IMG/VR virus record: IMGVR_UViG_3300042311_000626
Location: 1-64,000 of that record
Direction: 5' to 3' (one strand)
Source: a virus
Taxonomy: Duplodnaviria; Heunggongvirae; Uroviricota; Caudoviricetes
Length of the DNA: 64,000 nt
This document shows, one piece after another, positions 1 through 64,000 of this stretch; within the stretch, counting starts at the first letter, position 1; every line of letters starts with the position of its first letter. The position numbers and the translations under genes were made by a program. The notes under the pieces were generated by a model. The model did not search any database and had not been told where the DNA came from. It worked only from the letters and a program-made list of their open reading frames with translations.

Positions 1-110
1 ATTAAGAGATTAAGAGAAGAAGGAATGCCTTCCTATCAAATTAAGCATATTAATGATAACTTTGAATTTAAGTTATGGCATTTAAAAGAGGAGATAAAAA
101 ATAAAAAGTA

Positions 111-305
111 ATGGCAGGACTATTTGATATGCTTGATCACGGCATTGCCGCAGAATTAGGAGTTGATGTAGAAACATACATCAAAATAATTGATCATAAA
201 TGTACTGAAGAAGAAGCTAATTTTATTATTCTGACTATAATGGAAGAGGATCAAGGTAATTTAGAGAAAGCAAAAGAAACGTTTAATAAGTATTTGAATG
301 AATAG
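111..305 (+). CDS. hypothetical protein
   Basis: 64-aa ORF with AT-rich codon usage like its neighbours; 8-nt overlap with the thyA start suggests translational coupling. Confidence 0.4.
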   Translation: MAGLFDMLDHGIAAELGVDVETYIKIIDHKCTEEEANFIILTIMEEDQGNLEKAKETFNKYLNE

Positions 306-1350
306 TTTAGATAAACAATACATCGATCTTTTAAAAACAATACTAGAACATGGTGTTGATAAGAAAGATAGAACAGGTACAGGAACAAAATCAATCTTCG
401 GTTATACTATCAGACATAACATGAAGGATGGTTTTCCTTTACTTACAACTAAGAAAATGCCATTCAAAACAATTGTAACTGAACTGTTATGGTTTTTACA
501 AGGCAATACTAACATAAAGTACTTAGTTGATAATAGTTGTCACATCTGGGATGGTGATGCTTTTAAGAACTATGTAAACACATACAAAGGAAACTTTCCA
601 ATGGGTATGGAAGAGTTTATTGAAACTATTAAAACAAATGATGAGTTTGCTGAAAGGTGGGGTAAGTTAGGTCCAATCTATGGTAAGCAATGGAGAGATT
701 GGGGAAGTAAAAAAGAATATGGCCAAGGTGAAAGTATAATGTATGGAGGTCAAGATCAAATCCAAAATCTAATCAACGACCTCAAAACAAATCCAGACTC
801 AAGACGAATGATGGTTAATGCTTGGAATGTTGGAGAATTAGACCAAATGGTTCTTCCACCTTGTCATTATGGATTTCAAGTTTATACAAGAGAGTTGAGT
901 CACGAAGAAAGGTATAATGAATATAATATTAAATTTAAAGATAGATGTACTGCAGATTGTTACACTAAAGAAGATTTTGACAGTAAAGGAATACCAACGA
1001 GAGCAATCTCTTTAATGTGGAATCAACGTTCAGTAGATACATTCTTAGGTTTACCATTCAACATTGCTTCTTATGGATTATTATTGATGATGTTAGCAGA
1101 TGAAGTAAATATGGTTCCTGACCAATTGATTGGTAATTTAGGAGATGTTCATTTGTATTCAAATCATATTGAACAAGCAAAACAACAAATAGAAAGAGAG
1201 CCAATGAAACTTCCAACATTCGATTGTCCTGCTATGAATGAAATTCCTCATACAACATTTGATGAACTGGTATTTAGATTACAACCATGTGATTTTTACA
1301 TGGATGACTACGAATCACATCCAACAATTAAAGCACCTTTAAGCAACTAA
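298..1350 (+). CDS. thyA: thymidylate synthase (ThyA-type, folate-dependent)
   Basis: Motifs DRTGTGT, catalytic Cys in VLPPCH, NQRSVD, FLGLPFNIASY; ~35-aa in-frame insertion after QVYTRE. Confidence 0.92.
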   Translation: MNSLDKQYIDLLKTILEHGVDKKDRTGTGTKSIFGYTIRHNMKDGFPLLTTKKMPFKTIVTELLWFLQGNTNIKYLVDNSCHIWDGDAFKNYVNTYKGNFPMGMEEFIETIKTNDEFAERWGKLGPIYGKQWRDWGSKKEYGQGESIMYGGQDQIQNLINDLKTNPDSRRMMVNAWNVGELDQMVLPPCHYGFQVYTRELSHEERYNEYNIKFKDRCTADCYTKEDFDSKGIPTRAISLMWNQRSVDTFLGLPFNIASYGLLLMMLADEVNMVPDQLIGNLGDVHLYSNHIEQAKQQIEREPMKLPTFDCPAMNEIPHTTFDELVFRLQPCDFYMDDYESHPTIKAPLSN

Positions 1351-1352
1351 AT

Positions 1353-1691
1353 ATGAAATTTTTAATAGGTTTTAGTTTTGGGGTATTAGCCCAAATACTT
1401 ACATTCGTCCAATTACAAGGACAATTCAGATGGGAATGGTTTAAACAACATCCATGGACGGTTTCATTAATGGGTGTTCCATTATCATTCCTGTATATTA
1501 TGTCTGTTAAATACTTAGTTGATTATTTTGGAGGTGAATTATGGCCATCAAGATTGATGGGATTTTCTATAGGAGCTATGGTGTTTAGTTTTATGGCTTA
1601 TTCTTGGTTTAATGAACCATTTACACTTAAAACAGGTGTAAGTTTATTCTTAGCGTTTTGTATAATGATGATTCAATTATTTTGGAAATAG
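1353..1691 (+). CDS. small integral membrane protein
   Basis: 112 aa with 3-4 hydrophobic helices. Confidence 0.5.
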   Translation: MKFLIGFSFGVLAQILTFVQLQGQFRWEWFKQHPWTVSLMGVPLSFLYIMSVKYLVDYFGGELWPSRLMGFSIGAMVFSFMAYSWFNEPFTLKTGVSLFLAFCIMMIQLFWK

Positions 1692-1692
1692 T

Positions 1693-1995
1693 ATGGAAAG
1701 TAAATTAGAAACATGCCATCACTGCGGTGAACAGAAAGAAAATTGCTATCATGGATTTATAGCAATGACAATGCCACATCCTGACTGGGAAGCAAAACTT
1801 GAAAAATGGGGTAGAAAAGATTGGTGGAAAAATTTAGAACGAACAGATCTAACACCAGAACAAATGGAAGAACTAGATCATATCTGCTCTTATGATCAAG
1901 CACTAAACACAGTTGGACGAGGTGTTCAATGTGATGACTGTGGAAGGAAAGAAGCTGAATTATATGAGAAATATTATCCAAGAGTTGAAGAATAG
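1693..1995 (+). CDS. Cys/His-rich zinc-ribbon-like protein
   Basis: CHHCGEQKENCYHG ... CDDCGRKE paired Cys motifs. Confidence 0.45.
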   Translation: MESKLETCHHCGEQKENCYHGFIAMTMPHPDWEAKLEKWGRKDWWKNLERTDLTPEQMEELDHICSYDQALNTVGRGVQCDDCGRKEAELYEKYYPRVEE

Positions 1996-2001
1996 ATTTA
2001 T

Positions 2002-2028
2002 TCATTGTAATTTTACAAAAGATTTAAA
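2002..2028 (+). promoter_or_regulatory. early promoter motif, variant form (..GTAATTTTACAAAAGATTTAAA)
   Basis: Same variant recurs at 2694-2720; 10 nt upstream of ATG 2038. Confidence 0.4.
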
Positions 2029-2037
2029 GCATATAGT

Positions 2038-2130
2038 ATGAAACGAGATTATACAAAAGCAATTGTTTGGATAGGATTAGCTTTAATCACAATTGCTATA
2101 TGGACAACAATTTACAATTTAATATTTTAG
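2038..2130 (+). CDS. small membrane peptide (30 aa)
   Basis: ATG 10 nt downstream of an early-promoter variant; single TM helix; below ORF-track cutoff. Confidence 0.25.
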   Translation: MKRDYTKAIVWIGLALITIAIWTTIYNLIF

Positions 2131-2134
2131 GATT

Positions 2135-2281
2135 ATGTCGAAGGAAAAAACAACTACAAAGAAACAAAGCAAACCATTTTGGGAATTAGGATTAAACCCA
2201 ATCACAATGTGGGAACCAATTAAAGATAATTACCTTGAAATCCAGAAAAAAACTAAAAAATACGTTAAATCAGAAGAATAA
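2135..2281 (+). CDS. small Lys-rich protein (48 aa)
   Basis: ORF filling the gap to the next gene; stop overlaps next ATG (taATG). Confidence 0.25.
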   Translation: MSKEKTTTKKQSKPFWELGLNPITMWEPIKDNYLEIQKKTKKYVKSEE

Positions 2282-2481
2282 TGAATGATACAGTAAAAGA
2301 CTTATTTGATTTAAAAAATAGACAAATAAGTGAGCTTCAAGAAAAATTATCAATAGCTCAAAACAGAATAACACAGTTAGAGACTTATATATTCGAGTTA
2401 TGTGATAAGGATTGTCCTAAAGAATATAAACACGTAGTTAAACAAGAAGTATTTCAACATTTAAAACAATACAATGGATAG
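2281..2481 (+). CDS. hypothetical coiled-coil protein
   Basis: 66-aa ORF. Confidence 0.4.
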   Translation: MNDTVKDLFDLKNRQISELQEKLSIAQNRITQLETYIFELCDKDCPKEYKHVVKQEVFQHLKQYNG

Positions 2482-2686
2482 TATAGTAAGAAGCGTTATT
2501 GATAAATTTATTCAAAGAGCTGAATTTGGAAAACAAAAGTATGGAACTGATTTAGATCGTACTGATTTAGATTTAGAAGATTATTTACAACATGCATTGG
2601 AAGAACATATGGATGCTATCTTGTATTTGACTAAAGCATTAAAATTAGAAAGAGAAAGAAAAGAGCGAGAAAAGCTTGGTGAATAG
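2474..2686 (+). CDS. hypothetical protein
   Basis: 70-aa ORF, 8-nt overlap with previous. Confidence 0.4.
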   Translation: MDSIVRSVIDKFIQRAEFGKQKYGTDLDRTDLDLEDYLQHALEEHMDAILYLTKALKLERERKEREKLGE

Positions 2687-2693
2687 ATTCTCT

Positions 2694-2720
2694 CATCGTA
2701 ATTTTACAAAAGATTTAAAA
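2694..2720 (+). promoter_or_regulatory. early promoter motif, variant form
   Basis: catCGTAATTTTACAAAAGATTTAAAA, 12 nt before ATG 2732. Confidence 0.4.
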
Positions 2721-2731
2721 AAATAAAGGTT

Positions 2732-3523
2732 ATGCCAATTACAAACGAAAGAAACCCGATGACATTAGCGCAGTTAAATGCCGTATGTCCAAGTGCATTT
2801 ACAAGAGTAGCTGCACCTAATGTATCAACTAATTATACTCATATCCCAACATCACAAGTGATTGAGGATATGATTGAATTAGGATGGACACCAGTAAGTG
2901 CTCAAGAAGTAAAATCAAGAAAATTAGTAGGTTTTCAAAAACACATCATCAGATTTCAAAATCAAAACATTACGATTACTGGAACTAATAATGATAATGT
3001 ATTTCCTGAGTTATTATTAACTAATTCACACGATGGTAAAAATGCATTCCATTTAAGAGTTGGATTGTATAGAACTGTATGTTCTAATGGTCTAGTAGTT
3101 GCTGATGCTGAATTTAGCAATGTTTCAATTCGTCATATGGGTTATACATTTGAAGAATTACGTACAAAAGTTGTAAATTTAATTGAAACTTTACCAAATT
3201 TAGTAAATAAAATCAACCAATTCAGAGATATATCATTATCAGATGAACAAATGATTGAATTTGCAACACAAGCAGCAATGGCTAGATGGAACAATTCAGA
3301 TATTACTGTTAATCCAAATGAATTATTAGTAGCAGAACGTAATTTAGATATGGGTAATGATTTATGGGCTGTGTTTAATAGAGTTCAAGAAAAATTAGTA
3401 AATGGTGGGTTCAATTACAATAACGGTAGAAAAACACGTAAGGTAAGAGCATTAAAGAATTTTACAGCTGACATGCAATTTAATGGGAAATTGTGGGAAT
3501 TAGCAGAGAGTTATTTAAACTAG
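2732..3523 (+). CDS. hypothetical protein (263 aa)
   Basis: ORF preceded by early motif variant and aaaggttATG context. Confidence 0.5.
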   Translation: MPITNERNPMTLAQLNAVCPSAFTRVAAPNVSTNYTHIPTSQVIEDMIELGWTPVSAQEVKSRKLVGFQKHIIRFQNQNITITGTNNDNVFPELLLTNSHDGKNAFHLRVGLYRTVCSNGLVVADAEFSNVSIRHMGYTFEELRTKVVNLIETLPNLVNKINQFRDISLSDEQMIEFATQAAMARWNNSDITVNPNELLVAERNLDMGNDLWAVFNRVQEKLVNGGFNYNNGRKTRKVRALKNFTADMQFNGKLWELAESYLN

Positions 3524-3550
3524 TATATTTATTTTAAAAATTTAGCAACT

Positions 3551-3811
3551 ATGAACATTTACGATCAATTAGCAGACATTCATTCACAATTAACACATGA
3601 TGAAATGTGGTTATCAATCATTGAAGAATACTTTGAAGAATTCGAAGTAGAAAACATGGATGAATTAATCGATAAAACATCAACACAAGAAAATGATGGT
3701 GTTGTGTATCGTCTTATTAGAGAAGGAGAAGATTTATTAGAATTAAAAGATGACGTCGATGATTACTTCTCAGATGATGATGACGATGAAGATTACAATT
3801 ACAATTATTAA
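3551..3811 (+). CDS. acidic hypothetical protein
   Basis: 86 aa with poly-Asp tail DDDDDEDYNYNY. Confidence 0.45.
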   Translation: MNIYDQLADIHSQLTHDEMWLSIIEEYFEEFEVENMDELIDKTSTQENDGVVYRLIREGEDLLELKDDVDDYFSDDDDDEDYNYNY

Positions 3812-3826
3812 TTAAAAACAAAGGTT

Positions 3827-4435
3827 ATGAAATTTACAAGAAAAGCTGCATTTAATTATGTACAGTTGAGAGGATTACAAAAGTATGTAAAAGACACTAA
3901 AGGATTTATAGCTGGAGGGTGCTTTAAAGATTTATTTCTAGGTAAGAAACTTCGAGACGTAGATGTATTCTTCCAAAACGAAGACGACTACAACGAAGCA
4001 GTTCAAATCTATAATCATAAATGTAGTCGTAAAGATAGTAAAATAAAGAAAATTTACACTAACGACAATTGTACTGGGTATAGAAATTCTAAAACAGGAC
4101 TTAACATTGAATTAATTAAATCGATATTTGGAACACCTGAAGAAATTATAACACAATTCGACTTTACAATTGTGCAAGCGGTATACTTCAATCCACAAAC
4201 TGAGGAAGAAACACAATTCATATACCACCCAGACTTCTTCGAACACTTAACATTAAGACGATTAGTAGTTAATCCAGATATGCCTAAAGCAGTAGCTACT
4301 TTAAACAGAGCATTCAAATATGCTGGGTATGGATTTGGGTTATGTAGAGAAAGTAAGATAATATTGACACAAGCTGTTATTGAACGTGGTGTAGTTGAAG
4401 ATATTAATGGTGATCTTTATTTCGGATTTGATTAA
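3827..4435 (+). CDS. Pol-beta-superfamily nucleotidyltransferase, divergent CCA/poly(A)-polymerase head-domain paralog
   Basis: IAGGCFKDLFLGKKLRDVDVFF matches GGxVRDxxLG..DxDxxx; QFDFTIVQA is a degenerate RRDFTxNA motif. Confidence 0.5.
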   Translation: MKFTRKAAFNYVQLRGLQKYVKDTKGFIAGGCFKDLFLGKKLRDVDVFFQNEDDYNEAVQIYNHKCSRKDSKIKKIYTNDNCTGYRNSKTGLNIELIKSIFGTPEEIITQFDFTIVQAVYFNPQTEEETQFIYHPDFFEHLTLRRLVVNPDMPKAVATLNRAFKYAGYGFGLCRESKIILTQAVIERGVVEDINGDLYFGFD

Positions 4436-4460
4436 AAATATTTGGAGGGGCAAAAGCCCC

Positions 4461-4487
4461 TTCGTAATTTTATAGCATAATTAAAAA
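4461..4487 (+). promoter_or_regulatory. early promoter motif TTCGTAATTTTATAGCATAATTAAAAA
   Basis: Near-identical copy; preceded by ggggcaaaagcccc hairpin. Confidence 0.5.
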
Positions 4488-4496
4488 TAATAGGTT

Positions 4497-4793
4497 ATGA
4501 AACAGTTAGAAAAATTAGTAACACCATTAGTAATATTGTTTATATATTATTGGGCTTGTGAAGGTATGACTAAATTAATATGGAATAAAAAAGATAGTGA
4601 ACAATTTAAGGGTATGGTTAAATTCTTAGGTTTATCTTTAATTTTAGGTTCTATATTGTACATATTTGGAACGTATGCTATGTTCGGTCCTGCACCTTCA
4701 CATATGAAAATATGGTATCAATTATTCTTAGGATTTCATTTATTCTATTTAGGTTTTGGAAACTTATTAAATGTCATTTTAAAACGTAACTAA
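4497..4793 (+). CDS. small membrane protein
   Basis: 98 aa, 3 hydrophobic helices; early motif upstream. Confidence 0.45.
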   Translation: MKQLEKLVTPLVILFIYYWACEGMTKLIWNKKDSEQFKGMVKFLGLSLILGSILYIFGTYAMFGPAPSHMKIWYQLFLGFHLFYLGFGNLLNVILKRN

Positions 4794-4927
4794 CATATGT
4801 CACAAGATCTAAACAAAGAACAAATCCAAAAAGAAATTTTAGAATTAAAATTAAAAAAACCTCTTACATCTGAGGACAAAAAACGTATTCAAAAATTACA
4901 ACAATTATTAGATAAAAAATAAAAGTT

Positions 4928-5116
4928 ATGGCAGATTCAAAGTCAAGCAGCAGTGGATTAGGATTAGGAACGGTATTGTTTCTAATATTCATGGTATTAA
5001 AATTAACAAACTACATTGACTGGTCATGGTGGTGGATAACTGCTCCATTATGGATTCCAATTATAATTTTAGGAGTTGTAGGGTTAATAGCAATATTTTA
5101 TATAAAAAAGTTTTAA
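4928..5116 (+). CDS. small membrane protein
   Basis: 62 aa, 2 TM helices, Trp-rich. Confidence 0.4.
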   Translation: MADSKSSSSGLGLGTVLFLIFMVLKLTNYIDWSWWWITAPLWIPIIILGVVGLIAIFYIKKF

Positions 5117-5117
5117 A

Positions 5118-5348
5118 ATGAAAACAGTAATTAAAATTTTAGCAGGGTTAATACTAGCATTTGGGTTAATCCAATTAACCGATTTAGGTTTGTATTTAAT
5201 GAATCGACCTGACAGTTACCTATTCAACTTAGGTATCATAGTATTAGCTATAGTGGGTGTTGCGTTTGCATTCTTAGGATTATATATGATGAAAGTATTA
5301 AAACCTGAAGAAGTAAAAGAAGAAATTAAACAAGAAAAAGAAGAATAG
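5118..5348 (+). CDS. small membrane protein
   Basis: 76 aa, 2 TM helices, charged C-terminus. Confidence 0.4.
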   Translation: MKTVIKILAGLILAFGLIQLTDLGLYLMNRPDSYLFNLGIIVLAIVGVAFAFLGLYMMKVLKPEEVKEEIKQEKEE

Positions 5349-5350
5349 TT

Positions 5351-5740
5351 ATGGTAGTGTTAATTATAATAGCAATTGTAGGTTTAGTAGTTTTAGGTAT
5401 TATTGAAACCGTCACAACATGTGAATTAGGATCTCCAATCTCTGAAAAAGACATCTCAGATTATTTAGATAGAATTGAGAAAGAAAATCTTATAGAGGGA
5501 GTAACTAAAAGATGGAATGATAAGTTTGTTTTGAATGTAAGGGGGTATAGTCATAGACATACAAGTAATCCTAATATCTATCAAACCCAATACTCACTAT
5601 TATTCCCATACCACATCAGTGATGTAGGAGTGATTCCAGTATGGAGTAAATCTTATACAAGACTTAGAACTATATTTAAAGAGAATATCGAAAACTCTTC
5701 ATATAAAACAGATAAAAGAAAAAAATTAGGACTAGATTAA
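5351..5740 (+). CDS. membrane-anchored hypothetical protein
   Basis: N-terminal TM helix; 129 aa. Confidence 0.4.
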   Translation: MVVLIIIAIVGLVVLGIIETVTTCELGSPISEKDISDYLDRIEKENLIEGVTKRWNDKFVLNVRGYSHRHTSNPNIYQTQYSLLFPYHISDVGVIPVWSKSYTRLRTIFKENIENSSYKTDKRKKLGLD

Positions 5741-5782
5741 AACAAAAACACTTAATTATAAATCAAATTTAAAAACCAAGTT

Positions 5783-6610
5783 ATGAACAGAATTTTAGTA
5801 GCATTAGGATTAATCCTAACAATTTTCGCAATTACAATGTCATGTGAAAACATCGACTCAGGAAACATCGGTATCAAAGTAAACAAGTTTGGTACAGGAC
5901 GAGGAGTAAGTGGGGTTACAGAGTGTACCGGAACAGTATTTTACAATCCGATCACAACAAACATTTATGAATTTCCAATCAACATCAGACATAAAGAGTA
6001 CACAGACGAAGGATCGTTTGTAGTAAACTCTAAAGACGGATCAGAATTTCATGTTAGCCCAATTGTCAACTATAGAATTAATCCTGACAAAGCAACACAA
6101 ATCTTTGCAAAATATAGAAAAGACTTAGATGGTATTGAGAATGGATTCTTAAAGACAGCTGTAACAGAAGCATTTAGAATTGTTACAAATAGTTATACTG
6201 CTGATCAATTAATTTCAAGTAGAGAATCTTTTGATAATAAAGTAAAAGCCACATTAAGAAAACAATTAGAACCTGAAGGATTTGTATTAGATCAGTTTAC
6301 AACTAATTTAGAATATCCAACATCATTTAAGAACGCTATTAACGCTAAAAACAATGCCGTACAAAAAGCATTAATGGCTGAAAATAGAGTTAAACAAGCA
6401 GAAGCTGAAGCTAAAATTAAAGTAGCAACCGCTGAAGGAGATGCTCAAGCGACACTTACAAGAGCGAAAGCTGAAGCTGAAGCAAATGCTTTAAAACAAA
6501 GAACATTAACACCTCTATTAATTCAACAACAATGGATTGAAAAATGGAGAGGAAATGTACCTACAACAACGTTAGGTTCAGGTACAAATGTGATGTATGG
6601 TTTAAAATAA
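5783..6610 (+). CDS. SPFH/band-7 (prohibitin/HflK-C-like) domain lipoprotein
   Basis: Signal plus lipobox (ILTIFAITMSC); SPFH-type core followed by Ala/Glu/Lys coiled-coil (AEAEAKIKVATAEGDAQATLTRAKAEAEANALKQ). Confidence 0.75.
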   Translation: MNRILVALGLILTIFAITMSCENIDSGNIGIKVNKFGTGRGVSGVTECTGTVFYNPITTNIYEFPINIRHKEYTDEGSFVVNSKDGSEFHVSPIVNYRINPDKATQIFAKYRKDLDGIENGFLKTAVTEAFRIVTNSYTADQLISSRESFDNKVKATLRKQLEPEGFVLDQFTTNLEYPTSFKNAINAKNNAVQKALMAENRVKQAEAEAKIKVATAEGDAQATLTRAKAEAEANALKQRTLTPLLIQQQWIEKWRGNVPTTTLGSGTNVMYGLK

Positions 6611-6635
6611 AAAATAATAAAAAACATTTGATTAA

Positions 6636-6661
6636 AGGCTTGCTAACGCGAGCCTTTTTTC
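6636..6661 (+). terminator. rho-independent terminator
   Basis: aggcttgctaacgcgagcc hairpin plus T6. Confidence 0.5.
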
Positions 6662-6687
6662 GTATCTTTATAGCATAGTTTAAAAAA
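6659..6687 (+). promoter_or_regulatory. early promoter motif TTCGTATCTTTATAGCATAGTTTAAAAAA
   Basis: Abuts T-run of terminator 6636-6661; 9 nt before ATG 6696. Confidence 0.5.
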
Positions 6688-6695
6688 TAAAGGTT

Positions 6696-7079
6696 ATGGA
6701 TAAACACACATTACTACAGAAGATCAAATCAGGTAATTACAATCAGCAACAGCTACTAAGTTGGGTAGGATGCTTACCAGGGACTTCAGCAAGTAGAAAG
6801 CCTAAGTTTACTAAAGTAGGAGACATTTATATGCATCCTATATTTCAACATCCATATCTTATCTTGGATAAAAGAGATGGATATTACATCTGCGGATTGA
6901 TTACAAGTGAGAGTAGCTGTCCTGAGATATTAGAAGCATGCAGATCCAGGTTCATGGAAGGGTATATTACAAAGACATTATTTACAGCAAGTGAAATCTC
7001 AGGTAGTTTTATAAACAACTACGACAATACAAGACACTTGAAGAAAGTATTAGTTAAATTAAGAGAAACATTAAAATAG
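6696..7079 (+). CDS. MazF/PemK-like (CcdB/MazF-fold) endoribonuclease-toxin-like protein
   Basis: VGDIYMHPIFQHPYLILD...YICGLITSES parallels PemK/MazF GDIWxVxxxP...RPxLVL...xVxPxTS. Confidence 0.4.
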   Translation: MDKHTLLQKIKSGNYNQQQLLSWVGCLPGTSASRKPKFTKVGDIYMHPIFQHPYLILDKRDGYYICGLITSESSCPEILEACRSRFMEGYITKTLFTASEISGSFINNYDNTRHLKKVLVKLRETLK

Positions 7080-7084
7080 AAGTT

Positions 7085-7318
7085 ATGATAGAGAGAATAG
7101 CAACAGCAATTACAGCCATTATTTTTTTAGGATCTTTAGTAGTAGGGCTTATAACAAGTACTATAGATCTAATCTCAGTAGCTCTTACAGGAAATAGTTT
7201 AACAGGAATACCTATAGAGTTCTTTTTACTTTTAATCGTATGTACACCTCCAATAGCATTAATTACAATCTATTCAGGAGTAGTATTAGATAAAATATTT
7301 AACTTAGAAAATAAATAA
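7085..7318 (+). CDS. small membrane protein
   Basis: 77 aa, 2 TM helices; immediately after the MazF-like gene. Confidence 0.4.
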   Translation: MIERIATAITAIIFLGSLVVGLITSTIDLISVALTGNSLTGIPIEFFLLLIVCTPPIALITIYSGVVLDKIFNLENK

Positions 7319-7321
7319 ATT

Positions 7322-8056
7322 ATGCCAAAAATATTTAAAGTAGGAGGATGCGTCAGAGATGGACTCCTAGGAGTAAAAACAAAAGATATCGACTTCACAT
7401 TTGTATTAGATGATCTAAACAAGACAGTTGAAGAAGGATTCAAAGAGATGGAGCAATGGATGATAGATCAAGGATTTACAATCTTCCTATCCGTTCCAGA
7501 GATGTTTACAATCAGAGCTAAATTTCCAAGTGATCATAAATTTGCTAAATTGGATGCAGACTTTGTAATGGCTAGAAAGGAAGTTAGTTATATTGAAGGA
7601 ACAAGACGTCCAATACTAGAATTAGGAACATTGGGAGATGATTTAGTTCGTAGAGACTTTACAGTCAATGCTATGGCTGAAGATGAGGATGGTAATTTAA
7701 TTGATTTGTTTGACGGTATATGGGCTTTAGAAAGTAAGATGCTTCTCACACCTCTTGAACCAACACAAACGTTTCTAGATGATCCTTTAAGAATGATAAG
7801 AGCACTTAGATTTTCAATCACTAAAGGATTTACAATAGCACCTAAGGTTTGGGCAGCGATGTTTATTCCGACTCTAATTGATAAACTACAACAAGTAGTA
7901 AGTGGTGAGAGAATAAGAGAAGAAATTATAAAGATGATGAAAGTAGATACTGTAGCAACTCTACGATTATTAGCTGAAATTGATAAAATAGAACCTAAAT
8001 TCCTAGAAGCTGTATTTAGTGACGGAATGTGGTTAAAACCAACATTTGAACAATAA
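7322..8056 (+). CDS. CCA tRNA nucleotidyltransferase / poly(A) polymerase family protein (head domain, 244 aa)
   Basis: VGGCVRDGLLGVKTKDIDFTF (GGxVRD...DxD) and RRDFTVNAMA signature motifs. Confidence 0.75.
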   Translation: MPKIFKVGGCVRDGLLGVKTKDIDFTFVLDDLNKTVEEGFKEMEQWMIDQGFTIFLSVPEMFTIRAKFPSDHKFAKLDADFVMARKEVSYIEGTRRPILELGTLGDDLVRRDFTVNAMAEDEDGNLIDLFDGIWALESKMLLTPLEPTQTFLDDPLRMIRALRFSITKGFTIAPKVWAAMFIPTLIDKLQQVVSGERIREEIIKMMKVDTVATLRLLAEIDKIEPKFLEAVFSDGMWLKPTFEQ

Positions 8057-8663
8057 AGTTATGATAAATAATATAGAATTGATTAAGCCATTGCTTAATT
8101 TTGAAAATGAAGGTGACTTTTACATGTTATACGTTTTAAAACGTAAAAAAGATCAACCTGAAGGTGAAAGAGATAATCATCAATCAGTAAGAACACTTCG
8201 TTCATATTGTATCAATTCAATTGAACAATTAGAAAAGAAGTATGACGAGATACAATTGTTATGTGAGACATTTAAAGCAAGAGCTTATATTCACGTTCAA
8301 AAACAAAACCATAAAGATGTTTCTCTAAATATGATGGTTGCTTTAGCACAACGTATACAAGACGGAAACCACCAACAACAATCATTATTTGATTCAGTTG
8401 TAGGTCAATTAAAGACTTATGAAAAGAGATGGATTGTTGATATTGATACTCAAGATGTTGAAGAATTAGTTGAGGTTGCTGAATTTATCTATAATCTTAG
8501 ACCAATTGGACATAAAGTTATAACTACAATTCCAACCAAAAACGGGTTTCATCTGATAACCGAACGATTTGATGTTTTATCTTTTAAAAATAGATATTCA
8601 GATATTGACATTCAAAAGAAAAATCCAACACTACTTTATTTACCAAATAGTTTGGATGATTAA
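8046..8663 (+). CDS. hypothetical protein (205 aa)
   Basis: ORF between nucleotidyltransferase and ligase. Confidence 0.45.
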   Translation: MNNKVMINNIELIKPLLNFENEGDFYMLYVLKRKKDQPEGERDNHQSVRTLRSYCINSIEQLEKKYDEIQLLCETFKARAYIHVQKQNHKDVSLNMMVALAQRIQDGNHQQQSLFDSVVGQLKTYEKRWIVDIDTQDVEELVEVAEFIYNLRPIGHKVITTIPTKNGFHLITERFDVLSFKNRYSDIDIQKKNPTLLYLPNSLDD

Positions 8664-8670
8664 ATTACCA

Positions 8671-8697
8671 TTCGTAATTTTATAGCATAATTTAAAA
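8671..8697 (+). promoter_or_regulatory. early promoter motif TTCGTAATTTTATAGCATAATTTAAAA
   Basis: Consensus copy upstream of ligase gene. Confidence 0.5.
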
Positions 8698-8709
8698 CAA
8701 ATAAAAGTT

Positions 8710-9819
8710 ATGACATTACCAATTTTGTACAAACGTTCAAACAGTAAAGAACACATCAATCAATGGCAAATTGAGGTTGAAGGAAACAAATTCAGAACAA
8801 CTACAGGATTTGTAAATATGAAAATGTTTACAGGTGATTGGACCGAATGTACTCCTAAAAATGTAGGTAAAAAGAACGCTACAACAGCGGAAGAACAAGC
8901 ATTGTTCGAAGCACAAGCACTATGGCAAAAACGTAAAGATTTAGGTTATTGGGAAGACATAAATGATTGTGATAAGAAAGTATTCTTTCAACCTATGTTA
9001 GCTCAAGACTATGACAAACGTAAGGATAAAGTACAGTTCCCAATTTTATCACAACCAAAACTAGACGGAGTAAGATGTATAGTTAAATCAGATGGTATGT
9101 GGACACGAACAGGAAAGGAAATTATATCTGCTCCTCACATATTTGAAGGACTAAAACACGTATTTGAAACACAACCTGATTTAGTATTGGATGGTGAATT
9201 ATATACTTCAAATACAGAAGTAGATTTCAACACAATCATATCATGTGTTAGAAAAACAAAACCAACACAAGCCGATTTAGATTTATCTACTCGATATATT
9301 GAGTATTGGATGTATGACATGTATGAAGGTGAAGATTTAATATATGCTTCAAGACGAGGTAAATTGTTAAGTTTATTTCTTACATATGATATATCAATTC
9401 TTTATTATAAAATTGTTGAAACAACTAATGTAATTTCATTTGAACAGATTAATCTAAAATTACAAGAATATATTGAACAAGGTTTTGAAGGTCAAATGTT
9501 AAGAGATCCAAACACACCTTATGAAAATAAACGTTCAAATGGTTTATTAAAACATAAAACATTCTTTGATGAAGAGTTTACAATAATAGATTATTCCGAA
9601 GGTATAGGTAAATTTAGTGGTAAAGTAGCAACATTAAAAGTAAATGTTAGTGGTGTAGAAGTGGATTGTACCATAAATGGAACGATGGAGTATTTAGAAG
9701 AATTATTTCAAATCAAAGACACATTAATTGGTAAACAAGCAACAGTTAAGTATTTTGAAAAAACGGTAGATGGTTCATTAAGATTTCCAAAAGTAATAGC
9801 GATACGAGATTATGAATAA
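8710..9819 (+). CDS. ATP-dependent DNA ligase with ~100-aa N-terminal extension
   Basis: Motif I KLDGVR, motif III LDGELY, motif IV EGQMLR, motif V LLKHK. Confidence 0.8.
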   Translation: MTLPILYKRSNSKEHINQWQIEVEGNKFRTTTGFVNMKMFTGDWTECTPKNVGKKNATTAEEQALFEAQALWQKRKDLGYWEDINDCDKKVFFQPMLAQDYDKRKDKVQFPILSQPKLDGVRCIVKSDGMWTRTGKEIISAPHIFEGLKHVFETQPDLVLDGELYTSNTEVDFNTIISCVRKTKPTQADLDLSTRYIEYWMYDMYEGEDLIYASRRGKLLSLFLTYDISILYYKIVETTNVISFEQINLKLQEYIEQGFEGQMLRDPNTPYENKRSNGLLKHKTFFDEEFTIIDYSEGIGKFSGKVATLKVNVSGVEVDCTINGTMEYLEELFQIKDTLIGKQATVKYFEKTVDGSLRFPKVIAIRDYE

Positions 9820-9879
9820 AAAATTACAAGAAAGCTTGCGGTACACAACATCAATACAAACATACGTATATACAAGAAT

Positions 9880-10068
9880 ATGAAACGATTATTATACAAC
9901 ATAGCATTTTGGATTGGTTATACAATCGTAATTGAAGATACTCTAATGAGTTGGGAAAAGTGGGAGATAAAAAAATACACTCACATTGTGGTATACAAGT
10001 ATTATGGTAGATTTAAACATGACAATAGCATTAAGTTAAGACGTGTGTGGGCGCTTAAAATAAGATAA
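9880..10068 (+). CDS. hypothetical protein
   Basis: 62-aa ORF; CGTATATACAA motif 5 nt upstream. Confidence 0.3.
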   Translation: MKRLLYNIAFWIGYTIVIEDTLMSWEKWEIKKYTHIVVYKYYGRFKHDNSIKLRRVWALKIR

Positions 10069-10070
10069 AC

Positions 10071-10301
10071 ATGACAGTAGCAGAAGTAATAGAAAAACTA
10101 AGCACTATTGAAAATCAAGACGCCTTAGTGATGACAAGAGGATATGAAGGAGGGTATGATGATATGGATTATGATATTATAGAAACAGATATGGTTCTAA
10201 ATGTAAATTCAGAATGGTATTATGGTAAACATGAAAGAGCAGAAAATGTATATCATGAAGATAGGGAAAAATATGAAATAGTAAAAGCAATTATACTTTA
10301 G
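10071..10301 (+). CDS. hypothetical protein
   Basis: 76-aa acidic ORF. Confidence 0.35.
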   Translation: MTVAEVIEKLSTIENQDALVMTRGYEGGYDDMDYDIIETDMVLNVNSEWYYGKHERAENVYHEDREKYEIVKAIIL

Positions 10302-10321
10302 GTTGGCTTATAGGAATTGTA

Positions 10322-10348
10322 TTCGTAATTTTATAGCATAATTTAAAA
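10322..10348 (+). promoter_or_regulatory. early promoter motif (consensus copy)
   Basis: Identical 27-mer to 8671-8697. Confidence 0.5.
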
Positions 10349-10351
10349 CAA

Positions 10352-10567
10352 ATGGTTATGACAAATTTAGACATTATTGAAAAATTTATTCAAAGTGAAA
10401 TTGATAAGAACAATTCATCTAATGAATATATTTTAGCATTAAATGAGTGTGCAACATTAGAGGACTTAATTTATGAAGTTGATATGTGGAAATCACCAAT
10501 TATAATTGAAAAATATGGAAATGTGGAAAATTATATTTTGATGAGTTTAGATAATTTAAAACAATAA
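10352..10567 (+). CDS. hypothetical protein
   Basis: ORF after early motif; second ATG at 10358 fits the conserved ggttATG context better. Confidence 0.35.
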   Translation: MVMTNLDIIEKFIQSEIDKNNSSNEYILALNECATLEDLIYEVDMWKSPIIIEKYGNVENYILMSLDNLKQ

Positions 10568-10572
10568 AGGTT

Positions 10573-10767
10573 ATGGAAGTAAAAATTAACATCCCAGAAG
10601 GAATCATTCGCACATGTACAAAATGTGGTTGGAATGAAGAACAAACAAGAAAGGTATTTGTTGAGTACTTACAAGAGGTTACTAATCATGTATACAATCA
10701 CTTTGAAATAGGTTTTGATAATTGGATAAATGACGAAGATACTCAGGAATTTTTAGATAACTTATAA
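10573..10767 (+). CDS. hypothetical protein
   Basis: 64-aa ORF. Confidence 0.35.
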   Translation: MEVKINIPEGIIRTCTKCGWNEEQTRKVFVEYLQEVTNHVYNHFEIGFDNWINDEDTQEFLDNL

Positions 10768-10772
10768 AACAA

Positions 10773-10994
10773 ATGGTTATGAGAACAAAACGATCAGAAT
10801 TAGTAGAAGGTAAAAAATATTTCATGAATGGTGAAAGAGACGTCATAGGAGTATTTAAAGGTAGAGATGAAGATTTAAACTCAATTTTCTTTGATTGTGG
10901 TGAACAAAACAAATATTTCACTTCATTATATAGAGAAGGTCTTGTAATGTTTTGGAGTGATGATGATTATGAAGGGTTTGTAGAAGTAAAATAA
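10773..10994 (+). CDS. hypothetical protein
   Basis: 73-aa ORF; alternative start 10779. Confidence 0.35.
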   Translation: MVMRTKRSELVEGKKYFMNGERDVIGVFKGRDEDLNSIFFDCGEQNKYFTSLYREGLVMFWSDDDYEGFVEVK

Positions 10995-10999
10995 GCGTT

Positions 11000-11224
11000 A
11001 TGAAAAGATTAGTCACAATACAAGATGGAGTAATAGGAGGGGTGGAGAAAGAGCTTATAGAGAAATTGCTCCCTCAATTAATAGGATCATTTAGACAACG
11101 TAAAGAATACTTTGAATACTATTTTAATGAAACGGAAGTTGAAATCACCTTAGATGATATTGAGCGTTTATCTAAAGAATTTACTATAGAAATAAATTGG
11201 AGTGAATTAGAAATTTTCATTTAA
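11000..11224 (+). CDS. hypothetical protein
   Basis: 74-aa ORF. Confidence 0.35.
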   Translation: MKRLVTIQDGVIGGVEKELIEKLLPQLIGSFRQRKEYFEYYFNETEVEITLDDIERLSKEFTIEINWSELEIFI

Positions 11225-11235
11225 TAATAAAAGTT

Positions 11236-11601
11236 ATGGCAACACCAAGTAGAATAGGAATCGAGAACGAAAACGGATCAATAACATCAATTTACTGTCA
11301 TTGGGATGGTTATACAGAAGGTGTAGGTGCAATGTTAAAAGAGCATTATTTGAGCACTCAAAAAGTAAGAATGCTACTTAATTTAGGTGATATTAGTATT
11401 TTAGGAGAACAGGTAGCAACTATGGATGAACATACTTTTGATAATCCAAAGCAAGGTGTAACAGTGGCTTATCATAGAGACAGAGGTGAGGAAAAGAATG
11501 AGGCGAGAACGGATGTTTCAATTGAACAATTTAAAAATCGTTTAAGTGATTGTTATGGTTATGTTTATACTAAAGGTGGAAATTGGTTAACAGTAAGATA
11601 A
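11236..11601 (+). CDS. hypothetical protein
   Basis: 121-aa ORF. Confidence 0.4.
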   Translation: MATPSRIGIENENGSITSIYCHWDGYTEGVGAMLKEHYLSTQKVRMLLNLGDISILGEQVATMDEHTFDNPKQGVTVAYHRDRGEEKNEARTDVSIEQFKNRLSDCYGYVYTKGGNWLTVR

Positions 11602-11606
11602 GTGAT

Positions 11607-11894
11607 ATGAAACAGACAGCAGTAGAATGGTTAGCGAATGAGCTATATGAAAAATTTGAAATGAAAGGTGATGGTGCTTTGTTTAATGACTTGTTAAATC
11701 AAGCCAATAAAATGTTTGAGCAACAGATTATTGATGCCTTTGATAATGGTGTAGAAGATGATGGAATTATTGATAATGCAGAACAATACTATAATGAAAC
11801 ATTTGGTAAATCAACTCCGTGGTATGATGAAGATAAGACAACAGAAAGAATGAATATAATAGGACAAAATGGAAATAATGGTGAACACTATTAA
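11607..11894 (+). CDS. hypothetical acidic protein
   Basis: ORF in track from a TTG at 11583; first ATG at 11607 (MKQTAVEW...). Confidence 0.35.
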   Translation: MKQTAVEWLANELYEKFEMKGDGALFNDLLNQANKMFEQQIIDAFDNGVEDDGIIDNAEQYYNETFGKSTPWYDEDKTTERMNIIGQNGNNGEHY

Positions 11895-11928
11895 ATCCAA
11901 AGCACCAAATACATAATCCAGCTAAAAT

Positions 11929-11986
11929 AAAACGTACGACGGAAGAAACGAAACGTACGACGGAATAGAATAATAACGTACGGGCG
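11929..11986 (+). repeat. direct repeats AAACGTACGACGG (x2) plus AACGTACGGGCG
   Basis: Exact 13-mer at 11929 and 11951; related copy 11975; further copies at 12732 (direct) and 13243 (inverted). Confidence 0.7.
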
Positions 11987-12347
11987 AAAGGGCGATTACT
12001 AAATAATAGGAGCTGGGTGCTTCGGGTATGAAATATCGCATTTAAACGCATTGTTTTTTTACCACGGCATTATGTGATTATGGGGAGGTAATGCAAAATT
12101 ACGCGTTTTTTTGCGCAAATAATCGCGATTTTTTTGTTGCTTAAAGGAATAGGTGAGGATGGAAAACAAGGGTTAAGGGTGGAAAACATTACAATATTTT
12201 TTTTGTTGCTTAAAGTTTTTGTACTTAACATGTGGAACGAATGGAGATAATGTGTGATGGAGTTTTGTGACAAGGGAAAAGGTCCCGCCATGCCACGCCC
12301 CGTTTCTCCACTTTCGAAACGTATATACAAAACATAACATAACTACT

Positions 12348-12545
12348 ATGCTATATTACATAAACATTTACGTATTCATTGGCGCCATTGTGTCCGTATT
12401 GGCCATATTAATGAATAATTATTTTGTTAAGTACGACGACGGGACTCCTTTAACCAATAAAGACGTCGTTATAATAATTTTTTTCTGGCCAATATTTCTT
12501 TTGTTCTTGTTTTATTACTTTTTTGTTAAAGATTGGGATAACTAA
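12348..12545 (+). CDS. small membrane protein (65 aa)
   Basis: ATG inside track ORF 12267..12545 where AT-rich codon usage resumes; 2 TM helices. Confidence 0.3.
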   Translation: MLYYINIYVFIGAIVSVLAILMNNYFVKYDDGTPLTNKDVVIIIFFWPIFLLFLFYYFFVKDWDN

Positions 12546-12586
12546 GAATTTTTTTGTACATTCATATAAATAAAAAATTTAAAATT

Positions 12587-12733
12587 ATGATTGTACCTTT
12601 TTGGATTCAAGGCTTAGCATTTGGTGTTTATTATGTTCCGGACGACGACGGAGTAGATTACGACGACGAGACACATATGGTCCAATTGGCGTTAGGTTTT
12701 TTTGGTATATCGTTTATGTGGTGGAACGACTAA
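12587..12733 (+). CDS. small membrane protein (48 aa) with acidic loop
   Basis: MIVPFWIQGLAFGVYYVPDDDGVDYDDE...FFGISFMWW; below track cutoff. Confidence 0.25.
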   Translation: MIVPFWIQGLAFGVYYVPDDDGVDYDDETHMVQLALGFFGISFMWWND

Positions 12734-12852
12734 AACGTACGACGACGAAAGTTTTTTGTCTTTTTTTGCGATAATATTTGGTTGCGTGGTTTTTTGTTAT
12801 TAATTTTATGCCAGAGTTAAAAACATAAACATTAACATTAAAAATCAAGGTT

Positions 12853-13185
12853 ATGACGCGTACAGAAGTATTAGCAAAAGTAAAAGAGTTAGGTATCAAA
12901 ACAGAAAGACCAGCTCATCAGATGAAAACAGAAGCATTAGTTGCTTTAATTCACAAAACAGTTGTGATTGAAGATCACAAAGCACGTGGACGTAAAATCA
13001 ATCCAACGAGCGCTAGACAACAAAGATTAGCTACCCGAGCTATGTTGTTAGAAAATGGTCCAATTCAAAAAGGACGTAAACCGAACTTAACCAGTGCCAG
13101 ACAACAAAGATTGGCTGCATGGGAAGCTAGAAAGGCTGCCGGTGAGGTAATAAAACGAGGCCGTCCAGCAATGGTGGTTGCGTAA
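12853..13185 (+). CDS. HeH/Rho-N (SAP-like) domain DNA-binding protein with tandem basic repeats
   Basis: N-terminal LAKVKELGIKT...MKTEALVALI fits the Rho-N/HeH signature; two GRKxNxTSARQQRLA repeats; strong terminator follows. Confidence 0.5.
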   Translation: MTRTEVLAKVKELGIKTERPAHQMKTEALVALIHKTVVIEDHKARGRKINPTSARQQRLATRAMLLENGPIQKGRKPNLTSARQQRLAAWEARKAAGEVIKRGRPAMVVA

Positions 13186-13207
13186 TTTAATTGTTAAACT
13201 AGGAACT

Positions 13208-13237
13208 GACCCGACAGAAATGTCGGGTCTTTTTTTT
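13208..13237 (+). terminator. rho-independent terminator
   Basis: gacccgaca-gaaa-tgtcgggtc 9-bp stem plus T8. Confidence 0.75.
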
Positions 13238-13428
13238 CCTCCGTCGTACGTTTTATTATTTGGGGACAACTATTTCTAATATCCAAGTTGGTTGTTAATT
13301 TTTTTATTCGTACCTTTATGGGGGGGTCCGTTTTTTTTTTATAAAAACGTTACAACATTTTTTGTTTATCATTTGGATATTGGTTTTTTTGTTTGTATAT
13401 TTACGACGTTAATTAAAACAATAGAGTT

Positions 13429-13680
13429 ATGAGAGTACAAATTAAATCCATCTTCGAGCAAATTGCAGAGCAAGTATTTAAAATGACTGATGCAACTAAA
13501 GCTAAAACGTTCATTACTGAATTCGTTAATGAAAAGAATATTAACGACGACGACAAAAGAACGATCCTAAACAACATAGAGAACCTTAAATCGATTGCCC
13601 AGATCCAGAAATACATCTGTAACTCACTTCTTCAGTATGAGGGGCTAGGTGTTGGTGCTAGAAAGGATCCAAATGAGTGA
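13429..13680 (+). CDS. hypothetical protein; 3' end runs into a GC-rich segment
   Basis: 83-aa ORF; last ~15 codons lie in the GC-rich island 13635-13765. Confidence 0.35.
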   Translation: MRVQIKSIFEQIAEQVFKMTDATKAKTFITEFVNEKNINDDDKRTILNNIENLKSIAQIQKYICNSLLQYEGLGVGARKDPNE

Positions 13681-13948
13681 GCTGGATCATCTGGCCCAGT
13701 GGGAGCAGTTCCTCTGGCTTCAGGGGCTCGATCCGGGGCCTGAAATTGGGAACACCATTTCGTTAGTATGTATGTCGGAAGACATTAAACATTATAATTA
13801 TGAAGACTATCCAAGTAACACTTCAAGAGCGATGGGCTGCTTCTAGGCACCAGATCCACAAGACAAAGAAAACATATACCCGTAAGGATAAACACAAAAA
13901 CAAGAGTCGTAAAGACTCTTCATTTGTCTTTGGTTACCAGAATTATGT

Positions 13949-13975
13949 GTCGTAATTTTATAGCATAGTTAAAAA
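13949..13975 (+). promoter_or_regulatory. early promoter motif
   Basis: gtCGTAATTTTATAGCATAGTTAAAAA upstream of ATG 13993. Confidence 0.45.
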
Positions 13976-13992
13976 CATTAAAAATAAAAGTT

Positions 13993-14238
13993 ATGGCTTA
14001 TAGAGAAACATTTAGAATGAATCAAAGAGATTTTGATGAAGAAAATGAAGAAACAATTAATGACATTAGAAGTTATTTAGTTTACAATTACAATCATGTA
14101 AGTTCAGACCAACTATCAGATGGTTTTATTCTGGAGTTTATGTCCAGAGATTACTTAGTAAGGTTGCCGTTTGAGAGAAAGATGGATTGCCTTTATGATC
14201 ACATTTTGGCTCAAGGTTTATGTGATGTAGAAGAATAG
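13993..14238 (+). CDS. hypothetical protein
   Basis: 81-aa ORF between early motif and terminator. Confidence 0.4.
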   Translation: MAYRETFRMNQRDFDEENEETINDIRSYLVYNYNHVSSDQLSDGFILEFMSRDYLVRLPFERKMDCLYDHILAQGLCDVEE

Positions 14239-14241
14239 ATT

Positions 14242-14262
14242 AAGCGCTTAGGCGCTTTTTTT
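14242..14262 (+). terminator. rho-independent terminator
   Basis: aagcgc-ttag-gcgctt plus T7. Confidence 0.5.
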
Positions 14263-14290
14263 GTCTTTCACTAGGATACCTAAAAAATTT

Positions 14291-14318
14291 TTCGTACCTT
14301 TATACCAAATTTAAATTA
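14291..14318 (+). promoter_or_regulatory. early promoter motif, degenerate
   Basis: TTCGTACCTTTATACCAAATTTAAATTA upstream of the GC-rich ORF. Confidence 0.4.
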
Positions 14319-14326
14319 AAAACAAA

Positions 14327-14887
14327 ATGAAAACATTAGTAATACACCCTAACGATCGATCAACTGATTTTCTTAAGCCGATCTATAACGAGCTAGACGA
14401 TGTTACTCTGGTGACTGGCAACTGGACACGTGGGGAAATAATAGAGGGCATCCAGGCACACGATCAAGTAATGATGATGGGACATGGGAGCCCAGGTGGA
14501 TTGTTTGCTATGGGGCAGTTTTGGCCTCAAGACGTCCTTAGTGCCTATATTATAGGGGCTGACATGGTTGAGGCGTTGAGCCAGAAGGACAACAACATTT
14601 TTATCTGGTGTAATGCCGATCAATTTGTTACTAGACACATGCTGAAGGGGTTTTACACTGGGATGTTTATCTCTGAGACGGGCGAGGCTGCTTATTGTGG
14701 ATTGCCTGGTACACCTCAAGACATGGTGGATGAATCGAACCACGGGTTTGTTAAAATACTTGGCGATGCACTTCAGGGCACCAGAGACACTAGTGTTCTA
14801 TTTGAGCAGACTAGCAACACATACAGCCTAATAGCCGACATTAATCCAGTAGCTAAATACAATCATAATAGACTTTATTTAAGATAG
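14327..14887 (+). CDS. hypothetical protein, compositionally foreign
   Basis: 186-aa ORF with clearly higher GC than neighbours; GHGSPGG and hydrophobic-strand-Cys (IFIWCNAD) elements. Confidence 0.5.
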   Translation: MKTLVIHPNDRSTDFLKPIYNELDDVTLVTGNWTRGEIIEGIQAHDQVMMMGHGSPGGLFAMGQFWPQDVLSAYIIGADMVEALSQKDNNIFIWCNADQFVTRHMLKGFYTGMFISETGEAAYCGLPGTPQDMVDESNHGFVKILGDALQGTRDTSVLFEQTSNTYSLIADINPVAKYNHNRLYLR

Positions 14888-14908
14888 ATTTGGTTGCCTA
14901 AAATATTA

Positions 14909-14937
14909 TTCGTACTTTTATATCAAAGTTTAACAAT
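14909..14937 (+). promoter_or_regulatory. early promoter motif, degenerate
   Basis: TTCGTACTTTTATATCAAAGTTTAACAA. Confidence 0.4.
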
Positions 14938-14952
14938 TAAAATATTCTTATT

Positions 14953-15252
14953 ATGAGTGAAAAAATTAACAGCGACTGTTTATTCCGCCTTGAGGCGAAA
15001 GGTGAAGACATTAGTGCTTCAGTTGAAGGTAAAGCTAGAGATATAGCAGAATTACTTGCTAACGCAGCTATAAATTCAGAAGAAATAAACATGGTTTTAA
15101 AATTTGCTATGTTAATGTTGGCTCAACATGAAATGAACCAAGACGAAGACGAAGACGAAGACCGAATCAGCGAAGAAAGATTCCAAGCTGGTAAAGAAGC
15201 TGCTGTTGACTTAGCTCAGGCATTATTCCCTCTTAAAATGGAGGAAGCATAA
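14953..15252 (+). CDS. acidic hypothetical protein
   Basis: 99 aa with QDEDEDEDR run; flanked by motif and terminator. Confidence 0.45.
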   Translation: MSEKINSDCLFRLEAKGEDISASVEGKARDIAELLANAAINSEEINMVLKFAMLMLAQHEMNQDEDEDEDRISEERFQAGKEAAVDLAQALFPLKMEEA

Positions 15253-15287
15253 GATTTCTCATTATTTATTGTTTTTAATTAGTGAAT

Positions 15288-15315
15288 TGACTCATCAGAA
15301 ATGGTGAGTCTTTTC
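15288..15315 (+). terminator. rho-independent terminator
   Basis: tgactcatc-agaaat-ggtgagtc plus TTTT. Confidence 0.5.
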
Positions 15316-15326
15316 TATTTATCATC

Positions 15327-15545
15327 ATGAAAAAGTTTATATTATATTTGATCACATGGGTAGCAGGCAATCTGTCTATTCCATTCTGGATGGTAGGGCA
15401 CGTCCACCTGACAACTAATGTGTATGAGGACATACATGAGATAATTGCCTCATTCGGGATGAACATTATAGTGGCCCTTGGGTTCTGGCTAGAATGGAAA
15501 AACTACGATGCGGCTACTAAGCCAAATAACGATAAAGACAATTAA
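15327..15545 (+). CDS. small membrane protein
   Basis: 72 aa, 2 TM helices. Confidence 0.4.
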   Translation: MKKFILYLITWVAGNLSIPFWMVGHVHLTTNVYEDIHEIIASFGMNIIVALGFWLEWKNYDAATKPNNDKDN

Positions 15546-15571
15546 ATAATACTTGGTTATACGGTTTATAG

Positions 15572-15598
15572 TTTGTAATTTTATAGCATAATTTAAAA
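15572..15598 (+). promoter_or_regulatory. early promoter motif
   Basis: TTTGTAATTTTATAGCATAATTTAAAA, 11 nt before ATG 15610. Confidence 0.5.
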
Positions 15599-15609
15599 CA
15601 ACAAATAAA

Positions 15610-15777
15610 ATGAGCACATTAAAATTTACAGACGGAGAAACATTTGATTTATCAGGTGAATTAAGAGCCGAAGAGCGTTATGATGGATGGTACGTGTTAG
15701 GTGAAAACCGAATGATACCTGTTAACGACGAGTTTGATGCTTTAAACACAATAGATAAACTTAACGCCCTTAAATAA
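15610..15777 (+). CDS. hypothetical protein (55 aa)
   Basis: ORF 11 nt downstream of early motif 15572-15598; below cutoff. Confidence 0.35.
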   Translation: MSTLKFTDGETFDLSGELRAEERYDGWYVLGENRMIPVNDEFDALNTIDKLNALK

Positions 15778-15778
15778 G

Positions 15779-15964
15779 ATGAATAAGTTACTACTTAGAT
15801 ATAAAAATGAAAACAACAAGCAAGTAGACGTTGTAATGGATCCCAGAGAGCTATCCCATATGGAGTTTATTAAGGGGAACAGAACGTTATATAAGGTATA
15901 TGATGCTGAAGATGAGTTTAATGTTGAATTAGAACGTCTAACTAAATTAAGTAACAGTAATTAA
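15779..15964 (+). CDS. hypothetical protein
   Basis: 61-aa ORF. Confidence 0.35.
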   Translation: MNKLLLRYKNENNKQVDVVMDPRELSHMEFIKGNRTLYKVYDAEDEFNVELERLTKLSNSN

Positions 15965-15991
15965 AAGTAGACGTGTATACGCTACTTACCG

Positions 15992-16018
15992 TTCGTAATT
16001 TTATAGCATAGTTTAACA
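15992..16018 (+). promoter_or_regulatory. early promoter motif
   Basis: TTCGTAATTTTATAGCATAGTTTAACA. Confidence 0.5.
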
Positions 16019-16034
16019 ATTAAAAACATATAAA

Positions 16035-16220
16035 ATGAAAACATTAGACATCTTAATTAAAGTATTATTAGTTACCTTAATGTTATTAAGTGTAATACGA
16101 ATGTTCTTCTACCCTAGTACATTAGAACATTTTGCAATGTGTTGGTTCTTGCTTATGGCATCTGGTGTTGGTGCATTAGCTTACTACAAACAAAGCACCA
16201 AATGGAACCTAAACAAATAA
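16035..16220 (+). CDS. small membrane protein
   Basis: 61 aa, 2 TM helices. Confidence 0.35.
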   Translation: MKTLDILIKVLLVTLMLLSVIRMFFYPSTLEHFAMCWFLLMASGVGALAYYKQSTKWNLNK

Positions 16221-16363
16221 AAGCAATGAATACGATAACACAGACGATAGAGCAAGATGGATTCAGCTGGTTCGAATATAATACAGGATCGATCACATTA
16301 ATCGAATTTTCATTGAGTGAGCTAGTAAAGCGTATAGTAGCCATTAACCCGACGCTAAATTAA
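16202..16363 (+). CDS. hypothetical protein (53 aa)
   Basis: First ATG of the hydrophilic part of track ORF 16139..16363; 19-nt overlap in a different frame. Confidence 0.3.
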   Translation: MEPKQIKAMNTITQTIEQDGFSWFEYNTGSITLIEFSLSELVKRIVAINPTLN

Positions 16364-16439
16364 GCATGTACGGTAGATACTAAACAAACAACAACAACTA
16401 ACATGAGGCGGCCAAAAGGTCGCCTTCCTTAATCTAAAT

Positions 16440-16690
16440 GCATGTGTGCGCGCGCGTGACAAAAAAAGCGGGCAGGGCTCTGGCTTCAGGCGGGTCTGGC
16501 GTGTGTGACAAAAAAGAACACTCTCCTTCAATCTATCGATCCGCTAGCGCTGCGCGCGCGGAGCGACAGCGAAGTGGGCCCACGGTAATTGCGGTCCATC
16601 GACGATGCGACAAAAACGCGCCCGAAGGCCCCGGCTTTACAACAAGACAACAAAATTCACCCCGCGCCCCCCGTATATACAAATATATTG
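16440..16690 (+). other. GC-rich non-coding island (~60% GC in a ~31% GC genome)
   Basis: GTGACAAAAAA / GCGACAAAAAC repeats, (CG)n runs, ends in CGTATATACAA; track ORFs here look spurious. Confidence 0.6.
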
Positions 16691-16835
16691 CAAAATCCAT
16701 TATAACCCATTCGATATAAAATCCAAGACCCCGAAATCTCTCTCTTTAACGATCTTTTTCCCACTTCAAAGCGTATATACGAGAGGTTGGAAACAAGAAA
16801 AAACATTCGTATATTTAGACTTAAATTAAAAAGTT

Positions 16836-16979
16836 ATGATAATATACATGGATAAAACCATTGAGTTATTAGGTAAACTAGACCCCAAGGGAACCCAGGC
16901 CTTAATCGACTCAGGTGAAGTTAAATACTTAGAAGAAAAAACTGCTTATTTAGTAATTAAAGATAAAGAAGATGAGTAA
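16836..16979 (+). CDS. hypothetical protein (47 aa)
   Basis: aaaagttATG context; stop overlaps next start. Confidence 0.25.
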   Translation: MIIYMDKTIELLGKLDPKGTQALIDSGEVKYLEEKTAYLVIKDKEDE

Positions 16980-17976
16980 AATTGAAGAATTAAAACAGCA
17001 CAATCCTTATTACGGAAAATCAGCCATCGATATAATGCATTGGCTTTTTGATAAACCCAAATACGTCGAGCTAGCCGTTTCATTGTTTAAAAACGCAGAA
17101 AACGCGCGTACTTACCATAATGATGTTATTGAGATATTAGCAGATTGGGAAATACCTCAGGAAAAAATAGATGCTCTATCTATCTACGAATTACACTTTA
17201 TATACGTTTTCTTAGATTCAGTAGGTAGAGAAAATATTACTAATCTACTTAAATTTGCCGAATATAACGAGCGAAAATTAATTGTTCGAAATGATATTTC
17301 CACGTATAAGAATTTTGATGAATTGGAGAATCAAATAAATCTAGCAGAGATAAAAATAATGGGTAAAGAATTACAATCCCAAACCCAAATCCTACATGAT
17401 ACGGATGAATGGTTGGTTTTAAAACCATTATCATTCGAAGCATCTTTAAAATATGGTGCCTCTACTAAGTGGTGTACCGCCATGAAGAATGACCCCGAGT
17501 ATTTTATTCGTTATTCTAAACGTGGAATTGTGATTTATTGTATAAATCGCTCCACGGGTGAAAAAATAGCCGCATTTAAGAATCTTAATACTGATTATGA
17601 GTATGAAACATCATTCTGGGATGCTAAAGATATTCGTGTAGATTCTATGGATACTAATCTTCCTGAACGTATTTTAATTCTTATACGTAGTGAGTTTACT
17701 AATACTAAATTAACTAATTGGGAATTATTTTCAGATGAATATAAAGCTCAGTATCTTTCAAATACAACTATGACAACAAATACATGGCATGATGAACCAA
17801 ACGTAGCACCAAATCAGGGTGGTTTAGGATTAGCCATTCGTAACGCTATTACGTATGATGAAGACATTAATGTTGAAGAATTAGTAGAAAGGCAAATGGA
17901 AGAACGAGTAGTAGCTTGTAATACTGCTCCACCCCCATTTATGGGTGACATGGTTGAACAAGCTTGGAGAGACTAA
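16972..17976 (+). CDS. hypothetical protein (334 aa)
   Basis: Long ORF first after the GC-rich island; no recognisable motif. Confidence 0.5.
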   Translation: MSKIEELKQHNPYYGKSAIDIMHWLFDKPKYVELAVSLFKNAENARTYHNDVIEILADWEIPQEKIDALSIYELHFIYVFLDSVGRENITNLLKFAEYNERKLIVRNDISTYKNFDELENQINLAEIKIMGKELQSQTQILHDTDEWLVLKPLSFEASLKYGASTKWCTAMKNDPEYFIRYSKRGIVIYCINRSTGEKIAAFKNLNTDYEYETSFWDAKDIRVDSMDTNLPERILILIRSEFTNTKLTNWELFSDEYKAQYLSNTTMTTNTWHDEPNVAPNQGGLGLAIRNAITYDEDINVEELVERQMEERVVACNTAPPPFMGDMVEQAWRD

Positions 17977-17980
17977 TAGT

Positions 17981-18454
17981 ATGGGAGAATTTAAACACAT
18001 AACATTAGACGAAGCTAAATCGGATTATTATCCTAAACCCGAAGGAGTAAATTGTTTTTACTCTGATGCTTATACTTTAACACCTGATCCTAATGATCCA
18101 ACTAATGATTATGTACATTATTGGGTAAAGAATAATAAATTTAATGCTTCCTTATCATTTAACGAAGGATACATTTATATTTTGGAGAATAAAGGTCAAC
18201 CTGGTGTGTTGAAAATTGGATATACGGATAGGACGCCACAGGAGAGAGTCCGAGAGATTAACGGGGCAACAGGTGTTATAACACCTTGGTACATAGTTAA
18301 CGCATTCGCATGTAGAGCGCCTTTACAAATTGAATCTTTGATACATAAGAAACTTAAACCATTTCATGTTAATAAAGAAGGATTTGCTGTAACTATACCC
18401 TATGCTGAGGAAACAATTGCTGGTGTTATTTCCGATAATAATGCAAGTATTTAG
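17981..18454 (+). CDS. T5orf172/MUG113-type GIY-YIG-superfamily domain protein
   Basis: GYIYILENKGQPGVLKIGYTDRTPQERVREIN matches the T5orf172 core (YxYxL...KIGxT...R); ATG at 17981 preferred over track start 17945. Confidence 0.5.
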   Translation: MGEFKHITLDEAKSDYYPKPEGVNCFYSDAYTLTPDPNDPTNDYVHYWVKNNKFNASLSFNEGYIYILENKGQPGVLKIGYTDRTPQERVREINGATGVITPWYIVNAFACRAPLQIESLIHKKLKPFHVNKEGFAVTIPYAEETIAGVISDNNASI

Positions 18455-18494
18455 TAATACTAATATATTTATACCTAAATTAATACAACCACAC

Positions 18495-18758
18495 ATGGCT
18501 GAATATTTATTACAAGACAAAGACAAAGCAGCATTTATTAATAAAATGAATAAAGTATTATCTCAATTACAACCAGGATTGGGTGTGGATAATACTAGTT
18601 TTGTTGATGTACCTGAAAATAAAGATGATGATAAATGCATTTTTGTAACAGGTGATCCTGTAGAGGAGAAAGTGTTAGATCAACTTATTGATCAAAAGAC
18701 TTTTAATTTTAGAGTTAAGAAAATTAGTTTAAAAGAAATATTACAATCAATAAAATAA
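18495..18758 (+). CDS. hypothetical protein
   Basis: MAEYLLQDKDK...; in-frame internal ATG of track ORF 18402..18758. Confidence 0.35.
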   Translation: MAEYLLQDKDKAAFINKMNKVLSQLQPGLGVDNTSFVDVPENKDDDKCIFVTGDPVEEKVLDQLIDQKTFNFRVKKISLKEILQSIK

Positions 18759-18764
18759 ATAACA

Positions 18765-19361
18765 ATGAAAAAACAATTTATTACAGAGGCAGCTCGCCTT
18801 CAAAAACTAGCAGGTATTATCAATGAATCTCAATATAGAGAATTGAGTGAAAACCCCGATTTAAAGAAATATGATGGGCCAACTAAAATTTTTAATGGTA
18901 TACCTCATACATGGTTAGGTAATGGATATTTCCCCTCAGACCAAGGAGGTATAGATGCATTAAAAGCTTCATTTGTACAAAGTGAAAAGGATAAAGTTGA
19001 TAAAATACTTAAACAACAATTAGCAGGTAAAAGAGGAATTAAAGATAACAGTAAAGTAAAATATTTTATAGCTAATCCTAATTATGATCCTGCTCAGGAT
19101 GATTATGATACTGATAATGATGACCATAAATATGAGATTAACATACAAGGTATAGTAGATGCTATAAAAAAATATGCTGCTCAAAACAATTTAAAAATTA
19201 ATCCTGAGAGTTTAGCATATTATATAGAGGGTCTTGAAGGTTTTGGTTATGATTATGGTTCTGGGGATTTTGGAGACTTTGAAAGAATGGGAGGGTATAA
19301 TAGAGAATTAACTCCTATGGAATTATATAGCGAATTTTTGTCTATTACTTATGATCTTTAA
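18765..19361 (+). CDS. hypothetical protein (198 aa)
   Basis: ORF followed by strong terminator. Confidence 0.45.
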   Translation: MKKQFITEAARLQKLAGIINESQYRELSENPDLKKYDGPTKIFNGIPHTWLGNGYFPSDQGGIDALKASFVQSEKDKVDKILKQQLAGKRGIKDNSKVKYFIANPNYDPAQDDYDTDNDDHKYEINIQGIVDAIKKYAAQNNLKINPESLAYYIEGLEGFGYDYGSGDFGDFERMGGYNRELTPMELYSEFLSITYDL

Positions 19362-19393
19362 TCTTAAAAATTAATTAAATCTTAAAAATATGA

Positions 19394-19420
19394 CCCGCCC
19401 CTAAAAAGGCGGGTTTTTTT
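19394..19420 (+). terminator. rho-independent terminator
   Basis: cccgcc-cctaaaaa-ggcggg plus T7. Confidence 0.7.
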
Positions 19421-19507
19421 GTCCTTCACCATCTTATATATATGTATCTATTGATAGCGGTATGAAATGCATTACTTTTAAAGAAAACTTGGCTACCGCC
19501 TTCCCCA

Positions 19508-19540
19508 TTCGTATAATACATTATAACTATAAAATTTAAA
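19508..19540 (+). promoter_or_regulatory. early promoter motif, degenerate
   Basis: TTCGTATAATACATTATAACTATAAAATTTAAA before ATG 19545. Confidence 0.35.
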
Positions 19541-19544
19541 CAAG

Positions 19545-19730
19545 ATGAAATACAAAACACAAGCCCTTAAGAAAATTGAGAAAATTGAGCACAAAGTTGC
19601 TGCTTTAGAAAGTGCTATTAGCCGTAATGAAGACAGAAGTGTTATCGCTGGTGCCTTTAGAGACATGAGAGAAGCTGTAGCAAGTTTAAGAGATACTATC
19701 TCTATTGAAAACGACGAAATGAATTATTAA
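19545..19730 (+). CDS. hypothetical coiled-coil protein
   Basis: 61-aa ORF after a degenerate early motif. Confidence 0.4.
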   Translation: MKYKTQALKKIEKIEHKVAALESAISRNEDRSVIAGAFRDMREAVASLRDTISIENDEMNY

Positions 19731-19731
19731 T

Positions 19732-20013
19732 ATGACAACATTTGTAATTATTTTAATTAGTATCGTCCTTATTTTAGGATATATTTCTTACAATTTATTT
19801 AAAAAAGTTGAACAATTAGAAAGGATAGTAGATTCTCAAGAACAATACATATCTAAATTTTCTAATACAGTAGATTTTACTAATAAACGATTAGGAGAAA
19901 TTGATGAAAAAGGAACATTTCAATCCGATGACGAAATAGGATGGTTTTTTGAGAGTGTAAAGACATTACAGAGTGAATTAGATGATTTTAATTTGAATGG
20001 AGTTAGAAGATAA
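19732..20013 (+). CDS. membrane-anchored hypothetical protein
   Basis: N-terminal TM helix, 93 aa. Confidence 0.4.
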   Translation: MTTFVIILISIVLILGYISYNLFKKVEQLERIVDSQEQYISKFSNTVDFTNKRLGEIDEKGTFQSDDEIGWFFESVKTLQSELDDFNLNGVRR

Positions 20014-20752
20014 TGTAATAACGGTCGAGCTTACCAAGTCTGGTAAGCCCCGTAAACGTAAACCCAAAACATCTCACACATACTTTACTGAAGACACTCA
20101 GAATGCTATTGTAGAATATGTAGCATCTCAGGATCAAAAATTTAGAGATAAAGTTTATCGTGAACGTATTGAGTATGGATTTTTTAAATTGACTCAAAAC
20201 ATCATTCACACTTTTAAATTTTACTATACTGATGGTGAATCTGTTGAAGATGTACAACAAGAAGTAATTGCTTTTTTACTTGAAAAACTTAAATTATACA
20301 AACCTGCTAAAGGTAAGGCATATTCCTATTTTGGAACTATAGCTAAACGTTATTTAATTTTAAAGAATAAGAAAAACTATCAAAAACTTCAAGATAAAGG
20401 AGATTTATTAGAGATTGAAGAAGATAAAACTATACGAGAAGAAATAATAAATGACCATTATGGACAAGACTATAGTGTAAGTGAATTTATGTCTTTATAT
20501 ACTCGTTATGTAGATAAAAATCTTCATAAATTGTTTCCTAAAGAAATAGATGCTAAAACAGCAGATGCCGTAGTTGAATTATTCCGTAAATGTGAATCAT
20601 TGGATATATTTAACAAAAAAGCATTATACATCTATATTCGTGAAATGATAGACGTAGATACTCCTCAAATTACTAAAATTATTAAAAAATTAAAAGTTAT
20701 ATACATTGATTTATATAATAGATATTATGAAGATAATTACATCAATGTGTAA
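19997..20752 (+). CDS. putative late-transcription sigma factor (T4 gp55-like, sigma-70 region-2-like only)
   Basis: ESVEDVQQEVIAFLLEKLKLYKPAKGKAYSYFGTIAKRYLILKNKKN parallels T4 gp55 and sigma region 2; sits just upstream of the late module. Confidence 0.5.
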   Translation: MELEDNVITVELTKSGKPRKRKPKTSHTYFTEDTQNAIVEYVASQDQKFRDKVYRERIEYGFFKLTQNIIHTFKFYYTDGESVEDVQQEVIAFLLEKLKLYKPAKGKAYSYFGTIAKRYLILKNKKNYQKLQDKGDLLEIEEDKTIREEIINDHYGQDYSVSEFMSLYTRYVDKNLHKLFPKEIDAKTADAVVELFRKCESLDIFNKKALYIYIREMIDVDTPQITKIIKKLKVIYIDLYNRYYEDNYINV

Positions 20753-20767
20753 TTTTTGTTAATTTTT

Positions 20768-20776
20768 ATATTTATA
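20768..20776 (+). promoter_or_regulatory. late-type motif ATATTTATA(A)
   Basis: 15 nt upstream of first late gene; recurrent in late intergenic regions. Confidence 0.4.
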
Positions 20777-20791
20777 ATAAAATAAATTTAT

Positions 20792-21148
20792 ATGGATTTT
20801 GATAAAACTATATGGGGTAATAAAAAATTCTCCGATTTGTTAAAAGATATTTATGCCAATTCTAAAGAAAAGGAAAAACAAATCAAAGAATTAATAGGTA
20901 CTCTAAAACCATTTATTACAGATAACCATTCTGCTCTTACTATAGTTCCATTAATTGCAAATTACCTTAACATTAGTGTTAAGAATGATGAGCAACTAAT
21001 TAAATTAGCTAGTATAGTTCAACGTGCTGCTTCTTTAGGTGAAGGAGATAGCATTGGTGGTTTTATATTAAGTGAAGCCGAAAAAGAACAACTATTTTCC
21101 GCCGTAAATGAAATAGGAAATGAAGTAGAAGGACCTTCTAAAGAATAA
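20792..21148 (+). CDS. hypothetical protein (first gene with late-type upstream motif)
   Basis: 118-aa ORF, ATATTTATA 15 nt upstream. Confidence 0.45.
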   Translation: MDFDKTIWGNKKFSDLLKDIYANSKEKEKQIKELIGTLKPFITDNHSALTIVPLIANYLNISVKNDEQLIKLASIVQRAASLGEGDSIGGFILSEAEKEQLFSAVNEIGNEVEGPSKE

Positions 21149-21151
21149 AAC

Positions 21152-22354
21152 ATGACTAGAGTTAGAACAGGATTATCTAATATTACAGCCAATATGGGCT
21201 TTAATAATTATACTGCTCCCCAAGGATACAAAGTAGGGAAAGTATATGCGGTTATATTAGATGAACAAAGTGTTCCTCAACAAGTATGGATTAATAATGG
21301 AGGATGGGCTGGTGTCGGTACTATTTTATATGCTGAATATAGAGAAGATACTGAATTACCATTAGAATCACTAAGTGATTCTCAATTAATTGATTTACCT
21401 ACCGCCTTACCATTATATCCTAACCAAAAATATTTTCCTTTACCTGGAGAAATTGTCATGTTGATGGATTTACCATCGGCACCTTCTCCTATTACTAATA
21501 AAACTGAGGAAAGTTATTACGTAAGTGTTATTAATGCGTGGAATAGTCCCCAATTTAATGGTTTATTTTTAAATGAAGATAAAGACGTATTATATAATTC
21601 ATTCAATCAAAACTCAGATTTTAGAGGATTACAAACATTTGAAGGAGATTATTTATTAGAAGGTAGATTTGGAAATTCTATTCGTTTTGGTAGTACTAAT
21701 AGAGCAGGAAGTCAAGATTTATCTCCATGGTCTACTAATCCTAATGAATTAGAAAACAATCCTATTACATTATTAACTAATCAACATAATTCAAAATTAC
21801 CTAATTCTGATTTATATGTTGAAAATATTAATAAAGATGGTGCGTCTGTTTATTTAACTTCAAATCAATCTATACCTTTAGATACAGGAAATGTAGTATT
21901 AAGTAATATTACTAACCCGATTAATGTTAAAGATTTTACAAACCCGCAAGTAATAATAAATGCTGATCGAACTATTATATCATCTAAATCAGATGAAGTA
22001 TTAATATTTGGTAAGACTGGAGTAGAAGCTTATTCTCAAGGACCTATTTATCTGCAAAGTAACAAAGTAGGGATTGTATTACAAGATAATCAAGTATTTT
22101 TAGGACCATATACTAATAGTAATATTACTCCGCAACCATTAATATTAGGATGTTCATTAAATGTATGGTTATCCGATTTAATATTAACGTTAAGTGATTT
22201 TTCATCCAATCTAGCTAACACAGTATCGCAACCCGAAGGTACCCCATTAATGACTATAAACGATGCTACTATTACTCTTCAAGATAAATTAGAAGTATTA
22301 AATAAAACATTACTTAATGAAAGTTTACTTTCAAAAACTACTAATACAATATAA
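21152..22354 (+). CDS. putative baseplate/tail structural protein
   Basis: 400-aa Asn/Ser/Thr-rich ORF heading the structural block. Confidence 0.4.
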   Translation: MTRVRTGLSNITANMGFNNYTAPQGYKVGKVYAVILDEQSVPQQVWINNGGWAGVGTILYAEYREDTELPLESLSDSQLIDLPTALPLYPNQKYFPLPGEIVMLMDLPSAPSPITNKTEESYYVSVINAWNSPQFNGLFLNEDKDVLYNSFNQNSDFRGLQTFEGDYLLEGRFGNSIRFGSTNRAGSQDLSPWSTNPNELENNPITLLTNQHNSKLPNSDLYVENINKDGASVYLTSNQSIPLDTGNVVLSNITNPINVKDFTNPQVIINADRTIISSKSDEVLIFGKTGVEAYSQGPIYLQSNKVGIVLQDNQVFLGPYTNSNITPQPLILGCSLNVWLSDLILTLSDFSSNLANTVSQPEGTPLMTINDATITLQDKLEVLNKTLLNESLLSKTTNTI

Positions 22355-23658
22355 TGGCTGAAGTTACTAACCAGGATAAAATAAAAGCAGCTAAAAAATC
22401 ACTTGATGAATCTAAAAAATTATATCAAGATGCTGAGAGACAATATGCTAAAGCCGAAGCACTTTATAATAAAGCTAAAGTACAAGCTAATGCTATTAAA
22501 TCTTTAGTACCCTCTGCTCCCTCCCTTAATGTAAGCTCACCAGAAGCTATTGCTGCCTTAGGTACTGCTGCTATAACCGCATTAGCTGCTAATATAACAC
22601 CTGAACAACGAGCAAAAACTATTAATGATAGAAAGGAAGCTCTTAGAAAATTAGAAAGAAAAGCAGAACAAGAATTAGAAAAAGCTAAAGCTGCTATTGC
22701 GGGTGCTCAAAAACGTATTGAAGTACTTCAAGAACAAATTGGAGTATTAACAACACAACGCTCATTAAAAGAAAAAAAAGACAAACAACAAATTAAAGAT
22801 AAAGTTAAAGTAGCAAAAGATACTAAAAAAATAAAAACAAATAAAGCTAAAATTAAAAAAGCCTTAACACAAATAATAAAATCATCAGGACCGGCTGCTA
22901 TTACATTGGTTTTTGGTAGAATACTAAGTAATCAGGTTAATAAATTAGCTCAAACTATTTCTAAATTAAATGAATTAGTAAATAAAACTAATGAAATAAT
23001 TACAAATGCTACAACTAAAGCAGATATAGAAAAAGCAAGAGTAGCTAGAGACGCAGCTTTAGTTTCATTAAGATCTGCTGAGGATCAGGTTAATAATTTT
23101 AATAGAACACTTAGATCTATAAGTACTACTTTAACAATATTGACATTAACAGTATCTGTATTAACAGCTATTCCATACACACCATATCAGATATCACCTA
23201 TTGGTATTAAAACAACAAGAACAATAGCAAAATACGCACCTATAATAATATCTCTTAATATACTATTACAAATTGCAATAGGAACTTTAAATAGATTTAA
23301 ATCAACTATTCAATATGAACGTTCTAGATTACTTCCTTTAAATAAAGTACTAGATGATGCTGCTACTAATGATTTAACTCCTCAAGAAGTAAGAGATTTA
23401 TTAGATGCTTCTGGTACTGGTTTAGATGGTGGTGGTTTAGGTCCTGTACTTGGAGTTGAATATAATGGATTTACATTCTCTATATTAGAAGAAGATGATC
23501 CTAGATTTGTAGTAGCTGGTAATAAACGAAGATATGCTGTTGCCTTAGACAGAAGTGGATTTATAGCTCTACAATCTGAACCGTCCTTTACATTAGATCC
23601 TGAGGTTCTAATTGAGGAATTAAGATTAGAAATTGACAAACGAAGACTTGAAGCTTAA
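22354..23658 (+). CDS. coiled-coil structural protein with hydrophobic segments (tape-measure-like?)
   Basis: Ala/Lys/Glu coiled-coil N-half, TM-like TILTLTVSVLTAIPY and IIISLNILLQIAIG, Gly-rich C-terminal part. Confidence 0.4.
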   Translation: MAEVTNQDKIKAAKKSLDESKKLYQDAERQYAKAEALYNKAKVQANAIKSLVPSAPSLNVSSPEAIAALGTAAITALAANITPEQRAKTINDRKEALRKLERKAEQELEKAKAAIAGAQKRIEVLQEQIGVLTTQRSLKEKKDKQQIKDKVKVAKDTKKIKTNKAKIKKALTQIIKSSGPAAITLVFGRILSNQVNKLAQTISKLNELVNKTNEIITNATTKADIEKARVARDAALVSLRSAEDQVNNFNRTLRSISTTLTILTLTVSVLTAIPYTPYQISPIGIKTTRTIAKYAPIIISLNILLQIAIGTLNRFKSTIQYERSRLLPLNKVLDDAATNDLTPQEVRDLLDASGTGLDGGGLGPVLGVEYNGFTFSILEEDDPRFVVAGNKRRYAVALDRSGFIALQSEPSFTLDPEVLIEELRLEIDKRRLEA

Positions 23659-23669
23659 TATTTATTGAC

Positions 23670-24032
23670 ATGAAAACATTAGAATTAAAAAAATTAATTA
23701 AAGAAGCCGTAAGAGAGGTTTTAAAAGAAGAATTAGCAGAATTAGGTAAACAGAAACTTTCTGAATCTGTTTCGTATGGTTTACCTTATACACCACCACC
23801 TGCATCTAGTAATAATGAAGCGTGGCCTACTATGAATTTTAATACTAGTAACACAAACCCTGCTTTACGAAATAGTTTAATGGAAAAAATGGGTATAGCA
23901 GATGCTATGAAACCAGAACCACCTAAAACATTCGGTGAAAAACAAGCAGTATACTCAGATTTATTATCTCAAGTAGCAGCAGAAATGAGATCAAACCCAG
24001 CTGATTTAAATAATTTTAGAAGTGTACAGTAA
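23670..24032 (+). CDS. hypothetical structural protein
   Basis: 120-aa ORF in baseplate block. Confidence 0.4.
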   Translation: MKTLELKKLIKEAVREVLKEELAELGKQKLSESVSYGLPYTPPPASSNNEAWPTMNFNTSNTNPALRNSLMEKMGIADAMKPEPPKTFGEKQAVYSDLLSQVAAEMRSNPADLNNFRSVQ

Positions 24033-24448
24033 TGGCTTACGTTAGAAGTACTAGAGTTGACCCGAGAGATTTTCAAGTCAATACCGCTATTGGTGTTGGT
24101 TTGCCTTTTAATGCTCCCGGAGTTTTTAATAGTATTTATTCTACAAGGGAGCAAATAAAATTTAATGTAATTAATTTAGTATTAACTTCTAAAGGAGAAA
24201 GAATAGAAAATCCAAACTTTGGTACCACTTTAAGGAGTCAATTATTTGGACAAATGACAGAAGAAACTTTAGATAACGTTAGAGAAGATATAATTAATAG
24301 CGTTGCAACATACATCCCAGAAGTAAACATTCAAAATATTGAATTATTAATAGAACCTAATGAATCTTCTAATACATTACTTGTAAAAATAGCATACATA
24401 ATACTCCTATCAGGAGAAACAGATAATATAACAGTTAACTTTGTATAA
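24032..24448 (+). CDS. baseplate wedge protein, GPW/gp25 family
   Basis: INLVLTSKGERIENPNFGTTLRSQLFGQ matches the gp25 core (IxxLLxTxxGERxxxPxFG). Confidence 0.7.
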   Translation: MAYVRSTRVDPRDFQVNTAIGVGLPFNAPGVFNSIYSTREQIKFNVINLVLTSKGERIENPNFGTTLRSQLFGQMTEETLDNVREDIINSVATYIPEVNIQNIELLIEPNESSNTLLVKIAYIILLSGETDNITVNFV

Positions 24449-26259
24449 TGACAGAGCAAAAAAACATATCTTATTTAAATAAGAATTTCCTTCAGTATAA
24501 AGCATCTCTTATAGAGTTTGCTAAAAATTATTTTCCTAATACTTATACCGATTTTTCAGAAGCGTCACCAGGTACGATGTTTATTGAAATGTCATCATAC
24601 GTTGGAGATGTTTTGTCTTTTTACACAGATACTCAAATACAAGAAAACTTTGTATTAACCGCTAGAGAAAAAGAAAATTTATTAAATATGGCGTATTCAT
24701 TAGGATATCGTCCTAAATCGTCATATGCATCTGTTACTACAATTGATTTTTATCAAAGAATTCCTATAGTAGCAGGACAACCTAATCTAGATTATGCATT
24801 AATAATCCCAGAAAATTTATCTTTAAGATCAGTAAGTACTAATGTTGACTTTTTAACTTTAGATCCTGTTGATTTTTCTAAAACAGAATCAGTTGAAATA
24901 ACATTGTACGATGGTAATAATTACTTATTCAAAAAATCAGTTAGAGCTATATCAGCAACAGTACAAAATCAAACATTTACGTTTGGGGCACCTGTAAAAT
25001 TTACCTCAGTTGAAATAAATGATCCAACCTTCCTTCAAATACTTCAAGCTACAGGAAGTGATGGTAGCCAATGGTATGAAGTACCTTATTTAGCTCAATC
25101 TAACATAATTAATAGAACAACTAATACTGGGCCTTCTTCTAATCAAGTACCTTATCTTTTAAGTTATTTAGAAACACCTAATAGATTTGTATCAAGAATT
25201 AGAACTGATGATGTTGTAGAACTGCAATTTGGTTCGGGTATGTATGTTAATGATAACGATGATATTATCATACCAACACCAGACAATATTCAATTAGGAT
25301 TAGTACCATCAGTTGATACTTCGGATTTAGTTAACAATTATAATCAAGCAGCTGTATTTTACACAAAACAGTACGGTACTGTACCTTCAAATATATCAAT
25401 GAATGTCCAATACCTTTCAGGTGGAGGAGTAACAGCTAATGTACCAGCAAATGATATTACTATTATTAATTCAAACGCTGGAATAAATGCTGTTAACCCA
25501 ATATATAATAACGTATCTTTAGCGACTTTAATCGCAAATAATCCATTACCTGCTGTAGGTGGCAGGAGTGGTGATACTACAGAAGAAATACGTTTAAACA
25601 CGCTAAATGCGTTCTCGGCACAATTAAGAGCTGTAACAAAAGACGATTATATGAATCGTGCTTTAAGTATGCCTTCTGATTTTGGTACCATAGCTAAAGT
25701 ATATGTTGAACAAGCATCTGCTTTATCTGTTAATTCAGGAAATGATCCTTTAATAGATAATAATCCACTTGCACTTTCAATGTATGTGTTAGCATATAAT
25801 TCTACTAAAAAATTAGAAAATGCTACTTTAAATTTAAAAACGAATTTAAAAGAATATATGGAGCCATTTAGAATGGTTACAGATGCTATTACTATTAAAG
25901 ACGCATTCTATATAAATTTAGGATTAAATTTTGATATAACTGTTATTCCTGGTTTAAGTAATAATCAAATACTAACAGATTGTATTACTGCTATTACTAA
26001 CTATTTTGATACAGATAAATGGCAGGTAAATCAACCTATAATCTTATCTAATATTAATTCATTACTGTTACAGATTAAAGGAGTACAATCGGTAGTTAAA
26101 ATAGAATTTACAAATAAATCAGGCGGAAATTATTCTCCATATAGCTATGATGTAGCAGGAGCTATTCAAAATGGAATCTTATACCCTTCATTAGATCCTT
26201 CTATATTTGAAATAAGATATCCTGAATTAGACATTCAAGGTAGAGTTGTAACTTTTTAA
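24448..26259 (+). CDS. baseplate J-like (gp6-like) wedge protein
   Basis: 603-aa ORF directly after gp25-like gene with start/stop overlap, matching gp25-gp6 synteny. Confidence 0.5.
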   Translation: MTEQKNISYLNKNFLQYKASLIEFAKNYFPNTYTDFSEASPGTMFIEMSSYVGDVLSFYTDTQIQENFVLTAREKENLLNMAYSLGYRPKSSYASVTTIDFYQRIPIVAGQPNLDYALIIPENLSLRSVSTNVDFLTLDPVDFSKTESVEITLYDGNNYLFKKSVRAISATVQNQTFTFGAPVKFTSVEINDPTFLQILQATGSDGSQWYEVPYLAQSNIINRTTNTGPSSNQVPYLLSYLETPNRFVSRIRTDDVVELQFGSGMYVNDNDDIIIPTPDNIQLGLVPSVDTSDLVNNYNQAAVFYTKQYGTVPSNISMNVQYLSGGGVTANVPANDITIINSNAGINAVNPIYNNVSLATLIANNPLPAVGGRSGDTTEEIRLNTLNAFSAQLRAVTKDDYMNRALSMPSDFGTIAKVYVEQASALSVNSGNDPLIDNNPLALSMYVLAYNSTKKLENATLNLKTNLKEYMEPFRMVTDAITIKDAFYINLGLNFDITVIPGLSNNQILTDCITAITNYFDTDKWQVNQPIILSNINSLLLQIKGVQSVVKIEFTNKSGGNYSPYSYDVAGAIQNGILYPSLDPSIFEIRYPELDIQGRVVTF

Positions 26260-26266
26260 CAACTTT

Positions 26267-26275
26267 ATATTTATA
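26267..26275 (+). promoter_or_regulatory. late-type motif ATATTTATAA
   Basis: 17 nt upstream of ATG 26293. Confidence 0.4.
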
Positions 26276-26292
26276 ATAAACAAATAACATAG

Positions 26293-27435
26293 ATGGCAGT
26301 TTATAAGATATTCCCTGAGAAGGATACAACAATTTATTCCAAATACCCAGACATGAATACTGGGTTGGATCAGATTCTAGAAATCTCTAATGAAAATTCT
26401 TTATTAGCGGGTTCAACTCCTTATGCTTCTCGTGTATTAATAAAATTTCCTACTGATGAAATAGAGGGAGTATTAAATACAATAGTGTTGCCTACAGTTA
26501 ATACAGAAAGTATAAATTCTTTAACTCCTATAATTTCAACAAATGGCCTCTACTCAGCCTCTTTAAGATTATATTTAGCAGACGCTTCAAATTTACCAGA
26601 CACTTATTCATTAGAATGTTATAGTGTATCTCAATCTTGGGAACAAGGTACAGGACGTTTTTTATATAACCCATATGATACAGAAAATGCAACTTGGAGA
26701 AATAGAGATAATACTAATGAATGGTTAACAGCTAGTTTTTATACTGATACAACAGCATCTTTTCAATCTCAAAATCCAGGTGGAGGTACATGGTGGTTTA
26801 GTTACGCCGGTTCTCAAACATTTGGTATAAATCAAAGTAAAGATATTAATTTAAATGTAACCAATATTACAGATGGTTATAATAGTAATACTTTAATAAA
26901 TGATGGGTTCTTGTTAAAAATGACAAGTAATTATGAACTTACTAATACATCATCATATTCATTAAAATATTTTTCTAGAGATACTCACACAATATATCTA
27001 CCACAATTAGAAATAAAATGGGATGATAGTGTCTATAATACAGGTTCGTTAAATGTTTTAACTAATGAAAACATAGCAATTACATTAGGAAATAATATAG
27101 GTAAATATAATCGAAATGATGTTTATAGATTTAGAGTAAATGCTAGAGATATATACCCTGCTAGACAATTTACAACTGTATCTGTTTATACATTAAATAA
27201 AGCATTACCTTCTAGCTCATATTGGGCTTTACAAGATTTAGATACAGGTGAATATGTTATAGATTTTGATCCAAGTTGCACTAAATTAAGTTGTGATGGA
27301 TCTGGAAATTATTTTGACATGTACATGGCTGGTTTACAACCTGAAAGATATTATAAAATATTAGTAAAATCTTCATTTGAAAATGGTTCAACAGTAGTTT
27401 ATGATAATTCATATATTTTTAAACTTAATAAATAA
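26293..27435 (+). CDS. baseplate/tail structural protein
   Basis: 380-aa Asn/Thr/Ser-rich ORF with late motif upstream. Confidence 0.45.
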   Translation: MAVYKIFPEKDTTIYSKYPDMNTGLDQILEISNENSLLAGSTPYASRVLIKFPTDEIEGVLNTIVLPTVNTESINSLTPIISTNGLYSASLRLYLADASNLPDTYSLECYSVSQSWEQGTGRFLYNPYDTENATWRNRDNTNEWLTASFYTDTTASFQSQNPGGGTWWFSYAGSQTFGINQSKDINLNVTNITDGYNSNTLINDGFLLKMTSNYELTNTSSYSLKYFSRDTHTIYLPQLEIKWDDSVYNTGSLNVLTNENIAITLGNNIGKYNRNDVYRFRVNARDIYPARQFTTVSVYTLNKALPSSSYWALQDLDTGEYVIDFDPSCTKLSCDGSGNYFDMYMAGLQPERYYKILVKSSFENGSTVVYDNSYIFKLNK

Positions 27436-27785
27436 TGGCTGAAGTAATTCCAATTAGAAATTTAGTTTATAACAAAGACACGTTTGCTAAAGTAATTAAT
27501 ACTCAATTTAGTGAACTTAATGCTGTTCCACCAACAACACCTGAAACAACTTTAGAAAATTTTTTTGAATTATATGATGAATTATTTACTGAAATACCTA
27601 GAGAGGGAGATGTAGATTCACATAGATTTATTTTAGAACGTGAAGCAGAGTATTTGGGAGTAAGAATATCAGATGATAATGAAATACAAGCTTTATTACA
27701 AGAAATAACAGATTTAAGACAACAACTGTTGGAGGCCGAAACAACTAATGCTACATTGGAAGCCCAAACAGGTAGAATTGAATAA
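27435..27785 (+). CDS. hypothetical protein (fibre assembly?)
   Basis: 116-aa ORF with coiled-coil C-terminus, just upstream of giant fibre gene. Confidence 0.35.
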   Translation: MAEVIPIRNLVYNKDTFAKVINTQFSELNAVPPTTPETTLENFFELYDELFTEIPREGDVDSHRFILEREAEYLGVRISDDNEIQALLQEITDLRQQLLEAETTNATLEAQTGRIE

Positions 27786-27802
27786 TAAATAATTGATGGT
27801 TA

Positions 27803-30800
27803 ATGGCCGATAATATTAAAATAGTAGGACAAGTTACAGATATTGAGCGTATAAATCGTTATACTGCTCAAGAGGAACAATTACTTAATCCTATCTTAAA
27901 CCAGGAAACCTTTGGTTTACCTCAGGATTATATTGAATACTTTTTATTTGATCAAGGAGGAAACATCCTTAATTCAGATTACAATTATAATTCATATAAA
28001 TTACCATCCAATTCAGCATATTCACAAAGCTTACTTCCTGATATTGAAATAGATCCTATTAAAGATATACAGGATTTAGGATATGAGTCTGGGGAAGTTG
28101 TATCTCGTTATAATTTCTTTAGAAAAATATCAGGTGAACCATTTAGTAATCAATTGTTTATTCAACAAATATCTACAGATAGAACTGAATTACGTGTAGA
28201 TTCTACTGAGTTAACTGATGAAGCCTTAATTGACATAGCTGAAAATTTTGCTACTAAACAGCTTGATGTTCCTTATTATTACTATGTTATTTTAAATTTC
28301 GGTGATAATAATCAAGTAGTAGCTGTAAATATAGTAAGTGAAGTAGATCAAACAGGTAATGTTAGCATATTATTTAAATTATATGAACCATTACCAGCTA
28401 ATATTTCTTTAAAATCAACATTTTGGATTGTAGAAGAAATTGTTAATCCTTATGTGTTTGATCTTAATTTAGATAAGTTAACAACTCCACTTCCTCAACC
28501 TTTTTTAAAAGGACCTAATTTTGATATTGATTTAGAAATTAAAGAAGTAGTACCTACTCCATATAGTAATTTAAATCAGTTAGTAACATCTTTTACAGGC
28601 TCATCTTATCAAGCCGTATTAAATTCATTAACAAATCAAAATGTAAATATAAATGTAGATTATAGTGCATTTAATGAATTTGTTCACTACAGTTCAGCTA
28701 CAAGTAGAGTAAATAATTTTTTAAATAAGATAGGTGAAATTGAAGGATACCAATATGAAATTAGTACTCTTTCACCATTAACATCTAGTAATGCTTCTTT
28801 AGTAAATCAAGTAACAAGAGCAAGTTCTAGTTTAAATACAGTAATAGGTGGTTTTGATGGATTTGAAACTTACTTATACTATACTTCTAGTTCTTTAACT
28901 TCAAGTATAACAACATATGCTTTAGAATCAGGATCATATTTTATTTATAACGTTGCTCCTTATCCAAAATCTAACAGTACAAAACCATACACATTATATG
29001 CTTCATCATCAGTTATAGTTCAATCTTGGTATAACGATACTATTGAAGTAGCTGGTGAGTTTGATTTAACAAATAAAGATATATTAGTTAACACAATACC
29101 ATCATATATAACAGATGATCCAGACAATTATCTACCATATATTGTATTTGTTGAAATGATAGGTCAATATTTTGATAATGTTTGGATTTATATAGATAAA
29201 TTAACAGATGTATGGGATAATAATAACAATCTAAATGAAGGTATATCTCAAGATTTAGTATATGATTGGTTACAATCGTTTGGGATGAAATTATACAATT
29301 CTCAAGGTAACCAAAGTGTATTAGATTATAATGTAGGTGGATTTAGTGGTAGTGTTGATTTTGCTCCTAATTGTGTTAGCTACCGATTTACTAACACCTC
29401 AGGTAATTTTCTATTTCAAACTTATACCTCATGTAATGGAACCCCAGATGCTGTATCCGTACCACCATTTAATGGAACTTCAGAAGTATGCGCTATATCG
29501 GGAAGCTATTTACCATTAACTTCAGGAATTACAGTAACAGATTTAGGACCTTGTTATAATGGGGATTATTCACCATCAAGTAGTTTTTTAAATAATGTAC
29601 CTAGAAAAGATTTAGTACTAGATACTTATAAAAGACTTTATCATAATTTACCTTACTTATTTAAAGGAAAAGGTGCACATGGTGGTTTACAAGGCTTAAT
29701 TACCTTATTTGGTATTACTGGTTCAATTCTTCCTATTAAAGAATATGGTGGGATGAACGACTACCAAGATTTAAAAGGATATACAACAGATAAAATATCA
29801 ATTGGTTCTAATAACATCACAGGAAGTATTTTATCTCCTATAAAACGTTTAGAAACCACTACAACATCATCTAGAGCAATTAAAAGTCAAGATTTACATT
29901 TTATTGATGTATCTTTTTCACCTCAAACACAAATAGATGAGGCTGTATCTGCTTCTATAGCTGCTTCTAACCCATCATGGGTTATAGATGACTATATAGC
30001 ATATCCTCAAGCTTTATATTTAGATAATTATCCTTCTTTATCATACCAAAGAGATTATTGGTTTGGTCAAACATTTACACATCCAAATGAAGGATTCGAC
30101 TATGCTGGGTTTATTAGATTAATTCAATTCTTTGACAATTCATTATTTAAAATGGTTAAAGATTTTACTCCTGCTAGAGGTAATACTTGGACAGGGGTAT
30201 CTATTAAATCACCAGTATTAGAACGCCCTAAAGTACCAGAAGCTAGACCTGTATCCAATGTTCAGATAGATTTAGATGGTGCTATAACGGGTGCTGCTAT
30301 AATCCCTATATATGATCCATATTACGAATATCTATCAGGAGATAAAGTAGCTTACTATAATGGTGAAATTACAGGTTCATTTATTGATACTTACATATAT
30401 TTTGAAGAAAACAATATAAATCCTTATTTAGTCAACAATACAGCAGGAGTAGTACCTCCTGGGTTTATGGGTGGGAATACTGATTTTATATTAGATTATA
30501 ATGCCGTATTTTATGAGAATTTTTTCTATAATTCAAGTTTTAATGCTTTATTTAATAATGTAAGTAAAAGTTTAGAATCTAGCTTTAGAAAAAAATTAAC
30601 TCCTATTATGTCAACTGATAGTTTAGGAAGAGTTTTTACATCATATTCTATTGAAGAACCTGTAGATCTACAAGATTCATATTTAAGCTTACATGCACAT
30701 GTAAATTCAAGATATAATGGAGTTCAATTATTTGGTAGATTTTATAATGTATGGACACCAGGAGATGTAGCATATGGTCAATCTCCAGTTATTACTCATA

Positions 30801-32650
30801 ATACTAAAAAATTAGGATTATTTACAGAAGTTGTAAACAGTATATTACCTTATAAATCAAATGTTAAATTAAAATATCTAGTTAATGAAGTTGGAGGATT
30901 TACTGAATTAAACCAGAGAAACAGAAACTGGCAAGAAGTACAAAACACATTTAAAGCAGGTAATTCATTAAACGTATCTTTATTTAATTCACAACAATAT
31001 TCAAATCAAGCACAAACTAATGGTAATAAAGTTATTTACGAAAGTGGATATTCTTATTTCCCTACTTTTTACATGTTTGGTTTTGAATCTGCAAGTTATG
31101 AATCACAATCTATATTTAATACTGTAGGAGGAGGAAACTCAGCAATTGTTGATAGATTTTTTACTCTATATCCCTCTGGAGGTCTTATAGTATCAGGTGG
31201 AGTAAATCCATCAACCCAATATGTTTCTTCAAGTTATTTAGGAACAGGAAATAAGTATGAAGTCTGGAATATGTTTAGTTTAACGGCTCCTAACTCCAAT
31301 CTAGGATTATATTATAATTTTGGAACTGGTCCGGGTGCTGGAAATGTATTAACTTCTTCATATTATACATTAGCTACAGAAGGGGACTATATGTTCACAT
31401 ACAATTTTAGTATTTTTGTAGAAGGTCCTTTAAACTCAGAATTAACAGCTAGTATGCAATTATGGAAAAGTGGCTCTTCAGGTATAAGTATGTTAACAGA
31501 AAGTACTCAAAGCTTAACAGCTAAAATGAGAACTAATTACTATAATGGAACTTTGTCTTCTTTTGAAGATTTTTCAGGACCGGCCCAATACGTACCAGAT
31601 CCTACTCAAAATAAAACACTATTAAATGGGTATATATTATATTCATATGATGGAATAAACCCAAATCCAATAAGCACGGAGACGTTTTTAGCAGATACTC
31701 TATATTCTGCTTATAATGTTTATGTTTATATTGGTAATGCTCTTGATGACTCCTCTAACAGTGATATTGGTGGTAGTGATATTGATGGTGTTGGTGTTGG
31801 TAATCCTGTACTTATAGATCAAAATAATGTTCCTATTCAAAGCTATTTTGCTGGGACCATTTGGATAAAAGATGGGTCAGGAATACCAGGAAGTCCTACT
31901 ACTCCTAAATATACATTTATATCACGACCATTTTCAGGACCTCAACCTCAAACATTAAACTTTAATAGAAATTTCCTAGTAGAAATTGACCAATTTAATT
32001 ATGTAGTAGGTGATAAAATTGGATTTAGATTTTTTGTAGAATCTAATGTAGGCCCAGTAACAGCTTCTCTTCTTAGAACTAATAATAGCATATTACAGGT
32101 AGTTCCTACTAATGACTCTTTATTAGTGACAACTTCGTCTGTATGTGTTAATCAAGCTGCTAATTCTTTTTATCTATCACCTCAGTTATCCCCTTTCTTT
32201 AGTACTAATTATATATTTAACCCGTTAGATACTTTAATATCTTCATCATATGCTAATTTATATTTAGAATATGGAGATATTTTATATCCATTTGCTTTAC
32301 AAGAAAATGATAAAATTATTGTTCAAGTAATAGATGAAAATGGACCTTTCTTGGAATACACAGTTAGTAATATTATATATAGTGGAAATGGTATTGTTTA
32401 TATACAAACTAAAGAAGATATAAGTGGGTATTTTGAGGATCGTTGTAATAAATTTTTTAAAATTATTTTCTTAAAACGTGTAAATGACGAAACCAATATT
32501 ATAGTTAACCTAATTAAACCAAATGGAAAAACATCTTATGGATTTTCAATCCCTCAAAACATAGCACAAAATGTTTTAAACAATATAGATGTCATAACAG
32601 TTAATACTAAACAACAATTAATTGACGCAGGAATCAATTTAACTCAATAA
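27803..32650 (+). CDS. giant tail fibre / receptor-binding structural protein (1615 aa)
   Basis: Very long Asn/Ser/Thr/Tyr/Gly-rich ORF in baseplate/fibre position. Confidence 0.6.
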   Translation: MADNIKIVGQVTDIERINRYTAQEEQLLNPILNQETFGLPQDYIEYFLFDQGGNILNSDYNYNSYKLPSNSAYSQSLLPDIEIDPIKDIQDLGYESGEVVSRYNFFRKISGEPFSNQLFIQQISTDRTELRVDSTELTDEALIDIAENFATKQLDVPYYYYVILNFGDNNQVVAVNIVSEVDQTGNVSILFKLYEPLPANISLKSTFWIVEEIVNPYVFDLNLDKLTTPLPQPFLKGPNFDIDLEIKEVVPTPYSNLNQLVTSFTGSSYQAVLNSLTNQNVNINVDYSAFNEFVHYSSATSRVNNFLNKIGEIEGYQYEISTLSPLTSSNASLVNQVTRASSSLNTVIGGFDGFETYLYYTSSSLTSSITTYALESGSYFIYNVAPYPKSNSTKPYTLYASSSVIVQSWYNDTIEVAGEFDLTNKDILVNTIPSYITDDPDNYLPYIVFVEMIGQYFDNVWIYIDKLTDVWDNNNNLNEGISQDLVYDWLQSFGMKLYNSQGNQSVLDYNVGGFSGSVDFAPNCVSYRFTNTSGNFLFQTYTSCNGTPDAVSVPPFNGTSEVCAISGSYLPLTSGITVTDLGPCYNGDYSPSSSFLNNVPRKDLVLDTYKRLYHNLPYLFKGKGAHGGLQGLITLFGITGSILPIKEYGGMNDYQDLKGYTTDKISIGSNNITGSILSPIKRLETTTTSSRAIKSQDLHFIDVSFSPQTQIDEAVSASIAASNPSWVIDDYIAYPQALYLDNYPSLSYQRDYWFGQTFTHPNEGFDYAGFIRLIQFFDNSLFKMVKDFTPARGNTWTGVSIKSPVLERPKVPEARPVSNVQIDLDGAITGAAIIPIYDPYYEYLSGDKVAYYNGEITGSFIDTYIYFEENNINPYLVNNTAGVVPPGFMGGNTDFILDYNAVFYENFFYNSSFNALFNNVSKSLESSFRKKLTPIMSTDSLGRVFTSYSIEEPVDLQDSYLSLHAHVNSRYNGVQLFGRFYNVWTPGDVAYGQSPVITHNTKKLGLFTEVVNSILPYKSNVKLKYLVNEVGGFTELNQRNRNWQEVQNTFKAGNSLNVSLFNSQQYSNQAQTNGNKVIYESGYSYFPTFYMFGFESASYESQSIFNTVGGGNSAIVDRFFTLYPSGGLIVSGGVNPSTQYVSSSYLGTGNKYEVWNMFSLTAPNSNLGLYYNFGTGPGAGNVLTSSYYTLATEGDYMFTYNFSIFVEGPLNSELTASMQLWKSGSSGISMLTESTQSLTAKMRTNYYNGTLSSFEDFSGPAQYVPDPTQNKTLLNGYILYSYDGINPNPISTETFLADTLYSAYNVYVYIGNALDDSSNSDIGGSDIDGVGVGNPVLIDQNNVPIQSYFAGTIWIKDGSGIPGSPTTPKYTFISRPFSGPQPQTLNFNRNFLVEIDQFNYVVGDKIGFRFFVESNVGPVTASLLRTNNSILQVVPTNDSLLVTTSSVCVNQAANSFYLSPQLSPFFSTNYIFNPLDTLISSSYANLYLEYGDILYPFALQENDKIIVQVIDENGPFLEYTVSNIIYSGNGIVYIQTKEDISGYFEDRCNKFFKIIFLKRVNDETNIIVNLIKPNGKTSYGFSIPQNIAQNVLNNIDVITVNTKQQLIDAGINLTQ

Positions 32651-32667
32651 AAAAATTAAAATATATA

Positions 32668-32676
32668 ATATTTATA
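32668..32676 (+). promoter_or_regulatory. late-type motif ATATTTATAA
   Basis: 16 nt upstream of ATG 32693. Confidence 0.4.
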
Positions 32677-32692
32677 AACAAATTAATTAATA

Positions 32693-33355
32693 ATGGCTAT
32701 ATTAAACAATAATACAGTAACCGTAGATGCTATTTTAACAGCTAAAGGAAGAGAATTATTAGCTAGAAATGATGGTTCATTTAGAATCACTCAATTCTCT
32801 TTGGCAGACGACGAAGTAGATTATACATTATACAATCCACAACACCCTTCAGGATCAGCTTTTTATGGACAAGCTATTGAAGCTATGCCTGTAATGGAAG
32901 CATTTCCTGATGATACGCAGATAATGATTTACAAATTAGCAACTTTACCTAGAGGTACATCTAAATTACCTGTTATTAATGTTGGTTATAACAGTATATC
33001 ATTGAAACAAGGAGCTACTTTAACAATTACTCCTCAAACATTGAATTACTTAGGTGCTACTAGTACATTTGAAGCTAACGGGTACGCTGTTACAATTGCG
33101 GATGTTAGATTCTTATCTACATTCTCAGCAACGGGTGTTGCTGGTTCTGAAACTACACCAACAGGTATTACATCAACAGTAGGTTCACAATTAAGTCAAA
33201 CTATTATAGGTACTTCGTTTACATTAACTGGTACTACTATTAATACATTATTTGGTTCTGGTTTAAATCAAATCACAACTACAATTACAGTATTAGGTAG
33301 AGATAGTGGAGCTAGAATAACAATACCATTAACAATAACTAAATCAAACTCATAA
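32693..33355 (+). CDS. structural protein (220 aa)
   Basis: Thr/Ser/Gly-rich beta-type composition, late motif upstream. Confidence 0.45.
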   Translation: MAILNNNTVTVDAILTAKGRELLARNDGSFRITQFSLADDEVDYTLYNPQHPSGSAFYGQAIEAMPVMEAFPDDTQIMIYKLATLPRGTSKLPVINVGYNSISLKQGATLTITPQTLNYLGATSTFEANGYAVTIADVRFLSTFSATGVAGSETTPTGITSTVGSQLSQTIIGTSFTLTGTTINTLFGSGLNQITTTITVLGRDSGARITIPLTITKSNS

Positions 33356-33361
33356 TAATAT

Positions 33362-34384
33362 ATGTCATTCGTAAGATACACACCAGAAGATTCTGTAGTA
33401 AGTACTGAGGCTATTGTAAGACCAATGTGGAGTGGTGATGAAAATGTATTATCTACATTTTACACTTCTAGTGCTATTACAAGTCCTTTTTACTTAAATG
33501 TCTACTCCAATTATCCAGGAGCTTTAACTTCTACTACGGAGTCAGTTCAATTAGCTATTCAATATGGTAACAAATATGGAAGTGGTTCTAGTTATATAAA
33601 TAACGGAGTTACAACTGTCTTACCGGATGGTTCATCACTTACAACTTCTAGAGTTGTATATGGTCAATATAGGACATTATTATTAGGGACTGAAAGTGGT
33701 AGTTTTGAGTTTAATAATGACAACCCAAATGGTATTTACATCATAAATGTTGCTAGAAATAGATATAAAGAACACATTCAACCAGGTTCAATGACATTAA
33801 AATTGAAAAATGGATTTAATGAAATTTCTTTAACAGATAATAGTCAAATATCTAGTACAACAAATTATACAACAGCAGGTACTTTATATTATACTTTAAT
33901 TTCAGGTAGTGCAGGTACGGCAGCTACAGCAGCTACTAATGCTTCTGTGTATGGTTACTTATACCCAGATAGTGATATTATTATTTTAAATCCTACAGCT
34001 TTAAGTAAATCTATTGTAGATGGAGGTATATCTTATAATCCTACAGTAAATGCACCTGGAACTAATAACAATATTCAAACAGGAATATATCAGATAATGT
34101 CTGGGAGTTCTTATTTTGCTTTACAATCTGAGGAGAATGTCTCTTCTCATTTGTTCTTTACTAGAGTTAAAAATCAAGACTTTAATTACACTACTAACCC
34201 ATCTATTATTGATGCTAATGGTAATTTAATATATACTACATTAATTAACAATCCTCAAACATACATTACTACTGTAGGTATGTATAATGATCAGAATGAG
34301 TTATTAGCTGTTGCTAAATTAAGTAGACCATTGGTAAAAGATTTTACAAAAGAAGCATTAATTCAAGTAAAATTAGATTACTAA
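33362..34384 (+). CDS. tail fibre-like structural protein (intact copy of a duplicated gene)
   Basis: N-terminal region parallels 34410..37025; C-terminal YITTVGMYNDQNELLAVAKLSRPL nearly identical to the C-terminus of 37813..38163. Confidence 0.5.
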   Translation: MSFVRYTPEDSVVSTEAIVRPMWSGDENVLSTFYTSSAITSPFYLNVYSNYPGALTSTTESVQLAIQYGNKYGSGSSYINNGVTTVLPDGSSLTTSRVVYGQYRTLLLGTESGSFEFNNDNPNGIYIINVARNRYKEHIQPGSMTLKLKNGFNEISLTDNSQISSTTNYTTAGTLYYTLISGSAGTAATAATNASVYGYLYPDSDIIILNPTALSKSIVDGGISYNPTVNAPGTNNNIQTGIYQIMSGSSYFALQSEENVSSHLFFTRVKNQDFNYTTNPSIIDANGNLIYTTLINNPQTYITTVGMYNDQNELLAVAKLSRPLVKDFTKEALIQVKLDY

Positions 34385-34409
34385 TTTAATCAATAACAAA
34401 TGTTAATAA

Positions 34410-37025
34410 ATGGGTTCATTCAAAAAGTTAAAATCTTCGGATGTTATAACAGTACCTGTTGTAGCAAATAAAAGTTGGAACTTTAATTATTGTCCGGTTC
34501 CAACTAATGACCCTTATGTTTCGTATTATAATGGTATAAATTCAACAGATCTATTTAATCCTAATGAGGATTGGATAACTAATGGACATTATGATAGGTT
34601 AACGTATAGACAGATTAACCAATTATTTTACCATGACTTTTCAGGTAGTTTAAATACATCTTCATTAGCATCATCATTATATTATGAATCAGCTAGCAGT
34701 AGTCACCCTACTGCTTCATATTTTAACTATAACAATGACCCTGCTTTTATTTCTAATTTCCCAACAGGAGCAAATGAGGAAATAAAGGTAATACAAATAT
34801 CACCTAAAGCTTACGGAAGTAGATTATTACCTTATACTTTCCAAATGTCATCATCTCAGTATAATTTTTATGATGATGGTAAGGGTAATGTTTATGATAA
34901 CTTTAATAGTAATCCACCAGCTCACGTAGGTAATATTTTTTATGAACAAGGTACAGTAGTAATTACTAGTCAAGATTTTCAAACATTATTTGTATTACCT
35001 CCAGTAGCGTACGATGATAATTACACAATTATACGAAGTGACTACCCTAACCCAGCAACATTCTCATTTAATCCTTTAATAAATGATGATTTAAGGGGTA
35101 ATACATTAGTAAATCAATCTATTACTTTATTTGGAGGGGATATATCATTCTTTAGTACAGGTTCTAGTAACACTGTATCTATGTCTTTCTCTGGTTTAGG
35201 AGTAGGGACATATCAAACTTTTTATACATTTTTAGTTACTGGTTCTTATTGTGCTCCTTTACGTAGTGGTACAGGAAGTATAACAGTAAATGTAACAGAT
35301 CCAGAATGTGAATTTGAAATAGGTATTATAGAAATTTCACCACCAGCACCATCTGTAACACCAACACCAACTATATCTGTTACTCCAACTGTTACACCAA
35401 CAACAACACCAACTATATCTGTTAGTAGAACTCCATCGGCTACACCGTCAGTAAGTCCTACACCAAGTATAAGTGTTAGTAGAACACCATCAGTAACACC
35501 AAGTAGAACACCTAGTATAACACCATCAATAACGCCTTCGATTTCAATTAGTGCAACACCTAGTGTAACACCATCAATTTCAATAAGTGCTACACCAAGT
35601 GTAACTCCAAGTGTAACGCCTTCAATTTCGATAACGCCATCGATTTCGATTAGTGCTACTCCTAGTACAACACCATCGATTACACCTTCGATTTCGATAA
35701 GTGCTACTCCAAGTGTAACACCATCAATTTCGATAAGCGCTACACCAAGTATAACGCCGAGTATAACACCGTCTATTAGTATAACACCTTCAATTTCGAT
35801 AAGTGCAACACCATCTGTTACACCATCTGCTACTCCTAGTATTACGCCTAGTATTAGTATAAGTGCAACACCATCTGTTACACCATCAATTTCTATAAGT
35901 GTTACTCCTAGTATAACGCCATCGATTTCAATTACACCTAGTATATCGATTAGCGCAACACCATCTGTTACTCCTAGTATTTCTATTTCTAATACTCCAA
36001 GTGTAACGCCTAATATATCAAGTACACCATCGATTAGTATTACACCATCTATTAGTATTACACCATCGATTAGTATAAGCAAAACACCTAGTGTTACACC
36101 AAGTGTAACGCCTTCAATTTCGATAACACCATCGATTTCGATTAGTGCTACACCATCTGTTACTCCTAGCATAACACCAAGTATATCGATTAGTGTTACA
36201 CCAAGTATAACACCATCAATATCGGTTAGTAAAACACCTAGTGTAACACCAAGTAGAACACCTTCTACTTCATCACCATCAGTTATTCGCCAAGCAATAA
36301 GTTGTTGTGATTCTAGAAAAGAAGGAATGGTAATACCAGCGGCATTTATAGGAACAGTAGTAACATCAACAACAGATGAATGTTTCTTTATAAACAGTAA
36401 TATTGAACCAGTTGCAACTATAACGTGGAGTGGTGATTTAGGGTTTGAAGATTGTAATGCATGTACAGCATTTAATCCATGCCCTGCTCCACCATCACCA
36501 TCTACTACTCCAAGTATTAGTGTAAGTAGAACACCTAGTGTTACTCCAAGTATAACACCATCGATTAGTATAACGCCATCTATTAGTGTAAGTAGAACAC
36601 CTAGTGCTACTCCAAGTGTAACACCATCAATATCGGTTAGTAAAACACCAAGTGTAACGCCTTCAATTAGTATTAGTAAAACACCAAGTGTAACGCCTTC
36701 AATTAGTATTAGTAAAACACCATCAATTACACCAAGTATAACACCATCAGTATCAGGTATATCATATACATTCTATGCTAATGATTGGACTCCTGGTACA
36801 CCTTGTGGTCCTGCTTATGGTATATGGTTAGGTAGTGACGGTTATTATTATGCTACTGATGATGGTGCCGTTACATTTACATTAATGTATTCTTTAGCAG
36901 AATTTTGGTACCAATATCAATATTATGACCCATTTTTTGGATTTGATGTATATGATGAGTATTCAGTAAATTTTACATCAACAATAATAAACTATGAGGG
37001 ACAATTACCGTTCACATGTTTTTAA
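34410..37025 (+). CDS. structural protein with two long Thr-Pro-Ser tandem-repeat linkers and Cys-rich modules
   Basis: N-domain paralogous to 33362 ORF; ~310 aa of TPSISISATPSV-type repeats, Cys-rich island, second repeat block, aromatic-rich C-terminal domain. Confidence 0.6.
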   Translation: MGSFKKLKSSDVITVPVVANKSWNFNYCPVPTNDPYVSYYNGINSTDLFNPNEDWITNGHYDRLTYRQINQLFYHDFSGSLNTSSLASSLYYESASSSHPTASYFNYNNDPAFISNFPTGANEEIKVIQISPKAYGSRLLPYTFQMSSSQYNFYDDGKGNVYDNFNSNPPAHVGNIFYEQGTVVITSQDFQTLFVLPPVAYDDNYTIIRSDYPNPATFSFNPLINDDLRGNTLVNQSITLFGGDISFFSTGSSNTVSMSFSGLGVGTYQTFYTFLVTGSYCAPLRSGTGSITVNVTDPECEFEIGIIEISPPAPSVTPTPTISVTPTVTPTTTPTISVSRTPSATPSVSPTPSISVSRTPSVTPSRTPSITPSITPSISISATPSVTPSISISATPSVTPSVTPSISITPSISISATPSTTPSITPSISISATPSVTPSISISATPSITPSITPSISITPSISISATPSVTPSATPSITPSISISATPSVTPSISISVTPSITPSISITPSISISATPSVTPSISISNTPSVTPNISSTPSISITPSISITPSISISKTPSVTPSVTPSISITPSISISATPSVTPSITPSISISVTPSITPSISVSKTPSVTPSRTPSTSSPSVIRQAISCCDSRKEGMVIPAAFIGTVVTSTTDECFFINSNIEPVATITWSGDLGFEDCNACTAFNPCPAPPSPSTTPSISVSRTPSVTPSITPSISITPSISVSRTPSATPSVTPSISVSKTPSVTPSISISKTPSVTPSISISKTPSITPSITPSVSGISYTFYANDWTPGTPCGPAYGIWLGSDGYYYATDDGAVTFTLMYSLAEFWYQYQYYDPFFGFDVYDEYSVNFTSTIINYEGQLPFTCF
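35341..36285 (+). repeat. coding tandem repeat array of Thr-Pro-Ser units (first block)
   Basis: Dozens of 18-36-nt units such as acaccatcgatttcgataagtgctacaccaagtgtaacgcct; in-frame within 34410..37025. Confidence 0.85.
36490..36762 (+). repeat. coding Thr-Pro-Ser tandem repeats (second block)
   Basis: [16 protein letters not shown]... units. Confidence 0.8.
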
Positions 37026-37048
37026 AAATATTTAATATAAAATAATTT

Positions 37049-37789
37049 ATGCCAGATTTTCAAATATACTATCAAGAAGGAAATTCACCTGGACCATTTG
37101 ATATTTACTTATCAGGAACTTCAGGATTGCAATTATATGCTTCAGGAGTAACTCAAGCTCAATTGGATGGAGGATATTTTATTACTCTTCCTAGTGGGTT
37201 TACTTCATCGTCTATTGTTGTAGTTAATATGTCATTTGGTTGTGCTACACAAGATATAGTACCGTTTCCAACGCCATCTATATCTATTACACCATCGATT
37301 AGTATAACACCTAGTATAACACCAACTGTTACTGTAACACCAACTAGAACTGTAACTCCTAGTCCAACTATTAGTGTAACACCTAGTGTAACACCACCAC
37401 CTAGTAATACACCAAGTGTTACCCCAAGTGTTACCCCAAGTGAAACACCTCTTATTTCATTAACACCAACTCCTTCTATATCAATTAGCAGAACACCATC
37501 AGTTACACCACCCGCATCTAGTTTGTTGTATATAGGTACTCCTTCTGGAGCTTATACTCAAGCTTATTTAGCTTGTAATGCATATCCAGCATTTGCATAC
37601 GCTGCCTATTATGTTAATTCAGTGGGAGGTATAGCACCTGGAAATTATGTATATGGAGATGCAGCTCTTACAATACCTGTTAATGGATTTGACAGATGGG
37701 TTGCATTATCATATCTAGGAATTGGACCCATAGTAGGTGTAATCCAAATAGGCACTTCAGGACTTATTTTAAATTCTACTATTTGTTAA
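37049..37789 (+). CDS. structural protein with Thr-Pro-Ser repeat linker
   Basis: Same TPSISI(T/S) repeat family between two globular segments. Confidence 0.5.
37270..37515 (+). repeat. coding Thr-Pro-Ser/Val tandem repeats
   Basis: [24 protein letters not shown]... in 37049..37789. Confidence 0.75.
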
Positions 37790-37812
37790 TATAATTATAA
37801 TAAAATAATAAT

Positions 37813-38163
37813 ATGGGATATTCTCCACCGCCACCAAGTTTTAACATTTCGTTTCAAAACGAAGTGATAATCTATGAGCAAAACGTAATATGTCATGTTA
37901 AGGATAATGAATTTAATGCTTCATATAACCCAACATTATTACAAAATAATTTATTTACAGGAAGTACTTTTATATCACAATCATTAAATACACCTTTACC
38001 TGAATTAAAATATTTTGCAACATCTTCATATTTTGAACCTTATGTTACAACTATAGGATTATATAATGAACAAAACGACTTATTAGCTGTTGCTAAATTA
38101 TCTCAAGCATTACCTATATCACAAAATACAGATATGACTTTTGTCATAAAATACGATAAATAA
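37813..38163 (+). CDS. small protein carrying the conserved fibre C-terminal module
   Basis: YVTTIGLYNEQNDLLAVAKLSQAL matches the C-terminus of 33362 ORF. Confidence 0.5.
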   Translation: MGYSPPPPSFNISFQNEVIIYEQNVICHVKDNEFNASYNPTLLQNNLFTGSTFISQSLNTPLPELKYFATSSYFEPYVTTIGLYNEQNDLLAVAKLSQALPISQNTDMTFVIKYDK

Positions 38164-38177
38164 AATAAATTAACGTT

Positions 38178-38609
38178 ATGGAAAATAAATGGTTACACTC
38201 GGAGGAATTTGATCCTCAAGACTACTTTGGATTTGTATATAAAATTACAAATCTTACTAACAGTAAATTCTATATTGGTAAGAAATATTTCTACCATACT
38301 TCCAATGTTAAATTGGGGAAAAAAGAATTAGCAGCACTTCCCGTGACTCGAGGAAGAAAATCGACTACAAAGCAAGTAATTAAGGAAAGTGACTGGAGAT
38401 CTTATTGGGGTTCATCTAAAGAATTACAACAAGATGTTAAAGAATTAGGAACTGAAATGTTTGAATGTATTATTCTAAAACTTTGTAAAGATAAAAAAGA
38501 ATTAACATATTACGAATTACATTATCAGTGCATAAATGAATGCTTACTTAATTATAATTCATATAATGACAATATATTAGGTAAATTCTTCCGCAAAGAC
38601 TTAATTTAA
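38178..38609 (+). CDS. GIY-YIG endonuclease, catalytic domain only (free-standing homing-endonuclease-like)
   Basis: GFVYKITNLTNSKFYIGKK (GIY...YIG), FECIILK and ELHYQCINECLLNYNSYN parallel I-TevI FECSILEE and ELNSKINGYN. Confidence 0.6.
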   Translation: MENKWLHSEEFDPQDYFGFVYKITNLTNSKFYIGKKYFYHTSNVKLGKKELAALPVTRGRKSTTKQVIKESDWRSYWGSSKELQQDVKELGTEMFECIILKLCKDKKELTYYELHYQCINECLLNYNSYNDNILGKFFRKDLI

Positions 38610-38673
38610 ACCCGCTTGGAAAACCCAGAAATCTTTATTACCTTCGCCCTACAGGGTTTGAAAACATAAAAAA

Positions 38674-39633
38674 ATGGAAATAAAAGAAGAGGGAATAAGA
38701 GAAAAAATGGTTCTAACGGTAATAGAATCGGTATTAGGAAGGAGTAAATCTACGGCACGTCGTAATATTGCCGTCCCATGTCCATTTTGCCATCACTCTA
38801 AACCTAAATTAGAAATTCAACTTCACACCAATGAAAAAAAGGAAAATCCTTGGCATTGTTGGGTATGTGGTGAAAAAGGTAAGACACTTATTTCATTATT
38901 TAAAAAAGTAAAGGCACCTTCTCACCGAATTCAAGAATTAAATAATTTAATTAAACCGGGTAGTAAAATGGTAGAAGTTAACCAAACGGTTTCTCTACCT
39001 AAAGAATTTATTTCTTTATATAATGTTGATTCTTTAGATACTATAACGGCTATTGAAGCTAAACACGCTATTAAATTTTTAAAAAAGCGAGGAATTACCG
39101 AAAACGACATTTTAAAATATAATATTGGTTTTTGCCCTAGTGGTCCATATGATCATCGCATTGTAGTACCTTCTCATGATGCTAATGGTGATTTAAATTA
39201 TTTTAGCACTCGAACTTATCGTGATGATGAATCTCAAAAATACAAAAATCCATCTGTAGGAAGAAATATTATTGGTTGGGAATATTATATTAACTGGGAT
39301 GTTCCTTTGATTTTAGTTGAAGGTATATTTGATGCTTTAACCATTAAACGAAATGTTATACCATTATTTGGTAAAGATATTTCTGAAACATTAATGAAGA
39401 AAATAGTTGGTTCTCAAGTACAAAAAATATATATTGCTCTAGATAATGATGCTTTAAAACAAGCCATCAAACATTGTGAAACACTACTTTCTTATGGTAA
39501 GGAAGTATATCTAGTTGAACTAGGAGGTAAAGATGCTAATGAAATAGGATTTGAAAATTTCCTAAATACCATTGAACAAACCCAGCCTCTTAATTTTTCA
39601 ACACTTATAAATAAAAAAATAGAATTGATATGA
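38674..39633 (+). CDS. DnaG-type DNA primase (zinc ribbon + TOPRIM)
   Basis: CPFCHH...WHCWVCGEKGKTLISLFKK CHC2 zinc ribbon; TOPRIM acidic motifs ILVEGIFDALT and IALDNDA. Confidence 0.7.
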   Translation: MEIKEEGIREKMVLTVIESVLGRSKSTARRNIAVPCPFCHHSKPKLEIQLHTNEKKENPWHCWVCGEKGKTLISLFKKVKAPSHRIQELNNLIKPGSKMVEVNQTVSLPKEFISLYNVDSLDTITAIEAKHAIKFLKKRGITENDILKYNIGFCPSGPYDHRIVVPSHDANGDLNYFSTRTYRDDESQKYKNPSVGRNIIGWEYYINWDVPLILVEGIFDALTIKRNVIPLFGKDISETLMKKIVGSQVQKIYIALDNDALKQAIKHCETLLSYGKEVYLVELGGKDANEIGFENFLNTIEQTQPLNFSTLINKKIELI

Positions 39634-40415
39634 TCGACAGAAATGCCAACGTCATAAAAGACGTTAAAATAAAAAGAATCGTTGAGTATAGCGCAGATAA
39701 TAAACAAATTAACGTGTTAGACCAACGTTTTTATAGACGAAATGGAGAATATTACCCATCTGTATCCAGTATTTTAAATTATTTCCCTAAAAACCAATTT
39801 TTTCATTCTTGGTTAAAAGATGTAGGACATAATTCAGACATTATTGCATCTAAAGCAGCAGCCGAAGGTACTCAAGTACACACTGCTATTGATGATTTTT
39901 TAAATGGAGAAGAAATTAATTGGTTAGATGAATGGGGTAATGCTAAATATTCTCTTGACGTTTGGAAAATGATTTTAAAATTTGCTGACTTTTGGAACAC
40001 ACACAAACCAGAATTAGTAGCGACAGAATATCATTTATTTTCAGATGAACATAAATACGCAGGTACAACAGACATTGTATGTCGTTTAAATGAACAATTA
40101 TGGTTATTAGATAATAAAACATCTAATTCATTACATACATCAATGGATTTACAATTAGCATCTTATGCTAAAGCATGGAACGAAACCCATGATGAAAAAA
40201 TTGAGCGAACTGGTATTTTATGGTTAAAAGCAGCCACTCGTGGTGAAGATAAAAGCGGTAAGAAAATACAAGGTAAAGGATGGCAATTAAAAGAGATAGA
40301 CGAAATTGAACGAAATTTTGAAATGTTTCTTAAGATATATGACATTTATACCTTAGAAAACCCTGACGCTAAACCGGCAACGGAAACGTTACCAACAACT
40401 TGTAAGATAGAATAG
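39630..40415 (+). CDS. PD-(D/E)XK-type nuclease (RecB/Cas4/lambda-exonuclease-like)
   Basis: AGTTDIVCR...LWLLDNKTS fits D...(D/E)xK after a hydrophobic strand; co-located with primase. Confidence 0.45.
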   Translation: MIDRNANVIKDVKIKRIVEYSADNKQINVLDQRFYRRNGEYYPSVSSILNYFPKNQFFHSWLKDVGHNSDIIASKAAAEGTQVHTAIDDFLNGEEINWLDEWGNAKYSLDVWKMILKFADFWNTHKPELVATEYHLFSDEHKYAGTTDIVCRLNEQLWLLDNKTSNSLHTSMDLQLASYAKAWNETHDEKIERTGILWLKAATRGEDKSGKKIQGKGWQLKEIDEIERNFEMFLKIYDIYTLENPDAKPATETLPTTCKIE

Positions 40416-40454
40416 TTCCGTAGATATTTATATGTAGCACTTACTACACATTAA

Positions 40455-41456
40455 ATGAAAAAACAAGGACATATTTCGGATCATATGAGTTTACTTAACA
40501 TAGCTAAAAAGCATGGTGTTAAAGATAGTGAACTTAGGTCTGAACTTAAAAAAGGAATAAAAGTAGAACAAGAGCATACTAGTAACATTAAAACCGCTAC
40601 TAGAATTGCTCTTGATCATTTATTTGAAGATCCTAAATATTATACTAAATTAGCTAAAATTAAATTGGAAGAAAATAAATCTTCATTAAATAAAGATCTA
40701 GTTAAAGAATTCATGAGACATGTTATGAGTGAACTTAAATTAGATTCTTTACCTCAAATAAATTTTTCTAATGACTCCCAAGAAGCTATTAATAATAAAT
40801 CATGGGGTGGTTATATGCCTGGTGAACAGTCTATTCAAATTGTAATAGCTAAAAGACACCCGGCTGATATATTTAGAACATTGGCACATGAATTAGTTCA
40901 TTACAAACAAGATATTACTGGACGTTTAAATCCAGGTGATGGTAAAACAGGTAGTGATGTTGAAAATGAAGCAAATTCTAGAGCAGCTATTATTATGCGT
41001 AATTTTGCCCAAGCAAAACCTAGTTTATTTGAACATTTAGTTACTGAATTAGGTGGTGATTTAAGTAAAGCTTTACCATTCGAATACATTGGAGGTAAAT
41101 ACAACGAATATAGATTTAAAACAGAAAACAACGATTATACTGTAGCATTTAAACCAGATGGTGAAAGCACATATGAACGCGTATATCATACAACAAATAG
41201 ACCTTTAGGTACTAATTACGAAGATACTAAAGAAGGAAAACCGTTACAAATTAATGCTACTGTAATGGCTATTACTTTAGATTTTATGAAACGTACTCCT
41301 GATTTTACTATGATTTATATAGTACCTTTAGATAGAAGAAGATTTAATATAGTATCAACATACATAAAAAATAATTTACCTTCTCAATATTCATTTGAAG
41401 CAGAAGCCAATGATGGAGAAGATATAATTGCAATATACAACAAACCTCAGTTATGA
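40455..41456 (+). CDS. hypothetical protein with HExxH zinc-metallopeptidase-like motif
   Basis: LAHELVHYKQD. Confidence 0.4.
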   Translation: MKKQGHISDHMSLLNIAKKHGVKDSELRSELKKGIKVEQEHTSNIKTATRIALDHLFEDPKYYTKLAKIKLEENKSSLNKDLVKEFMRHVMSELKLDSLPQINFSNDSQEAINNKSWGGYMPGEQSIQIVIAKRHPADIFRTLAHELVHYKQDITGRLNPGDGKTGSDVENEANSRAAIIMRNFAQAKPSLFEHLVTELGGDLSKALPFEYIGGKYNEYRFKTENNDYTVAFKPDGESTYERVYHTTNRPLGTNYEDTKEGKPLQINATVMAITLDFMKRTPDFTMIYIVPLDRRRFNIVSTYIKNNLPSQYSFEAEANDGEDIIAIYNKPQL

Positions 41457-42025
41457 AAGAAACACAATTAAAAAAACAATTCTCAGAACGTGATTTAAAA
41501 CGTATAAGAAACATTATACAGAAGAAATACAATGATAAAACTGTAACTTCTGTAGGTTATACTAAAGCAGATGAATTACATGAAGATGGGGATGTGTGGG
41601 AAGAAAATGGGCGTACGTGGACCATTAAAAATGGTATAAAGCGTAATGTAAGAAAAACAGCTTCGTTAGCTATGCCTTTATTATGTCCTAATTGCGGTAC
41701 ACCTATGAATCATCATTTAGATAAAAGAATGTATAACATTCATCAAATGTGTTTACATTGTGTTACTGAAATGGAAAGTGAATTAAAAATGAAGGGCGAA
41801 TACGAAGAGTATGAACGTAATATGATAATGAATAATGCTCGTTATGCTGCTGAAACAGTATCAAATGGATTAGATGATTTTTTAGATGATTTAGTTAATG
41901 GTGCTTATGTTATGGAAGATGGAACTATTCAAAATTGGGTTGGTAATGGATTGGATACTGTTCAATTAAAACAACAAATTTTAGAGAAACTTCAAAAAAT
42001 TAAAGAAGCAACTAAAACAGAATAA
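41453..42025 (+). CDS. zinc-ribbon protein
   Basis: CPNCGTPMNHH...CLHC. Confidence 0.4.
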   Translation: MKETQLKKQFSERDLKRIRNIIQKKYNDKTVTSVGYTKADELHEDGDVWEENGRTWTIKNGIKRNVRKTASLAMPLLCPNCGTPMNHHLDKRMYNIHQMCLHCVTEMESELKMKGEYEEYERNMIMNNARYAAETVSNGLDDFLDDLVNGAYVMEDGTIQNWVGNGLDTVQLKQQILEKLQKIKEATKTE

Positions 42026-42026
42026 A

Positions 42027-42437
42027 ATGATAAAATTATTTAATATTTTAAATGAGGTAGAGTTAAATAAATGCCCTGCTCCAACCCAAAATATAAAACT
42101 TAATCTTGATAATAGACAGAAAGCTATTAATGAATATGGATATGGACCTTTAAATCCAAATGAACCAAACGAAAAATTTTGGCAAGCCAAAATGAATATG
42201 TGGAAGTTAGATTCGGTCGAAGAAGCTAAAAAATCATTATGTGCTAACTGTGCTGCTTTTGATATTACACCTAAAACATTAAACTGCATTGCTACAGGAA
42301 TCGGAAATGATGAAGGATCAGAAGATCCATTTGATGTAATTAAAGCAGGTAAATTAGGGTATTGCAGATTTTTAAAATTTAAATGTGCTGCAGCTCGAAC
42401 ATGTGATGCTTGGGTTGTTGGTGGTCCTTTAACATAA
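42027..42437 (+). CDS. hypothetical Cys-containing protein
   Basis: 136-aa ORF. Confidence 0.4.
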   Translation: MIKLFNILNEVELNKCPAPTQNIKLNLDNRQKAINEYGYGPLNPNEPNEKFWQAKMNMWKLDSVEEAKKSLCANCAAFDITPKTLNCIATGIGNDEGSEDPFDVIKAGKLGYCRFLKFKCAAARTCDAWVVGGPLT

Positions 42438-42446
42438 TAATAAAAT

Positions 42447-43082
42447 ATGAATAATATAACTCCTATTGACGACTGTGGATGTAATGGTCCTAAATTAATG
42501 CTTAACGAAGGTAAAAATAATATTTTACTTTCTGAAGGGCTAAGTTATCACATACAAGAAGGTAGAATGTTAATACATAACATTTATAGACCTTTATCTT
42601 CTAACTACATGGCTCTAGTTAGAGAAACCAGAGCATTATATAATGAAGGATTATTATCCGTAGTAGAAGATGATGCTGAATTATTAGAATCAAATTTAGG
42701 TGAATATGGTATTTATGAAGGTATAAAAGTACCTTTAGATTATCCTATATCACTTGATGAATTGTTAGAACTACATGAATCACAAGAAATAGATGAAGCT
42801 GAATTTAAAGGTAAAAAAGTATCTATTGGGAAACCTAAACGCGGTGGTTCTAAAAAATTCTATGTTTACGTTAAAGACGGAGACAAAGTTAAAAAAGTAT
42901 CATTTGGTGACACTACTGGATTAAAAGCTAAATTAAATAATTCTAAAGCACGTCAAGCATTTGCTAAACGTCATGATTGTGCTAATAAAAAAGATAGAAC
43001 CAAAGCATCATATTGGTCTTGTAGATTACCACGTTATGCTAAAATGCTAGGATTTAAAACAACATTTTCAGGTTATTGGTAA
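42447..43082 (+). CDS. hypothetical protein (211 aa)
   Basis: ORF with basic C-terminal half. Confidence 0.4.
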   Translation: MNNITPIDDCGCNGPKLMLNEGKNNILLSEGLSYHIQEGRMLIHNIYRPLSSNYMALVRETRALYNEGLLSVVEDDAELLESNLGEYGIYEGIKVPLDYPISLDELLELHESQEIDEAEFKGKKVSIGKPKRGGSKKFYVYVKDGDKVKKVSFGDTTGLKAKLNNSKARQAFAKRHDCANKKDRTKASYWSCRLPRYAKMLGFKTTFSGYW

Positions 43083-43345
43083 TGGAACCATATACAAATA
43101 TAGAAACTACAGACGAATATATAATTCGTAAATTTGATGAGAATATAGATCCTGTAGAACTTATGTGGCATATGGATAATGAAGATAGATTAGTAGAAGC
43201 TTTAGAGTCAACTGATTGGCTAGTACAATTAGATGACTCTCTTCCTATATTACTAGATAAACCAATATTTATACCTAAACATGTGTATCACCGTACTATA
43301 AAAGGTACAGGACCTTTACTTGTTAAGATAAAAAAGTATGATTAA
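43076..43345 (+). CDS. hypothetical protein
   Basis: 89-aa ORF. Confidence 0.35.
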   Translation: MVMEPYTNIETTDEYIIRKFDENIDPVELMWHMDNEDRLVEALESTDWLVQLDDSLPILLDKPIFIPKHVYHRTIKGTGPLLVKIKKYD

Positions 43346-43727
43346 ACTCTCCGAAATATTAGAACAAATAATCCAAGAAAAAGAGGACAGATGTAAACGC
43401 ATTGCAGATCGTAAATACGATAAACCATCTGCTTACAAATCTGGTGCTATTGTTAGATGCCGTAAAGGTGATATTTGGAAAGGTGTTAAAGAACAGTTAG
43501 ATCAATTAGACGAAAAACAAAAAGAAACACTTCGCACTTGGTTCAAACGTAAAGGAGCACCAGGTAAAGAAGGAGGTTGGGTTGATTGTAATACATGTCG
43601 AGATGGTAAATGTAAATCATGTGGACGTAAAGCAGGTGAACAACGTTCAAAATACCCATCTTGCAGACCAACGCCAGCTGCTTGTAAGGATAAAGGTAAA
43701 GGTGACTCTTGGGGTAAAACAAAATAA
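43338..43727 (+). CDS. basic Cys-rich (zinc-binding?) protein
   Basis: CNTCRDGKCKSCGRK...SCRPTPAACKDKGKG. Confidence 0.4.
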   Translation: MIKLSEILEQIIQEKEDRCKRIADRKYDKPSAYKSGAIVRCRKGDIWKGVKEQLDQLDEKQKETLRTWFKRKGAPGKEGGWVDCNTCRDGKCKSCGRKAGEQRSKYPSCRPTPAACKDKGKGDSWGKTK

Positions 43728-43739
43728 TTAAATTATAAT

Positions 43740-44225
43740 ATGAAAACATCACAATTAAAAGAAGCTATAAGAAATATAGTTAAATCTAAATTAAATGAAA
43801 TAAATGGTGTAGGGTCGGTTTCTAATAAAGAAGGATCTTTAGACGCTACATTATATAATAACGGAAGTGTTAAACTTGCAATTCACAACCCAGGATTAGG
43901 AGCTATTCCTAATAGAACATTAATATCATCCCCATCTGCTGTTGATATTGATCAATTTACATTTGAGTATGTAAAAAATCAACTAGAAAAAGAGGGAGTA
44001 AGTGGTTATAAAGATGAAGAAATTCAAAACTTAATAGATAGAGTAAATACAACTTTACGCCCTAAACTTACAGAAGGTGAAGAAACATCTGATTATGTTA
44101 AAGCAATGGATATATGGAAACGAGTAAAACAACATTCTAATATGAGTGATGAAGAAAAAGAAACATATAAACAAAAACTTTTACAAGCAGCAAAAAAAGC
44201 AGGTATTGAATTAGATTTAAAATAA
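43740..44225 (+). CDS. hypothetical protein
   Basis: 161-aa ORF. Confidence 0.4.
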   Translation: MKTSQLKEAIRNIVKSKLNEINGVGSVSNKEGSLDATLYNNGSVKLAIHNPGLGAIPNRTLISSPSAVDIDQFTFEYVKNQLEKEGVSGYKDEEIQNLIDRVNTTLRPKLTEGEETSDYVKAMDIWKRVKQHSNMSDEEKETYKQKLLQAAKKAGIELDLK

Positions 44226-44231
44226 TATTGA

Positions 44232-47200
44232 ATGAGACCAATAGATAAATTTATATTACATGTTATTCATAACTGGGAGAATGGGCTGAATGAAGCTTAT
44301 GCTCCTTCTGTTATGACTAAATTAATGGATAAATTTAAAGAGGAAGCAGATGATTTAAATATAGAAATCAATGACGAACAATTAAAAAAATATATTGAAC
44401 GTTTTGATGTTTTAAAAAATTCCCCTAAAATTCCTGAAAAAGATTTATTTAAATATTCATTATCACAACTAATTCGATTAGTTACTTCTTCTAAAGGAGC
44501 AGAAACACCTGAAACAGTAGATATTACTCCTGATGTAGTATATCATAATGATGATGATACTATTATTGTTTATAATGGTTCTAAAGAAGACAATTGTGTC
44601 AATTATGGTCGAGGTGAAAGATGGTGTATTACAAGAGGTTCTTATGGAAACTACAGATACAGTGGGGATAGATCATATCCAACATTCTATTTAGCTCAAA
44701 ATAATAATTTATCAAATAATGATCCTTTAAGCTTTGTTGCTATACAAGTCAGAGACCCCAAAACAACTTCAGAAAACCAAAGATACGTTTATACAAACCG
44801 ATCTAATTCTCCTCATGAATCTCAACCAATGAGTTTTACTCAATTAGAGAGAGAAGTTCCTTGGTTACGTGAAATACCAAACGTTCAACAAGTACTTAAA
44901 TATATACCACTAAATACAGGAGAAAAAGTAACCCAACAATATAAAAATAAACCTATTGGGATTAGAGAATGGATTAAATTACCATTTGAGGTTAAACAAC
45001 AATATTTAGTAGTTAGAAAAGGCAGAAAATTATTTGATGATATTTCAAATGATGAATTTTTATCTAAATATTTATCTAAATTACCTCAACTAGCTGAATT
45101 TATTGCTATTACTCCTGGGATAATAGAAACTGAAGAATTATTAAAACATTTAGAAAGTTTTTCAAATAGTGATAGAAGATCTATTATCGCAAACATGCGA
45201 GACAAAATAGATACATCTGAACTAAAAGCAGATAAATTACCATTTGATGTTAAAAAATTATTAACAACATTAGATAAATGGAAATTAAACAATAATGAAA
45301 GAATATACGTTACTAAAGATGGTAACGCTATTGTTAAATTAGAACTAGGAGATAATATTACAGCGGGTATTTATACTGCTGAAGATGATTATCCTAGTAT
45401 TAAATTAAATAAAAGAACATCAAAATATATAACAGATTATCCTGAATTAGATAAAATACCATTTAGAGATTTAGCTAAATTAGTCTCTGATGAAATAATA
45501 GACCAGACACTTTTAGACCAAACTTTAGAAACAGCTAAAAACAATCCAAATTCTGCTATTATAGTTAAAGATACCGATAATGGACAGATTATTGTTGATT
45601 CAAATTCATTTGCTTCATATAAAATAGAAAATGGTAAGATAAATCAAATACCATTTGATAGTGAAGAAGTACAAGCTATATTTGACGAACAAGACGACAA
45701 TGAATCTTTTCAACAAAATGTAATAAATTTATTTACTTCTCGAGAAAATATACCTTCTCAAATAGATAGAGTAGGTTTAACTTCTATTTTAAAATCAACT
45801 TCAAATGAAAAAAGGATAATTAGTAATACTGATTATTCTAATTATCCCCTAGTTATACTAACAACGGATGAAGAAAATCCATTAATATTTACAACTACTG
45901 CTCTTCCTAATGTTCGAGGAGAAAATCCTTTTTATTCTAAAACAGTATATGGAAAAAAAAGCGATTGGAGAAATGTATCTATCAATGAACGCTTCACCCC
46001 CGAAATGTTAGATGCTTATTTTGCTTATTTAAGAGGATTAAATCAAACATTTACAGATGAAGGTTTAATTAATGCTCTTTCATCATATGGGATGCCAACT
46101 GATCTTAAAAGATCAATATTAACAAACCCAAATTTACCTTTACAAGACACAAACATATATCGTCCTGTAGAATATAATGATACAGTATATTTAATTAATA
46201 CTAGAAACCCCGCTGATAGTAAAAAATTATCTGATACATCAGGTAAACTAATTAAAGCAAATATTAATGCTACTGCTGCTAGACGTTTATTAGGAGCACA
46301 AGCACAACAAGCAGAACCAGAAGCGCCAGCAGCCGCTCAACAAACAGCACCTCAAGCACCAGTAGCACCACAAGATGGGGCTCCTAGGAGAGGAAGACCA
46401 GCTGGTGTAGGGAATACACCTCGTGTTCCACAAGAAAGACAAAGAGGTGATGTAAACATAGCAGATGCTTTTAGTGAAAGAGGTTTAAGAATTGGATTTG
46501 GTAGTCTACCTAGAAATGATTTTAGAAGATTAAATGTTACAGATGCTGTTGCTTTAAACAGAATAGGTGATAGAGGAGCTTCGGCTAGAGATAATTTATT
46601 AACTGGACAAGGTCGAGTTACTAATGTTATTAGTGTAGGACCAAGTAAAATATACTTCATTAGATTAAATAATGATACACGAATAGCATCTATAAACATA
46701 CAACCAGGAAATAGAAATTATGTAGTAGTGGGTGATAGATCATATTCTTTAAATTCACCACGTGAATTAGTAAGTTTCTTACAAAACAGAAATATACTAG
46801 AGACTTTGAGAACATCATTAGTTAAATTACATTTACAAGAAAATCCATATATGATAGAGGAAATGAAAAATTTAAAAAATAAAACACCAATGAAAGAAAC
46901 ATATAGCGCAGAAGAAAGTTTTAAAGATTATTCAAATGACGCTTTAACAGATATGATCATAAACCTTTCAAGATATGAAGGTAATGAAAAAGAAATACAA
47001 GGTGTTAAGGATGAATTAGCAAGACGTAAACAATCTAACAATAAAAACATGAAAATAAATGAGTTTAAATCTCTAGTTAGGGAAGTAATTAAGAAAAAAC
47101 TAGCAGAAAACCAACCAGCACCTTCAAGAGAAACACCTGAACGTGGGACTGAAACTATTCCTGATAGAGGTACTGAAGAAGAGAAAAAACGTCGTAGAAT

Positions 47201-47297
47201 TGGTAACCCAAATGTGGAACCAAGACCTAAAGCGATGAATGAAAATGAGCAAGAAATTATTAAACAAATTGTAGCACGTTTTAAATCTAAAAAATAA
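44232..47297 (+). CDS. large hypothetical protein (1021 aa)
   Basis: Ala/Pro/Gln low-complexity hinge (AQAQQAEPEAPAAAQQTAPQAPVAPQDGAPRRGRPAGVG), RGD tripeptide, basic C-terminus. Confidence 0.5.
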   Translation: MRPIDKFILHVIHNWENGLNEAYAPSVMTKLMDKFKEEADDLNIEINDEQLKKYIERFDVLKNSPKIPEKDLFKYSLSQLIRLVTSSKGAETPETVDITPDVVYHNDDDTIIVYNGSKEDNCVNYGRGERWCITRGSYGNYRYSGDRSYPTFYLAQNNNLSNNDPLSFVAIQVRDPKTTSENQRYVYTNRSNSPHESQPMSFTQLEREVPWLREIPNVQQVLKYIPLNTGEKVTQQYKNKPIGIREWIKLPFEVKQQYLVVRKGRKLFDDISNDEFLSKYLSKLPQLAEFIAITPGIIETEELLKHLESFSNSDRRSIIANMRDKIDTSELKADKLPFDVKKLLTTLDKWKLNNNERIYVTKDGNAIVKLELGDNITAGIYTAEDDYPSIKLNKRTSKYITDYPELDKIPFRDLAKLVSDEIIDQTLLDQTLETAKNNPNSAIIVKDTDNGQIIVDSNSFASYKIENGKINQIPFDSEEVQAIFDEQDDNESFQQNVINLFTSRENIPSQIDRVGLTSILKSTSNEKRIISNTDYSNYPLVILTTDEENPLIFTTTALPNVRGENPFYSKTVYGKKSDWRNVSINERFTPEMLDAYFAYLRGLNQTFTDEGLINALSSYGMPTDLKRSILTNPNLPLQDTNIYRPVEYNDTVYLINTRNPADSKKLSDTSGKLIKANINATAARRLLGAQAQQAEPEAPAAAQQTAPQAPVAPQDGAPRRGRPAGVGNTPRVPQERQRGDVNIADAFSERGLRIGFGSLPRNDFRRLNVTDAVALNRIGDRGASARDNLLTGQGRVTNVISVGPSKIYFIRLNNDTRIASINIQPGNRNYVVVGDRSYSLNSPRELVSFLQNRNILETLRTSLVKLHLQENPYMIEEMKNLKNKTPMKETYSAEESFKDYSNDALTDMIINLSRYEGNEKEIQGVKDELARRKQSNNKNMKINEFKSLVREVIKKKLAENQPAPSRETPERGTETIPDRGTEEEKKRRRIGNPNVEPRPKAMNENEQEIIKQIVARFKSKK

Positions 47298-48307
47298 TGG
47301 CTCATTTATTAGAAATAGAATACGAAAAAATATTCAAACCAGAAACCATGGCTGCCTTAAAAGGTAAGTCAGGTGAATCATTAAGACAAATGTTAGGGGA
47401 TAAAAATCTTCAACAAGCTATAATGCGTTCTTCTGGTTTAGTACCTGAATTAGTTGAAGCTGAAGAGGGATATCGTGATAGTTTAGAATTTTTAGCAGCT
47501 GATATTGTAACACAAGCATATCCTATTATTGATTATGCTAATATTAAAATCGATGCTAAAATAGTTCCTATGAACGACATTCAAATCCCACCACCAAGTG
47601 AGGATGAAGTTCCAGCGGATGAAGCACCACCTGAAGCGCAACAAGCAAAACGTCGTATTATAAACGGTATTACTCAAGGTGCCTCTATTAGAGGTTCATT
47701 TGCATTTTTATTGTTTAGAGATTATCTAGATGCTATTGATGAAGCTTTAGTAGCTAAATATAGTGAAATATTAAAATTATCATTTGGTATCTATGATAGT
47801 GAGGAAGCTATTGCTATGTTATTAGCAATGATTGCTCAAAAACAAAACATCCCTGGAGGTGAAAGCGAAATGGTGTATGATGAAGATGAAGATCAATTCA
47901 TTATTAAAGCTAGAGCTATTTGTTTTCCTATGTTAGTTCATGAAATCGTAAAAGGATTATATGAAATAGTAGGTACTGAAGGATTTGGATCTGATAAAGA
48001 AAAAAATCAAGCAATCGTAGGTGCTGTAGATAAATTAGAAAACGAACCTAGAGATTTTCAATATGGAAAATTCATTTATGATGCAATTTCAGACATATAT
48101 AATGACAGTAATATAAATGATCCACGAGTTAGAGAATTATTATTTACAGAAATATATAGGTTACCTGAAGACGAATTTATTGAATTTATAGAAAATGCTA
48201 TAAACAATGAATTAACAAACGATCAAAAGAAATGGGCTAGTGATTCAATGCGTGATATTGTAGATGACCTTAAAAAAGATGATACTGGATTATCTGATTT
48301 AGATTAA
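47297..48307 (+). CDS. hypothetical protein (336 aa)
   Basis: Stop/start overlap with previous gene. Confidence 0.45.
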   Translation: MAHLLEIEYEKIFKPETMAALKGKSGESLRQMLGDKNLQQAIMRSSGLVPELVEAEEGYRDSLEFLAADIVTQAYPIIDYANIKIDAKIVPMNDIQIPPPSEDEVPADEAPPEAQQAKRRIINGITQGASIRGSFAFLLFRDYLDAIDEALVAKYSEILKLSFGIYDSEEAIAMLLAMIAQKQNIPGGESEMVYDEDEDQFIIKARAICFPMLVHEIVKGLYEIVGTEGFGSDKEKNQAIVGAVDKLENEPRDFQYGKFIYDAISDIYNDSNINDPRVRELLFTEIYRLPEDEFIEFIENAINNELTNDQKKWASDSMRDIVDDLKKDDTGLSDLD

Positions 48308-48315
48308 TATTTATA
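48307..48315 (+). promoter_or_regulatory. late-type motif ATATTTATAA
   Basis: 14 nt upstream of ATG 48330. Confidence 0.35.
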
Positions 48316-48329
48316 ACAAAATAACAATT

Positions 48330-48911
48330 ATGTTTAATTTAGAAAATATACTTAATGAAAGTAAATTCCCTGATTTAACAGGTGATGGTAAAGTAACTAG
48401 AGCAGATATCTTAAAAGGTAGAGGAGTTAAACTTAAAAGTGAAGACTTAGACGTAGGTCATCAAGACGACGAACCAAAAATGCTTAAAAGCGATGTATAT
48501 AGAATAGCTAAAATGGCTTCTATGTTATACAAGCAGTTAGATAACTATGATAAAATAGGAGGAGAAGTAGATTTTCCCCATTGGTGGCAAGCTAAAATCA
48601 TTAAAGCATATGATTATTTACAAAGCGCTTATGGATATCTAGACGGCGAAGAAAAAGTAGCAGCTATTGACTCATTACAAGAAATGAAAGGACCAGAACT
48701 AGTAAATACAATCCGTATGATCGGAGGTATGTTATCTAGAGTAGAACAAACAATGGATTTTGGTGTAGAACAACCTGATGATATTGCTGAAGGTTTAAAT
48801 ACTGTTTTAGGTATATTAACTAATATACAAAGTAAATTAGAAAGTGATAGAAGAGCATACGCTGGACCTGCATCAGACTATCAATTAGAAAATATAATAA
48901 AACGTAAATAA
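48330..48911 (+). CDS. hypothetical protein
   Basis: 193 aa, late-type motif upstream. Confidence 0.45.
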   Translation: MFNLENILNESKFPDLTGDGKVTRADILKGRGVKLKSEDLDVGHQDDEPKMLKSDVYRIAKMASMLYKQLDNYDKIGGEVDFPHWWQAKIIKAYDYLQSAYGYLDGEEKVAAIDSLQEMKGPELVNTIRMIGGMLSRVEQTMDFGVEQPDDIAEGLNTVLGILTNIQSKLESDRRAYAGPASDYQLENIIKRK

Positions 48912-49390
48912 TGGAATTTAATTCAAAACAAGAATTAGAAGATTACGTAAGAGGTAGAGTTCGTCAACTGTTAGGAAAAACAGCAGAAGAAGCATATCAA
49001 GGTGATCCAAATTCACCTATGAATTTAATACTTCAACGTTTTCCTCAATTGAGACAAACATTAGAAAAATTATTAACAATGCAATTTAGATTGTTTGTTG
49101 ATGATATTCAATGGGTTGCTCCAAGACCTACTACATTTAAAGTAATATTACCTAATAAACAGTATTTTAATTTAATTTGGAATACAGAAGACTTTATTGT
49201 TAAAGTAGCCGGTAAAAAATATGACATGCTAACACTTCAAGAAAGAGAAAGAGCAATCAAATCCATATCTGAACTAATACAATACGGTCCTATAAATGCT
49301 AACATGTCACCTGAAGACTTAGCACAACAAAATTTAACACCAGCTAAAGGAGAATCATCAACACCTCCAGTAGAACCGGAAGAATTATAA
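48911..49390 (+). CDS. hypothetical protein
   Basis: 159 aa, followed by strong terminator. Confidence 0.45.
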   Translation: MEFNSKQELEDYVRGRVRQLLGKTAEEAYQGDPNSPMNLILQRFPQLRQTLEKLLTMQFRLFVDDIQWVAPRPTTFKVILPNKQYFNLIWNTEDFIVKVAGKKYDMLTLQERERAIKSISELIQYGPINANMSPEDLAQQNLTPAKGESSTPPVEPEEL

Positions 49391-49398
49391 GAAAATTT

Positions 49399-49420
49399 GG
49401 CTCCCTCAGGGAGCCTTTTT
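49399..49420 (+). terminator. rho-independent terminator
   Basis: ggctccc-tca-gggagcc plus T5. Confidence 0.7.
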
Positions 49421-49450
49421 ACATTTAAACTCTAATTTTATAATTACGTT

Positions 49451-50230
49451 ATGAATAAAAAGAAAAGATTATTTTTCGACATTGAAACAAGTCCAAACAT
49501 TGGCTTTTTCTGGCAATCAGGATACAAATTAAATGTCCCATATACCAATATAATTAAAGAAAGAGCTATTATTTGCATTTGCTATAAATGGGCAGATGAT
49601 GATAAAGTATATTCTTTACATTGGGATAAAAATCAAAACGATAAATCTATGTTAGAAAAATTCATGGTTGTAGCTAACGAAGCTCATGAATTAGTAGGAC
49701 ATAATGGTGATCGATTTGATTTACCTTGGATCAGAACACGTTGTTTATTTCATGGTATACCATGTTTCCCAAACTACACTACACTTGACACTTTAAAACA
49801 TGCAAGATCTAAATTTAGATTTAATAGTAATCGTTTAGATTATATTGCTCAATACTTAGGTGTGGGTGAAAAATCTGAAACAGGTGGTTTTGATTTATGG
49901 AAAAACATCGTTTTAAACAACGATAAAGACGCAATGACAACAATGGTTGATTATTGTAAGAATGACGTTATAATACTTGAAAAAGTATATAATCACATTA
50001 AAAATTATGTACCACATAAAACACATTATGGTGCTTTAGAGACAGGAGAAAAAACATGTTGTCCTGAATGTGGATCAACTGATTTAAGACATTCACAAAC
50101 TCGTTATTCTGCTGCTGGAACTCCACGTATTCAAATGCAATGTAATGATTGTCACAAATATCATACTGTTGCTAGTAGAACATATGATGCAATAATTGCT
50201 AAACAGTTTGAAGGGGAAGAGGAAGAGTAA
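49451..50230 (+). CDS. DnaQ-like (DEDDy) 3'-5' exonuclease with C-terminal zinc ribbon
   Basis: Exo I LFFDIET, Exo II GHNGDRFDLPWI, Exo III YCKNDVIILEKVY; C-terminal CCPECGS...CNDCHK. Confidence 0.65.
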   Translation: MNKKKRLFFDIETSPNIGFFWQSGYKLNVPYTNIIKERAIICICYKWADDDKVYSLHWDKNQNDKSMLEKFMVVANEAHELVGHNGDRFDLPWIRTRCLFHGIPCFPNYTTLDTLKHARSKFRFNSNRLDYIAQYLGVGEKSETGGFDLWKNIVLNNDKDAMTTMVDYCKNDVIILEKVYNHIKNYVPHKTHYGALETGEKTCCPECGSTDLRHSQTRYSAAGTPRIQMQCNDCHKYHTVASRTYDAIIAKQFEGEEEE

Positions 50231-50239
50231 ATATTTATA
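50231..50239 (+). promoter_or_regulatory. late-type motif ATATTTATA
   Basis: 23 nt upstream of ATG 50263; followed by TGTAAATA. Confidence 0.35.
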
Positions 50240-50262
50240 TGTAAATAATTAAACAATAAATA

Positions 50263-50910
50263 ATGGATAATTTTGACTTAAAACGTTTTCTAGTTGAAAA
50301 TAAAATGACTAGAAACTCACAAATACTAAACGAACAACCAGAAGCAGAAGGAATACCAGCTGATGACCCATTAGCTCAAATTCCTGCTGTACCAGCTGAA
50401 ACACCGTCTGAACCATCAGGTGAAATAGATAAAGAAACTGCTAAAGAATTAATATTCGATACTAAAGGTAAATTCTTTACTGTAACATTTATTAAAAAAG
50501 ATGGTAGTGAGCGTGTAATGAATGCTCGTTTAGGTGTTAAAAAATATCTAAAAGGAGGAACATTAGCATATGACCCAGCTGAATTCAATTACATCACAGT
50601 ATATGATATGGGTGCTAAAGGGTATAGAATGGTTAATGCTAATACTATTAAAAACCTTAAAATTGGTAAAAACGAATACATTATTCCTGATGCCATAGCG
50701 GAATCAGATGAACCTGAATTAGATGAAAACGCTAAACCAGAAGATATAGGTAAAGGTACTCGTTTATTTTTTAAAGATGATAAAACTACTTATTACGCTA
50801 AAAACGTAGCTGGTGATAAGAAAAATGTATTTGTAACTAGAGATAATGATGATAGAATTTATAAAAAATCTATAGCTAAAATTATTCAAATCAATAATAA
50901 AAAATTCTAA
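50263..50910 (+). CDS. hypothetical protein (215 aa)
   Basis: Late-type motif upstream, strong terminator downstream. Confidence 0.45.
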   Translation: MDNFDLKRFLVENKMTRNSQILNEQPEAEGIPADDPLAQIPAVPAETPSEPSGEIDKETAKELIFDTKGKFFTVTFIKKDGSERVMNARLGVKKYLKGGTLAYDPAEFNYITVYDMGAKGYRMVNANTIKNLKIGKNEYIIPDAIAESDEPELDENAKPEDIGKGTRLFFKDDKTTYYAKNVAGDKKNVFVTRDNDDRIYKKSIAKIIQINNKKF

Positions 50911-50961
50911 CATACAGACTAGATTCATATCCTAGTCGCTCGTAAGAGATAAATTTTAGAG

Positions 50962-50998
50962 AGATGTGGCCTCAGTTTTTGAGACCACATCTTTTTTT
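50962..50998 (+). terminator. rho-independent terminator
   Basis: agatgtggcctca-gtttt-tgagaccacatct (13-bp stem, 1 mismatch) plus T7. Confidence 0.7.
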
Positions 50999-51026
50999 CG
51001 TATATTTAACAGTTCAAAAGATATAA
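50997..51026 (+). promoter_or_regulatory. early-type promoter motif, degenerate, upstream of FAD oxidoreductase gene
   Basis: TTCGTATATTTAACAGTTCAAAAGATATAAA directly after terminator T-run. Confidence 0.35.
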
Positions 51027-51028
51027 AC

Positions 51029-52354
51029 ATGAGTAAAAAAATAGTAATAGTAGGTGCAGGAGTAGCAGGTATTAATGCTGCTACTAAATTAGTAGACAAT
51101 GGCTATCCTGGTCATTTAATTACAATTATTGATATGGGGAAAGATCCTCATAAAAGATTACCAAGTGAAGTAATGACTGGTATGTTAGGTGCTGGTGGTT
51201 GGTCTGATGGTAAATTAACTTATCATACAGCCATTGGAGGTCAACTTTCTAAATACTGTGGTGAAGATAAAGCAATGGAATTGATGGATCAAGTTATAAC
51301 TAACTTTAAACGTTTCCATCCTAAACCTGAAGAAGTACAATGTTCAAACCCAGATGCTGAACCTGATTTTATTAAACCATATTTTGGTTTAAGATTGTTT
51401 CCTGTATGGCATGTTGGAACTGATTATCTATTAGAAATTGCTAAAAATTGGTATGAATATTTAGTTGATAAGGGTGTTAACTTTATTTGGGAAACTAAAG
51501 TAACGGAAATTGCATTTGTTAACCAAACATTAAAAGCAGACCCAGTAAACGAAATTACATGGGATCATGGAATTATATCATATGATACACTTATCTTTGG
51601 TGTAGGTAAATCGGGTATTGACTTTGGTAAACAACTAGCTGAAAAATATGATCTACCAACTGAACCTAAATCAGTACAAATTGGTGTTAGATTTGAAGCA
51701 CCACAACACCACTTTCAAAACTTAATTGATATTTCATATGACTTTAAATTATATAGAAAATTCGACAATAAAGGAGTATCATTACGTTCATTCTGTACTA
51801 ATAATAATGCTGCTTATGTTGCAGTAGAAGAAACATACGGAAACTATACTTACAATGGTCATGCTAAAAAAGATGAGAAGTATAGAAACGATATGACTAA
51901 CTTTGGTATTATTATGGAGTTAAATGGTATTGAAAATCCATTTGAATGGTCAAGAAATGTTGTATCACAATTACAATCAGTAGATGGTAAAGGTTTATAT
52001 TACTCTCCATCACGTAAAGTATCACTTACATCTGAAGGAGGACACGTAGAAGCACATCAAATATCAGATGCTGATATGATGGATGTTAGAAGAACATTTG
52101 AAGGGTACTTTGATTATATTGAAGATTTTATCGAAGATATGAAAAAAGTATTCCCAACATTAGAAGACAATTGGGGTATTTATATACCTGAAGTAAAATA
52201 TCTATCACCTGAGCCGCTTGTTGATTATACTAACTTAGCCCTGACCAAGTATCCTAACGTACATTTTGTTGGTGATGCACTTTCCGCTAGAGGTATAACA
52301 GTAAGTGGCGCACATGGGATTTATGTATCAGAAGATATTTTGAAATCTAAGTAA
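51029..52354 (+). CDS. FAD/NAD(P)-binding oxidoreductase
   Basis: N-terminal dinucleotide-binding fingerprint KKIVIVGAGVAGINAATKL; start set at in-frame ATG 51029 because track start 50966 lies inside the upstream terminator. Confidence 0.6.
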   Translation: MSKKIVIVGAGVAGINAATKLVDNGYPGHLITIIDMGKDPHKRLPSEVMTGMLGAGGWSDGKLTYHTAIGGQLSKYCGEDKAMELMDQVITNFKRFHPKPEEVQCSNPDAEPDFIKPYFGLRLFPVWHVGTDYLLEIAKNWYEYLVDKGVNFIWETKVTEIAFVNQTLKADPVNEITWDHGIISYDTLIFGVGKSGIDFGKQLAEKYDLPTEPKSVQIGVRFEAPQHHFQNLIDISYDFKLYRKFDNKGVSLRSFCTNNNAAYVAVEETYGNYTYNGHAKKDEKYRNDMTNFGIIMELNGIENPFEWSRNVVSQLQSVDGKGLYYSPSRKVSLTSEGGHVEAHQISDADMMDVRRTFEGYFDYIEDFIEDMKKVFPTLEDNWGIYIPEVKYLSPEPLVDYTNLALTKYPNVHFVGDALSARGITVSGAHGIYVSEDILKSK

Positions 52355-52368
52355 TTTTTTGTATCTTT

Positions 52369-52786
52369 ATGACAAAAGGTGAAAGCAAATTTACACGTGT
52401 TTATGAAGATGAACATGAAAAAGTAACATGGACTTACGATCTAGATTATTACAGCCACGGACCAATATCAGTAGAAATTAAAAGTAAAAACGAACCAACA
52501 AATGGAAAGAAAAATAAAAACACCAGAGGGACAGATAATGTACCTGTCGAAAACGAGAAAGCTAAAAGAGGGCGTAAAAGACAAGAACGCTGATGATGCT
52601 TATAAAGAAGAATGGGTACTACATAATACAGATGGTCCTGCTTTAATTAAACCTGATGGAAAAAAAGAATACTATTTCTGGGGAATTTATCAAGGTAATA
52701 CACCTGAAGTAATTAGAGAATTAAAACGTAACCACACAGGATTACCACCAGCAAAAAACCCATTGTTTAAAAATAGTTTTAGATAA
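52369..52786 (+). pseudogene. two overlapping ORFs (52369..52593 frame 0, 52502..52786 frame +1) that look like one frameshifted gene
   Basis: Both halves repeat a W/Y...DG...Y motif; A-runs 52481-52490 and 52505-52525 lie in the 52475-52593 stretch where both frames are open. Confidence 0.3.
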
Positions 52787-52787
52787 T

Positions 52788-53318
52788 ATGAAAATAGGAT
52801 TAGTAGGTACTGTATCTGTAGGTAAAACTACATTAGTTAATGCTTTAGCAGAATTACCACAATTTAAAGATTATCATTTTGCTACTGAACGTAGTAAGTA
52901 TTTAAGAGATTTAGGTATCCCATTAAATACAGATTCAACATTAAAAGGTCAAACTATATTTTTAGCTGAACGTGTATCTGAATTAATGCATGAAAATTTA
53001 ATTACAGACAGAACAGTTATAGATGTAATGGCGTTTACTCAATGTGCTGAGTCTATACACCCAACTGATAAAAAATCATTTGACGAATATGCTCGTAATT
53101 TTATTAATGAATATGATTATATTTTTTATGTGTCTCCTGAAGGAGTAGAGATAGAAAATAATGGTGTACGAGAAACAAATGCTGAATATAGAAATTTAAT
53201 TGATTATACTATCAGAGCATTAATTGGTGCTTATCCACACAGAATAAAGAATCTTTTCATGATATCAGGCACAACAGAAGAACGTATAAAACAAATACTA
53301 GAAGTGATTCCTACTTAA
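52788..53318 (+). CDS. P-loop NTPase, nucleotide-kinase-like
   Basis: Walker A GTVSVGKTT at N-terminus; 176 aa. Confidence 0.5.
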   Translation: MKIGLVGTVSVGKTTLVNALAELPQFKDYHFATERSKYLRDLGIPLNTDSTLKGQTIFLAERVSELMHENLITDRTVIDVMAFTQCAESIHPTDKKSFDEYARNFINEYDYIFYVSPEGVEIENNGVRETNAEYRNLIDYTIRALIGAYPHRIKNLFMISGTTEERIKQILEVIPT

Positions 53319-53326
53319 TATTTATA
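53318..53326 (+). promoter_or_regulatory. late-type motif ATATTTATA
   Basis: 25 nt upstream of ATG 53352. Confidence 0.3.
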
Positions 53327-53351
53327 TTAAATTAACATTTATATATAAAAT

Positions 53352-53813
53352 ATGAAAGTAAGTGAATTAAAAGAAAATATTCGCGGTATTATACGTAAAA
53401 AAATGGGTGAAGCTGTAATTATTCAACAAACAGGAGCACCTTTAACAGACCCTCAAATAAGCCAGAAAATAAAAACACTAAGAGCAAAAGAAGGAGACCC
53501 AACAATAGGAACAGAAAAAAACGCTGTTAAAGTTATTAGAGAAGAAGATTTTTTAGATGATGACGATAATACAATTATCGAAGATGTAGAAGATGTTGAT
53601 TCATCAGATGGTGGTGATATTGCTAAAATGTATGATGAAATATACGAAATAAACGCCAATGTAGCACCAGGATCTAGATACCAAATTGAAGTAAGAAAAG
53701 ATGGTAATTTTATTATATTGACACAAGACAACGGACAAGAAATAGTAGTAAATCCGGAAGATGTTAGAGATTTAGTTAAAGTTATTCTTAAAATAGACAA
53801 TGAAGGCAACTAA
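53352..53813 (+). CDS. acidic hypothetical protein
   Basis: 153 aa, Asp-rich centre. Confidence 0.4.
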   Translation: MKVSELKENIRGIIRKKMGEAVIIQQTGAPLTDPQISQKIKTLRAKEGDPTIGTEKNAVKVIREEDFLDDDDNTIIEDVEDVDSSDGGDIAKMYDEIYEINANVAPGSRYQIEVRKDGNFIILTQDNGQEIVVNPEDVRDLVKVILKIDNEGN

Positions 53814-54147
53814 ACAAGACATAGTATTAATAATAATTGCTTTGTTATGTTTGTATAATATATTCAATACAAACAGTATTAGAACTGATGTAAAAGGATA
53901 TGAAGATAAAATTGAAGCTCTTCAAACTAAAGTAGACTCAGCACAAGCAGTTAACGAAAAAATTGATGTCAAAATAGACTCAGTAAAAGATAACGTAATT
54001 AATATTACTAAAGAAATTCACCACATAGATAATAACATATCTATACTTAAACAACAAACAGATGAAAAAATTAATAGTGTTGATAGTTTTACTGCTAACG
54101 AGCTTGAGCAGTTTTTCACAAACAGATACGACAAAGGTTCAAATTAA
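53800..54147 (+). CDS. N-terminally membrane-anchored coiled-coil protein (i-spanin-like)
   Basis: TM helix DIVLIIIALLCLYNIF followed by heptad-rich region. Confidence 0.35.
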   Translation: MKATKQDIVLIIIALLCLYNIFNTNSIRTDVKGYEDKIEALQTKVDSAQAVNEKIDVKIDSVKDNVINITKEIHHIDNNISILKQQTDEKINSVDSFTANELEQFFTNRYDKGSN

Positions 54148-54463
54148 AACACCTGTAGCAAAATTAGTTATTAAAGACATTCTTAAAGGAGATGGATGTG
54201 CTCAAGAATTAAAATTTACTCAAGATAAAGTTATTAAGTTAGAAGCAAGAGAAACTCAAAAAGATACTATCATTTCCCTATTAGAGAGTAAAGATAAAAA
54301 CAACCAATTTATTATCAACACTCAGAAAGATCAATTACAACTATCTAAAGAACTTTCAGAACAATTACATAAAGAGTTAAAAGGACAAAGGACTAAAACA
54401 TTTCTATGGAAAGTAGGAACGTTCGCCGGTATACTTACTACCTCATACCTATTGGTAAAATAA
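54062..54463 (+). CDS. signal-peptide protein with C-terminal TM helix, overlapping previous gene out of frame
   Basis: MKKLIVLIVLLLTSLSSFSQ signal; C-terminal TFLWKVGTFAGILTTSYLLVK; 86-nt overlap; terminator follows. Confidence 0.3.
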   Translation: MKKLIVLIVLLLTSLSSFSQTDTTKVQIKTPVAKLVIKDILKGDGCAQELKFTQDKVIKLEARETQKDTIISLLESKDKNNQFIINTQKDQLQLSKELSEQLHKELKGQRTKTFLWKVGTFAGILTTSYLLVK

Positions 54464-54486
54464 CAAACATATAATAAAATATACAA

Positions 54487-54511
54487 GGTCTGACCAACAT
54501 CAGGCCTTTTG
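54487..54511 (+). terminator. rho-independent terminator
   Basis: ggtctga-ccaaca-tcaggcc (G-U wobble) plus TTTT. Confidence 0.45.
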
Positions 54512-54512
54512 T

Positions 54513-54527
54513 ATATTTATATATAAA
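54513..54527 (+). promoter_or_regulatory. late-type motif ATATTTATATATAAATg (contains T4-like TATAAAT)
   Basis: Immediately after terminator, 7-13 nt before terminase ATG. Confidence 0.4.
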
Positions 54528-54534
54528 TGATTAT

Positions 54535-56127
54535 ATGAGTGAACAAAATCAAAATATAAAAGATATAATTAAACAGGAATACATTAAATGTATGACTGAT
54601 CCTGCCCACTTCATGAAGAAGTATTGTATGATTCAACACCCTACAAAAGGTAGAATTCCATTTAATTTATATCCCTTTCAAGATGGTGTATTACACCAAT
54701 TTCAAAAAAACAATTATAGTATAGTTTTAAAATCTAGACAGCTAGGAATCTCAACTTTAGTAGCTGGTTTTTCTTTATGGATGATGATTTTTCATAGAGA
54801 TAAAAATATACTTTGTATCGCTACAAAACAAGAAACTGCTAAAAACATGGTAACTAAAGTACGATTTATGTACGATAATTTACCTTCTTGGTTAAAAGGA
54901 ACCGAAAAACCCTTGGAGAACAACAAGCTCTTACTTAAATTACCAAATGGTTCTCAAGTAAAAGCAACATCAGCAGCAGGCGATGCTGGTCGATCAGAAG
55001 CCGTTTCTTTACTTATAATTGACGAGGCCGCGTTCATTGATAACATACATGAGATATTTGCTTCTGCTCAACAAACATTAGCAACGGGTGGAGGATGTAT
55101 AGCATTATCTACACCTAATGGTACCGGAAACTGGTTTCATCAAACATGGTCTAAATCAGAATTAGGAGCTAATTCATTCGTTCCTATTAAGTTAAAATGG
55201 AATGTGCATCCTGAAAGAGATCAAGACTGGAGAAGTTTACAGGATCAAGATTTAGGAATTAGAATGGCAGCACAAGAATGTGATTGTGATTTTAGCACAT
55301 CTGGAGATACAGTATTTGAACCTGAATTAATTGATTGGATTGAAGCTAATTTAATGGAACCAATTGAAAAACGTAATGTAGATGGTAACTTATGGGTTTG
55401 GGAACAACCAGATTACAATAGAAGTTATTTAGTAACAGCCGACGTTGCTAGAGGAGACGGAAAAGACCATTCTGCATGTCATGTATTTGATTTAGAAACA
55501 GCAACACAAGTAGCTGAATATAAGGGGCAAATAGGAACTCGTGATTTTGGACATTTATTAGTAGGTTTAGCAGCAGAATACAATGATGCTTTACTCGCTA
55601 TAGAGAATGCTAATGTGGGTTGGGATACAGTGCAAACTGCAATTGATAGAGGATATAAAAATTTATATTACTCACCTAAAACAGAAGCATATACATCAGA
55701 TCAATGGTCTAGACGTAATGAAAATCAAGATAGTTTAGTAGCTGGTTTTACAACATCAGTAAAAACACGTCCTTTAATGATTGAAAAATTTAGAGAATAT
55801 ACTAAAGAAAAAGCATGCTTTATTCGTTCTAAAAGAACACTAGAAGAAATGAAAGTATTTATTTGGAAGAATAGTAAAGCACAAGCACAAGAAGGATATA
55901 ATGATGATTTAGTAATGTCTTTTAGTATGGGTCTATATTTAAGAGACACGGCTTTAAGATTTAGAAAATCAAATATAGAATTTGATAGAGCAATAGTAGA
56001 CTCTATATCAGTAGATAGAGGAACGATGAATCCCTACAACGCTAGAGGATATAATAATAATAATAACCCATGGAAAATTCAAATGGAACAAGGAGGTCAC
56101 GAAGACATTACTTGGCTATTAGGATAA
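54535..56127 (+). CDS. terminase large subunit
   Basis: Walker A VLKSRQLGISTL, Walker B LLIIDEAAF, C-terminal RNase-H-like nuclease half; directly upstream of portal. Confidence 0.9.
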   Translation: MSEQNQNIKDIIKQEYIKCMTDPAHFMKKYCMIQHPTKGRIPFNLYPFQDGVLHQFQKNNYSIVLKSRQLGISTLVAGFSLWMMIFHRDKNILCIATKQETAKNMVTKVRFMYDNLPSWLKGTEKPLENNKLLLKLPNGSQVKATSAAGDAGRSEAVSLLIIDEAAFIDNIHEIFASAQQTLATGGGCIALSTPNGTGNWFHQTWSKSELGANSFVPIKLKWNVHPERDQDWRSLQDQDLGIRMAAQECDCDFSTSGDTVFEPELIDWIEANLMEPIEKRNVDGNLWVWEQPDYNRSYLVTADVARGDGKDHSACHVFDLETATQVAEYKGQIGTRDFGHLLVGLAAEYNDALLAIENANVGWDTVQTAIDRGYKNLYYSPKTEAYTSDQWSRRNENQDSLVAGFTTSVKTRPLMIEKFREYTKEKACFIRSKRTLEEMKVFIWKNSKAQAQEGYNDDLVMSFSMGLYLRDTALRFRKSNIEFDRAIVDSISVDRGTMNPYNARGYNNNNNPWKIQMEQGGHEDITWLLG

Positions 56128-56139
56128 ATATTTATACAT

Positions 56140-58002
56140 ATGATAGACACATCTTTATTTGGTAGATTAAAACGATTATTCTCAAACGACGTAATTATTA
56201 GAAACGTTGGTGGGAGTCAAGTTAAAGTAATCGACAGTGACCACATACAATCCTCTGGGGTAGTACAAACAAACATGTACCCTGAACGATACCAACGTAT
56301 CTATACTGGAGGGTTAGGTACTTATGTTGGTAATGCTCCTCACTCTAACTTTACAATATTAAGACCTCAATTATATAATGATTATGAGGTAATGGATGGT
56401 GATCCAATCATAGCATCTGTATTAGATATTGTTGCTGATGAATCTACACTTAAAAATGGTGCTGGAGAAGTATTAGCTATTAAATCACCAGATGAAAATA
56501 TTCAAAGAATACTATATAATTTATTCTATGATGTACTTAATATCGAATTTAACCTTTGGGGTTGGGTTCGTTCAATGTGTAAATATGGTGACTTTTATTT
56601 ACACCTACACATCGCTGAAAAATATGGTGTATATCAAGTAATTCCTCTTAACGTTTATAACGTAATTAGAGAAGAAGGATTAGATCCTAAAAACCCATCT
56701 TATGTTCAATTTAGAGTTGAACCAAATGCTTCATATACTGGTGTATTAGGAGGACTTGATAAAGATGATATGGTATTCCAAAACTATGAAGTTGCTAACT
56801 TTAGATTATTAGGAGATTACAACTTCTTACCATACGGAAGATCATACATTGAACCAGCTCGTAAAATATTTAAACAATTAGCGTTAATGGAAGACGCTAT
56901 GTTAATTCACCGTATATTAAGAGCACCACAACGTAGAGTTTATTATGTGGATACAGGAAATATTCCACCAAATGAAATTCCTGCATACATGGAGAAATTA
57001 AAAGGACAAACACAACGTACTCCTTATGTTGATCCTAAAACTGGTGAATATAATCTTCGTTATAATATGATGACTGTAAATGAAGATTTTTACATTCCTA
57101 CAAAAGGTGGAAACACATCAACTAAAATAGATACTTTACCTGGTCTTGAATATAATGCTATTGAAGACGTTGTTTACTTAAGAGACAAAATGTTAGCTGC
57201 TGTTAAAGTACCTAAAGCATTTATCGGATATGAAGCTGACGTTGAAGGTAAATCTACATTAGCACAACAAGATATTAGATTCGCTCGTACAATTGAACGT
57301 ATTCAACGTATTGTAGTATCTGAATTAACTAAAATAGCATTAGTACATTTGTATTCTCAAGGATATACTGATGAAAACTTAACAAATTTTGAACTTGAAT
57401 TAACTACTCCATCTATCGTTTATGATCAAGAAAGAGTAGCATTAATGAAAGAAAAAGTTGATTTAGCTAGACAAATCCAAGAAACTGGTTTATTCCCTTC
57501 TGACTACATTTATGATTATATCTTCCATATGAGTGAAGACAAATATGATGATATGAGAGATTTAGTTATCGAAGATAAAAAACGAATGTTCAGATTAGCT
57601 CAAATCGAAAACGAAGGTAATGACCCTGTAACAAGTGGAGAATCATATGGAACACCACATGATTTAGCTTCACTATATGGTAAAGGCAGAAACGATATGG
57701 GAGTTCCACCAGCATATGATGAAACTAACCCAGTTGGAAGACCTCAAGAAAAAACATCAGTTTATAATACTCAAAAACGAGTATTAGGAAAAGATCCATT
57801 AGGAAAAGGAGTAGATATATCACCAGATAGCGCAAAAGCACCGGAACCTAAAGGAGGATCACCATTAGCTTTAGAAGCAACTAAATCAATATACTTGCAA
57901 AATAAAAATATGTTAGAAGAAATGGTTAAAAAATCTAATGTGTTTGATAAGGATAATAAAAAGTCTTCATTATTAGATGAATCAAATATTAAAGGCATAT
58001 AA
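56140..58002 (+). CDS. portal protein (gp20-like)
   Basis: 620-aa ORF between terminase and prohead-core/protease genes. Confidence 0.65.
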   Translation: MIDTSLFGRLKRLFSNDVIIRNVGGSQVKVIDSDHIQSSGVVQTNMYPERYQRIYTGGLGTYVGNAPHSNFTILRPQLYNDYEVMDGDPIIASVLDIVADESTLKNGAGEVLAIKSPDENIQRILYNLFYDVLNIEFNLWGWVRSMCKYGDFYLHLHIAEKYGVYQVIPLNVYNVIREEGLDPKNPSYVQFRVEPNASYTGVLGGLDKDDMVFQNYEVANFRLLGDYNFLPYGRSYIEPARKIFKQLALMEDAMLIHRILRAPQRRVYYVDTGNIPPNEIPAYMEKLKGQTQRTPYVDPKTGEYNLRYNMMTVNEDFYIPTKGGNTSTKIDTLPGLEYNAIEDVVYLRDKMLAAVKVPKAFIGYEADVEGKSTLAQQDIRFARTIERIQRIVVSELTKIALVHLYSQGYTDENLTNFELELTTPSIVYDQERVALMKEKVDLARQIQETGLFPSDYIYDYIFHMSEDKYDDMRDLVIEDKKRMFRLAQIENEGNDPVTSGESYGTPHDLASLYGKGRNDMGVPPAYDETNPVGRPQEKTSVYNTQKRVLGKDPLGKGVDISPDSAKAPEPKGGSPLALEATKSIYLQNKNMLEEMVKKSNVFDKDNKKSSLLDESNIKGI

Positions 58003-58009
58003 AAAGTAT

Positions 58010-58018
58010 ATATTTATA
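58010..58018 (+). promoter_or_regulatory. late-type motif ATATTTATAA
   Basis: 17 nt upstream of start 58036. Confidence 0.35.
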
Positions 58019-58035
58019 ACCAGTAAATTAACATC

Positions 58036-58887
58036 GTGAAGCCAAAACATAATAAATATAAAAACACGGGTATATTATTTGAATTGTTAACTAGACAGAT
58101 AACATCGGATATCATGTCTAATAAAGAATCATCTGCTGTTAACATTGTTAAAAAATACTTTTCTAAAGGAGAATTAGTAAAAGAATATAAAATATACCAA
58201 GCATTAACTAAAGCTACTTCATTAAATGAAGCAAAAGCTGAAAGTATCATTTCTTCTACTGTTAAATTAGCTGAACGTTTAAATCGTACTGCTCTTCGTA
58301 AGGAAAAGTATAATTTAATTAAAGAAATTAAACAACATTATGATTTAGAAGAATTTTTTAAAGCTAAAATTCACAACTATAAGGCATATGCTGCTGTTTC
58401 TAATTTATTGGAGGCACAAACTAGTTTAGAATTTATAGATCCTTCATTTATCATTACAAATAAAGTAACTTTACTTGAATTTTTAACTAAACAAGACATA
58501 GATAAAAATAAAGTAGAAGACCAAGTAATAAAAGAATATGCTTCTCAAGATAAAGCAACTCGTGCTTTAATTTCTAAAATAATGATTGAGAAATTTAATG
58601 AGAAATATGCTGATTTACTTCCTGAGCAACGTAGTGTATTAAAAACATACATTAATAATATAACAAATACTGTATCATTACGTGAATTCATTAATCAAGA
58701 GTTAGACCATATTAAAAATTCTTTAACGTCTTTACAATCATTTGTACAAGATAAAAGAACTCAAATCAAATTGACTGAGTTAATATCAATTATTCGACCT
58801 CTAGAAAAAACAGAATCAGCTAAAGATGAAGATATATTAAATATCTTACAGTTTCATGAATTAATCCATGAAATCAAATCAACATGA
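58036..58887 (+). CDS. prohead-associated protein
   Basis: 283-aa Lys/Glu-rich ORF; GTG start per track. Confidence 0.4.
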   Translation: MKPKHNKYKNTGILFELLTRQITSDIMSNKESSAVNIVKKYFSKGELVKEYKIYQALTKATSLNEAKAESIISSTVKLAERLNRTALRKEKYNLIKEIKQHYDLEEFFKAKIHNYKAYAAVSNLLEAQTSLEFIDPSFIITNKVTLLEFLTKQDIDKNKVEDQVIKEYASQDKATRALISKIMIEKFNEKYADLLPEQRSVLKTYINNITNTVSLREFINQELDHIKNSLTSLQSFVQDKRTQIKLTELISIIRPLEKTESAKDEDILNILQFHELIHEIKST

Positions 58888-59444
58888 CACCAGAAGATTT
58901 AAAAAAATTCATAGAAGAAACAGTAAATAAATTAATGTCTGAAGATGGTGTTAGTACAACTGGTGCTGGGGAAGCTTACAACAGTAAATTTTTCCTTAAA
59001 AAACCAGAAAAACTAGAAGGAAAAACACCTACAACAGCTGCAGGAAAAGCTAATATTAGTTCTTATACTAAAGACGGATTTAAAAAAGCCCCAGAAGGAA
59101 TGCCATCTGATTCTAAAGTATACGATTACAAACAATTCCCCGCAGATCCAAAACCTAAAAGATATAAACTTTATAAAGAAGAACAACTTAACGAAATATC
59201 ATACAGACGTTTTAGTGAAAGTGTTAATAAAGTTTCCCCTGAACGTAAAATTACACGTGCTTTAAGTGAAGTTAATAAACGTGTTAAAGAAATAGAACAA
59301 GTCATTGAATATTCTAATCGATTAAAAACTGAAAATGTTATCAAACGTGGTAATTTTTGGGATTCTAAATTAGAACAATTAAATGTGTTATCAGAAAAGT
59401 TAAACCAATTATCTAAAAACATAAAAAAACTATCTAATGGATAA
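58884..59444 (+). CDS. prohead core protein candidate
   Basis: 186-aa Lys/Glu-rich ORF, position analogous to T4 gp67/68. Confidence 0.4.
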   Translation: MTPEDLKKFIEETVNKLMSEDGVSTTGAGEAYNSKFFLKKPEKLEGKTPTTAAGKANISSYTKDGFKKAPEGMPSDSKVYDYKQFPADPKPKRYKLYKEEQLNEISYRRFSESVNKVSPERKITRALSEVNKRVKEIEQVIEYSNRLKTENVIKRGNFWDSKLEQLNVLSEKLNQLSKNIKKLSNG

Positions 59445-59937
59445 CGAGAAAAAAAAGTTAACTAAAGAACAACTTAAAGGAAAATTAGATACTTTAGGTG
59501 AAGAAATAAAATACCGTGTAGCTGAAGCCAAAAAAGGTAATGGTACTGAAGGTGCTCATAAAACTGATATCGCTGAATTAATGAAGGGATATCGTAATAT
59601 GAAAGAAGCATATGATAGATTATTAAGAACTGAACAAGAATCATTACAGTTAGAAGATATTTTATCATCGTTAGCTGAAGAAAAAGAGGAAGATCCTAAA
59701 AAAGCTAAAGAAAGAGATGAATTACAAAAATCTCGTATTGAATCTTTTGGTGAGTTAATTGAACTTGTAACTAAATTGAAACAAGCACTACCTAAAGCTA
59801 AAAAAGAAACAGAAAAATTCTATAAAGATAATCCAAATTCATTCGCTGTTGTTTTCCCTACAGACGAAATAAAAGATACTTTAACGGCTATATTAGAGAA
59901 ATTAACAGGAATTAAAGAAAACCAAGAAGAAGAATAA
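59437..59937 (+). CDS. prohead core protein candidate
   Basis: 166-aa charged coiled-coil ORF. Confidence 0.4.
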   Translation: MDNEKKKLTKEQLKGKLDTLGEEIKYRVAEAKKGNGTEGAHKTDIAELMKGYRNMKEAYDRLLRTEQESLQLEDILSSLAEEKEEDPKKAKERDELQKSRIESFGELIELVTKLKQALPKAKKETEKFYKDNPNSFAVVFPTDEIKDTLTAILEKLTGIKENQEEE

Positions 59938-60707
59938 TGAAAAATATAAGCGGACAATATCAGGACCTATTAGAAGGTAAAATGAACAAAGCTCAATTTT
60001 TGCGTAACGCAAGAATGATGTTTCCTAATTTTGTAACTAATCATAATTCATTTGATGATTCGGTTGCAATTCTAAAACAAAAAGGAATGCTTAATGAAGG
60101 TGATGCTGTAAAAGGAACACCAGATAAAGAACCAACATATGATTCATTAACTCCAGATGATAAAATCAAATATAAAAAAGTTGAGCAATCACCTGAAGTA
60201 GATGAACAAGATGGTATTTATCCTGCTACAACAATAACTGATATTCCTAAGACAAAAACTTATAAAAAAGTTAAAAATACTTCTGACGGTTTAGAACCAA
60301 TTAAAGATAATGACACTAAAAACGAATTAAAAAAAGTTAAAGTCGTTAAAGAAAATATGGCACCTGAAGAAATCGAAACTGCTGAAGTTGAAATTTCTCA
60401 AAACAGATCATCTATTCAAGCAATGGCTGATAAAATGGGTATATCTCAAGAGGAATTATTTAAACTTTTACTAAAAAAATTAGGTGGTTTAGATGAAGCG
60501 CGTTTCAAAAAAGGTACTGACATAGGCAAACCAGGTAAAGGATTTGAAAAAATAGCTAAGGCAGCAGGTAAAGAATATGGTTCAGAAGAAGCAGGAAAAC
60601 GTGTAGCTGGAGCCGTATTAAATAAAGTACTTAAAAAAGAATCAGTTTTAGAACGTTTAGTTAATAAAGTAATGAACGAAACATTATCGAAAAAATCTGC
60701 GAGATAA
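59937..60707 (+). CDS. prohead core/internal protein candidate
   Basis: 256-aa Lys-rich ORF. Confidence 0.4.
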   Translation: MKNISGQYQDLLEGKMNKAQFLRNARMMFPNFVTNHNSFDDSVAILKQKGMLNEGDAVKGTPDKEPTYDSLTPDDKIKYKKVEQSPEVDEQDGIYPATTITDIPKTKTYKKVKNTSDGLEPIKDNDTKNELKKVKVVKENMAPEEIETAEVEISQNRSSIQAMADKMGISQEELFKLLLKKLGGLDEARFKKGTDIGKPGKGFEKIAKAAGKEYGSEEAGKRVAGAVLNKVLKKESVLERLVNKVMNETLSKKSAR

Positions 60708-61342
60708 TGAGCAAAGAACTATTAATAGAACGAGTATCCACCTTTACACTGACCCCGCAGTTACTGCAAGAATCTGCGGTAAAAAACAACGGGCGTTTGA
60801 TTGTTGAGGGAGTAGTACAACGTGCAGATGCTAAAAATGGTAATGGTCGCGTTTATCCTAAAGATACTTTAGAAAGAGAAATTGATAAGTATAAAGCTAC
60901 ATATATTAAAGAAAATAGAGCATTAGGAGAATTAGATCATCCTGAGTCTCCAATTATTAATTTAAAAAATGTATGTCATAACATCTTAGATTTATGGTGG
61001 AATGGTGATGATGTAATGGGTAAAATTGAAATATTACCTACACCATCAGGAAATATATTAAAAGCACTATTGATAGCTGGTATTACTGTTGGTATTTCAT
61101 CTCGTGCTATGGGTTCTGTAAAACAAATCGGAGAAACTGTTGAAGTACAAGACGATTTAGAGTTAGTATGTTGGGATTTTGTTTCAACACCATCAACTCA
61201 AGGTGCATTTATGGAAATTGTAAATGAATCACTTAATCCAAATGCTGTTAAAACAGACAAATACCAAAAAGTAAACGAATTAATAACAGAAATATTATGT
61301 AACAGAGCAGGATTTTGCTCATGTGAATTACCAGGACAATAA
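60707..61342 (+). CDS. prohead core protease (T4 gp21-like)
   Basis: GELDHPES (His region) and GISSRAMGSV (Ser region) parallel gp21 family motifs; position before the scaffold gene. Confidence 0.6.
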   Translation: MSKELLIERVSTFTLTPQLLQESAVKNNGRLIVEGVVQRADAKNGNGRVYPKDTLEREIDKYKATYIKENRALGELDHPESPIINLKNVCHNILDLWWNGDDVMGKIEILPTPSGNILKALLIAGITVGISSRAMGSVKQIGETVEVQDDLELVCWDFVSTPSTQGAFMEIVNESLNPNAVKTDKYQKVNELITEILCNRAGFCSCELPGQ

Positions 61343-61344
61343 TT

Positions 61345-61716
61345 ATGGAAGAATTAGCATCAATTTTATTACACTCACAAACACAAACTCATATATTTCA
61401 TTTAGGAGTAAGTGGACCAGGAGCATACGCTGCTCATAAAGCACTTCAAAAATATTATGAAAGTATCGATGGTGTAGTAGATGGATTAGTAGAAACTTAC
61501 CAAGGTAAATACGGCTTAATCCAATTCAAACCAGTAATCAATTTAGATAATAACTGTGATACTAGAAATATCATAGATTATTTTGATAAATTATGTATGA
61601 TTGTTAAAACATTAAGACAAGCACCTAATTTAGCTGATAGTTATTTACAAAATCAAATAGATGCTGTTGACGAACTTATTTACTCTACTAAATACAAACT
61701 AACTAATTTACAATAA
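61345..61716 (+). CDS. hypothetical protein
   Basis: 123-aa ORF. Confidence 0.4.
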   Translation: MEELASILLHSQTQTHIFHLGVSGPGAYAAHKALQKYYESIDGVVDGLVETYQGKYGLIQFKPVINLDNNCDTRNIIDYFDKLCMIVKTLRQAPNLADSYLQNQIDAVDELIYSTKYKLTNLQ

Positions 61717-61717
61717 T

Positions 61718-61984
61718 ATGGCATCGTATTTTCCATCAGCCGGCCTTCTAATGAATGGTCAATCTATAACAGGTTCATTTTATAAAATGCAAGTAATGGC
61801 TTCAGGTTCTGTAGTAGGAGCATCAGCGGGTGCTGTAGCTCATTTTACAGCTTTAAAAGATGTCAGAGGTAATAATATTACTCCAGCAGGTGGGATGTTT
61901 GTGCCTCCCGGAACTGTAATAGAACTTACAATAACTAGCGCTTCATTAGATGCTACAAGCGCTCCAGTATTATTCTTCTCATAA
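61718..61984 (+). CDS. hypothetical protein
   Basis: 88-aa ORF. Confidence 0.35.
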   Translation: MASYFPSAGLLMNGQSITGSFYKMQVMASGSVVGASAGAVAHFTALKDVRGNNITPAGGMFVPPGTVIELTITSASLDATSAPVLFFS

Positions 61985-62000
61985 ATTAATATATTAAATA

Positions 62001-62147
62001 ATGGCAGCAAAGGCAAAAACCAGTTCCGTTAATAGTTATATAGCGAAACCAAAAAGAAAAAGACCAGGTGTTCATGCAAAAAGTAAAACATCTAAGTTAA
62101 AAAATTCAAAGAATTACAAAAAACTATATACAGGTCAAGGAAATTAA
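62001..62147 (+). CDS. very basic small protein (48 aa)
   Basis: MAAKAKTSSVNSYIAKPKRKRPGVHAKSKTSKLKNSKNYKK...; strong terminator follows; below track cutoff. Confidence 0.3.
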   Translation: MAAKAKTSSVNSYIAKPKRKRPGVHAKSKTSKLKNSKNYKKLYTGQGN

Positions 62148-62152
62148 AAAGA

Positions 62153-62177
62153 ACCGCAACGATGTTGCGGTTTTTTG
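62153..62177 (+). terminator. rho-independent terminator
   Basis: accgcaac-gat-gttgcggt plus T6. Confidence 0.75.
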
Positions 62178-62300
62178 TTTCTTGTACATATTTATGCTTG
62201 ACTAATGAATCATTTCTATATGATTCGTCATTAAACTATAATCCCTATTAAGCTTTTTAATCAATAAGCTTATTTCCAAAACAAAATTTTAGGACAAAAA

Positions 62301-63392
62301 ATGAAAGACACAAAAGCACTTTTAAAAGAGGCTATTGCTGATGCTAAAACTGTACGTGAGACAGCCTTAGCTCAAGCTAAACTTGCTCTTGAAGAAGCGT
62401 TTACTCCACGTTTACAATCTATGTTTCAAACTAAATTACAAGAAGCATATGACGATGAAGAGGAATTAGACGAAATGAAAGACAAGATGGCCAAAGAAAA
62501 CATGATGGATGACATCCCTATGGAAGAAGAGACTCAGGAAGAATTTGCTGATCGCGATAATTCTATAGATGAAATCGACCTTGATGAAATCTTAGCAGAA
62601 TTAGAAAACGAATTAAACGAAGCTAAAGGCGAAGAAGACGAAGAAGAAATCGAAGCTGAAGAAGAAGTTGAAGACGTAGCAGACGATGCTAAAGAAGACG
62701 AAGAGGAAGACAAAGAAGTTAAAGACTTATCTATGGATGAGTTAGAAAGTTTAATTAGAGACATCATTTCACAAGAAACAGGCGATGGCGAAGGCTACGA
62801 AGACGAAATGGCTGTAGATGCTATGGATGACATGGGAGACGCAGAAATGGCAGTTGACGGAGCTGAAGAAGATTTCGATTTAGAAGAAATCTTAGCTGAG
62901 TTAATGGGTGAAAAAGATGATTTAGACGAACGTAAAAAATACGGCGGTAATAAAGGAGATGTTCCTAATGCTAAACGTGGTGATAAAAAAGACACTGCTG
63001 AAGAAGAAGGAGTTGAAGACTACAAAAAGAAAAAAATGGAAGAAGATTTAAAATTAGCTTTAGAAGCTGTTAATACTCTTCGTTCAGAACTTAACGAAGT
63101 TAACTTGTTAAACGCTAAATTATTATACGTTAATAAAATCTTTAAAGCTAAAAACTTAAACGAATCTCAAAAATTAACAGTTATTAAAGCATTTGATAAA
63201 GCAGAATCTGCTAAAGAAGCTAAACTTGTTTACGAATCATTGTCAACAACGTTTAATGCTAGAACAGAAAAACGCCAAATCAAAGAGTCACTAGGATTTG
63301 CATCTAAAGCCGCTGGTGTAGCTGCAAAACCAACAATTGTAGAAAGTAACGAATTTGTTACTAGAATGCAAAAATTAGCAAATATTAAATAA
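62301..63392 (+). CDS. prohead scaffolding protein (gp22-like)
   Basis: 363-aa highly acidic coiled-coil ORF between protease and major capsid gene. Confidence 0.55.
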   Translation: MKDTKALLKEAIADAKTVRETALAQAKLALEEAFTPRLQSMFQTKLQEAYDDEEELDEMKDKMAKENMMDDIPMEEETQEEFADRDNSIDEIDLDEILAELENELNEAKGEEDEEEIEAEEEVEDVADDAKEDEEEDKEVKDLSMDELESLIRDIISQETGDGEGYEDEMAVDAMDDMGDAEMAVDGAEEDFDLEEILAELMGEKDDLDERKKYGGNKGDVPNAKRGDKKDTAEEEGVEDYKKKKMEEDLKLALEAVNTLRSELNEVNLLNAKLLYVNKIFKAKNLNESQKLTVIKAFDKAESAKEAKLVYESLSTTFNARTEKRQIKESLGFASKAAGVAAKPTIVESNEFVTRMQKLANIK

Positions 63393-63415
63393 AAATTTAA
63401 AAATTATTCTTAAAA

Positions 63416-64000
63416 ATGGAAAATTTAAACACTCTTTTAGAAGGAGTAAATCCATGGAAAAGCCAACAAGCAGAAGCTGCAAAAACAGCTAACAAATGGG
63501 CTAAAAGTGGACTTCTTGAAGGATTAACAAGTGATATTGAGAAAAACAATATGGCTGTTATCCTTGAAAACCAAGCAAAACAGTTAGTTGTTGAAACTAA
63601 CGTAACTGCTGGTACAAATTCAATGTTAGGTGGTACAGGTGAAAACTGGGCTGGTATTGCATTACCATTAGTACGTAGAGTATTCGCTGAAATCGTAGCT
63701 AAAGACTTCGTTTCAGTACAACCAATGGCTATGCCTTCTGGTCTTGTATTCTACTTAGACTTTCAATATGGTGATAACAAAAACCCATTCGTAGCTGGAC
63801 AATCACTTTACGGTTCATTAGCTGATGTTCAAGCTACTGACTATGATATTACAAACGTTAACCCAACAGGTGGTCTTTACGGTCAAGGTAGATATGGTTA
63901 CTCTATGAACCAGTTCTCTGCTTCTGTAACAGTAACTACAGCATCTTATGCTACTGCTGCTTCTGATTCATTAGCACCATACGTAAACTACGATTCTCGT
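63416..64000 (+). CDS. major capsid protein, gp23-like (partial; continues past window end)
   Basis: LLEG...ENQAKQ...LVRRVF...VSVQPMAMPSGLVFYLDF parallels T4 gp23 N-terminal region; frame open to position 64000. Confidence 0.8.
   Translation, partial: MENLNTLLEGVNPWKSQQAEAAKTANKWAKSGLLEGLTSDIEKNNMAVILENQAKQLVVETNVTAGTNSMLGGTGENWAGIALPLVRRVFAEIVAKDFVSVQPMAMPSGLVFYLDFQYGDNKNPFVAGQSLYGSLADVQATDYDITNVNPTGGLYGQGRYGYSMNQFSASVTVTTASYATAASDSLAPYVNYDSR

Follow-up and report, generated by a model that had tools for sequence, protein, structure and literature searches.

Gene fission at a domain boundary, with Pro-Thr-Ser linkers, in a fibre-type locus of an immuto-like myophage

Described relatives and gene order

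[quoted passage not shown] Modular architectures, in which a conserved anchor carries distal domains that can be exchanged, are found in T7 gp17 and in the tailspike sets of CBA120 and G7C, and phage structural proteins can also bear Ig-like decoration domains. In secreted bacterial glycoside hydrolases, Pro/Thr(/Ser) linkers join carbohydrate-binding modules. The branched fibres and spikes of Klebsiella phage phiKp24 are modular receptor-binding proteins too (PMC9700779). Flavobacterium phage immuto (gp165/gp166) and Microcystis phage Mel-JY01 (WWT39513-39517, all hypothetical proteins, as are those of immuto) share with the locus described here the gene order that follows the baseplate wedge genes. 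Their proteins are unsplit and devoid of Pro-Thr-Ser (PTS) linkers, whereas in the present locus the chain is broken, and two linker proteins and swappable tips are present. In the literature on immuto, Mel-JY01, PT-rich phage-tail linkers and tail-fibre gene fission we found no description of this arrangement.

The window analysed is the 64,000-nt stretch at positions 1 to 64,000 of IMG/VR record IMGVR_UViG_3300042311_000626, and its source is an immuto-like myophage. Genes for gp25-like and gp6-like baseplate proteins lie upstream of a run of genes for proteins of 220, 340, 871, 246 and 116 aa (Table 1), and synteny with immuto and Mel-JY01 extends as far as the GIY-YIG and primase genes; the run probably forms the far end of the baseplate/fibre gene block. 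The 220-aa protein is 66% identical to immuto gp164 and 38% identical to its Mel-JY01 orthologue, and its gene keeps the same position across the relatives examined. The four ORFs of 340, 871, 246 and 116 aa, which occupy three different frames, were recovered as initially annotated. The GIY-YIG endonuclease gene, which is the right-hand neighbour of the C-module in immuto, Mel-JY01 and the metagenomic relatives, is outside the fibre set. Bins holding related contigs were assigned to Gammaproteobacteria, Saccharibacteria, Sphingobacterium and Pelagibacter, from which a host could not be inferred.

Table 1. Features of the locus, in window coordinates
Feature	Position	Strand	Remarks
ATATTTATA, exact copy	32668..32676	+	17 nt upstream of the 220-aa gene
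220-aa conserved protein	32693..33355	+	Precedes the probable P1/P2 paralogue pair
P1 (340 aa), N-part and C-module copy 1	33362..34384	+	Always unsplit
P1 C-module copy 1	34121..34381 (aa ~254-340)	+	
871-aa ORF	34410..37025	+	
P2 N-domain	34410..34991 (aa 1-194 of the 871-aa ORF)	+	hhalign to immuto gp166
Cadherin-like Ig domain	34992..35333 (aa ~195-308)	+	Fold match
PTS array 1	35341..36285	+	~315 aa; TPSISISA/TPSV/TPSI units; TRF periods 18/36/150, 65-94% matches
6-Cys mini-domain	36286..36489 (aa 626-693)	+	
PTS array 2	36490..36762	+	~92 aa
Aromatic-rich tip domain and stop codon	36763..37025	+	
Second linker protein, 246 aa	37049..37789	+	N-domain aa 1-72, PTS array 3 (37270-37515), variable C-domain
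Stand-alone P2 C-module, 116 aa	37813..38163	+	hhalign to immuto gp166
SegE-like GIY-YIG endonuclease gene	38178..38609	+	Pfam PF19835, E 5e-29

Compared with the modular receptor-binding proteins of phiKp24, T7 (gp17) and CBA120/G7C, the locus is alike in its presumed N-terminal anchor, variable tip, multi-protein organization and probable recombination, but here the module that partners the anchor is encoded on its own, by a small gene at the end of the locus, and the stalk is a disordered-type PTS linker instead of a trimeric beta-helix or coiled coil. With the glycoside hydrolases it shares long PT(S) linkers between small Cys-containing or aromatic-rich modules; unlike them, it has no catalytic domain or CBM match and lies in a phage baseplate gene block. 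In common with phage structural proteins bearing Ig-like decoration it has an Ig-type domain, here cadherin-like and placed behind the presumed anchor, but this domain is part of a larger stalked protein and matches no Pfam Ig family at threshold.

A P2 gene divided between its two domains

Immuto gp166 (357 aa) unites in a single chain what the window encodes in two places. Its residues 1-236 match residues 1-189 of the 871-aa ORF (hhalign probability 97.7%, E 2e-12) and its residues 248-356 match residues 11-115 of the 116-aa ORF (probability 99.8%, E 6e-30), with order, strand and locus the same as in the orthologue. The 591-aa protein of Mel-JY01 has the same two ends with ~400 aa between them, and its N-terminus matches the P2 N-domain with a hhalign probability of 89%. 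In this lineage the P2 gene has been divided by fission precisely where its two domains meet. The initial annotation had taken the gene after P1 for the split form of one that is unsplit in related phages, which agrees with the gp166 matches, but had counted three pieces where there are two, since the 246-aa ORF resembles no part of unsplit P2 and is an extra PTS-linker gene.

In two viral-contig surveys, P2 was fused in 43 of 126 scored loci, mostly as a protein of 283-357 aa consisting of the N-domain and the 100-aa C-module, and was split in 83. The N-domain begins at residue 1 across the loci listed and, in 292 of 293 occurrences, the C-module stops no more than 6 residues short of the chain's C-terminal end; with one part fixed at the start and the other at the end, added material therefore sits between them, amounting to 0 to ~2,000 aa where P2 is fused and to 0-9.4 kb of DNA where it is split. 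The upper end of this range, where other genes lie between the halves, would suit a history in which the 116-aa gene is an independent third paralogue, serving either as a baseplate subunit that consists of the C-module alone or as an adaptor for the 246-aa protein, with no physical link to the 871-aa protein, so that the term split gene would describe history only. The constant neighbour of the C-module gene is likewise a 246-aa-type gene and not the N-protein gene. We nevertheless regard this reading as unlikely, given that the 116-aa module is far closer to the C-module of P2 (E 6e-30) than to that of P1 (E 2e-16), that the C-module was present in all 55 loci with at least 6.7 kb of downstream sequence, and that in minimal splits the genes adjoin with only 0-12 nt between them.

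Purifying selection acts on both halves of P2 (dN/dS 0.06-0.22; 0.06-0.10 for the N-domain, over residues 1-308 of the 871-aa ORF, and 0.12-0.22 for the 116-aa ORF), and dN/dS was 0.04-0.12 for P1 and 0.35-0.43 for the 246-aa ORF. Because all of the pieces are under purifying selection and the split state is conserved in many metagenomic relatives, the arrangement is not decay or assembly error. Three ORFs in three frames, next to repeats that are hard to assemble, might have pointed to one long gene broken by frameshift errors in the repeats or to a pseudogene. However, the same ORF boundaries recur in independent assemblies of seven related loci from different samples, L011, L013 and L014 among them, a second assembly gives 870 aa for the 871-aa ORF, each ORF begins 0-3 codons after a stop, and both spacers have stops in all three frames, on which ground a frameshift fusion was also rejected. 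The artefact or decay reading is exceedingly improbable and effectively refuted. An interrupted gene of the intron or intein kind was rejected as well, since an Rfam scan of 32000-40000 returned no family, the DNA between the halves is ordinary coding DNA and the GIY-YIG gene lies downstream of both.

P1 is the orthologue of immuto gp165 (44% identity) and has more than 7,500 homologues in metagenomes, the best 120 of which are 53-100% identical and mostly 320-359 aa long. Relatives encode P1 and P2 as a tandem pair, and the two are probably adjacent paralogues in which the N-domain opens the chain and a ~100-aa beta-rich C-module closes it. Duplication is firm for the C-module: that of P1 matches the 116-aa ORF by BLASTP (37% identity over 84 aa, E 1e-10) and by hhalign (probability 98.7%, E 2e-16). 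The recurrence thus stands, but it is a similarity and not the almost verbatim copy described initially, with a 24-aa motif identical at 17 of 24 positions. For the N-terminal ~200 aa, whose paralogy had also been proposed, BLASTP between the 340-aa and 871-aa ORFs gave no match, and profile-profile comparison gave a weak but collinear alignment (probability 12-42%, E 2e-3 to 3e-4) of 174 columns in which three motifs matched up. An AlphaFold2 model of P1 from a 14-sequence alignment was poor (pLDDT 52) and was excluded from the fold search. PDB profile searches with the 340-aa and 116-aa families gave no match, the P2 N-domain had no fold match, and no fold or family assignment, annotation or solved structure was found for the N-domain or the C-module.

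For the 116-aa ORF, 383 homologues were found, and the stand-alone form prevails: of the 120 listed, nearly all are separate chains of 94-129 aa. Such a small gene, last in the fibre block and analogous to the small genes downstream of tail-fibre genes, could encode an assembly chaperone acting in trans, or a transient cap, of C-module origin; its product would aid the folding or docking of the 871-aa and/or 246-aa proteins and would not stay in the virion as a stable subunit. It is directly abutted by the 246-aa-type gene, which ends no more than 40 nt from the C-module gene start in 37 of 42 cases, and the C-module always ends the chain, like intramolecular chaperone domains. Intramolecular chaperone domains are usually described as helical, however, while the C-module is predicted to be all-beta; searches of Pfam, PHROGs and NCBIfam with the 116-aa ORF gave no match, including to the Tfa, gp38 and S74 chaperone families, and the module accounts for a third of the ~310-340 aa of P1 and the unsplit orthologues, in which no cleavage site is apparent. 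A chaperone role is quite unlikely on this evidence. The N-domain of the 246-aa ORF is conserved across many split loci and was seen in none of the 40 fused loci that the first survey covered. As the 246-aa-type gene is so tightly paired with the C-module gene, the partner of the C-module could, judging from gene order, be the 246-aa protein rather than the 871-aa protein.

Linker arrays, mini-domains and tips

The 871-aa ORF runs from the P2 N-domain through the cadherin-like Ig domain, a 315-aa PTS segment, the 6-Cys mini-domain and a 92-aa PTS segment to the aromatic-rich tip, so that the Cys-rich and aromatic-rich parts noted earlier are one mini-domain between the arrays and one tip after them. 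The Ig domain shows a seven-strand Ig-type beta-sandwich and a cadherin-repeat match, while residues 1-308 of the ORF hit no Pfam family at E up to 10. Ten other proteins or loci, including L011, L013 and L014, also carry the 6-Cys mini-domain after PT(S) linkers; neither Pfam nor the PDB yielded a match to it. For the tip domains, no similarity to known binding modules could be detected and no CBM family matched, and PDB sequence searches gave a marginal endoglucanase match alone (E 0.026). Pfam, PHROGs and NCBIfam searches with all of the proteins and with the isolated small domains returned nothing useful, and matches to phrog_15511 were rejected as low-complexity matches to the PTS arrays.

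The three PTS arrays, at the positions first reported, total ~1.46 kb and are the only in-frame PTS-rich coding segments of the window; another flagged segment, at 46283-46387, was rejected, having a stop and a frame different from that of ORF 44232-47297. They inflate the front half of P2 to 871 aa, against 331-574 aa in most relatives, as the initial annotation had proposed. PTS linkers occurred in 19 of 31 split N-proteins and in none of 40 fused ones in the first survey.

The arrays had also been called near-perfect nucleotide tandem repeats, prone to slippage and able perhaps to give phase variation or rapid length variation. TRF matches are mostly 65-94%, apart from one short row at 56% and one 35-nt row at 95%, and the longest exact direct repeats are 29, 50 and 19 nt, the first in array 1 and the second in array 2. 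No two of the nine TPSISISA copies have the same DNA string, and the 22 TPSISI copies use 19 strings, so the PTS repeats are conserved as peptide and not as DNA. A truly near-perfect stretch, with the 50-nt exact repeat, is found only in array 2, where a 36-nt unit is present in 3.1 copies at 92% matches. All periods (12/18/24/36 nt and larger) are multiples of 3 inside coding sequence.

A contingency locus, in which slipped-strand mispairing would generate phase variation or rapid length variation within a population, could draw on that one 36-nt unit and on the array indels between the window and L014 and the ~620 nt by which array 1 exceeds its L011/L013 counterpart. But these length differences are seen between lineages at 83-92% nucleotide identity and not within one population, the 18/36-nt units would give in-frame changes without on/off switching, and the copies are synonymously scrambled. 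Phase variation is unsupported because of this scrambling and the in-frame units, and we consider a contingency locus very unlikely; the slippage reading of the locus is corrected accordingly.

Among phages at 83-92% nucleotide identity, counterparts of the 871-aa ORF measure 450, 451, 574, 870 or 871 aa and end in three different tips, and linker length and tip domains vary between phages whose 340-aa proteins are 96-97% identical. The aromatic-rich tip is replaced by an unrelated domain in L014, is missing from L011/L013, and was found in no more than 13 clusters across 1.84 billion representatives, in some cases attached to unrelated N-termini. Homology breakpoints all fall within the PTS arrays, a placement that in low-complexity sequence is partly an alignment artefact. 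Linker length and tip identity probably change by recombination between close relatives, for which similar PTS-coding arrays might serve as joints.

Possible function and transcription of the divided gene

We favour, with moderate confidence as a whole, an explanation in which P2 of the baseplate block was split at its domain boundary and the N-piece came to carry a stalk and exchangeable tips, making it a probable variable adhesion whisker; the gene block, paralogue and recombination readings above are parts of this explanation. The N-domain, the presumed baseplate anchor as far as sequence can tell, and the free C-module would come together in the baseplate through non-covalent contacts, like the two parts of the single chain in unsplit orthologues, although the co-occurrence of the two halves could come from shared ancestry alone. 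The chain break would free the C-terminal end of the N-fragment for a long flexible stalk, which may bear the exchangeable small binding domains. With a cadherin-like Ig domain present, an adhesion or glycan-binding role is plausible. More tentatively, and with rather less than even confidence, the N-domain and C-module may form a two-piece docking clamp whose parts act as virion bookends, produced by repeated fission at one fixed boundary and bracketing a hypervariable island of 0-9.4 kb in which arbitrary stalk-and-tip adhesin cassettes are recombined via PTS joints.

The locus offers a concrete and apparently recurrent route for elaborating adsorption proteins, in which a small protein with fixed ends is broken at a domain boundary and the freed end carries a low-complexity stalk and an exchangeable tip. 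Should the halves re-associate, myophage baseplates would have a natural split-protein docking pair that could be a handle for display engineering, and if the bookend clamp holds, it would be a plug-in system diversifying host range or adhesion in abundant environmental (metagenome-derived) myophages.

A local match to the N-terminal baseplate-docking domain of gpH-type fibres of phage P2 (PF12571/DUF3751) was also obtained (YVTTIGLYNEQNDLLAVAKL versus WMRELGLYDDAGTLIAVANM, hhalign probability 82%, E 1e-5), and the N-terminus of the 220-aa protein matched the start of the PF12571 domain weakly (probability 51%). Membership in the gpH family was rejected, as only 29 columns were aligned, no match to PF12571 or other Pfam families was found in the 35 family members scanned, and the window module is C-terminal and not N-terminal.

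Transcription of the 220-340-871-246-116 gene run may start from the ATATTTATA copy at 32668, a candidate promoter and the sole exact copy of this gene region. Each of three genes had been credited with an upstream motif of this type, but none precedes the 340-, 871- or 246-aa ORFs, and the 116-aa ORF has a copy with one mismatch, at 37791. Scans for sigma-70 promoters and terminators stayed at or near chance level. The window contains 12 exact copies of ATATTTATA, all on the plus strand, where shuffles expect 6.9 for both strands together; most lie no more than ~35 nt before a start codon, and the copy at 43265 lies ~65 nt from the next listed ORF.

Orthology and splitting of P2

The window was low in GC (~30%), and all the genes discussed here, like its long ORFs, lay on the + strand of this phage DNA. 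Its gene order was common to the Flavobacterium phage immuto and the Microcystis phage Mel-JY01: a 1,615-aa giant protein, a 220-aa and a 340-aa protein, further fibre-like genes, a SegE-like GIY-YIG gene and a primase. Unannotated proteins of these two phages were also the closest relatives found.

Features of the fibre region and related elements in the window
Feature	Position	Strand	Remark
gp25-like baseplate wedge gene	24032-24448	+	upstream of fibre region
gp6-like baseplate wedge gene	24448-26259	+	upstream of fibre region
Giant protein gene, 1,615 aa	27803-32650	+	
220-aa protein gene	32693-33355	+	
P1 ORF, 340 aa	33362-34384	+	
P2 N-protein ORF, 871 aa	34410-37025	+	
Pro-Thr-Ser (PTS) arrays	35341-36285, 36490-36762, 37270-37515		
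Linker ORF, 246 aa	37049-37789	+	
C-module ORF, 116 aa	37813-38163	+	
SegE-like GIY-YIG endonuclease gene	38178-38609	+	
ATATTTATA copies	18465, 20768, 26267, 32668, 40424, 43265, 48307, 50231, 53318, 54513, 56128, 58010	+	exact 9-mer

The four ORFs that the initial annotation had read as a duplicated fibre gene were all present, those of 871, 246 and 116 aa in three different reading frames. Residues 1-236 of immuto gp166 (357 aa) matched the N-terminus of the 871-aa protein (hhalign probability 97.7%, E 2e-12) and residues 248-356 matched the 116-aa protein (99.8%, E 6e-30), while a 591-aa protein of Mel-JY01, whose gene immediately precedes the GIY-YIG gene, matched the same two partners at its ends, which were ~400 aa apart. 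The gene after the 340-aa ORF (P1) is therefore orthologous to a single-chain protein, P2, and P2 in the window is cut at a domain boundary into an N-domain and a C-module. The proposed split of a duplicated gene inflated by PTS linkers held in outline but not in its three pieces, since no resemblance was found between the 246-aa protein and any part of P2. As had been noted, the 340-aa protein shared its C-terminal module with the 116-aa protein (BLASTP 37% identity, E 1e-10; hhalign probability 98.7%). The claimed N-terminal paralogy of the 340-aa and 871-aa proteins was weak: BLASTP gave no match between the N-termini and the profile-profile probability was 12-42%, but the alignment was collinear over 174 columns with three coinciding motifs, and predicted strand order agreed from residue ~120 onward. 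The initial observation was largely borne out.

The C-module also matched the N-terminal docking domain of phage P2 gpH locally over 29 columns (hhalign probability 82%), resembling a later hairpin of that domain, and Pfam gave no support for the resemblance. Given so short a local match and no Pfam support, membership in that family was not accepted, and the likeness is kept as a lead. Residues 13-50 of the 220-aa protein family were weakly like the start of the same domain (hhalign probability 51%, E 1.6e-4).

Split and fused P2 in related phages

We surveyed viral contigs with a C-module seed and with an N-domain seed, some contigs being common to both surveys. Over both, P2 was fused in 43 loci (mostly 283-357 aa, a few up to 610 aa) and split in 83; C-module proteins of 1,608 and 2,057 aa were left unclassed, as they matched the N-domain weakly or not at all. 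The stand-alone C-module formed a conserved family of 383 homologues, 94-129 aa long in nearly all of the 120 listed and found on contigs as long as 174 kb. The C-module started 0 to 9,380 nt from the N-protein stop codon, and all 55 loci that extended 6.7 kb or more downstream had a C-module. Fused and split states were intermingled when the neighbouring P1 protein was placed on a neighbour-joining tree, which suggests several transitions or cassette exchanges.

In 292 of 293 occurrences at most 6 residues followed the C-module, and in the listed loci the N-domain opened the chain at residue 1; all added material is therefore placed between the two parts. The sole exception among the C-module occurrences was a 320-aa protein of the metagenomic contig L058 (9968-10930), in which the module occupied residues 9-129 and 191 residues came after it. 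PTS-rich linkers were found in 19 of 31 split N-proteins versus none of 40 fused ones. We conclude that P2 underwent fission at a domain boundary with both halves retained, that the N-fragment was elaborated, and that linkers and tips were exchanged between lineages. We consider it probable that both ends of the P2 chain are fixed in the baseplate, so that elaboration would be possible only between them; a chain break would convert the loop into a free-ended stalk bearing small putative binding domains, and the two halves would re-associate non-covalently. A C-module acting in trans as a chaperone seems to us distinctly improbable, and a C-module that is a separate subunit, or that serves the 246-aa protein as an adaptor, is unlikely. 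Of 42 genes like the 246-aa ORF, 37 ended no more than 40 nt from the C-module gene; such genes were found in none of the first survey's 40 fused loci. The arrangement would be alike in function to modular receptor-binding proteins whose anchor is conserved and whose tips vary, and is alike in composition to the binding modules joined by PT linkers in secreted glycoside hydrolases.

That the arrangement stems from an artefact or a pseudogene is hardly credible. The ORF boundaries were found again in independent assemblies, a second sample contained an 870-aa orthologue of the 871-aa protein whose array was just as long, and both spacers were closed by stops in all three frames. The N-domain had a dN/dS of 0.06-0.10 and the C-module one of 0.12-0.22; for the 72-aa N-domain of the 246-aa protein it was 0.35-0.43. 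A search for RNA families in the region found none.

PTS arrays and exchange of tips

After its Ig domain, the 871-aa protein consists of a 315-aa PTS linker, a 6-Cys mini-domain, which recurs in relatives, a 92-aa PTS linker and an aromatic-rich tip. The tip was rare: a set of 1.84 billion representatives contained only 13 clusters with it, some of which carried unrelated N-termini. Among metagenomic contigs with P1 96-97% identical to that of the window, L011 and L013 encoded a P2 N-protein of 450 aa ending after the 6-Cys domain, and L014 one of 870 aa with the same plan, array indels and an unrelated tip. In more distant relatives the N-proteins measured 451 and 574 aa and bore other tips. 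For all five relatives, nucleotide homology with the window broke inside the PTS arrays (35525-35529, 36150, 36481 and 36685). This is in keeping with a role of the arrays as recombination joints, the breakpoint evidence being only moderate because alignments tend to end in such sequence anyway.

The arrays lay where they had been placed initially, but their DNA repeats were not near-perfect: Tandem Repeats Finder (TRF) matches were mostly 65-94%, the longest exact repeats in the three arrays were 29, 50 and 19 nt, and nine copies of the peptide TPSISISA were encoded by nine different nucleotide strings and 22 copies of TPSISI by nineteen. What is conserved in the repeats is therefore the peptide, with synonymous sites scrambled, contrary to the suggested phase variation, and a contingency locus driven by slippage is very unlikely. 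A G/V/L/I-rich ORF of 308 aa on the minus strand (35246-36172) was rejected as a gene, being a mirror-image artefact of the PTS-coding repeats.

Candidate promoter motif and neighbouring genes

The exact 9-mer ATATTTATA occurred 12 times in the window, all on the + strand and mostly within ~35 nt upstream of a start codon, against a shuffle expectation of ~7 copies on both strands together. The idea that each fibre gene has its own promoter motif failed: the sole exact copy in the region, at 32668, preceded the 220-aa gene, and the 116-aa gene had a one-mismatch copy. We regard ATATTTATA as a candidate phage promoter element. ORF 19997-20752 matched Sigma-70 region 2 (Pfam, E 1.7e-5), and this putative phage-encoded sigma-like factor could read the motif.

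The giant protein was without a family match; close relatives had lengths of 1,536, 1,537, 1,611 and 1,612 aa, and its alignment with immuto gp162 was limited to the first ~820 aa. The GIY-YIG gene (21483-21920 in the related contig L001) came next after the fibre block or was separated from it by one small gene, as in immuto, Mel-JY01 and the metagenomic relatives, and such a homing-type nuclease beside a hypervariable locus might promote local exchange. The immuto copy carries the label of phrog_447, 'NAD synthetase', apparently a misannotation. Some relatives (L013 10546-11133, L006 10329-10922 and L009 10303-10983) had an additional 195-226-aa gene, which the window lacks, between the C-module and GIY-YIG genes. 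Related phage contigs (L184-L187) sat in MAGs labelled Gammaproteobacteria, Saccharibacteria, Sphingobacterium and Pelagibacter, and are evidently mis-binned viral contigs.
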